In this document: in pieces, positions 1 to 32,000 of the stretch
Layout of the letters: each line of letters begins with the position of its first letter
How positions within the stretch are numbered: the first letter of the stretch is position 1
Source of the DNA: Raphidiopsis brookii D9
GTDB lineage: Bacteria; Cyanobacteriota; Cyanobacteriia; Cyanobacteriales; Nostocaceae
Length of the DNA: 32,000 nucleotides
Direction: 5' to 3'
Assembly (NCBI GenBank): GCA_000175855.1
Contig: ACYB01000036.1
Location: forward strand, 30,001 to 62,000
The notes under the pieces: generated by a model
Seen by the model: the letters and a program-made list of their open reading frames with translations, nothing else
Told to the model about the DNA's origin: nothing
The model's database searches: none
Made by a program: the position numbers and the translations under genes

Positions 1-846
1 CCCGCAACTCAATGTTACCCATCCTTAATGACTAAAAAAATACAAGGACTTTTTTGTGCTGGACAAATTAATGGCACGACGGGTTATGAAGAGGCAGCTG
101 CTCAAGGATTAGTGGCGGGCATTAATGCAGTTCAGTTTGTTCAAGGTCGAGAAATGGTGATTTTTCCCCGAGAACAAAGTTATATTGGCACTTTAATTGA
201 TGATTTGTGCACGAAGGATTTACGAGAACCCTATCGCATGCTCACCAGTCGCTCAGAATATCGGTTATTACTAAGGTCTGATAACGCAGATCAACGTATG
301 ACTCCCCTGGGAAGAGCAATAGGTCTAATTGATGACAGAAGATGGAATTTGTTTACTAGAAAACAAGAACACATTATTGGGGAAAAGGAAAGACTCCATT
401 CCACCAGAATCAAGGAGCATGAGGATATTGGTAGGTTGATTACTCAACATACTCAACAGGTTATTAAGGGTTCAATCACCCTCGTAGATCTGTTGCGTCG
501 TCCAGAAATCCATTATCTTGATTTGGAAAGATACGGACTCGGTAATCCCCATCTCCATGCAGCGGAAAAAGAGGGTGCGGAAATAGATATTAAGTATTCT
601 GGGTATTTGGCCAGACAGCAAAACCAAATCGACCAAATCGCTCGTCAAGCAAATCGCCATCTACCCCCCAATTTGGATTATGATTCTATTACTACTCTTT
701 CTAAAGAAGCTAGGGAGAAACTCACCACAGTTAAACCTCTCACGATTGGACAAGCATCGCGCATTGGAGGAGTAAATCCTGCTGACATTAATGCTCTACT
801 TATCTATTTGGAAACTAGAAAAAATTTGACTACATCCCCCCACTAA
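1..846 (+). CDS. mnmG: tRNA uridine 5-carboxymethylaminomethyl modification enzyme MnmG/GidA, C-terminal part (5' end off the left edge)
   Basis: Frame 1 is open from base 1. The translation [26 protein letters not shown] ... [19 protein letters not shown] ... [22 protein letters not shown] matches the conserved GidA core and C-terminal domain. Confidence 0.9.
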
Positions 847-1167
847 TGATGAAGTTAATGTCCTAATTATATACTGGGTGTACTTAATCTTGGGTGGTAT
901 TAGTTAGTATCCGGATAAAAATTGCCAGAACTGGAAAGCAATAAGCAATATATGAACCGGTTCAAGAGATGGATTTTTAATTTTTCTGGCGTTGCACCAG
1001 TGTTGAATCTAATATGGTAAGTGTTGTACCGTAGGTATGAAGGGTTGAATTTGGCTATTTCGCCATCCCTGGTCATGAGCAGGATGTCGTGTCATACTTC
1101 ACCCAATCCTAGGTTACCTAGATATATTTTGCCTAATAGTGTACACATTTTGGAAGTGAGTCCTGCG

Positions 1168-3072
1168 ATGGTTAAACTCCGTCAATCTTCCTTTAGACGA
1201 ATTTTAGTAACCAGAATATTACTGGTCTTTGTTCCAGTTTTATTAATTGGGGAAATAGCTGCACTGAATAAAGCACGTTCAAGCTTGCTAAATAATGTTA
1301 GGCAAAATTTAATTGATAGTGCGATTAATAAAGGAGAGAAAATTACAGATGCGATCGCCACCCTAGAAAGCAATTTACTGACAGCTACTCAGACTCAAGC
1401 GATAAAATCTGGGTCAGTTATAGAAGCGGAAAAATTAATCAAACAAATCAAGAGATTATTGCCCAATCAAATTGATTGTATTCAACTCAATCATCTTGAT
1501 AATAGGGATGAGAGGAATCTGGTGATTGCTAGTAGCTGTGGAAATCAACCTTTGATAGAAAATAATATGTCATGGATTAATAGTCAATTTTCTGGTGGAA
1601 TTAGTCATCAGGTTCACATTACCCCATTTTTACCATTGAAATCGAGAATTACTGGTAAACATCCTAGAGGAAACCAATTGGAATTAGTTTTGTCAGCACC
1701 AGTGTATAATCAGCGGGGAAATTTGGCTTATGTTTTAATTATTAAAACCACACTACACCGAGAAATGGAAAATCAACGAGGTTCCCTTATTGGTGCTTTA
1801 GTAGTAATTAGTGAAGATGGGACTATTCTGGCCCACCCATCTTTAGAAACCATAGGAACTAATATTAATAAATATACAGATTTGCAGCAGTTAAAAGGAG
1901 TTATTAAAGATGCTCTTGAGGGTAATAATAACTCCATAAATTTTCATTTTAGCGACGGAGAGGACTCGGTAGCTGGGTATACAGCTATTCCCAATCCTAT
2001 TACTAAACAAAAACACGAAAAATGGGTCATATTAGCTGTTGCTAGTGTTAGAGATGCTCTTTTAGGATTAGATCAGATTAAACTGATACTTATTGCCTTA
2101 ACAGTTGGTTTAGTAGGTGCTAGTTTATTGGTTTCTTTATACTTGGCACCTTTGTTAGCAAATCCTTTAGAGGAGTTAAGGGACTATGCTTTAAATATTC
2201 ACAGTCATCATGCAGTACAACCAATTCCGCGCAATTTTAGAATTAAGGAGTTTAATCAATTAGCTCAAGCATTGGATCAAATGGTGGAACGACTGAAAGC
2301 ATGGACAGAAGAGTTAGAAATGGCTTGGAAGGAGGCTAAATCAGCTAACACCGTCAAAAGTCAGTTTTTAGCCAACACATCCCATGAATTGAGAAATCCC
2401 CTGAATATCATTATTAACTGTGTGCGTTTAGTGAGAGATGGTTTATGTGATGATAAGGAGGAGGAATTAGAGTTTTTAAAAAAAGCTGATGATACGGCAA
2501 TTCATCTTTTAGGGATTATTAATGATCTGCTAGATATTTCTAAAATTGAAGCTGGTAAACTTTCGGTGGTGATGATTCCGTTGGAATTACGCCAATTACT
2601 ACTAGAAGTGATTAATTTACAATCAGTCAACGTGGAAAAGAAAGGACTGCAATTAAAATGTGAAATATTAGAACAGATTATCCCTATTAAGGGTGATAGA
2701 ATCAAACTCAAACAGGTGCTGATCAATGTTATTGGTAATGCTACCAAATTCACCGAGGAAGGAAGTATTACAATTAGCACTAAAACTATCCAACAAAATA
2801 GTAAATTGTATGTGGTTATTTCCGTGGTAGATACTGGTATAGGTATAGATCCACAGCAGCAGCATAAACTATTTCGTCCCTTTGTAATGGTGGATGGTAG
2901 TACCACACGCAAATTTGAGGGAACGGGTTTAGGATTAGCTATTTCCCGCAATTTGATTGAATTAATGGGGGGGAAAATTAGTTTGGAAAGTTTGGGTTTA
3001 AATCGGGGAACAACGGTTAAGATTATTCTACCACTTATAGATATTTCTCTTTTACCTGCTCCCTATAACTAA
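1168..3072 (+). CDS. Sensor histidine kinase (two TM segments flanking a Cache-like extracytoplasmic domain, then HAMP, HisKA, HATPase_c); no adjacent response regulator
   Basis: H-box [12 protein letters not shown]-box [10 protein letters not shown]-boxes DTGIGI and [18 protein letters not shown], plus hydrophobic segments [17 protein letters not shown] and [23 protein letters not shown]. The ORF is open from GTG 1021, but ATG 1168 ([11 protein letters not shown], preceded by GGAAGTGAG) is the more plausible start. Confidence 0.85.
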
Positions 3073-3857
3073 ATACCCGCACCATCCAAAAATTCTTGTA
3101 TGGCTTTATCTCGAATATGACAGACTTTCTGTTCCCTAGGTGATTCTTGATCTCCCATTAGTTTACCCACTAAAACCGAGGTCTTGAGGTAACTAGGGAG
3201 AGATGGAATTGGGTCTTTGAGATTTTTGATTTCTTCCTCTAGCATTTCAATACGATTAACTAAAGCTCGAATTGCTTCTGCTTCAGAATCAGGTAGATTA
3301 TTATGTTCTAAGGGAGCAATACGCACCCCTGAACGATAGATAATTCTCCCTGGTATACCAACAACAGTACAATTGGATGGTACATCCCTGAGTACTACCG
3401 AACCTGCACCAATACGAACATTACTACCTATTTGGAGATTACCCAATACCTTAGCACCCGCACCAACAACCACATTTTCTCCCAGGGTGGGGTGACGTTT
3501 ACCACTTTGTTTACCCGTACCACCTAGGGTTACACCCTGATATATGAGAGCATAATCACCCACAATGGCAGTTTCTCCAATCACAACTCCCATACCATGG
3601 TCAATAAATACTCCCTTACCAATTACCGCACCTGGATGTATTTCCACACCCGTGAAAAATCTAGCTATCTGGGAAATGAGACGGGGAATTAAGGGAATAC
3701 CCATGGTGTATAGGGTATGTGCTATTCTATGAAAGATGAGAGCTTGTAAACCAGGATAGCAAAATAAAACTTCCAACCAGTTGCGAGCAGCTGGATCTCG
3801 TTCAAAGATAATACGAAAATCGTCACGCAGTGTAGATAGCATCGAGATATTATCCAA
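3069..3857 (-). CDS. cysE: Serine O-acetyltransferase (left-handed beta-helix hexapeptide acyltransferase)
   Basis: N-terminal SATase helix region [35 protein letters not shown], followed by hexapeptide repeats [32 protein letters not shown]...[24 protein letters not shown]. Confidence 0.85.
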
Positions 3858-3930
3858 AAAAGCTACTTTGTCATTTTAAATCATAGCGAACTAGATTTCC
3901 AACTCTAGTGAAAAATATTGGTCAAATTCC

Positions 3931-5634
3931 TTAATCTTTAAGCTGGAAAAACACTCCACCCTTCCACATCCCTGGGTTATGATCATAATTACTAATTGTG
4001 AGCGATCGCAAGTTTTTAAAAAGTGGTTGAGCGAACAATTCCCCCAATGGAACTAGGGGTTGTTGACTTTCGAGAAATCTTTGACTTTTTTGCCAGTCTA
4101 TATACACATAACCCTGGTTGGTTTGTGATCTATGATCATTAGCTGTCTTAAATTGGCGGTTTTGGGTCAGGGGATTTTCCTGATGGGTGAGAATTTTTTC
4201 CATTGTTAAAATATCGGAGGCAAAAATTTCATAGTTATCAACAGTTGTATGAAGACCTATGATTTGTGCATCTACAATTTTATTTAGGAATTTTAGTTTT
4301 GTCCATGCAAAAATTGTTTGGTCATTTAATGGGAAAGAACTAACATTAAATCCCTGTTTTATAGCAACAGTATTTAAGTGAGCAATCCCCTGGATTAAAC
4401 TAGGGGATTTTTCTACAATAAAGGTCCAATGAGTATTATCCTCCACATTGGGAAAAATCCCCAGAGCATATTCGCCATCTATCCAACTGAAAATATCATC
4501 GGACAAGCTGATTCCTAATTGTTCTTGAAGTTCCCATAAGCGTGGTAATAACCTACGAGTACCTATAGTTGGGGATCCGTAAATAGTAGTTGTTGTCTGT
4601 TGCCAAAGTTTATTTATACCACTCTCTTGCTGGAGATTGGTACCACTAATTGCTAAACCAACAGATTCCGGAAGATAATTCACAGCATTAGTTACAACAT
4701 TGTTTAACCTGGCCATAGATGCTTGGCGAGGAACCGGGGACGGGTTAAAAAATCCAGTTTCTACCAACAAACCATCAGGATTTAATACTAAAGAAAGAAG
4801 CTGACTATCATAGTTGGCAGAAATTGATGTTTCTGGAAACTTTAAATTTTGCCATTTTGCCACATAGGGTAAATTAAAATATCCCAGAGCTAGGGCATTT
4901 TTAGGCAGTTCTTGGATAGCTCTTTGATATTTGGGAGAACTGACTAAATTCAAATTGGGAGCTTGAACATTATTAATTGACTCTTTCAAAACCTTGATAT
5001 CATTGGCAAACAAAACATATTTACCTACAACCGCACCAGCTAAAGAACTGTTGATTTCAAACCCCGAAAATTGACTGGATGTTAACTTATTTTCACCGGG
5101 CAGATCATAAACTAACTTTGTGCCATTATATTTTGAAACTTCTAGGGTTTTTCCTAATAAAGCTCGTTGAGAAAATAATAATTTAATAAACTCACGGCTT
5201 TGAGTTGGATCCTCCGTTGCCAATATCATTAAATATCCCGGTTGCATCCCATTATCTGGGTTACGGTCAAGATCCTCACTGGTAACAACCAAGCTAATTT
5301 CCTTACCTAACCAGGATTGAATATCATTAGTTATATTTTTTGCCGATAATTTGGCGATCGCCTGAGTAAATTCCCGGTCTAAAGATTGTAACTCTTGGGG
5401 ATTAACTAGTAGAGATATCATTGCAGGTGATGTTCGAGAAACAAACATACTAGCCCCAGGTTGAGAAATGGGGGTAATAGTCTTAATTGTATGAGGGAGC
5501 CAGTATAAGCCAGTAGTAGCAATTAACAGCAAAGTAATAATACCAGCCAAGATCCAACCAAAAGATAAGCGTTGATAATTCGCGTTCAAATTATTCACTT
5601 TTAACCTACTTTCCCGCCTTTTTGTCGCCACCAT
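3931..5634 (-). CDS. Conserved hypothetical protein with a single N-terminal membrane anchor (resembles the cyanobacterial DUF3352-type family; function unknown)
   Basis: A 567-aa uninterrupted ORF. The N-terminal TM segment is FGWILAGIITLLLIATTGLYWL. I saw no catalytic motifs, and the family assignment is from memory only. Confidence 0.55.
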   Translation of the reverse strand: MVATKRRESRLKVNNLNANYQRLSFGWILAGIITLLLIATTGLYWLPHTIKTITPISQPGASMFVSRTSPAMISLLVNPQELQSLDREFTQAIAKLSAKNITNDIQSWLGKEISLVVTSEDLDRNPDNGMQPGYLMILATEDPTQSREFIKLLFSQRALLGKTLEVSKYNGTKLVYDLPGENKLTSSQFSGFEINSSLAGAVVGKYVLFANDIKVLKESINNVQAPNLNLVSSPKYQRAIQELPKNALALGYFNLPYVAKWQNLKFPETSISANYDSQLLSLVLNPDGLLVETGFFNPSPVPRQASMARLNNVVTNAVNYLPESVGLAISGTNLQQESGINKLWQQTTTTIYGSPTIGTRRLLPRLWELQEQLGISLSDDIFSWIDGEYALGIFPNVEDNTHWTFIVEKSPSLIQGIAHLNTVAIKQGFNVSSFPLNDQTIFAWTKLKFLNKIVDAQIIGLHTTVDNYEIFASDILTMEKILTHQENPLTQNRQFKTANDHRSQTNQGYVYIDWQKSQRFLESQQPLVPLGELFAQPLFKNLRSLTISNYDHNPGMWKGGVFFQLKD

Positions 5635-5671
5635 ATAGTATAATTCGAGTTGGTAGTTTAACGATTATGTT

Positions 5672-6022
5672 ATGATGACTGGTGAATCTTTTAAAGAAAT
5701 TCGAGTTCAAGAACTACAGCAACGTTTAATCCAGGATAGTTCCAATTTACAATTAATAGACGTGCGAGAACCACAAGAGGTTGCCATAGCACAAATTTCC
5801 GGTTTTGTCAACCTCCCCCTGAGTGAATATGATCAATGGCAAGGAGAAATTTCCGCTCGTTTTGAAACTTCTAAGGAAACCCTAGTATTATGCCACCATG
5901 GTTCAAGATCTGCTCAAATGTGCCAATGGCTTCTATCTCAGGGATTTACGGACGTTAGTAATATTGTAGGTGGGATAGATGCCTATTCTCTCTTAGTGGA
6001 TAATTCCATACCTCAATATTAG
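5672..6022 (+). CDS. Single-domain rhodanese-like sulfurtransferase
   Basis: 116 aa with LIDVREPQE and the active-site loop CHHGSRS followed by GGIDAY. Confidence 0.8.
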   Translation: MMTGESFKEIRVQELQQRLIQDSSNLQLIDVREPQEVAIAQISGFVNLPLSEYDQWQGEISARFETSKETLVLCHHGSRSAQMCQWLLSQGFTDVSNIVGGIDAYSLLVDNSIPQY

Positions 6023-6059
6023 ACACTGTGTTTACGGATAGAAAGTGCTTAATCATCTT

Positions 6060-6084
6060 GCTACCCATTAAAAGGTAGCTTTTT
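6060..6084 (+). terminator. Candidate rho-independent terminator downstream of the rhodanese gene
   Basis: GCTACC (6060-6065) and GGTAGC (6074-6079) form a 6-bp stem with an 8-nt loop, followed by TTTTT (6080-6084). The stem is short and AT-poor, so support is weak. Confidence 0.35.
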
Positions 6085-6323
6085 GTATCAGCAAGCACAA
6101 ACTTTTGCAAAAAATTTATGGGAATATGGTAGAATGGTTTGATATGGGTGTTTCAGTATAAGTAATACAAATATAGACAGGTAGTGCAAGCTGTTAGATG
6201 TTAGGTTTGTTAAAGTAATAATTAATAATTAATCATAATTAATCTCTTTTTTAATTTCCCTTGTCCGTGTCGCGAGACAAACTTTTGCACCCCTTAAAAT
6301 ACGCCTTCACCAAAATATACTTT

Positions 6324-7406
6324 ATGCAAGTCCAGCTGACAAATCGACAACAACATATACTATGGGCGACGGTAAGACATTACATTGCCACAGCGGAACC
6401 AGTTGGTTCAAAAGCTTTAATTGAAGAATTTGATCTTGGTATTAGTTCTGCCACTATTCGCAGTGTAATGGGCGTTTTAGAAAAATCGGGTTTATTGTAC
6501 CAACCCCACACTTCTGCGGGTAGGATTCCCTCGGATTCAGGTTATCGTATATATGTGAATCAGCTGATGAAACCGTCAGCAGCTCTGGTTAAGGAAGTGG
6601 AATCCACCTTACAGCAGCGACTCCCTTGGGATGATTGGAGTTTAGAAGCCTTATTACAGGGTGCGGCGCAAATTTTAGCGACTTTAAGTGGCTGTATTAC
6701 CCTAATTACCATGCCACAAGCTAACACTACCCAAATCCGACACTTACAACTTTTACAAGTGGAAAGGGGAAAAGTCATGTTGATTGTAGTCACTGATGGA
6801 TACGAAACCCATTCCAAAGTGGTGGACTTGTTCCCAGAATCAGGTGTAAATCAACTGGAAGCAGAAACGATTGACAGAGAACTACAAATACTTTCTAACT
6901 TTTTAAATACCAGCTTGCGTAACTATACCCTATCAGATCTAGCCAATATGAATTGGAGTGAACTAGATCGGGAATTTCAAAGTTATGGAGAACTGTTGAA
7001 AAAATCCTTGACAGAATTACTCAAGCGTGCGTCCAATCCGCCAAATAGCCAAATTATGGTGCGAGGTGTGGGAGAGGTGTTAAGACAACCGGAATTTTCC
7101 CAGTTGCAGCAAGTACAAACAATAATGCATCTCCTAGAAGAAGAACAAGAACAACTATGGAAATTAATATGTGACGAACCGGAGATAGAAGAAACTGGTC
7201 AACCCAAGGTGACAGTGCGTATTGGCGCAGAAAATCCCTTAGAACCTATGAGAAGCTGCTCCTTGATTTTTTCTAGTTATCGTAGGGGTACAATACCTGT
7301 TGGGAGGGTAGGAGTTTTGGGCCCAACTAGGTTAGACTATGAAAATGCCATTGCAGTGGTAGCAGCAGCAGCAGCATATCTTTCGGAAGCATTTAACTAC
7401 TATTGA
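6324..7406 (+). CDS. hrcA: Heat-inducible transcriptional repressor HrcA
   Basis: [28 protein letters not shown]...[38 protein letters not shown] is the HrcA winged-helix N-terminus, and the C-terminal [14 protein letters not shown] is the HrcA signature. The ORF is open from 6261, but ATG 6324 ([10 protein letters not shown]) fits HrcA N-termini better. Confidence 0.85.
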
Positions 7407-7462
7407 TTTGCTTTTGCCATTGATGTTATGGTTTTGGTGTGTATGGAGTCTGGCGTGAGAAA

Positions 7463-8110
7463 ATGTTAAGAAGAATAATTTTATTGGCAATATGGCTAGG
7501 GTTTGTTAGCTACGCCTTTTTCCTTGCTCCCCCTGATAACTTTCCCCTAACTGTAGAGCTAATCAAAAACCTTTGTGTAGGAAATTGGCAAGGTATTAAT
7601 CCTCTGATTATCGCCCTATTTTATTTAATGGGAATTTGGCCTTTGGTGTATAGTGCAGTCTTGTTTTTTGATGGAAGGGGACAAAAAATAGTGGCTTGGC
7701 CATTTGCATTTGCATCCTTTGGCGTTGGTGCTTTTGCTATTTTGCCCTATTTAGTTTTAAGAGCAGAAAACCCAGAATTTACGGGTGATAAGAACTGGTT
7801 TTTAAAAAATTTCGACTCTCGATGGACAGGAATTTCATTAAGTTTAGCAGCACTGGTTTTGGTAGGATATGGGTGGAGAGGGGATGGGTTTGATTTTATT
7901 CATCAATGGCAAACCAATAGGTTTATTCATGTAATGACCCTGGATTTTTTGTTGCTGAGTCTATTATTTCCCATACTATTGGGAGATGACATGACGCGAC
8001 GGGGTTGGCACAATCATCGATTATGGTGGTTATTTGCCTTGATTCCCCTTTTTGGTCCTTTGGTTTATTTATGTGTTAGACCACCCACAAAAGAATCAAC
8101 CTCCCAATAA
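7463..8110 (+). CDS. Multi-pass integral membrane protein, function unknown
   Basis: Several hydrophobic helices (IILLAIWLGFVSYAFFLA, LIIALFYLMGIWPLVYSAVLFF, WPFAFASFGVGAFAILPYLVL, LWWLFALIPLFGPLVYLCV). An alternative GTG start lies at 7439. Confidence 0.6.
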   Translation: MLRRIILLAIWLGFVSYAFFLAPPDNFPLTVELIKNLCVGNWQGINPLIIALFYLMGIWPLVYSAVLFFDGRGQKIVAWPFAFASFGVGAFAILPYLVLRAENPEFTGDKNWFLKNFDSRWTGISLSLAALVLVGYGWRGDGFDFIHQWQTNRFIHVMTLDFLLLSLLFPILLGDDMTRRGWHNHRLWWLFALIPLFGPLVYLCVRPPTKESTSQ

Positions 8111-8148
8111 GTAGAAATAATTGCCGATTGATACAATAGATAAAATAT

Positions 8149-8910
8149 ATGCAGATCATGAGCGAAAAAACAGATAGTAAGAAATCAGAACCTAGCCAGG
8201 ATGAAAGCTTCTCAGCCAAAGAGTTTTTCAATAGACAATGGGAACTTTACCAAAAAGTATTAAACAATAATTACATGGGACATCAGGAAATATATGATGT
8301 GCTACACAAATTATTAGCTCAATGGTCAAAACCCTTTACTATGCTAGATTTAGGGTGTGGGGATGCCAGTTTTACTAGTCGAGCTTTATTAAACACCCAA
8401 ATTACTGAATATACGGGTGTAGACGTATCCACAGCTGCACTAGTGGATGCTGAACAAAACATTGCCCTAATTGGGTGCGAGAGAAAACTTGTGTCAGTAG
8501 ACTGTTGGCAATTCATCAATGATTTAGTCCAATATGGAACCCCAAAATTTGATGTTGTTCTCATATCCTTTGCTCTTCACCATTTGCAACCGGAGGAAAA
8601 AGAACAGGTAATTGATAATATCAGAACCCTGTTAAATCCCCATGGGGTTTTCATCCTTATTGACATCATTCGTCAAAAAAAGGAAGATCGGGAAAGTTAT
8701 ATACAACGCTATTTAGGGAATGTGAAAAGGGACTGGTCTTTAATTGACCCCCAAGAGTATACAATGGTGGAAAATCATATTTCATCCAGTGATTTTCCTG
8801 AAACTCAGTTCTGGTTTCAAACCATCTCTCAAAAACTGGGTTTTATTAACTTCACACCAGTTTATTGTGATGATTTAGATACTACACAGCTATTGTGTTT
8901 TTATCCCTAG
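8149..8910 (+). CDS. Class I SAM-dependent methyltransferase
   Basis: Motif I is MLDLGCGDASFT, the post-I acidic residue is in YTGVDVS, and VVLISFALHHL fits motif II/III. The substrate cannot be inferred. Confidence 0.7.
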   Translation: MQIMSEKTDSKKSEPSQDESFSAKEFFNRQWELYQKVLNNNYMGHQEIYDVLHKLLAQWSKPFTMLDLGCGDASFTSRALLNTQITEYTGVDVSTAALVDAEQNIALIGCERKLVSVDCWQFINDLVQYGTPKFDVVLISFALHHLQPEEKEQVIDNIRTLLNPHGVFILIDIIRQKKEDRESYIQRYLGNVKRDWSLIDPQEYTMVENHISSSDFPETQFWFQTISQKLGFINFTPVYCDDLDTTQLLCFYP

Positions 8911-9004
8911 AGACCAGGAAACATACCATACATTCGGGTTTAGTAAGGTCAAACTGTTCTGTGTCTGGTTTTTTGTGCTAGATATTGACCTAATTGAGAA
9001 GTAT

Positions 9005-9904
9005 TTACACTTTTTTACCTGCAGCAGCAGTCTGATTTTGAAACAATACAAAAGCAGCAACAGCGATTAAAAAATAACCAAAATACTTCTGTAATTTTCT
9101 TCCATCAATGAACCCAGACAGATAACCACCAAAAAAACTACCTAAACTAGCAGCAACAATAAAACTACCTATTAAGTTCCAATCCAAATTCACACGTCCT
9201 AAATAACCCAAAAAACCTGCCATCGCATTAGCTACTAAAATCAACAAAGAAGTACCAATGGCTTCTTTCATGGGTGTTTTACCTAAAATTACTAAAGCAG
9301 GAACAATGGCAAAACCACCTCCAACTCCTATCAACCCAGTTAATGTTCCTACTCCTAACCCCTCGGTTAATAACCATAACCAGCAATACTTGCAAACTGG
9401 GGGTTGGTAAATATGCTCGTAAACATCATCTTGATAAATATCTTGATCCTGTGGTGGATAACCCTGATCTAAATCCAAAGATCTATCCTTTCTTGGTTCT
9501 AGATCCTTTTGGTATTTTATGGATGATTTATCTGGATTTTGCCTACTCCTTCTGATCATAAGGAATGCTGCTATCAACATCACAATTGCAAAAAGCAGCA
9601 TTTGTAAATTGTCAGTAATAAATGGTAACCCTGCAATTTTAGCACCTAAAAAGGCACCTAACATGGTCGCAGAGCCAAAAATAAACGCTTTACGAAAATT
9701 GATGTTTCGATTTTTCCAATGAGGAATTAATCCAATCAAGCTGACCGTACCAACAATGATTAGGGTCATGGCAATTGCTGACTTGGTTGGCACCCCCATC
9801 ACATACACTAAAACCGGTAGGGCTAAAACTGAACCACCACCACCTATTAACCCTAAGCTAATACCTATTCCAGTCGCCAAAATATGTCCTAAGATCCACA
9901 TCAT
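9005..9904 (-). CDS. TauE/SafE family sulfite/organosulfonate exporter-like membrane protein
   Basis: Two repeated halves each carry the glycine-rich helix GGGGSVLALPVLVY / GVGGGFAIVPALVI, separated by a hydrophilic loop. This is the typical TauE/SafE (DUF81) topology. Confidence 0.8.
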   Translation of the reverse strand: MMWILGHILATGIGISLGLIGGGGSVLALPVLVYVMGVPTKSAIAMTLIIVGTVSLIGLIPHWKNRNINFRKAFIFGSATMLGAFLGAKIAGLPFITDNLQMLLFAIVMLIAAFLMIRRSRQNPDKSSIKYQKDLEPRKDRSLDLDQGYPPQDQDIYQDDVYEHIYQPPVCKYCWLWLLTEGLGVGTLTGLIGVGGGFAIVPALVILGKTPMKEAIGTSLLILVANAMAGFLGYLGRVNLDWNLIGSFIVAASLGSFFGGYLSGFIDGRKLQKYFGYFLIAVAAFVLFQNQTAAAGKKV

Positions 9905-9975
9905 AGTTTCTCATACCCAACTTCACAATCCACCAATTTTTAAAAACAGACCCCCTGTAGGGAGTCTTAGTATTT

Positions 9976-10515
9976 TCAACCTCTTTGGTTATAGGGCAAT
10001 TTCTTCAATAGCATAGCCATGGTACAAGTATTGGTTAACCCAGCAAATACTAAACCAGTCCCTACAAAACCACTTAAAATTAAAAACCAAGGAGAAACCA
10101 AAACTCCTAAAACTGTCCCAGTAACCACCAAAGTTCCTGCCACTATTTGCACTTGTCTCATTATACTTATAGGAGCATTCTTATTCCTATTAGTTACATA
10201 TCCTAACTTTTTCCAAGCACTAATTCCTCCCTGCAATTGACTGAAATCTCTAAATCCAAATTCTATTAATCTATGGGCAGCTTGTTTGGATCTATTTCCT
10301 GAATGGCAATAAAGAACTATCTTTTTGCCAGTTAATAAGGATATTTTTTCTGGATCTAATTTTGATAGAGACAAAAGTTGAGAACCAGGAATATGCTCAC
10401 CCATAAATTCTTCCTGCTCTCTCACATCTATCAAATGTACTCTTTGGTTTTCTAACAATTCTTTCACCTGTGAAGCATCTAATACTTGTAATTCTTCTTT
10501 GCCTGAAATCTCCAT
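9976..10515 (-). CDS. Membrane-anchored rhodanese (rhodanese domain plus a DUF2892-like two-helix C-terminus; YgaP-like)
   Basis: HLIDVREQEEF and the active-site loop CHSGNRS. The C-terminal IVAGTLVVTGTVLGVLVSPWFLILSGFVGTGLVFAGLTNTC resembles the YgaP membrane tail. Confidence 0.75.
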   Translation of the reverse strand: MEISGKEELQVLDASQVKELLENQRVHLIDVREQEEFMGEHIPGSQLLSLSKLDPEKISLLTGKKIVLYCHSGNRSKQAAHRLIEFGFRDFSQLQGGISAWKKLGYVTNRNKNAPISIMRQVQIVAGTLVVTGTVLGVLVSPWFLILSGFVGTGLVFAGLTNTCTMAMLLKKLPYNQRG

Positions 10516-10567
10516 TTGCCTACTCCTGTCGCTATATTTACCAATTTATCCCGTTGAAACTCCACCC

Positions 10568-11262
10568 TTAAACCGCCTTACCGCAAAGTTGATTCGCAGG
10601 AACCGCTGCCATCATTTTTTGAGGATTTGGCAAGTTTAATTCATTCATTAGTTTGACAAATGTCTCCCTGGTATATCCTTTAAAACGAGGGTTATATTTT
10701 CTTTCTTCACCGATAGTAGAAACTGTAAAACCTCTATAGTCATGTCCCGGGTAAACTTCTATTTCGTCCGGAAGTGTAAACAATTTTTCGGTGACAATGT
10801 CAAACAGAGTTTCCGCACTTCCACTTTGAAAATCAGTTCTCCCACAACCCTAATTAATAATGAATCTCCAGTAAATAACTTCTCTTGATTGACTAAAAAG
10901 GCTAAATGACTGTCCGTATGTCCCGGTGTACCAATCGCTAAAATATTAATCGCCCCTATGGTTAATATCTCCCCATCTTCCATCTGTTTGTCCGCACAAC
11001 TGACATCAGAATTAGCAGGTACAATCCCCAAACACCCTGTTCGCTCCCGCAATTTACCCGTACCTGTGATATGATCAGCATGAATATGAGTTTCTAAGCA
11101 ATACTGCAATGTTAAACCTAGTTCCTCAATTAACTGTAAGTCCCTTTCTACTTGCTCCACCACAGGATCTACTAGCACAGCCGCTTCTGTCTGCTCGTCA
11201 GCAATTAAGTATGTATATGTGCTAGATTCTCTGTCAAAAAGTTGTCTAAATAACATATTCAC
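10568..11262 (-). pseudogene. ETHE1-like persulfide dioxygenase (MBL fold), interrupted by a 1-nt frameshift (ORF pieces 10759..11262 and 10568..10783)
   Basis: THIHADHITG (HxHxDH) and GTPGHTDSH. The text reads FTGDSLLIR, then in the adjacent frame [56 protein letters not shown], which is nearly collinear with ETHE1. The frames rejoin if the CCC at 10848-10850 (GGG on the coding strand) is read as four bases. Confidence 0.85.
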
Positions 11263-11304
11263 CCTTCACTTTTACACTTTGCCTACTTGATAATCTCATC
11301 ATAT

Positions 11305-11316
11305 TACTATATAGTA
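11305..11316. promoter_or_regulatory. Perfect 12-bp palindrome TACTATATAGTA in the divergent promoter region; candidate operator of the ArsR-family regulator
   Basis: The palindrome is seen directly. It lies 52 bp upstream of the ArsR-like ATG (11368) and 43 bp upstream of the dioxygenase ATG (11262, opposite strand). ArsR/SmtB regulators usually bind AT-rich inverted repeats in such regions, so the operator role is inferred. Confidence 0.3.
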
Positions 11317-11367
11317 GAATAGTCAAGTGCAAATTTCAGAAATTCTCTAAAATTTTCCCAGTTTTTT

Positions 11368-11699
11368 ATGTCAAGTATGTATCCAGAAGCTCTAATCCAT
11401 GTTGCAGAATATTTTAAAGTGTTATCGGAAGTAAGTCGATTACAGGTTTTGTGCTGTTTGAAGACAGGAGCAAAAAATGTTACCCAGGTGATAGCAGAAA
11501 CTGGTCTTGGTCAAGCCAATGTGTCTAAACACCTGAAGATTCTGACTCAAGCGGGTATTGTCAAAAGAAGACCTGAAGGGTAATGGTGGTTTATGAGATT
11601 GTGGATCCCATATTGTTTCAATTGTGCGATTTAGTGTGCGATCGCCTGCAGGTTAGATTAGAAGAGCAGACTAGGGAGATACAGGATCTTAAACTATAA
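11368..11699 (+). pseudogene. ArsR/SmtB-family transcriptional regulator (BigR/SqrR/YgaV-like), interrupted by a 1-nt frameshift
   Basis: The winged-HTH region is FKVLSEVSRLQVLCCLKTGAKNVTQVIAETGLGQANVSKHLKILTQAGIVKRRPEG, followed by TAA. The next frame continues VMVVYEIVDPILFQLCDLVCDRLQVRLEEQTREIQDLKL to a stop at 11697-11699. The frames rejoin if the GGG at 11578-11580 is read as GGGG. Cys pairs in both halves fit a thiol-sensing subgroup. Confidence 0.75.
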
Positions 11700-11726
11700 T
11701 AAATTCCCCAGATACTTGGAGTTCTA

Positions 11727-13013
11727 CTAGCTGAATTGCTCCTCCGTATCCAAATTGAATAACATTTGTAAAGTTCGCATACAGTTACGTCTGGTTTCTA
11801 TGTCCTGTTGTGATCGCAATTGTACCATAGGATCATGTAATATTTTATTAACTATTCCTCTAGTCAGAGCTTCAATTACTTCCTGATGTTTTTCGCCAAA
11901 TTCCGAACCCAATCGGGAAAGAGCCTTTTGTAATTCTTGTTCACGGATGTGTTCGATTTTATTTCTCAAAGAACTAATAGTAGAGACGGTTTCCAAACTG
12001 CGCCACCAGATATCAAAAGACTCCACCTCTTCGTCCAGGATTTTTTCAGCTTCCTGGGCCATTTTGCGACGACTTTCGTAGTTTTGAGCTACGACTGCTT
12101 TTAAGTCATCCACATTAAAAACCTGGACATTATTTAAATGACTTACATCCGAGTCCACATTGCGAGGCACAGAGATATCAAACAACATGAGAGAATGGTT
12201 AGGGTCTAAAGCCATTTCTAATTTAGAGCGGTTGATAATTGGTTCTGTGGAGGAAGTACTAGTAAAGACTAAATCACTATGAGAAATAACAGACATCATT
12301 TCCGGGAGGAGATGAATGTGAATAGTCACCTCTGGGAACTGTTTAGCCAGTTCTGCTGCTCGCTCCCGGGAGCGATTAACAATACTAATATGGGATGCGC
12401 CCTTAGAAATCAAATGTTGTACCAGTAGACGAGACATTTTTCCCGCACCCACAATTAGTACCCGGTATAGTTCTAAATTTTCTACCTTAATTTGTGCCAA
12501 CTCTACAGCTGCTGAACTAATAGATACCGCTCCAGTGCCAATACTCGTTTCAGAACGAACTCTTTTACCAGCAGTTAAAGCTTGTTTAAATAAACGATTT
12601 AAAATTGTTTTTACACCATTGTATTGCTGTCCCAGTTTGTGAGTATTTTTCACCTGAGCCAGAATTTGTCCTTCTCCAAGAACTAGACTATCCAAACCAG
12701 CAGCAACTCGCAAGATGTGAGTCACAGCATCAGTATGGATGAGAGTAAACAGATGTTGACGTAAAGAACCTACTGGTAGTTTGCTATGCTCAGCCAGAAA
12801 CTGGGTCACTTCCCGAATTCCCTGGGGGATATCGCTGCTGACAACATAAATTTCTAACCGGTTACAGGTACTGAGGATAGCCACCTCATCAATGTGAGGA
12901 TAGTTGAGCAAGTGAGCGATCGCACTTTCGGTTTGGGGTTCAGGAATACTTAGTTTTTCTCTTACTTCAACTGGGGCTGTTTTGTGACTTAACCCCACTA
13001 CTGCAATATTCAT
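11727..13013 (-). CDS. hemA: Glutamyl-tRNA reductase
   Basis: [23 protein letters not shown]...[11 protein letters not shown]...[10 protein letters not shown]...[13 protein letters not shown]...VGAGKMS are HemA signatures. The ORF is open to 13103, but ATG 13013 matches the canonical N-terminus. Confidence 0.9.
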
Positions 13014-13131
13014 CTTTAATTTCTTATGACTGGAATAACGCTCTTGCTGTTTTTCGTAGTTGTCATGGCAAAGGGTAACAAGTAATGGTATACCAGTTAC
13101 CAATTACCCTTTACCAGCTAGTTAACAAAAA

Positions 13132-14169
13132 TTAGTGGAGTTGTACAACTTTAGGTTGTTCAAACATGTGAATAGTATCTACAAAGCGAGCAGTCTTAGA
13201 CTGAGTAGAAATGACCAAACTTTGAGTTCTTGCACCACCGTGGAAGAACCGCACACCTTGCATCAAATTACCACTAGTAATACCACAAGCTGCAAACAAC
13301 ACAGTTTGACCAGATGCCAATTCATGAGCATCATAAACTTTATCTGGTTCATTAATACCCATAGAAGAAAGTCGTTCTAAATTAGACTCCTTGCTTTCGC
13401 CAATCAAACCAGTTTTAACCACTGCGGGATCGTAAATTAACTGACCTTGGAAGTGACCACCCAGGGCCCGCATAGCAGCAGCAGAAATTACACCTTCAGG
13501 AGCTGCACCAATACCCATGAGAGCGTGGATATTAGTACCAGCAAAACCGCAAGACAAAGCTGCACCGACATCACCATCAGAGATCAATTGAACTCTTGCA
13601 CCAGCTTCGCGGATCTCCTTAATTAAATCATTGTGGCGTTCGCGCTTCATAACAACGACCACCAGTTCTTCGATAGATCGGCCTAAGCATTCAGACAGAA
13701 TCTTGAGGTTTTCAGTAGCTGACTTGTTGATATCAACCTTACCCTTAGCTGCTGGGGGTGCGGCCAACTTCTTCATATAGAAGTCAGGAGCAGCAAACAG
13801 ACCTCCTCGTTCAGAAATTGCTAAAACTGCCATGGAACCGGGTTGTCCATAAGCTACCAGATTAGTACCTTCACAAGGGTCAACAGCAATATCAATTTCC
13901 ATTAATTCATCAGGGCTACAGGAAATAGCATTGTCTGGACTAGCACAAACTCCCACTTCCTCACCAATGTAAAGCATGGGCGCGTCATCACGTTCTCCCT
14001 CACCAATTACAATGCGACCGCGCATATAGATTTTATTCATCCGTTCACGCATAGCTTCCACTGCTACCTGGTCAGCAGTGTTCTTTTCACCCTTACCCAT
14101 CCACTTTGCAGAGGCGATCGCAGCTTGTTCGACAACCTCAATAATTTCTAAACCAATTGTATTTTCCAC
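13132..14169 (-). CDS. glpX: Class II fructose-1,6-bisphosphatase / sedoheptulose-1,7-bisphosphatase (GlpX type, the cyanobacterial dual-function enzyme)
   Basis: [41 protein letters not shown]...[21 protein letters not shown]...[10 protein letters not shown]...[20 protein letters not shown] is the GlpX family core. Confidence 0.9.
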
Positions 14170-14365
14170 AGGTCTACCCTCTTAATTGCTGATCTTTAGC
14201 GACTTTTGCTATGGCTATTTCAGTCTATAAGTCTACCAAAGTCCGGTACTTCAATGAGAAATACTTTGGATAATCAGTTTGTTAAGTTTTACAACCAGGA
14301 GAAGACACCGGTCTATTTTCCGATGCACAAGGATAAAATTTTGTCAAGTAAACAAGGATTAAGAA

Positions 14366-14923
14366 GTGGAAGGCAAAAATATCGAATCCGACTACCTATC
14401 ACTGATTAAATATCATCAGGGATGGATGAGTGAAGCTCTTAAACTAGCACAGATTGCGGGTGATGCAGGGGAAGTACCCGTGGGATGTATAATTGTTAAT
14501 TCCCAGGGTGATTTAATTGGTCAGGGGGAAAATCGCAAACAACGGGATCAAGATCCTACCGCTCATGCAGAAATTGTTGCCATTCGTTCAGCAGCAAGAA
14601 CCTTACAAAATTGGCATCTAGATCAATGTACACTTTATGTCACACTGGAGCCATGTCCTATGTGCGCTGGTGCTATCATTCACGCAAGGTTACAGACTTT
14701 AGTCTACGCGGTAGACGATCCTAAAACTGGTGCCATTCGTACTGTTATTAACATACCTAGTAGTCCTGCATCCAATCACCGGTTACGAATTATTGGAGGT
14801 ATTCTGGAATCTGCTTCCCGTCAACAATTACAGTCTTGGTTTGTATATCAAAGATCCCAAAAAACTCAAAAATCTGGTTACGGATCAAATGGTAATGAGT
14901 TATCGACAGAGGAAATTAGGTAA
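14366..14923 (+). CDS. tadA: tRNA adenosine(34) deaminase TadA
   Basis: The CDA zinc motifs HAEIVAIR and LEPCPMCAGAI are present. The ORF begins at GTG 14366, with an alternative ATG at 14426 (MSEALKLA). Confidence 0.85.
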   Translation: MEGKNIESDYLSLIKYHQGWMSEALKLAQIAGDAGEVPVGCIIVNSQGDLIGQGENRKQRDQDPTAHAEIVAIRSAARTLQNWHLDQCTLYVTLEPCPMCAGAIIHARLQTLVYAVDDPKTGAIRTVINIPSSPASNHRLRIIGGILESASRQQLQSWFVYQRSQKTQKSGYGSNGNELSTEEIR

Positions 14924-14970
14924 ATTAGAAATAATCCAATTTGCGTCACATCCCCTAACTAGTAACCATC

Positions 14971-15711
14971 ATGAAGGAACCTCACTCCGCTTCGACCAGT
15001 TTTGCGGATCAGTCTCCAAATATTTGCTTAGATCCTCCCTTTTCCCACACTAGGTCCTGGATTTCTCCCTGGTTAACACCCTTGGCCTATTGGTTAGGAT
15101 ATCATCTAGTTATACCCTTGTTTTTTGGTTCTATTCATGTTGAGGGTCAAGAACATATTCCCATTAGAGGTCCAGTAATTCTAGCACCCACACACCGTTC
15201 TCGTTGGGATCCCCTGCTTTTAGCTTATGCTGCGGGGCGTTATATCACCGGAAGGGATCTGAGATTTATGGTGATGAGTAGTGAATGTCGAGGAATACAA
15301 GGTTGGTTTATTCTCAGTATGGGTGGTTTTGCTGTCAATCTTCAACGTCCGGGGATCAAATCTCTACGTCATGTTATAGATTTAATGTTGGGGGGAGAAA
15401 TGTTAGTTATTTATCCGGAAGGTGGAATTTTTCGAGATGGTAAGATTCATCCCTTAAAATCCGGTATAGCTCGTTTGTCTATAAATGCCCAATCTCTAGA
15501 CCCTAATTTAGACATCAAGATTATACCTGTTTCCATTAATTACGATCGACCCTATCCTAATTGGGGAACAAAAGTCAAAATTTGTATTGGTGAACCAGTT
15601 AAAGTTGCTGACTATATGCATGGTTGTTTAAAACAGAATTCTCAATATTTAACTAGGGATTTAAGAAGTAAATTACAAGAAGTTGCTGATTCCCAACCAG
15701 TTTCTCTTTAG
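14971..15711 (+). CDS. Lysophospholipid / 1-acyl-sn-glycerol-3-phosphate acyltransferase family protein (PlsC-like)
   Basis: HX4D motif APTHRSRWDP, then GGFAV and the YPEGG motifs, in the order typical of the AGPAT/LPLAT family. Confidence 0.75.
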   Translation: MKEPHSASTSFADQSPNICLDPPFSHTRSWISPWLTPLAYWLGYHLVIPLFFGSIHVEGQEHIPIRGPVILAPTHRSRWDPLLLAYAAGRYITGRDLRFMVMSSECRGIQGWFILSMGGFAVNLQRPGIKSLRHVIDLMLGGEMLVIYPEGGIFRDGKIHPLKSGIARLSINAQSLDPNLDIKIIPVSINYDRPYPNWGTKVKICIGEPVKVADYMHGCLKQNSQYLTRDLRSKLQEVADSQPVSL

Positions 15712-15733
15712 GAGCTAATTGCTTCCCCCACTC

Positions 15734-17805
15734 CTAATCCCGATAACCAATCAGTAATTCCCAACCATTGAGTTTACCTATATCCTGGGGAGAACAGTCA
15801 ACAACATGTAACTGCCAATTTCCCTTGGCTGATGAATTTAGTAGCTGTTTGAGAACTGGTTGGGAACTGACTGTATAGGTTTTTTCTAAACGGGTTTGTC
15901 TTCCCAAAGTACGACTTTGCAATAACAAAGACTGACTGTTAGGGGGGATCAAATAAACTTCTAGATCTCCCAAAAAATCATGGCTAATATTCACGCCAAT
16001 TCTAATATCATTAATAATAATATTTTGAGGAACCACAATTGTAGTTCTCACTCCTTGTTTTTCCCCATCGGGAATAGTAACTTGATTTTTATTTTCGCCC
16101 CTGATTAATTTATTGGCATTGTTGGCAACCAATCCATTACCTCGTAATTTTTGAGCTGCTCTGACTGCTTTAGCTGCATTCACCTTACCATAACCAAACC
16201 ACAAACAATGACCATTACTATTATAAGTACCTCCCTGCAAACCCAATTGAGGATCTGGTTGTGGATCAACAATTTTATCAGTGGTTTCTTGTAAAATACG
16301 GTTGACCTGTTGAGCAGTTAAATCCGGATTGGCTGATAACATTAATGCTGCTACTCCAGCAACCACAGGGGTAGCACTGGAAGTTCCACCAAAATTATTA
16401 GTGAAATTTCCAGGATTATAACCCGCTTTCCCTATTTGATCTGTTGTCAACATTCCCAGTCCATCTATAGTTGTTGAAATAGTTGGTTGGGTGTACACAA
16501 AACCACTTTCTTGAACCACATTCCCGGAGGAGCATTATTACTAGGAGCGCAAACAGAAATATTCTCTCCCCAATTGCTATAGGCCGCTTTTTTATTTAAA
16601 CTTGTAGATGCAGAAACGGCAATTACATCGGGATGAATAGCAAACCCACTTAACCACTTGGTTTTGCCTTTTAACAGATCCTTAGGCCAATTTTGCTCGT
16701 CTATAGTACCACTAATGGGACGGTTAGCATTACCTGCTGCAAAAAGAATTACACATCCTTTTCCATTACGTCCCTTGGTTGCAGCACGGGTAATTGCTGC
16801 TTTTTGGCGTAAAGATAAGGGAAAATAAACCGCAGATGCTCCCCAGCTACAGGAGATAACACTGGCATTGTATTTTAATGCCCAGTTGAATATGTCCTCA
16901 ATTGATTCATCATCCAAATATCCAGTTGTACGAATTGGCATGAGGGCACAACCAGGGGCCACACCAACAATACCCTGTCCATTTTCTTCAGCAACTGCTA
17001 GTCCAGCACAAGCAGTACCATGACTAGTTTCTTGCTCTCCTGGTAGGGGTAAAAAGTCTTTTTCTTTTAAATCCCTGGGAGCAACAATTTTACCCACTCC
17101 TTGTAAATCTGGGTGGTTCAAATCAAAGGAGTCATCCACAACTGCGACTACCACTGAACGTACCCCACGAGTTATATCCCAAGCTTGCTCTACAGAAATA
17201 TGCGAAGCGATCGCCAGTTGATTTCCACCACTGTGATTGAGATACCACTGTTGAGGATAGAGGGAATCGCTGGGTCTGTAATGGGTTTCTTGTTGAATAA
17301 AAACATTTGGTTCCGCTGCTAAGACTTCTGGTAGGGTTTGTAGTTGGTTGGCAATTTTGAGAGGATTATGTGGGGACTGTTTGCTGACTAAAAATGTAAA
17401 GGTATTGGGTAAATCAGCTATAGGTTGGTTTTCAGTGAGATTAAGTGAAGAGGTTATAATACCAATTTTATCATTATCTACCCCAGCTGCAAATTGAACT
17501 GTTATCTGATCACTCAAATAGACATAGCTGCTAGGGTTATCCTGTAATTGATAAACATGACTGGCAAAAGCTACTTTTTGATCAGATCTAGCTTGTGACA
17601 TAGCCGCTTCTATCTGATCTGGTGTAACAGTGAATAATTCCAACTTAGCTCTGGGAATAGTACGCTGCCATTTTCCCCAGGAGATCCTGGATAATTCCTC
17701 CCTGTTTAGGTCAGCATACAAACGAAGAGTAAAACGTTCCGTGGATTTTATGAGAATCAACTCCTCTCCACCACGTTGCAAAACTACTGGTTGGTCATTG
17801 ATCAT
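15734..17805 (-). pseudogene. S8 subtilisin-like serine peptidase with a C-terminal proprotein-convertase P-domain, interrupted by a 1-nt frameshift (pieces 16465..17805 and 15734..16519)
   Basis: Asp is in VVAVVDDSFDLNHPDL and His is in TSHGTACAGLA. After the shift, Ser is in FGGTSSATPVVAGVAALMLS. The C-terminal IRIGVNISHDFLGDLEVYLIPP...GNWQLHVVD...GKLNGWELLIGY looks P-domain-like. The text reads ISVCAPSNNAPPG, then in the adjacent frame NVVQESGFVYTQP. The shift lies in the CCCGG run at 16523-16527. Confidence 0.8.
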
Positions 17806-17939
17806 ATTCTTGATGATTAAATATTTTTGATAAACATACTGGAAACTATGCTTAACTTAGTATGGTGGTCACTATATTGTATATCAAGTTGGAGGGATTT
17901 TCCCGTCAACCGCTTTAAGTCCCCAAACCATTTGACTTT

Positions 17940-18509
17940 ATGAACCTCAAAACTATTTACTTATTGCCCATAATATTTTGTGGTCTGTCCTTACCCGTCC
18001 AATCTCAGGTAGTCCAGTCACCAAATAAACCAGTACAGACTAAACCTAATGATAACCAACCTAGTCCGACCCCAAGGAAGAGTGAAAATACCAGTGTATT
18101 AAGTATTACAGGAGGCGATCGCCTGATGAAGGAGGGACAGGAAGCGGTGTCTGGCAAAAACTATACTCTAGCGGTCAAAAAACTCCAGGAAGCGCGTCAA
18201 ATATATAATCAGCTATCTACCTTTTACCAAGAATTAAATGCCAGTTTTTCCGGGATTGATTTTAGCGTCTCTGATTCCCACCGCAAAAAGGCCCTAGAAA
18301 CAGCCCAAAAACGAGACGAAGCGACTTATCAATTAGCATTGGTACATCGCTCATTAAACCAACCTGATTTGGCCATACCTCTTTTAATTCAAGTCATTAA
18401 AAGTCAAAACCCTACCTGGGAACTAGGCAAAAAGGCCTATCAACAGCTGTGGGAACTAGGTTTTGCGGACATAGCTTATCCTGGAAAGACGGAAAATCCA
18501 GGAAAGTAG
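17940..18509 (+). CDS. Secreted hypothetical protein (signal peptide, helical/TPR-like body)
   Basis: MNLKTIYLLPIIFCGLSLPVQSQ has signal-peptide character, followed by a Pro/Asn/Gln-rich linker and helical repeats. I recognise no family. Confidence 0.55.
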   Translation: MNLKTIYLLPIIFCGLSLPVQSQVVQSPNKPVQTKPNDNQPSPTPRKSENTSVLSITGGDRLMKEGQEAVSGKNYTLAVKKLQEARQIYNQLSTFYQELNASFSGIDFSVSDSHRKKALETAQKRDEATYQLALVHRSLNQPDLAIPLLIQVIKSQNPTWELGKKAYQQLWELGFADIAYPGKTENPGK

Positions 18510-18564
18510 CAGATTTTGGATTAACTGATAATAATTAGAGAAGGATGTTTTTCTAGGAATAACA

Positions 18565-18795
18565 ATGATAACTCCCCAACAGGTTGAACAAATGATTAAA
18601 GGAGAACTACCAGATGCACAAGTACAAGTGCAAGACCTAACTGGTGGTGGAGACCACTATCAAGTAACAGTGGTTTCATCGCAATTTGCGGGTAAAGGAC
18701 TTGTACAACAACATCGGATAGTTTATGATGCTTTAAAACAAGCTATGTCAACCGAGGCTATTCACGCTTTGGCTTTGAAAACATGTGCTCCCTAG
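18565..18795 (+). CDS. BolA family protein
   Basis: 76 aa with [34 protein letters not shown]...IHALALKT, the BolA/IbaG fold signature. It is adjacent to a monothiol glutaredoxin, its known partner. Confidence 0.8.
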
Positions 18796-18831
18796 ATTAT
18801 GGACAATTAACACAACAAGGAATTAAAAACC

Positions 18832-19167
18832 ATGACAGTAGAAAACCCAACAGAAATTAAAGCAACAATTGATAAATTAGTCAAAGAAAACAAAATAATG
18901 GTTTTCATGAAAGGAAATAAATTAATGCCTCAATGTGGTTTCTCTAATAATGTTGTACAAATTCTCAACACTTTAGGAGTCCCCTTTGAGACCTTTGATG
19001 TTCTTTCTGACTATAACGTTCGTCAAGGTATTAAGGAGTATTCCAACTGGCCCACAATTCCCCAGGTTTACATTAATGGAGAATTTATTGGCGGGTCTGA
19101 TATTTTGATTGAACTATATCAAAAAGGTCAATTACAGCAAATAGTTGAAGTAGCATTAGCTTCTTAG
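18832..19167 (+). CDS. grxD: Monothiol (CGFS-type, Grx4 family) glutaredoxin
   Basis: [24 protein letters not shown]...[19 protein letters not shown] contains the CGFS active site and the glutathione-binding motifs. Confidence 0.9.
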
Positions 19168-19191
19168 ATATCCTCTTTAGTCCTCCTATTC

Positions 19192-19372
19192 AAGCAGGGC
19201 GTTTTCAAAGTCCGTGGTAAATTGCAAAATGACTTTTTAAAAACCCTTTTCCACACAGCGATCGCAGCTTTTTTTCTTAATTTTCGATTAATTAAATTTT
19301 AAAAAAAGCCCAAACATTGACGGTAAAAATGTTCTGGCGATCGCAATTTTGGAGAATGAAAACGCCCTGCTT
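19192..19372. mobile_element. Candidate MITE-like element: 16-bp perfect terminal inverted repeats enclosing about 150 bp of AT-rich non-coding DNA
   Basis: AAGCAGGGCGTTTTCA (19192-19207) is the exact reverse complement of TGAAAACGCCCTGCTT (19357-19372). The interior carries two HIP1 sites (about 19259 and 19338) and has no credible ORF. It sits at the boundary between core genes and the accessory island. Confidence 0.35.
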
Positions 19373-19427
19373 AGAGAAGCTATCCATTAGTGAGATATTT
19401 TTTAACAAAAAGCGGATTTGGGAAAAT

Positions 19428-19661
19428 ATGAAGGTCTCATTCGAAAAAAACTATCCAAATATTACCCGATGGATTGATGAGCATGAAGGCTTGATTGAAA
19501 TTGGCTACGATGACGATGATCCCTTAAATTCTTTTATCCGTGCTGTAGATTCTGGTGGAACACTATGGGAAGGAAAAGAAAGTTATGAAAGTATCGATGC
19601 AGCACTGCAAGATTTAAATGCGGGGCTGGCATCTGTATTGGAAGAGATTTATGGAGAATAG
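19428..19661 (+). CDS. Small acidic hypothetical protein (77 aa)
   Basis: The ORF is open from 19317, but its upstream part overlaps the inverted-repeat element. ATG 19428 gives MKVSFEKNYPNITRWIDEHEGLIEIGYDDDDPLNSF..., which I cannot assign to a family. Confidence 0.4.
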   Translation: MKVSFEKNYPNITRWIDEHEGLIEIGYDDDDPLNSFIRAVDSGGTLWEGKESYESIDAALQDLNAGLASVLEEIYGE

Positions 19662-19671
19662 ATTGCACTAA

Positions 19672-20784
19672 TCAGTGTAAACCACTATCAAGTTTATCTA
19701 AAACAAAGTGATTCCCACTCTCAAAATGTCCAAAAATTCTTTTAGCATCCCGGTCTGACCAAGCATCTATCTCATGGGTAGACGGAGGACGGGGATTTCC
19801 TTTGAGTGCTTTTAAGTCAAGAGATGATACATTACATTTACCTCCTGATTCTAAATTCCTTGCTAACTGGTCTATTCTCTCGTTAATTAATACTAATCTA
19901 TCCCCTGATATTCCCTTCAAACTACCCTCAAACCTAGATCCATAACTTAACATTTCACTGGGTGAAGGATGCAACCTCTCCCCATAAATCTCTTTATTTG
20001 TTCTTTTCCACACCAACTCTCCCCAAGGAGATAAAGAGACTTCACCTCCTACCGTCATTAATAGGGTTTCTGGTACACCACTAACGTCAGCAGTTTTCAT
20101 TTTATTTGCCAGTCTACGAAAAACTTGAAGATGGTCACGTACGCTGTCTTCTACTACCATTTTCACGGGCAATTTTGGTATGCGCAACAGGTCTTTGGCT
20201 GTTTCAAAAATGTAAATTGTCTCGTCTGCATAAAATGTGGCTAGGGTTTGTAAAAATCCCTGCACACTCTTGAATCCCCCAGTTAAGTTAAATATAATCT
20301 TATATTGGGAATTTCTATACTCAGGTATGGTATCTTCAAACCACTCCACCATATCTGATAAAGCAATTTGAAAGGACTCAATATCTTTTGTTTGCAGATC
20401 GGTCCTTCGGATTGTCTCAACTATAAAACCCCTTTTTCTTAACCAGAATTTTACCAAAGTAGCTGTCTGTTCCCCTAACCAGGTGTCAGTACAAAGCAAA
20501 AAGTGAGTGTCTGCTTTCTTCTCTAACTTACCATTATAAAGTTTAATAATGCCATTTAGCTCCGCTGACATCTTACTTGCTAACTCAAGATCAGCAGATG
20601 CTAGTTTTTCTTCTACTCTCTTAGCAAGCGATCGCAGTGTTAGGCTATCTTCTGGCGGTATATCTTGAATGTATTTTGCATTAGCATATTTACTGACCAA
20701 ACCTCTTTCCTCTTGAGCTGCTTGATTGGTCAACAAACTTGTGCCACAGGGTGAGAAAACAAATAAACGATTTTCCATGATCAA
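19672..20784 (-). CDS. CARF-domain protein of the APE2256 type with a C-terminal RelE/ParE-like region (CRISPR-ancillary-type effector)
   Basis: N-terminal FVFSPCGTSLLTN, then SAELNGI and NLTGGFKSVQG, which are motifs I associate with the APE2256/TIGR02619 CARF family. The C-terminal THEIDAWSDRDAKRIFGHFESGNHFVLDKLDSGLH resembles the last strands of RelE-fold toxins, and that part is inferred. Confidence 0.65.
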   Translation of the reverse strand: MIMENRLFVFSPCGTSLLTNQAAQEERGLVSKYANAKYIQDIPPEDSLTLRSLAKRVEEKLASADLELASKMSAELNGIIKLYNGKLEKKADTHFLLCTDTWLGEQTATLVKFWLRKRGFIVETIRRTDLQTKDIESFQIALSDMVEWFEDTIPEYRNSQYKIIFNLTGGFKSVQGFLQTLATFYADETIYIFETAKDLLRIPKLPVKMVVEDSVRDHLQVFRRLANKMKTADVSGVPETLLMTVGGEVSLSPWGELVWKRTNKEIYGERLHPSPSEMLSYGSRFEGSLKGISGDRLVLINERIDQLARNLESGGKCNVSSLDLKALKGNPRPPSTHEIDAWSDRDAKRIFGHFESGNHFVLDKLDSGLH

Positions 20785-20842
20785 GGTTTCTGGTTACAAG
20801 GGGTAATTTTATACTTTGGGACAGAGGTTCCAAACAAGTTTG

Positions 20843-22111
20843 TTAAGAAAGGGTGTTAGCAATGGTCTTTAACTCGAGTATAATCTGACCTGCTCTTGTT
20901 TCTAAACTTTCTGCTTTTTGAGGACTCTTGTTCATACCCACATGGGCAATATCATTGCGAATTTCGATTAACTTACCCCATTGTAGGGAAAACAAATTAA
21001 AATCAGGTAGTTTTTCAAATTCATCATCCCAAGGGGAAACAGATGTTATTTCTTTGCCACGAAGTTTAATTTGTCCATTATTGAGCGCATTCCCCACCTG
21101 TTCTCGCTGGTCTTTACTTAGTAGATCTTGTTCACCCAATCGATATGCTAAAACGGAAACTAGCCATTCTCTTGCTAAAGTCATAGCTTGCACAACTTGA
21201 TGTCTTTGTATATACCAATCTATTAGTTGAAATTGTAATCTCAGCCCTTGAGCTAAATTTTCGCTATTAGTGGGATTTTCTAGGGCAAATTGTCCATATT
21301 CCTGGGTTAATTTTTGAGAAATCAGTCCAAAAGGTTTAGCTCTTTTATCAAAACTACGCTCTGCTTTTTTGATAATTTTCTCTAATTTTGTAGTTTCTTT
21401 TAAAATTTCTACAGGACGGACAAGACCTATAGCCAGAGAAATTTGATTAATAATGTCAGCAGTATCTTTAAATTCTCTAGCTAGAGGTCGTATAGTCGGA
21501 TCATCTCTTTTTTCATCATTAGAAATTGCATTTTTTAACAGCTCTGCTAAGGGAGAACCATCACCTACTTTGACAAATCTATCTGCGGCCGCAAGCCAGT
21601 CTAATAAGCTGAGCATGGGCAATAAATCATAGGTGGGGGTATCTGCACCTTGGGCATTAGGGTCAAAAGCTCCATATAACACACCTTCAATTTGTACCTG
21701 TTTTACCGTACGTAGGTAGCTAATAGCTAACAAGGCAATAACTGGAATGGAACGGAAACTATGGGTCAGGTCAAAAATAACCCTATCGCCCTCGTTTAAA
21801 CAACTAGTAATTTTATCAAAAATTAACCAACTGTCATCCAAAGAATTACTCTCGGGAATATCAAAAACAGGCTCTAATTTAACAGATTTATTAGCTAGTT
21901 GTTCTTGTAATCCTTGCCAATTAGATACAGTTCCATTTCTGGGAATTTTAGTAGCTACCGTGGGTGTTAATAATACATATAATGTATCAGGTTGATAAAA
22001 TTCAACCAGGGCTTCCTGAAAAAATTTAGTCCTTACTGCTTGACTAGTTGTGGGATGGATATAATTGGTCTCGGTGTAATTATTAAAACCAAGAAAGGAA
22101 ATAATTTTCAT
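20843..22111 (-). CDS. Csx1/Csm6-like CARF-HEPN protein (TM1812 / DxTHG-motif family)
   Basis: The N-terminus MKIISFLGFNNYTETNY is the TM1812-type start. VIFDLTHSFRSIPV is a DxTHG-type motif with Ser replacing Gly. The C-terminal LIEIRNDIAHVG contains the Rx4H HEPN ribonuclease motif. Confidence 0.75.
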   Translation of the reverse strand: MKIISFLGFNNYTETNYIHPTTSQAVRTKFFQEALVEFYQPDTLYVLLTPTVATKIPRNGTVSNWQGLQEQLANKSVKLEPVFDIPESNSLDDSWLIFDKITSCLNEGDRVIFDLTHSFRSIPVIALLAISYLRTVKQVQIEGVLYGAFDPNAQGADTPTYDLLPMLSLLDWLAAADRFVKVGDGSPLAELLKNAISNDEKRDDPTIRPLAREFKDTADIINQISLAIGLVRPVEILKETTKLEKIIKKAERSFDKRAKPFGLISQKLTQEYGQFALENPTNSENLAQGLRLQFQLIDWYIQRHQVVQAMTLAREWLVSVLAYRLGEQDLLSKDQREQVGNALNNGQIKLRGKEITSVSPWDDEFEKLPDFNLFSLQWGKLIEIRNDIAHVGMNKSPQKAESLETRAGQIILELKTIANTLS

Positions 22112-22218
22112 CTGTTTACAAGGTTACTTACTGGTATTATGAAATGTTCTTTTATTTACATGTTTTAATTATACTAACCCGCGAATAAAAATTGTGTCAT
22201 CTACCTGGCGGAATAGAA

Positions 22219-22240
22219 ATATCTATCTTTAGATAGATAT
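22219..22240. repeat. Perfect palindrome ATATCTATCT-TT-AGATAGATAT immediately 3' of the truncated vapC
   Basis: The 10-bp arms at 22219-22228 and 22231-22240 are exact reverse complements. The element lies 5 nt downstream of the vapC stop (22246-22248). Confidence 0.6.
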
Positions 22241-22245
22241 CTAAT

Positions 22246-22515
22246 CTAAACTATAAGGGAATCACCTACGGACATTTTTTGCTGTTGGCGCAAAGCAACC
22301 GCAATTTCAAGCGTAACTTTATTGATCATCAAAACATCCAAGTTATCTAAAATCGCCATGATGGCCTGTTTTTCAGCATCACCTAAACGATGGTAGCCCA
22401 ATGTTTCCAAACGACTAATCGCAGAATAATGCGTGGCATAATTCACCAACCAGCTACGCAACTGCGTATATGGCGGCTGAGTGGCGTAAATAATCAAATT
22501 ACTATCAATCAGCAT
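22246..22515 (-). CDS. vapC: PIN-domain VapC-like toxin, apparently C-terminally truncated (89 aa)
   Basis: MLIDSNLIIY supplies the first PIN Asp, SRLETLGY the Glu, and SVGDSLIV the third acidic residue. The ORF then stops, and the usual final 35-40 aa (the xTxNxxDF region) are missing. The ATG at 22515 overlaps the upstream antitoxin stop by 11 nt. The ORF track extends the start to 22587. Confidence 0.6.
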   Translation of the reverse strand: MLIDSNLIIYATQPPYTQLRSWLVNYATHYSAISRLETLGYHRLGDAEKQAIMAILDNLDVLMINKVTLEIAVALRQQQKMSVGDSLIV

Positions 22516-22774
22516 CCTCTCTCCCGAATAAATTGCGATCTTGCCTTTGTTCACGCTGCCAAACAACTGGATCAGCAATTTCTGCAAAAGGATTTAACGC
22601 CACCGCCTGCGCCAATGCTTGCGCCAAAACTTCCCGCCTTGCTTGGTTTGAAGTGATAGGCCTTTTTTTTCGTGCTTTTTGTTCTAGGTAAACAGCATAA
22701 TTCAGTAACTCCGCTTGCGATGATATCGGTAGAGCGGCAGCATGGTGTTGAATTTGTTGCAAAATAGGGTTCAT
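22505..22774 (-). CDS. Type II antitoxin (DUF2281/VapB-like), 89 aa
   Basis: MNPILQQIQHHAAALPISSQAELLNYAVYLEQKA resembles DUF2281-type antitoxin N-termini. It is translationally coupled to the PIN gene through an ATGCTGATTGA overlap. The ORF track extends it to 22921, but that region overlaps the FkbM gene end and reads as non-coding. Confidence 0.55.
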   Translation of the reverse strand: MNPILQQIQHHAAALPISSQAELLNYAVYLEQKARKKRPITSNQARREVLAQALAQAVALNPFAEIADPVVWQREQRQDRNLFGREDAD

Positions 22775-22880
22775 AGCTCCTGTCGTTTGTCTAGTACCGG
22801 CGATATCTATATTACTGCTCAACAGGAAGCAGGTAAATAACACTCCTCTATGTTGTTGCTTTAGCACGGGGAGTGTCAAC

Positions 22881-22914
22881 TGTAGTATCTTTACAGATGT
22901 AGTATCTTTACAGA
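22881..22914. promoter_or_regulatory. Perfect tandem duplication of a 17-mer (TGTAGTATCTTTACAGA x2) upstream of the antitoxin gene; candidate TA operator
   Basis: The two copies at 22881-22897 and 22898-22914 are identical. On the minus strand each unit carries CTGTA-N7-TACAG inverted arms, and a TTGACA hexamer follows directly downstream (22875-22880, minus strand). The operator role is inferred from how autoregulated TA promoters usually look. Confidence 0.4.
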
Positions 22915-23708
22915 CTGGCATGAGTGTCGTACCATGGCTCCTTAAGATTGAGTGTTTCTATGAGCATCCTACCCAGAGGATATCTATAAATAATCCCCTG
23001 TACGCCCAATATTTTATAGAACCAGAAAATGCGTTTGTAGATATTAATTGCTGCTCTTTCTGAAAGCCAATGACCGGGTGTTTCTTCTCCAAATAATCCA
23101 CTAGCACCAAATTCAAATTGATGTTCAATGTAATTGCCTTCTCTTGCGGGATATGGGCAAATTTGTTGTGCAGTTTTCTCTTGGTTAATAACTTTAAATT
23201 TCTGATAACCGAGTTCTTTTAAGAGCTTAAATTCTTCCAACAGGCTACTCCACGAAGTTTTGACTGATTCTATGGAAATAAACTGTGGCTTAGTATCAAA
23301 GTGTTTGAGCGCCTGAACGCATAATATATCTGAACCTTCAATATCAACTTTTAGATAATAGGGAATGCCAAAGTCTTGTAAAATATTTTCAAATCTAGCC
23401 CCTTGTACAGTAATAGCCTCCGATTTGGTACCCAGAATTTCATTGCGAACAACAAAATCTGAAGAAGTTGTCCCCCAAATACTTTTGTCTAGGTTGGTAT
23501 AGAAGGTAATTTCGCCATCTTGGGGGGCGATTGCTACATTGAGGAGTTGAAGTTGACCATTATCTATATATGATTGTAGTTTATTTTTTGTTGCTTCATA
23601 AATTTGGGGGTTGGCTTCTATACCCACCACTCGAAAACCTTTTTTTAAATAGTATTCGGTATCTTCACCCTGATGAACACCAACATCTATTATTAAATTT
23701 TTATCCAT
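22908..23708 (-). CDS. FkbM family SAM-dependent methyltransferase
   Basis: IIDVGVHQGEDTEYYLKKGFRVVGIEANPQIY is the FkbM-type motif I region, and the size (266 aa) is typical. Confidence 0.8.
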   Translation of the reverse strand: MDKNLIIDVGVHQGEDTEYYLKKGFRVVGIEANPQIYEATKNKLQSYIDNGQLQLLNVAIAPQDGEITFYTNLDKSIWGTTSSDFVVRNEILGTKSEAITVQGARFENILQDFGIPYYLKVDIEGSDILCVQALKHFDTKPQFISIESVKTSWSSLLEEFKLLKELGYQKFKVINQEKTAQQICPYPAREGNYIEHQFEFGASGLFGEETPGHWLSERAAINIYKRIFWFYKILGVQGIIYRYPLGRMLIETLNLKEPWYDTHASL

Positions 23709-23884
23709 AGATAATAAGTTTTCCTAATCGTTCTCCCAAGCATACTCCTCCATATTAACCCATTACCTCGTTGCTGTCTACCTAATCCAGCGCAATCGCA
23801 CTGCACTCCCTGTGATCGCTCTTCCCGTACCACCGCATCCCCAAAATTAATATAATGGGGGAGTCCTACCTGAATTTAAAGATA

Positions 23885-24736
23885 ATGGTCACCACTTTAA
23901 AACCAGTTTCCACCCTACCAACACAGGACGAATTACCTTGCGATGATGGAGTGCCAATGGAGACTCAACGTCACAAAATGCAAATAGAAATCCTGATAGA
24001 AACCCTAGGTCCATGGTTAAAGAATCGCGAAGATGGCTACATTGGTGGCAATATGTTTGTATACTTTAGTGCCAATGAAATCAAAACAGAAGATTTTAAA
24101 GGACCAGACTTTTTTGCGGTATTGGGAGTACCAAAGGGAGAGCGGAAAAGTTGGGTGGTATGGCAAGAAGGAAAAAGTCCAGATGTGATTATAGAGCTGT
24201 TATCAGAGAGTACAGCCAAAACAGATAAGATAACCAAGAAAAAAATCTACCAGGAGCAAATAAGGGTACCAGAGTATTTTTGGTATGACCCCTTTGACCC
24301 AGAAGACTGGCAAGGGTTTGGGCTAAGGGATGGAGTTTACGAACCATTGGAGCGGATAGATGGGATGTATGAAAGCAAGCAGATGCAATTAAAGCTAGTG
24401 CGGTGGGAAGGGGATTATGAAGAGGTAAATGCGGTATGGCTAAGGTGGGCAACTTTAGAAGGAGAACTGCTACCAACCCGGTCAGAGATAATAGAACAGG
24501 AACGATTAGCTAAAGAACAAGCAGAAGCTTTAGTTATTCAGGAACGCCAACAAAGGGAGATAGCAGAAACCCTAGCTATTCAAGAACGCCAACAAAAGGA
24601 GGTAGCAGAAGCCCTGGCTATTCAAGAACGCCAACAAAAGGAGGTAGCAGAAGCCCTAGCTATTCAAGAACGTGAGAAGAAGGAAAAATTAGCTGCCCAC
24701 TTGCGCGCTCTTGGCATCAACCCAGATGAGATTTAA
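23885..24736 (+). CDS. Uma2 family (DUF820) PD-(D/E)xK endonuclease-like protein with a repeat-containing coiled-coil C-terminus
   Basis: LPCDDGVPMETQRHKMQIEIL...GGNMFVYF...PDFFAVLGV...PDVIIELLSESTAKTDKITKKKIYQEQIRVPEYFWYDP is the Uma2 core. The ORF is open from 23855, but ATG 23885 (MVTTLKP) is the likelier start. Confidence 0.8.
   Translation: MVTTLKPVSTLPTQDELPCDDGVPMETQRHKMQIEILIETLGPWLKNREDGYIGGNMFVYFSANEIKTEDFKGPDFFAVLGVPKGERKSWVVWQEGKSPDVIIELLSESTAKTDKITKKKIYQEQIRVPEYFWYDPFDPEDWQGFGLRDGVYEPLERIDGMYESKQMQLKLVRWEGDYEEVNAVWLRWATLEGELLPTRSEIIEQERLAKEQAEALVIQERQQREIAETLAIQERQQKEVAEALAIQERQQKEVAEALAIQEREKKEKLAAHLRALGINPDEI
24521..24672 (+). repeat. In-frame 42-bp tandem repeat, about 3.6 copies, encoding AEALAIQERQQKEV units inside the Uma2 gene
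   Basis: The units begin at 24521, 24563, 24605 and 24647. Units 2 and 3 differ at only 2 of 42 positions, and the fourth diverges after CAAGAACG. Confidence 0.9.
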
Positions 24737-24809
24737 AGGCGTTGCACTCACACGGGATGATGTATAATAAGGGGAAGAATTTTTAGCAGGCGATCGCACG
24801 AAGCTCTCG

Positions 24810-24971
24810 CTATAGATAATCGTTCTTTACCCCTAAAATTTTCCCTATAGGACTATCTCCTAGTCCTAATCTTTGACGTTCTTGATTAGCGATCGCCTCG
24901 GCAGTGACTTGAACAGGCATTCCACTGACATTGTATTCCGGTGGATATTTTCGAGGAAGGGGTGATTTCAT
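24810..24971 (-). other. Short ORF (53 aa), possibly a remnant of an ImmA/IrrE-type or similar accessory gene
   Basis: MKSPLPRKYPPEYNVSGMPVQVTAEAIANQERQRLGLGDSPIGKILGVKNDYL. The ERQRLGLGDSPIGKIL stretch resembles N-termini of ImmA/IrrE-like proteins. It is below the ORF-track size cut-off and support is weak. Confidence 0.2.
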
Positions 24972-25168
24972 TATTTATTCTAATTCGAGGTAATTTTGGC
25001 ATAATTCCTCCAATTGCTTAATAATCCCATCGGCTTTTTTCAAAACTCACACATACCTTAATTAATACAACGGTGTCAAAATAACCCAGTTAATAATGTC
25101 CCTGTTTAATGTAATAGGAACTGAGACTGAAAACTAACTTTGGCTTTAATAAAAACGGGTGAAGCTAT

Positions 25169-28100
25169 CTATAAGTGGGCAAGTTTTTTTATGTTCTCTC
25201 TCCATTCCTCGTTGTATTTCAATACCAGTACTTGGTACTTTGTCTCCCTCCTCACCTTTTCTCTCTTTCTTTTGTCTTCTCTTTTCTGCTCTTCTGTGTC
25301 ATGCACAGACCCATCACAAAAAATGGCAATTTTGTCTATGTATACAAAGTCTGCTTCACAATCAGTCCCTGGTATTAAAAATTGCGCAGCATCGGGCATT
25401 CTATATCCTCTTTCGTAAATCTCTTTTATCACTTCCCTCTCTAACTCAGATCTCCTATCCGTCTGTAAATACAGTGTTTCAAATTCTTTCTCTCTGTCCA
25501 TCTCCCTTTCTCTCTCTAAATAACTCTCCTTAATCTCTTCTAACAGTTCTTTTATTAAATGTCGGTTGATTAAGTTATGCTCATTCTGATTTCTATAAGA
25601 AAGCAGGCACTGGTAACAAGCATAAACACAATCCTCTTTCGGTTCGTAAAAATGACAAATGTCTAGTGCTTTCTCCGCTATTTTATTCAGGTGTTGTTTA
25701 TCTTGTAAAATCTGGGATAAAACTCCCGCTCCCCCCTCCGCAGCTTCCCAAAATAGTAGATATTTACCATTCCCCATTTTTTCTGAGTCTAGTTCATTCG
25801 GTTCTAAGTTATAATGCTCTTGTATTCCTCTCTCTAAAGCATATTGCAGGCTTGTCATTATTGTCTCTGTGTCTTCTCTATTCTCACTTTTCCCCTGGTC
25901 TATGGTGTCTATTTTTGATTCCTCTGCTTCTTTAATTAATTCAATAATTAATATGTTACAAGTAATATTCACCATCAGAAAAATGTCACTTTTGGTTGTA
26001 GTGCTATTTTTCCCTATTTCTTCTTTATTCTCTTCATTCTCATTACTTATCCATTTGCCTGTTTGCGTATCTAAACAAAATCCTTGGTCTTTCTTTTTTG
26101 CTGACCCTCTATTAATTCTCGATATGCTCGCTGTCGCTCCATAAGTCAGTTTTAACAGATTCTTCCCCTCTTTGGTTTTTATTATTACCGTCTTTTTGTT
26201 CCCTTCACTATAACAAAAATGAGTGGTTATGTTATATCCATATTTTAATCTCTCTTCTTCATCACAAGTAATTCTTTGCTTTTTCTGAGTATATACTGTA
26301 TCCATGGATAGAATTTGATTAACTTTAGCACGTTCATTTTTATCTGAGTATGCTTTAATATCTCTTTCGCAATTTTCACACCAGTCTTTAGTATCAATAT
26401 TATAAATATAACCACAGTTAAAGCATACTGTTGCTCTCTGATATTGATTTTCTATACCACCGAGGATTTTACTCCTGGAGATCATGAATTTATCCCCCTC
26501 ATGATAAATTATGTTCCGAGGAGCAAATTCTCTCAGAGCAACCGAACGCAGTCGAGAAATAAATTCACCCCCTGTTGGTTATTAATAAACGCCCGCACCG
26601 GTAAACGGGGAAAATTAAACCCTGGTAAAAATCCCTCAGCAGCAAAGTAACGATAGGGATAAAATTCATTTTGTTGATTATTTCTACTGTTCCCCCCTAT
26701 TAATAATTCCATCTGTCTTTTTGCCTCCTTTTCCTGTCTTTCATAGTCATCTGCTTCTGTTTTCCCTTGTAAATACTTATCCCTTTTTTTTGTCGCTTCT
26801 TCTAATTGTGCTTTTGCACTTTGGTAAAGTTTTCTCCACCTTTCACAGTGTTGATTAAACGCACTAGGTGCATTTTCTATAATCCCTTCTACCCAGTCTT
26901 TTATATACCAGTTGGTCTGTCTCAAGTCTTCTTGACAAAACTCGTCCGCTAAAATTTCCTCACAGGCTTTCACACAACTCTCAAATTTACTTACCTGCCT
27001 AAACTCATCACCACTCTTTCTGTCGTGATTATTAAACTCACTTACAGTCTTCCTAAGATTTATTCTTTCTATTATGTCATCCCGAAGTGGATAGTCCTTA
27101 TCTCCCAGTTCTAAAATATTGGTCATAGAATCCCCCAAATATATTCCCGTATGAGCTAACCATATAGAATAAATGTGGGATTTAATTAAATCTTCATTGC
27201 CTAGTTCTATTTTTGGCGGTGCTACTATACCAGATACCATTTGGGATTGTCTATGAAAAAAGTATTGGTCATGTCCACTACTATTGGAAGCATAAGTAAT
27301 TACTAAGGCTTCTTGTCCACTTCTCCCTGCTCTTCCACTTCTCTGTGCATAATTAGCTGGATTAGGTGGAACATTACGTAAATGTACCACACTTAAATCA
27401 GAAATATCTATTCCTAATTCCATTGTAGGTGAGCAAAACAAACTCCCTAAAATCCCCTGTCTAAATTTCTCTTCCCGCTCCTGACGCACTTGACTAGAAA
27501 CCTGTCCCGTATGTTCTCTACCCTCTATTGTTTGAATCTCTCTAGCATGATTCTGGTAGAAGTTTTGAAAGAAACTGTTAACCGTAATTTTATTTGGTTC
27601 TGTATCTTTTAATCCCTTAAATGATAGAATATCTACCGGAATTTCTGCCTTTTGGGCAGATTTCCAAATCAAACAGTCAACTCGCAATTGTATTTCTAAC
27701 GGCGTTAAATCCGAGTTAGAGTTAGCCTTACTTTTTTTCGTTAAAATTCCAACATTAATTAAAGCAAGAATTAAACACCTAATTAAATCATTGTACTCAG
27801 ATTCACATAAATCCGTACTACGACCAGACCAGTTATCACAGGAACGTAAAAACTTACCCAATTTACTGTAAGCAGTCAGTTTTACCCTAGTTTCATCATT
27901 GGTTTGCTTAGAAGTAGAATCACCAGTTTTGTTTAGCACTGCCCACCTAGCCATCTTCGGCTTTTCATCAGGCTCAAAAGCCCATGGATCCTTTATAGCT
28001 TGATTAACATTTCGTACCAGACTATCCTGTTTATCCCTCTGCAATAAAATTGCATCCATAGCCAATTCCCTTCTTAAAAGGTCCAGTAGCACAACACAGG

Positions 28101-30414
28101 CCTTGTATCTTTCAGAAAAACTAGCTTCTAAAAGAACAACATGGCTATGCTTTTGCCAAACCTCCTTGTTACGACAAGCCTCCTCTAGTCCATCATATTC
28201 AATCTCTAACAGTCCACATTGCTCCAAATTCGGTTGTACAATTCGCCATCCCCGTCGCAAGTCTTGGTATAGTCGATACTCTATTAATTGGGCAAAAGCA
28301 TTTTCATTTCTTCTTCTACCATTGTCAAACTCCACCACCTCCTTAGCGTAGTCACCTTGAGACAGATTCATTTGCTTAATTACAGCAGAAACTAGACTTC
28401 CGTGCCTTAGTTCCCCCTCCGCTTGCAGAGCACCTAACAAAGCACCCCTTAAAAAACTGGTTTGAACAAAATCATTAAAATGTCCTGCTTGTAAAGAAGC
28501 ATCTTGACGATTATCAGTAAAACTCAGGATTTTAGCAGCTTTCGCCTTTTCCCCTTTGAAAATGCTTTTCAACCGGGTAACAGTGGATAAACATAAGAGC
28601 GTAGTTGCCGTACTTCTTCCTTCACTGCTTAAACTAGATAGTTTAGAAAACTCATTCTTATGACCAGAATGAAAAGTTCCACAATGTAAACAAAACCTAA
28701 AAGGGTGAGGAACAAACCAACAGGTATTCCCCTCTAGCAGGGAACCTATCTTCCCAGATGGTAATATTTGCAGTGATTGGGGGACAAAACGTTCATAATC
28801 TTTTTTTATTTCCCTTCCCCTCCTTTTCGTTTCTTTGAACCAGCTATCGGGTAATTTTTCTCGGTCCTGTGGATCATGCCAAAGATTAGGTCGATTTAGG
28901 ATTAGGTAACCTGAGATTTTTGGGTCCTCCGAAACCTCATCATCAAAACTACGGGGGAAAATGCCTTCATTTGGTAAGTAATTAACCAAGTAATAATCCT
29001 GTCCACATTCCCGGCAAAACACTAGGGGAAAAAGTAGCCGATTTTCAGTGGTGGAATATTGACCATCAAGGGTTAAAACTCGATACTCGGGATTTTCAAT
29101 AGTAGAGTACACATTTCCCGCTTGTGAGATAAATTGATGCAATCGAAAAGTTAATCCTTTCACCCTACTTCCCCATAAAAACATCTCTTGAATGATGTCT
29201 AAACAAGTCTCTTGAGGAATTTGTGTTTCGTCAGCTAAAAGTTTGGCTCCTGCTTCTAAAGTAATAGGCGTACGTCTTACTAACACATGTCGTTTATTCT
29301 CTTGTTTATCTTCTTCTTTTCCCCTCTCTAATGTGTGTTCTAATACTTCATCTAGTCCAAAAGTTGTTTCCATCCAATAGCTGAGGGGATGAGCCTTAAA
29401 CTCTTCTATAGTTTGCTGTGAAGTTTCTGATAATCCTTCAATAATGCTAGTACGTAACTCTTCAACCGTAGGTTTATGTCTGACTATAGAGCGTTGTAAA
29501 GATTCAGTGATGACATTTTGTTGGAGAATTTGTTTACCGAATATTTTACTGGCTACATTAGCTACTACTTGACGACGACTCACAAGAGAGTTTTCCGTAG
29601 ACATAGTAGCACTAGTACCAATATATAATAAATCTTGACCACAGCGCTGGCGTAACTTACGGATAAGAATAGCCACATCAGCACCTTGACGACCTCGATA
29701 GGTATGTAATTCATCAAGGACCAGAAATTTTAAGTGAGGGGAACTGACTAATTTTTCTTCATGCGTGCGAGAGAGCATCAGTTCCAGCATTACATAATTA
29801 GTCAGGAGGATGTGGGGGGGATTATTTTGGATTTCATTCTTGGTTTGTAAACTTTCTTGTCCCGTATATTTAGCAATGCGGATAGGGGAATTGGGTACAT
29901 TAGCAAGAAACTTATTTAATTCTTCCTCTTGGGAATTAATTAGAGCATTCATAGGATAAACTAGAATTGCCCTCACACCTTTTATTTCAGGATTATGGAG
30001 CAAATCATTAAATATAGGAACAATATAAGTCATACTTTTCCCCGAACCCGTTCCCGTTGTTAACACATAGGATTGACAAGTTTGTGCCACCTCAAAAGCC
30101 CGTTTTTGGTGGAAATGAAAATGAAAAGGTTGGTTATTTTTAGAGAAATAGGCAATACACTCAGGATGGAGGAGACCTTTATCTACCAATTCAACTACTG
30201 TTGCTCCTGGTGTATATTGGGGATTTAGTTGTAGTAAGGGAGAATTCCAAAATTTTCCACTAGTTAGTTCCTGATTGACAAATTCTTCAACTCGTTGATC
30301 CTGAATTTTTAAAAAACTTTTTATGTAGCGGTGATAGTCATCAACTATCTCTTGACGGAATTGAAAAATATCTAGAAAGTTAGGGAAATAGTGAGGGTGG
30401 TTCATTGATTTCAT
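25169..30414 (-). pseudogene. Large DExH-box helicase (COG1205/YprA-like core) fused to a DUF1998 zinc-ribbon domain and a C-terminal Vsr/DUF559-like endonuclease domain; about 1748 aa after repair of one frameshift (pieces 26533..30414 and 25169..26485)
   Basis: Helicase motifs LTTGTGSGKSM (I), LVLDELHTYRG (II, DExH), GTSATM (III), FTDNRQDA and QRSGRAGRSG (VI). The DUF1998 region is YRYFAAEGFLPGFNFPRLPVRAFI, then after the shift GGEFISRLRSVALREFAPRNIIYHEGDKF...VCFNCGY...WCENCE...CYQCLLSYRNQNEH. The C-terminal EREVIKEIYERGYRMP...ADFVYIDKIAIFCDGSVHD looks Vsr/DUF559-like. The frames rejoin if the C5 run at 26568-26572 is read as C6. Confidence 0.8.
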
Positions 30415-30463
30415 TATTGGGTAATAGGGGTGGTTTTGGGTTTATTAAAGGGAAGGGAGAGGT

Positions 30464-32000
30464 TTAAAACAACCTATCCCAGGCTTGTAAAATCAACCGT
30501 TGAGTTTTATACTCACCATACATTTTCAGCTCATTATTTTTAAGCACTCTAAAAGACTCACTGGGAAAATCAGAACCGTAGATATCCGTAGGGTCTAGAA
30601 TGTAACGCATTTCATCACGAGAAAGATTATGGAGTTTACCATAATAAGCATCTAATTCAGCCCTAATTAAGGCTCTTCTCTCTATGTTCCAAAAAAAAGG
30701 TTCACCCTCATATCCCATCTCCAGAGCAAAAGGACGCATATCCCAGGTTGTGTATACTAATTCTAATACCCGGGGAGTAATATATTCTATATCTTTTTGG
30801 GTGTATCTTTCTGGGGGAATTATTGGTAGTTGTTTAACTATGAAAAAGTTAAGATGGGTGCTACCAACTTTTTGGCGGGTTACATAATCAAATACTAAGC
30901 TACTAAGATTAGCCACTAAACAAGAAACTAAACTAGTTTTTTCTAAAATTATTATTGGTGCACTATTACCAACCCCAACCCTAGGTAACAAACTAAAAAT
31001 AGCGGTACGTTGATCAGTTGCACGACAGATATCTCTAAATGCTAAAAACCAACTGTGATCCCACTTTCCTGCTAACTTCTGGTCAACTTCTGTTTTATCA
31101 ACCCAATACCGTGGGAAACAAACAAAAGAAGGATCTTTCTTTTCGTCCTCTGTTAAATCTCTCATATCTCCACTGGAGGTATAAGTTCCCCACCGGTGAT
31201 CAAACTGGTGAAACATCTTAGCTTCATATAATGGCACTAAACTATCACCCTTCTCATTTTTAAATACTCCACTATCATTTGCCATGTCAAACATCCTCAT
31301 AAATGAAATTCCCCAGGGGTTAATTCCCGTCTTTTCATTTTCTATTACCGGTAGTTGGTGGTAGATTTTTTTTGTTAATTGTGCATCCTCACTAGTTCTA
31401 AATACTGGACATGTTAACGTGTTGGGGTTAATTAGAGCAATTTCTTCTGCTTTTAAGTTAAATACTCTGTTTTTTTCTTCCAGTTGTTTCGTTCTACTCA
31501 AGAAAAATCCAAATCTGCTTTCTTCCGTTCTTCTCTTACTTATACCTAGTAAACAAAATTTATAACTGCGATGAACAGCTATAAATATTGCTTCTCTATT
31601 TTCAAAGTCATAAAGACTCGCCAAATGCTGTTGTTTAACCAAATCACCAAAAACATTTTACAAGTGTCATCTGTAGCAATACCAGTCGGTACTATTATTC
31701 CCACCCTTCCATCTTCCTTGATTAAATTTCTCGCTGTTTCCGCAAAAATTGAGTAAGTATTAACATCACCCACAGCAGTTAAAGGGAATCTCCCTGACTC
31801 CCGAATAAATTTATTTTGGGCTTCCGCATCATGACTCGCCTGTTCAAATTCTTGAGCCAGTTGGGGATTTTTTTGGGGTAATTCCTTAATCAGTTTCTCC
31901 CTAGCTGCCTTATTCTTTGCTGTAGCTATTTCATTGCTCCGTGATGCAAAAAATTCTTTCTGCTGGATTTTTATTCTCTCCCAGGGGGATTACCTAATAC
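30464..32000 (-). pseudogene. C-terminal two-thirds of a large Eco57I-like N6-adenine DNA methyltransferase (5' end off the right edge), with two 1-nt frameshifts in the window
   Basis: VLGNPP, then after a shift WERIKIQQKEFFASRSNEIATAKNKAAREKL (an NPPW catalytic motif IV split at the G5 run 31985-31989). This is followed by GDVNTYSIFAETARNLIKEDGRVGIIVPTGIATDDT. A second shift at the A5 run 31649-31653 leads into LASLYDFENREAIFIAVHRSYKFCLL...PLYEAKMFHQFDHRW.... It ends 49 bp upstream of the helicase ATG on the same strand. Confidence 0.75.

Follow-up and report, generated by a model that had tools for sequence, protein, structure and literature searches.

The window, a 32-kb stretch of Raphidiopsis brookii D9 DNA that was analysed at its full length, carries two adjacent, co-oriented effector genes on its minus strand, csx1 and a gene for a Cami1-like CARF7-RelE protein. 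Together with short flanking segments, they form a cassette that recurs as a unit across strains. The locus comprises the following features:

19588..22253, minus strand: csx1/CARF-RelE cassette, 2.67 kb
19672..20778, minus strand: Cami1-like CARF7-RelE gene, 368 aa counted from ATG
20779..20842, minus strand: spacer between csx1 and the CARF-RelE gene, 64 bp
20843..22111, minus strand: csx1, 422 aa, CARF-HEPN effector
22112..22164, minus strand: upstream segment nearest csx1, homologue of the spacer between cmr6 and csx1 in the full III-B locus
22168..22240, minus strand: former cmr2-upstream segment, homologous to the region directly upstream of cmr2/cas10
22219..22240, no strand assigned: palindrome ATATCTATCTAAAGATAGAT, distal end of the former cmr2-upstream segment
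22246..22587, minus strand: PIN/VapC toxin gene, 3'-truncated, abutting the cassette edge; flank, outside the effector pair
22505-22921: VapB-like partner beside the truncated VapC gene

The csx1 ORF was present where the initial annotation had placed it, at 20843-22111 on the minus strand. For the CARF-RelE gene, the likely start is the ATG at 20778 and not the TTG at 20784, two codons upstream. The two genes are thus adjacent and co-oriented as described, but the gap between them is 64 bp instead of 58 bp. The 64-bp spacing was the same in all orphan copies of the cassette.

Domain architecture of Csx1 and the CARF-RelE protein

On sequence grounds, the 422-aa protein is Csx1, a type III ancillary effector. 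It matched the PADLOC model CARF2--CARF_HEPN over its full length (1.1e-116), TIGR02221 with 161.7 bits (cut-off 76.25), and the DxTHG model TIGR02549 with 39.7 bits (cut-off 21), bearing out the CARF-HEPN assignment proposed for this ORF. The stretches DLTHSFRS and RNDIAH, on which that assignment had been based, were found in the translation, in columns that are invariant or nearly so in the family alignment. Among 33 aligned homologues, D114, T116, and R120 were invariant and H117 was nearly invariant, the DxTHG-type motif being D114-x-T116-H117. The C-terminal HEPN Rx4H motif (R385-N386-D387-x-x-H390) was invariant in the same alignment. A RefSeq protein, WP_071249451, is 98.8% identical to this Csx1. 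By homology, it is most likely a cA4-triggered RNase. SyCsx1 of Synechocystis sp. PCC 6803 is a cA4-dependent RNase (PMC9676260).

The 368-aa product of the downstream gene is 100% identical to WP_009343608.1 (P0252). It matched PADLOC CARF7--CARF_RelE over its full length (1.3e-139), Pfam PF09651 (Cas_APE2256) at 7e-34 with 117.1 bits (cut-off 24.8), and TIGR02619 with 45.2 bits (cut-off 37.45), in agreement with the CARF-like motifs previously described for this protein, then counted as 370 aa. The motifs GTSLLTN, SAELNGI, and NLTGGFKS were likewise present in the translation at invariant or nearly invariant columns of the family alignment. Three domains follow one another: a CARF7/Crn1-like domain for sensing and ring-nuclease function (about residues 1-205), a middle one (206-267), and one with a RelE fold (268-368).

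Structure prediction yielded a full-length AF2 model with a pLDDT of 90.4. Its best Foldseek matches were the Cami1 structures 8PHB_B and 8PHJ_X (E 1.2e-15 and 1.9e-15; 375-387 aligned columns, TM 0.54-0.59, prob 1.00), and the next were the Crn1 ring nucleases Sis0811 and SSO1393 (PDB 7PQ2 and 3QYF), to which the CARF7 domain was matched with E values of about 1e-11 to 1e-10. The C-terminal 101 aa were also modelled alone (pLDDT 82.9). The best 23 PDB matches of this model were all RelE/HigB/ParE toxins, led by Methanocaldococcus jannaschii RelE (3BPQ_B; E 8.7e-4, prob 1.00, TM 0.51/0.59), confirming the RelE-like fold that had been suspected in the tail. The CARF7 domain also matched the Crn1 type represented by Sis0811 and SSO1393 at the profile level (E 3.5e-14); unlike the window protein, these two enzymes have no RelE effector domain. 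In the family profile, S12 and K169 of Sis0811, the residues mutated in PDB entries 7PQ6 and 7PQA, align with S14 and K170 of the CARF-RelE protein. Among 60 homologues, G12 and K170 were invariant and S14 was nearly invariant.

Sequence and model together identify the protein as a Cami1-like CARF7-RelE. Cami1 (CRISPR-associated mRNA interferase 1; PDB 8PHB, apo; PDB 8PHJ, cA4-bound, on the 70S ribosome) has the same three-part layout, with CARF7/APE2256 at the N terminus, a RelE fold at the C terminus, and another domain between them. In relatives, the window-type gene sits beside csx1 where a type III locus ends on its 3' side. The two proteins are only 18-20% identical and differ in length (368 versus 406 aa), and phmmer aligned the CARF part alone (E 6e-6). 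Unlike Cami1, the window gene has no adjacent type III genes, and its activity, ligand, and binding to the ribosomal stalk are predicted by analogy. According to the summary of one study, Cami1 is a proven cA4-activated mRNase (PMC11229360). The window protein is most likely a ribosome-dependent mRNase and ring nuclease.

The co-occurrence of two different effector outputs, to which the initial annotation had drawn attention, is not unusual: among type III loci, no two effectors are found together more often than Csx1 and Cami1, both cA4-activated (54 loci; PMC11229360). A comparable pair is encoded in the III-D CRISPR2 locus on plasmid pSYSA of Synechocystis sp. PCC 6803, where SyCsx1 (slr7061) is accompanied by the CARF7-RelE protein SyCsm6 (sll7062), a ring nuclease that degrades cOA and thereby attenuates SyCsx1 (PMC9676260). 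In a motif-level comparison, the SyCsm6 motifs containing S12, E70, and K167 (GTS, SAE, and GGFK) were found in the window protein at invariant or nearly invariant positions. The Synechocystis genes are divergently oriented, whereas the window pair is co-oriented, chromosomal, III-B-derived, and orphaned.

Neighbourhood, cmr-linked relatives, and the deletion scar

No type III CRISPR-Cas locus was found in the 32-kb window or beside csx1. Among the other window ORFs of at least 90 aa, there were no members of cas, cyclase, or ring-nuclease families, and searches of all window ORFs with a Cmr2 HMM and with Cmr3-6 (phmmer) gave no match. CRISPR-like repeats were absent across the window, as was the repeat of the cmr-linked loci, GTCGCAATACCTATTCCTTCTTATGAAGGTCAAGAC, even when 6 mismatches were allowed; no Rfam family matched. 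These profile and repeat searches upheld the initial statement that cas genes, Cas10, a cyclase, a ring nuclease, and an array are missing from the 32 kb. The accompanying description of a defence island applied to one side only: positions 1-19200 harbor housekeeping genes (MnmG, HrcA, HemA, GlpX, TadA, BolA, and Grx), whereas the other side contains defence-type genes, namely the truncated VapC with its VapB-like partner, Uma2, a split DruE-like helicase, and a type IIG RM-like fragment. A subtilase gene in the window is also split.

In sister strains of Cylindrospermopsis, a 93%-identical csx1 product does adjoin a type III locus. There, a full III-B locus is arranged in the order array, cmr2/cas10, cmr3-6, csx1, and CARF-RelE gene. 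Such loci were found in C. curvispora GIHE-G1 (CP060822) and in four C. raciborskii assemblies, including CS-508, NJIA01, and NJHV01. Both array and cmr genes were seen in four of these five loci (L012, L014, L028, and L029); in L030, cmr genes were present and the contig begins too near cmr2 for an array to show. Their Cmr2 carries the GGDD cyclase motif. The cmr-linked pair and the window pair agree in gene content, gene order, and orientation, with 93% (Csx1) and 88% (CARF-RelE) protein identity and 91-94% nucleotide identity, and they share the csx1-proximal upstream sequence. They differ in what precedes them: the array and cmr2-cmr6 in the relatives, and a cmr2-upstream segment fused to csx1 in the window.

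This fusion was resolved by blastn and alignment. The approximately 53 bp at 22112..22164 were 86-88% identical to L012, L014, and L028-L030. Immediately beyond, 22168..22240 gave a 73-bp match (78% identity, E about 1e-12) that was collinear in the five cmr-linked loci; in L014 and L028-L030, 57 bp separate it from the start of cmr2. As read from these alignments, the two segments are the scar of a deletion of approximately 6.2 kb spanning cmr2-cmr6. Thus, the window pair stands alone because the Cas10/Cmr genes that precede it in sister strains were cleanly deleted. This weakens the reading of the pair as a stand-alone system, and the novelty attributed to it is reduced, since in the closest relatives the pair closes a complete type III-B locus on its 3' side.

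It appears that csx1 has acquired the region that once preceded cmr2, possibly with the cmr2 promoter. The segment 22168..22240 contains a promoter-like ATGACA-18-TAGTAT/TATAAT sequence; in a promoter scan upstream of csx1, the promoter-like site did not score above shuffled expectation. At the distal end of the segment lies the palindrome ATATCTATCTAAAGATAGAT, which occurs once in the window and perhaps serves as an operator or as a site of recombination. Copies of its 20-mer are scattered between genes in related genomes and were found in 11 of 30 loci. We considered whether the 73-bp match simply represents two copies of this dispersed element. The dispersed copies have nothing in common past the 20-bp palindrome itself, whereas the window and the cmr2-upstream copies share about 50 further bases, and this alternative was therefore rejected.

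Mobility and selective constraint of the orphan cassette

The 2.67-kb cassette is not confined to the site seen in the window, the junction between Grx/BolA and VapBC. In other strains, it also occurs, at 98% identity, in a chromosomal setting unrelated to this one, between FHA-domain and DUF1802 genes (blastn against L016-L021). Junction alignments showed that three different upstream flanks meet the cassette within 3 bp of position 22253. In CENA303 (L016), an intact 129-aa PIN gene and 1,252 bp more are present at the cassette edge, and blastn placed the breakpoints relative to CENA303 at window positions 22253-22255. A 274-aa ORF in this additional 1.25 kb has no Pfam match on record and matched no PHROG or NCBIfam model. 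A search of the cassette ends revealed neither terminal repeats, whether inverted or direct, nor a transposase, tRNA, or integrase.

All orphan copies, 10 of 10 across the two chromosomal contexts, were intact. Their variants comprise 28 synonymous and 23 nonsynonymous changes, corresponding to an omega of 0.23 (P = 2.6e-7), with pairwise dN/dS values of 0.12-0.33. The cassette is thus under purifying selection, and csx1 and the CARF-RelE gene therefore still appear functional. Between orphan and cmr-linked copies, the CARF domains differ by 6-12% with substitutions spread evenly across the domains, giving no sign of a changed ligand.

These data bear on the possibility that the cassette is an evolutionary leftover with no current role, an operon tail that was left undeleted and has not yet decayed after loss of the type III complexes. 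The clean cmr2-cmr6 deletion, the lack of Cmr proteins from orphan-cassette strains among the members listed in eight clusters, and the degraded look of window neighbours (DruE-like helicase and subtilase split, VapC truncated) would fit such a history. However, the intactness of every orphan copy, the strong synonymous bias of the variation that arose after the deletion, the retention of all family-invariant residues, and the maintenance of the cassette in two different contexts argue against it, and we consider it unlikely.

Origin of the pair and supply of its signal

We conclude that the window pair is a displaced piece of an ordinary type III system and not a new defence system. The reading that we favor, and hold to be probable, is that it represents a type III-B (Cmr) ancillary effector module that was cut off from its complex and is fed by a Cas10 elsewhere. 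A deletion of approximately 6.2 kb in an ancestor would have taken out cmr2 (cas10) through cmr6 and joined the cmr2-upstream region straight to csx1; the 2.67-kb remnant would now reside at the Grx/BolA-VapBC junction here and at another site in other strains. By homology, Csx1 would be a dimeric CARF-HEPN RNase whose activity is turned on by cA4. The CARF7 domain of the Cami1-like protein is predicted to bind cA4 and probably to degrade it, like Crn1 and SyCsm6, and its RelE domain to cleave mRNA at the A site of the ribosome. Acting together, the two proteins may stop protein synthesis in infected cells and afterwards return to their resting state. The pair makes no signal and would therefore depend on cA4 supplied by a Cas10 cyclase whose gene lies at another place in the genome. 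Cooperation in trans with a type III locus far from the pair, which the initial annotation had offered as one of two options, is our best guess at the function; trans signalling is also suggested by effector-less cyclase-positive loci (PMC11229360).

Evidence on Cas10 elsewhere in these strains comes from the Cmr clusters. The genus has two known III-B loci, one with a Cmr2 of 752-754 aa and the other with a Cmr2 of 1065 aa. Among the named members listed in eight clusters from these two loci, no Cmr protein came from an orphan-cassette strain (D9, CENA302/303, MBQY01, NPIK/NPIL, LUBZ, and JAPTY were compared), which hints that the orphan-cassette lineage may be without both known III-B loci. 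No genome with both an orphan cassette and a cmr locus was found among the loci examined. CS-508 had seemed to be such a case; it was rejected, as the accession series OHY33724/33731/33925/33926 comes from more than one assembly: MBQX01, which is CS-508 and has the cmr-linked pair, and MBQY01, which is MVCC14 and has the orphan pair. Our literature search found nothing usable on the CRISPR content of D9 and CENA303. It is conceivable, if rather unlikely, that the South American Raphidiopsis/Cylindrospermopsis strains (D9, CENA302/303, and MVCC14-type) have lost all Cas10 while keeping the cassette under purifying selection and moving it as a Cas10-independent sensor-effector. If so, the ligand of the cassette, cyclic oligoadenylate or some other molecule, would come from outside CRISPR.

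Nothing was found in support of the second option of the initial annotation, an independent signalling-dependent abortive-infection pair. A cassette repurposed in this way would respond to a cyclic oligonucleotide of non-CRISPR origin, be it made by a CBASS-type cyclase, brought in by a phage, or already present as a cellular nucleotide, and could dispense with Cas10. Purifying selection without an adjacent Cas10 would be compatible with such autonomy, as would the recurrence of the self-contained cassette beside other defence genes, the presence in other phyla of CARF-RelE or csx1 genes that stand by themselves with no cas genes close by (L023/L024, Chloroflexota; L031), and the abundance of CARF homologues outside CRISPR-cas loci (PMC12669027). 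Nevertheless, we regard it as quite unlikely: neither the 32 kb nor the 10-kb flanks of the other orphan copies contain a cyclase of any kind, the CARF domains have diverged only modestly and evenly from the cmr-linked copies, and the publications consulted offered no precedent for activation of Csx1 or Cami1 by signals other than those of Cas10.

Very unlikely is a role mainly as a signal damper, in which the CARF7 ring nuclease clears cOA to protect the cell and Csx1 is carried along; the structural proximity of CARF7, after Cami1, to Sis0811 and SSO1393 with the S and K residues kept, and the ring-nuclease activity of SyCsm6 without RNase activity in vitro (PMC9676260), point that way, but conservation of the RelE domain and of the HEPN motif in Csx1 equals that of the CARF domains, Cami1 is, per the summary cited above, an mRNase (PMC11229360), and a cOA source would be needed all the same.

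Both protein families, and the combination of Csx1 with Cami1, were known already. The value of the pair described here is modest and lies in a clean natural example of effector orphaning: the Cas10 complex genes were lost in a deletion that can be dated, csx1 apparently gained the stretch upstream of cmr2 and possibly its promoter, the 2.67-kb remnant was relocated, and purifying selection continued. If the lineage still has a Cas10 elsewhere, the cassette would illustrate trans (inter-locus) cOA signalling, so far proposed mainly from statistics. If it has none, the cassette would offer a testable case of CARF effectors at work outside CRISPR.

The csx1 and CARF-RelE genes

Both co-oriented minus-strand reading frames described in the initial annotation are present:

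20843-22111, minus strand: csx1, 422 aa
19672-20784, minus strand: CARF-RelE gene read from a TTG (370 aa); ATG at 20778

CARF-RelE homologues are 368 aa long, and the product starting at the ATG is 100% identical to RefSeq WP_009343608.1, whose listing carries accessions of Raphidiopsis brookii D9 and C. raciborskii CENA303. Thus, the gap between the genes is probably 64 bp, counted from the likelier ATG start, and not 58 bp as first proposed. The window and the CENA303 contig share 99.2% identity across ~20 kb, one indel excepted.

The 422-aa protein matched PADLOC CARF2--CARF_HEPN over its full length (1.1e-116), TIGR02221 with 162 bits (cut-off 76), and the DxTHG model with 39.7 (cut-off 21). 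In a 33-sequence alignment, D114, T116, R120, and the HEPN Rx4H motif (R385-N-D-x-x-H390) were invariant. The earlier CARF-HEPN call was therefore right, and the protein, judged by its sequence, is Csx1.

The 368-aa protein matched PADLOC CARF7--CARF_RelE (1.3e-139), Pfam Cas_APE2256 (7e-34), and TIGR02619 (above cut-off), in agreement with the CARF domain assigned previously. An AlphaFold2 model was built with 60 homologues (mean pLDDT 90.4). Its best PDB matches, aligned over the whole length (E ~1e-15), were the Cami1 entries 8PHB (apo) and 8PHJ (bound to cyclic tetra-adenylate [cA4], 70S ribosome). The Crn1-type ring nucleases Sis0811 and SSO1393 ranked after Cami1, with matches confined to the CARF part. 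In the family profile, Sis0811 residues S12 and K169, which are mutated in PDB entries 7PQ6 and 7PQA, align to S14 and K170. The proposed RelE-fold tail was put to structure prediction: when the last 101 residues were modelled separately (pLDDT 82.9), the top 23 hits were all RelE/HigB/ParE toxins (best, M. jannaschii RelE, E 8.7e-4), and the prediction thus held up. Sequence and model together identify the protein as a CARF7-RelE protein.

Relationship to complete type III-B loci

In C. curvispora GIHE-G1, a copy of the pair with 91-94% nucleotide identity supplies the final two genes of a complete type III-B locus. The locus order is: CRISPR array (at least 19 repeats of 36 nt), cmr2/cas10 (GGDD motif present), cmr3, cmr4, cmr5, cmr6, csx1, CARF-RelE, second small array. 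Four C. raciborskii assemblies have this operon as well. Homology of the window to cmr-linked loci is limited to 19670-22164 and one extra segment, 22168-22240, which matches 73 bp located 57 bp before the cmr2 start codon in the C. raciborskii loci L014 and L028-L030. Base-level alignment places the 53 bp adjoining the csx1 ATG on the cmr6-csx1 spacer and the next 73 bp on the cmr2-upstream region. This chimeric upstream region is what one ~6.2-kb deletion of cmr2-cmr6 would leave. The 73 bp include a 20-bp palindrome that is dispersed in related genomes; its dispersed copies lack any further shared sequence. The window and cmr2-upstream segments have ~50 more bases in common; the match is therefore specific, and its explanation as a mere dispersed element was rejected.

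The cmr-linked copies and the deletion scar speak against a new stand-alone system. The pair reads as the ancillary part of an ordinary type III-B locus: a clean deletion orphaned it, it was relocated, and selection still acts on it. Outside the genus, the homologue occurs within type III loci (L001, L009, L022, and L032, the last with Cmr2-6, CARF-RelE, Card1, and Csx1) and alone (L023/L024 of Chloroflexota, and L031).

The palindrome, ATATCTATCTAAAGATAGAT, lies at window 22219-22240 and in the compared loci L025 (16198, 18065, 20192), L020 (8118, 9985), and L012 of GIHE-G1 (1817). In Cylindrospermopsis genomes it is intergenic and often promoter-proximal, with sites upstream of cmr2, of orphan csx1, and of genes for outer-membrane proteins, and might serve as an operator or be a hot spot for recombination. 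The distance from the palindrome segment to cmr2 is ~390-420 bp longer in C. curvispora than in C. raciborskii cmr loci (L012 1890-2313 vs L014 3764-3798), and the extra bases could stem from a small insertion into the cmr2-upstream, presumed promoter region. A second, different type III-B locus of the genus (1065-aa Cmr2, Cmr3, Cmr4, Cmr5, 624-aa RAMP) is present in C. raciborskii G7, GIHE-G1, CS-505, and DSH. A separate CARF-RelE paralogue in this locus shares 84% identity with that of the window; csx1 is apparently missing from it.

The cassette and its surroundings

No CRISPR-like array, no Rfam family, and no Cas10, RAMP, cyclase, or ring-nuclease gene was found in the 32 kb, so the reported absence of cas genes and array holds throughout. 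The neighbouring features are:

1-19200: housekeeping genes
15734-17805, minus strand: subtilase S8/proprotein-convertase gene, two overlapping ORFs (446 and 261 aa)
19317-19661, plus strand: 114-aa ORF of unknown function that converges on the CARF-RelE gene
23855-24736: Uma2-family nuclease gene
25169-30414, minus strand: Druantia DruE-like helicase (DEAD, Helicase_C, MZB/DUF1998), two ORFs (1293 and 438 aa)
30464-31642, minus strand: 392-aa type IIG RM-like ORF

The non-housekeeping side also holds an FkbM methyltransferase and a VapC, truncated at the 3' end, that has a VapB-like partner. With housekeeping genes on one side and defence-type genes on the other, the pair lies on the margin of a variable, defence-flavoured region, and the "defence island" of the initial annotation stands for that one side only.

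The helicase is undivided in CENA303 (1748 aa); its split reflects a frameshift/pseudogene or else a sequencing error, and no DruH-like partner was identified in the window. The subtilase is a single 690-aa gene in CENA303, making the split a second frameshift in the 32 kb. A 42-bp tandem repeat (3.6 copies, 24520-24672) produces a recurring QERQQKEVAEALAI motif at the Uma2 C-terminus. The 392-aa ORF adjoins the DruE-like gene. Its similarity to type IIG restriction-methyltransferase models is confined to their C-terminal part (PADLOC 7e-24), and it weakly matches an Alw26I-family methyltransferase; it could be either a fragment or a specificity/methylase subunit in its own right.

Seven other assemblies carry the cassette (19588-22253) at 98% identity, flanked by an FHA-domain gene and a DUF1802 gene; their 10-kb surroundings contain no cas gene. 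The window-type context is also found in CENA303 and a Logan contig. At 22253, three different upstream flanks join within 3 bp. At this edge (22253-22255), the window lacks 1,252 bp present in CENA303 (L016 7247-8498) and the Logan contig. This segment carries 274-aa and 70-aa ORFs without family match, together with the 3' end of a PIN/VapC gene that is intact there (129 aa); the loss of that end explains the truncated VapC of the window. No transposase, terminal repeats, or tRNA accounting for mobility was found. The last ~24 codons of the 114-aa ORF fall in the 84-bp downstream tail (19588-19671), which also travels to the second context, suggesting that the Grx/BolA-side site may be the older one. 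Upstream of csx1, CENA303 (L016 ~8570-8620) and the Logan contig (L017) carry the 25-bp TAGTATAATTAAAACATGTAAATAA twice in tandem, a duplication that covers a TATAAT-like box; the window has a single copy.

Selection and signal source

A decaying relic is argued against by the orphan copies, all of which are intact (10/10) and retain every family-invariant residue. Pairwise dN/dS was 0.12-0.33. Since the junction is common to all copies, variants arisen within the orphan clade postdate the deletion; they comprise 28 synonymous and 23 nonsynonymous changes (omega 0.23, binomial P 2.6e-7 against neutrality). Between orphan and cmr-linked copies, dS was 0.15-0.21, of the same order as the divergence at a between-clade ANI of ~93% (PMC6186047), which is compatible with a lineage-specific deletion.

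Csx1 and Cami1 are defined as cA4-activated effectors and co-occur in 54 loci (Hoikkala et al. 2024, PMC11229360). Synechocystis SyCsx1 is a cA4-dependent RNase, and the adjacent CARF7-RelE protein, SyCsm6, degrades cyclic oligoadenylate and attenuates SyCsx1 (Ding et al. 2022, PMC9676260). Most likely, Csx1 would perform cA4-triggered RNA degradation, and the CARF-RelE protein would act as a ribosome-dependent mRNase and would break down the signal as well. The pair would depend on cA4 supplied by a Cas10 elsewhere in the genome. Inter-locus signalling has been proposed for effector-less, cyclase-positive loci (Hoikkala et al. 2024, PMC11229360), and abundant CARF homologues have been described outside CRISPR-cas loci (PMC12669027).

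CS-508 was rejected as a strain combining an orphan pair with a cmr locus, because the accessions belong to two assemblies. One genome paper tabulates 9 "CRISPR repeats" for MVCC14 (PMC6186047). Among the listed members of Cmr2 (locus 1) and eight more Cmr protein clusters of the two III-B loci, which include many Australian, Asian, and other strains, there were no orphan-cassette strains, which does no more than hint that both loci are missing from the orphan lineage. That this lineage lacks any Cas10, with the cassette working independently, is the only reading with real novelty, but it is improbable and gains no support from the evidence.

Follow-up and report, generated by a model that had tools for sequence, protein, structure and literature searches.

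A probable ARMADA Type I anti-phage locus, frameshifted in all three genes, in the cyanobacterium Raphidiopsis brookii D9

At the right end of the window, the 32,000-nucleotide stretch of DNA analysed here, a DNA methylase gene is followed by a gene for a large helicase with a DUF1998 module and a terminal nuclease-like domain. The source is Raphidiopsis brookii D9, a toxic, bloom-forming cyanobacterium, and the proteins are EFA72522/EFA72523 on a 67,496-bp contig. The first-pass annotation described the pair as a compact defence-type module that resembled parts of DISARM and Druantia and was not a described system. The question was therefore whether the pair is new or part of a system that already has a name. 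Our answer, with a probability of about 90%, is that the region holds the 3′ part of armB and the whole of armC of an ARMADA Type I anti-phage system, and that armA and the 5′ part of armB lie beyond base 32000. ARMADA Type I comprises ArmA (a BrxHII/RapA-like SNF2 protein), ArmB (a PglX-like N6-adenine methylase) and ArmC (Bell et al. 2025, PMC12458937); its ArmC is a YprA helicase with a C-terminal Vsr nuclease (PMC12458937), and in cyanobacteria the order is ArmA-ArmB-ArmC (Bell et al. 2025, bioRxiv 10.1101/2025.09.15.676423). The gene names below follow this reading.

Genes and domains in the window

The features of the region are as follows:

25169..30414, minus strand: armC, YprA-family DExH helicase with DUF1998 and a predicted C-terminal Vsr-type nuclease, 1748 aa after repair
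30415..30463, minus strand: armB-armC intergenic spacer, 49 bp from methylase stop to helicase start, with the same spacing in CENA303
30464..32000, minus strand: armB 3′ part, last 512 aa of a PglX-like N6-adenine DNA methyltransferase of about 1293 aa, cut by the window edge
29593..30111, minus strand: RecA1/DEAD domain of ArmC, aa 102-274 (Pfam DEAD, 2.4e-24)
27316..27594, minus strand: Helicase_C/RecA2 core of ArmC, aa 941-1033 (Pfam Helicase_C, 2e-13)
26369..26425, minus strand: extra four-Cys zinc ribbon of ArmC (C1331, C1334, C1346, C1349), invariant columns, in the OB-CON-DUF1998 region
25604..25849, minus strand: DUF1998/MZB zinc-binding domain of ArmC, aa 1523-1604 (Pfam PF09369), with invariant C1596, C1600 and C1603
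25199..25441, minus strand: predicted Vsr-like PD-(D/E)xK nuclease domain of ArmC, aa 1659-1739 (MTES_1575/DUF559 matches, invariant residues, AlphaFold model)
31981..31991, minus strand: NPPW catalytic motif IV of ArmB, 11 nt instead of 12

The two genes were located on the minus strand 49 bp apart, as annotated, the methylase tail running from 32000 to 30464 and the helicase from 30414 to 25169, and PLYEAKMFHQFDHRW, which the annotation had cited, was found in the sequence. The helicase frame is split into two minus-strand ORF pieces, 26533..30414 (1293 aa) and 25169..26485 (438 aa). Addition of one G to the G5 run of the coding strand (plus-strand C5, 26568-26572) gave a 1748-aa ArmC. It aligned gap-free, at 99.3% identity, with its orthologue from C. 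raciborskii CENA303, which is intact and also has 1748 aa; this bears out the length that had been proposed after repair of one frameshift in the helicase gene. On the 3′ side of armC lies a Uma2-family gene on the opposite strand. Scans for promoters, terminators, Rfam families and tRNAs gave no signal above background, and plus-strand ORFs of 89-124 aa within armC were taken as chance antisense ORFs.

Pfam searches of the repaired 1748-aa protein found the DEAD, Helicase_C and DUF1998 domains that had been named for checking, so that RecA1, RecA2 and DUF1998 stand on a single polypeptide, all above the Pfam cut-off (32.8 bits against 24.2 for the MZB/DUF1998 match). The Walker A motif GTGSGKS (K126) and the DELH box (D234-H237) were invariant across 20 homologues. 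Between DEAD and Helicase_C there is an insert of about 660 aa with the invariant CxxC pairs C467/C470 and C575/C578, known here from sequence only; Bell et al. (2025) describe BrxA-like, zinc beta-barrel and MarR-like insertions between RecA1 and RecA2 of the Type I ArmC. The cysteines of the CFNCG...CENC pattern were present as annotated, but there is not just one module: two separate invariant four-Cys sets occur, this pattern, which is the zinc ribbon listed above, and C1384/C1596/C1600/C1603. The extra ribbon fits the one zinc-binding insertion that is described in ARMADA Type I.

For the C-terminal domain, the MTES_1575 match in ArmC itself was below the Pfam cut-off (18.9 bits against 38.2), and among 16 homologues 14 matched MTES_1575 and 11 matched DUF559. 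Residues D1689, D1701, H1705, D1714 and R1718 were invariant. An AlphaFold model of the domain (pLDDT 82) had as its best PDB match in Foldseek the Vsr-like I-Bth0305I domain 3r3p (probability 0.96, E 0.075); searching the PDB by sequence profile with this domain brought up no nuclease. The protein ends 9 residues past this sole Vsr domain, and Bell et al. (2025; PMC12458937) give the Type I ArmC C-terminus the same Vsr-type fold. With moderate confidence, then, the ArmC C-terminus would be a Vsr-type nuclease that is predicted to be active; the homologue profile matches, the invariant D/D/H residues and the 3r3p match all agree with the proposal that the helicase carries its own terminal nuclease.

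The armB tail matched the Pfam Eco57I and the PADLOC type IIG methylase models (3e-36 for type IIG), matched TIGR02987 weakly, and aligned to residues 780-1293 of CENA303 ArmB with 95% identity. Full-length CENA303 ArmB matched the PADLOC models DrmMI (3e-86) and PglX (2e-13). The NPPW motif spans only 11 nt in D9 because the C5 run at 31984-31988 has six bases in CENA303, and since this frameshift lies within the NPPW codons the raw sequence reads NPPGRE and then a stop. The description of an N6-adenine methylase with NPPW is thus right as to the Eco57I domain and as to the motif after repair, but in the raw sequence the motif is broken.

The three-gene locus and ARMADA Type I

The syntenic locus of CENA303, with 98.8% DNA identity to D9, shows what the whole locus looks like: armA of 952 aa, armB of 1293 aa, the 49-bp gap and armC of 1748 aa; armA is on the strand opposite to armB and 85 bp away from it. 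CENA303 ArmA, the SNF2 partner, matched the PADLOC models DrmD (8e-96) and BrxH (7e-61). D9 EFA72528.1, on the same 67,496-bp contig, was 99.8% identical to CENA303 ArmA residues 359-952, and the fragments of armA and of the armB N-terminal part on the D9 contig were 99.7-99.8% identical to CENA303. The shared contig, the consecutive locus tags and the CENA303 orthologue lead us to infer that armA adjoins armB beyond base 32000 in D9 too. The suggestion that the module runs past the window edge was therefore correct, with the 5′ part of armB and an armA fragment on the contig. The orthologous locus of GCA_002321945.1 was left out, as it contains many small ORFs, in unrelated neighbour genes as well, which was judged to be an assembly-quality problem.

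Linkage was counted in the 35 related loci, among the matches listed, that had at least 8 kb on both flanks. A methylase lay beside the helicase in all 35, so the co-occurrence that had been proposed for checking was found, and an SNF2 gene lay beside it on the same strand in 33 of them. The conserved unit is therefore one of three genes and not the compact two-gene module first described. Among the loci listed, those of most phyla ran ArmC-ArmA-ArmB and those of cyanobacteria ArmA-ArmB-ArmC, and an ArmD-like RelE/ParE-UvrD gene lay between armB and armC in Chroococcidiopsis, Pseudanabaena and one uncultured relative.

The available part of Table S1 of Bell et al. (2025) gives full-length homologues of this helicase, Cylindrospermopsis proteins among them, as ARMADA Type I helicases, with BAY42014.1, QNP30886.1 and UJS04812.1 in the list; accessions of D9 or CENA303 do not occur in this part, which counts neither for nor against the assignment. 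D9 ArmC was 57% identical to BAY42014.1 (P0142) over 99% of its length and 60% identical to P0125, whose 90% cluster includes QNP30886.1 and UJS04812.1. The same part of the table names helicases of Amycolatopsis vancoresmycina and Deinococcus marmoris, and the loci of both species were among the matches listed, with full-length helicase matches of 35-36%. By identity to these listed proteins, rather than by a tree, ArmC would group with ARMADA Type I. The PADLOC labels (helicase DruE, methylase DrmMI, SNF2 DrmD/BrxH) are the mix that Bell et al. describe for ARMADA and so support the assignment. The pair is thus not outside the described systems: a system with the same cyanobacterial order and Vsr nuclease was published in 2025, and close homologues are given by accession in its Table S1. 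The reading of the pair as a defence-type module was sound, and the domain content of ArmC and ArmB also supports the ARMADA assignment.

The D9 locus shares with ARMADA Type I the three gene families, the ArmA-ArmB-ArmC order and a single-polypeptide ArmC with DUF1998 and one Vsr-type nuclease domain, and it has no ArmD, no EEP and no second Vsr domain. It differs in that armA is opposite to armB-armC in this lineage (as seen in CENA303), that the D9 copy is frameshifted in all three genes, and that D9 ArmC has no N-terminal extension of about 30-100 aa, which most cyanobacterial ArmC homologues have.

Frameshifts in the D9 copy

Only one frameshift had been annotated, but the methylase tail contained two more. 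The three sites are as follows:

26568..26572, no strand: frameshift site in armC, C5 run (G5 on the coding strand), six in the CENA303 orthologue
31649..31653, no strand: frameshift site in armB, A5 run (T5 on the coding strand), six in CENA303
31984..31988, no strand: frameshift site in armB, in the NPPW codons, C5 run, six in CENA303

All three, within 6.8 kb, are shortenings of a homopolymer from six to five, and all are within arm genes. Besides the one in armC and the two in armB, armA has at least one disruption, which makes at least four for the D9 arm genes and leaves all three interrupted. These single-base shortenings are either 454 errors or real inactivation, and the D9 copy may be non-functional.

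In this streamlined genome of 3.2 Mb, slippage within 6-nt homopolymers may have turned the arm genes into true pseudogenes, a serious possibility to which we give somewhat less than an even chance. The concentration of the three shortenings in arm genes and the fragmentation of armA speak for decay, as does the finding that none of 15 runs of 7-8 nt was shortened, though pyrosequencing errors should grow with run length; a frameshift in an S8 peptidase gene at 16516 also sits in a 3-nt run, which is atypical for a 454 error. Against decay, the genome is a 27x draft from 454/GS20 data that includes few Sanger reads, and every event is a one-base homopolymer undercall; the proteins outside the frameshifts are 99.3-99.8% identical to intact orthologues with a pN/pS of 0.24, and frameshifts are not significantly enriched in arm genes (Fisher p = 0.23). 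The pN/pS value comes from 28 differences, and it and the Fisher result are too weak to split error from decay. Decay bears on the state of the D9 locus and not on its identity; if the frameshifts are real, they would represent a natural switching-off of ARMADA in D9.

Other systems considered and a proposed mode of action

Within ARMADA, the locus was also compared with Type II (armABCD of E. coli O157, OI-172), which has the same ArmA-ArmB-ArmC order. ArmC, ArmA and ArmB showed 23-27% identity to their Type II counterparts (E 1e-33 to 2e-43), and ArmC was 23% identical to the E. coli Type II ArmC over half its length only. The Type II ArmC is a protein of 2113 aa, with EEP-like and second Vsr domains that D9 ArmC does not have, and it is followed by a fourth gene, armD (RelE-UvrD), which is essential in Type II and missing from the window. 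We consider it possible, though unlikely, that the cyanobacterial branch is an as yet undescribed intermediate subtype, with a Type I-clade helicase, a Type II-like order, an optional ArmD-like gene and, in Raphidiopsis/Cylindrospermopsis, an inverted armA, of which D9 would be the minimal three-gene form.

The resemblance to DISARM and Druantia parts was real at the level of PADLOC models (DruE 1e-96, DrmMI 3e-86, DrmD 8e-96), but no canonical locus of either kind emerged, and the differently named ARMADA accounts for the parts instead. It is very improbable that the locus is a class 1 DISARM variant, in which DrmA and DrmB would have merged and a fused Vsr domain would stand in for the PLD nuclease DrmC. 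Its SNF2 and methylase partners do match DrmD and DrmMI at the values just given, the gene content, which likewise includes a YprA-family helicase with DUF1998, parallels drmD-drmMI-drmA-drmB-drmC, and an mBio paper makes the same parallel. However, the helicase matched DrmA only at 7e-14, and no PLD domain was found in ArmC, the window neighbours or the flanks of locus L084. Class 1 DISARM encodes the helicase and DUF1998 in two different genes and has its nuclease in a PLD protein of its own, whereas here helicase and DUF1998 are on one polypeptide, whose break is a 1-nt homopolymer frameshift absent from CENA303. In the work of Bell et al. (2025), such helicases and Druantia share a clade apart from DISARM, and this reported grouping with DruE refutes the DISARM variant.

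That grouping leaves Druantia to be considered, with a DruE that has an unusual partner, a reading we find hardly credible. By HMM the closest helicase family is DruE of types I-III, likewise a large YprA protein on a single polypeptide that ends in a nuclease-type domain, and the best PADLOC matches were DruE3 (1e-96) and DruE1 (2e-85), in a version (v2.0.0) older than ARMADA. But ArmC was only about 32% identical to E. coli DruE, in the RecA1 region only. No Druantia partner (DruH, DruA-D or DruM/F/G) was found next to this helicase, whether in the window, in L084 or among the related loci listed; SNF2 and N6A-methylase genes stand there instead, in 33-35 of 35 loci among the matches listed. 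The predicted Vsr domain of ArmC keeps its catalytic residues, whereas Type III DruE uses PLD domains and the Vsr domains of Types I and II are predicted to be inactive. A stand-alone type IIG/Eco57I-like restriction-modification enzyme beside an unrelated YprA/MrfA repair helicase, which the type IIG and weak TIGR02987 matches of the methylase tail would allow, is the least probable of all, since linkage and shared strand are near-universal across phyla among the loci listed with the 49-bp spacing kept, since the helicase has putative defence-type insertions and a predicted nuclease that MrfA does not have, and since Pfam found no nuclease domain in the full-length 1293-aa CENA303 ArmB (the N-terminal 460 aa or so have no assigned domain, and type IIG model matches are restricted to the methylase and C-terminal parts).

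For the ARMADA Type I reading, a mode of action can be proposed by homology as a whole. ArmB, as a PglX/DrmMI-like N6-adenine methyltransferase, would read a DNA motif and probably methylate it, and ArmA would be an SNF2 translocase. ArmC would be the effector, a YprA-type helicase that may load on single-stranded or forked phage DNA and cut it with its fused Vsr-type nuclease, and the outcome would be direct, non-abortive protection. The model is Type II, for which alone anti-phage activity has been shown, in E. coli: protection there is direct and depends on the Walker motifs in ArmA and ArmC as well as on NPPW in ArmB. The locus may be a modification-dependent self/non-self module, as first proposed, with methylation in a self-protective role; in Type II, the defence itself calls for an intact NPPW motif, and mutants with armB deleted were made and assayed.

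As one more cyanobacterial example of ARMADA Type I, the D9 locus adds little that is new. As activity has so far been shown for Type II only, a first functional test of Type I could use an intact orthologue, for instance the CENA303 locus, which would also allow a search for the ArmB methylation motif. The locus also illustrates how PADLOC v2.0.0, a pre-2025 tool, splits ARMADA into DruE, DrmMI and DpdE/DrmD labels and calls no system.

Reading frames and domains of armC and armB

ORF calling on the minus strand of 25169-32000 found two co-oriented reading frames, and the stop of the upstream methylase gene (armB) lies 49 bp from the start of the downstream helicase gene (armC), which bears out the gene pair of the first-pass annotation.

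26533..30414, minus strand: armC piece 1, 1293-aa ORF
25169..26485, minus strand: armC piece 2, 438-aa ORF
to the window edge at 32000, minus strand: 3' part of armB, last 512 aa, readable after two further one-base repairs

Three-frame translation showed that armC switches frame across a G5 run and continues in another frame, and one G added in this run gave a 1748-aa protein. The armB repair sites are a T5 run and, within the NPPW codons, a C5 run; unrepaired, those codons translate to NPPGRE-stop. The window thus holds three frameshifts (one in armC, two in armB) and not the single one claimed. It belongs to Raphidiopsis brookii D9, and its gene fragments are EFA72522.1, EFA72523.1 and CRD_00700, on one 67,496-bp contig.

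Profile search confirmed the proposed helicase core and DUF1998, all above the Pfam cut-offs:

ArmC aa 102-274: DEAD, with Walker A GTGSGKS and motif DELH
ArmC aa 941-1033: Helicase_C
ArmC aa 1523-1604: MZB/DUF1998

The cysteines form two separate invariant four-Cys sets, where one module had been described. The ArmC C-terminus matched MTES_1575, a Vsr-like family, below the Pfam cut-off, and among 16 homologues the isolated domain matched MTES_1575 in 14, DUF559 in 11 and, weakly, Vsr in 3. Residues D1689, D1701, H1705, D1714 and R1718 are invariant, and the best PDB match of the AlphaFold model of this domain (pLDDT 82) was 3r3p, the I-Bth0305I Vsr-like catalytic domain (probability 0.96, E 0.075), a structure also cited for related domains by Bell et al. 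(PMC12458937); together these support the Vsr-like nuclease fold suggested at first pass. The ArmB tail matched Eco57I, PADLOC type IIG methylase models and, weakly, TIGR02987.

A three-gene ARMADA Type I locus

Relatives carry a third gene, an SNF2 helicase gene (armA), beside helicase and methylase, which extends the two-gene module first proposed.

L001 (C. raciborskii): SNF2, 1374-aa methylase, helicase
L003 (Chroococcidiopsis): SNF2, methylase, helicase, with insertions
L084 (C. raciborskii CENA303): SNF2 of 952 aa on the opposite strand, 85-bp gap, methylase of 1293 aa, 49-bp gap, helicase of 1748 aa

On the window's contig, EFA72528.1 is 99.8% identical to residues 359-952 of CENA303 ArmA and EFA72526.1 is 99.7% identical to residues 88-785 of its ArmB, so the module runs on past base 32000, as had been thought possible. 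Co-occurrence was scanned with one genome per species, giving at least 80 loci from many phyla that matched D9 ArmC at full length (34-58% identity). Among the matches listed, 35 loci had flanks of 8 kb or more on each side; the methylase was always present there (35/35), as the suggested pairing predicts, and the SNF2 gene was found in 33, each time on the helicase strand. Most phyla among the loci listed show the arrangement helicase-SNF2-methylase, and cyanobacteria and a few others show SNF2-methylase-helicase.

In CENA303, armA (L084 712..3570, minus) is divergent from armB-armC (3655..7536, plus); in every other locus where it was detected, among the matches listed, the SNF2 gene is on the helicase strand. 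Cylindrospermopsis/Raphidiopsis have two divergent Type I versions, the CS-505/KLL07 type and the D9/CENA303 type, which differ in genomic context and share just some 60% identity in ArmC (L001 vs L084).

The likeness to DISARM and Druantia parts noted at first pass was upheld in PADLOC v2.0.0: the helicase matched DruE (1e-96; DrmA only 7e-14), the ArmB orthologue DrmMI (3e-86), and SNF2 the DpdE model PDLC02853 over its full length (1e-192) and DrmD (8e-96). Canonical class 1 DISARM and Druantia, either of which would have spoken against the earlier claim, were both rejected; the split DrmA/DrmB and PLD DrmC of the former are missing from the window and from L084, as are DruH or other partners of the latter. 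The same mix of DISARM partners and Druantia-like helicase is that of the anti-phage system ARMADA (Bell et al. 2025, PMC12458937), in which ArmA is a BrxHII/RapA-like SNF2 helicase, ArmB a PglX-like methyltransferase and ArmC a YprA-like helicase whose C-terminus carries a Vsr-type nuclease, predicted active. Type II has an additional ArmD (RelE-UvrD) and extra ArmC domains (same paper), which are absent from the window. Entries in Table S1 of PMC12458937 labelled "ARMADA Type I helicase" include BAY42014.1 (homologue P0142; 57% identical over 99% of the D9 helicase), QNP30886.1 and UJS04812.1 (members of the 90% cluster of helicase P0125; 60% identical to D9 ArmC), and proteins of Amycolatopsis vancoresmycina and Deinococcus marmoris, two species from which the scanned loci matched D9 ArmC over its full length at 35-36%. 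Identity to the experimentally tested Type II proteins of E. coli EDL933 was only 23-27%. Judged from gene families, Table S1 homologues and the lack of ArmD and extra ArmC domains, the D9 locus is, in every defining feature testable at sequence level, ARMADA Type I. It is therefore an already described system: the functional guess of a defence locus with a Vsr nuclease on its helicase was broadly right, and the "undescribed" part has been overtaken by the 2025 description, Table S1 entries included.

PDLC02853 also matched ArmA at L001 1145..4036 and the ArmA-type protein P0295 over their entire length (E 1e-192 to 3e-199), and all DrmD and BrxH models scored far worse. The model may derive from ARMADA, not Dpd, proteins, and ArmA would then be mislabelled as DpdE.

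Origin of the frameshifts

Window 16468..32000 aligned to L084 at 98.8% identity, and repaired D9 ArmC is 99.3% identical, gap-free, to the intact 1748-aa CENA303 protein. At all three arm frameshift sites in the window the homopolymer is 6 nt in CENA303 and five in D9, and such undercalls fit the way D9 was sequenced, by 454/GS20 to 27x with a small number of Sanger reads. Sequencing errors (probability about 0.6) and real inactivation of the arm genes are nearly balanced as readings, the latter being somewhat less probable. In favour of inactivation, D9 shows no shortening at any of the 15 runs of 7-8 nt, the one gene broken besides these, for an S8 peptidase (16516), is interrupted in a 3-nt run, and armA is fragmented as well. 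Frameshift enrichment in the arm genes was not significant (p = 0.23), and pN/pS was 0.24 with only 28 differences. The D9 ARMADA copy may be non-functional or mis-sequenced.

The peptidase is encoded by a subtilase gene (Peptidase_S8 + P-domain; 15734..17805, minus). A one-base deletion, AA in D9 against AAA in CENA303, divides it into ORFs of 446 aa and 261 aa; the CENA303 counterpart is a single gene for 690 aa or more. Frameshifts in the D9 assembly thus extend outside the defence genes.

Possible mechanism and surroundings

The experimental results come from the E. coli Type II system only; there, protection is direct and non-abortive and depends on every gene, on the Walker motifs of both ArmA and ArmC, and on the ArmB NPPW motif. 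By analogy, ArmB of D9 would recognize and probably methylate a DNA motif, ArmA and ArmC would act on phage DNA as translocase and helicase, and the fused Vsr domain of ArmC would cut it. Methylation may mark self DNA, as put forward at first pass. The need for NPPW in defence, together with the armB deletion mutants obtained and assayed in Type II, argues against simple restriction-modification logic.

Between D9 and CENA303 a patch of ~25 aa in ArmB (about 30899..30980; aa 343-367 of the 512-aa tail) is almost wholly different, although the tail is 95% identical overall and nearly identical outside the patch. Recombination of a specificity segment may account for this. The mBio paper describes armB as the variable gene in the E. 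coli island.

The following genes lie downstream of armC, the effectors at 3-5 kb:

19672..20784, minus strand: CRISPR type III accessory effector
20843..22111, minus strand: CRISPR type III accessory effector
23855..24736: Uma2-family gene

The effectors are a CARF-RelE (PADLOC 1e-139) and a CARF-HEPN Csx1 (1e-116); a tandem-repeat scan found no CRISPR array in the window. With the Uma2-family gene, this region looks like a defence island. The 3' part of that gene contains a 42-bp tandem repeat (24520..24672; 3.6 copies, 90% matches) that is read in frame as 14-aa units.

Some cyanobacterial Type I-clade loci carry, between armB and armC, a UvrD-family helicase whose N-terminus weakly matches ParE/YoeB (RelE-fold) (L003 7956..10004; L007 about 7600..9657; L009 about 2228..4345). 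It matched E. coli ArmD over nearly full length (24% identity, E 2e-39). In its description ArmD belongs to Type II and follows armC. The window has no such gene. Small mobile or selfish genes also lie within relatives' ARMADA loci (L001 4209..4607 and 9355..9976; L003 7168..7578), namely, between armA and armB, a 23S rRNA intervening-sequence protein; between armB and armC, an MNT/HepT toxin-antitoxin pair; and, in a locus with split armB, an IS200-type Y1 transposase.
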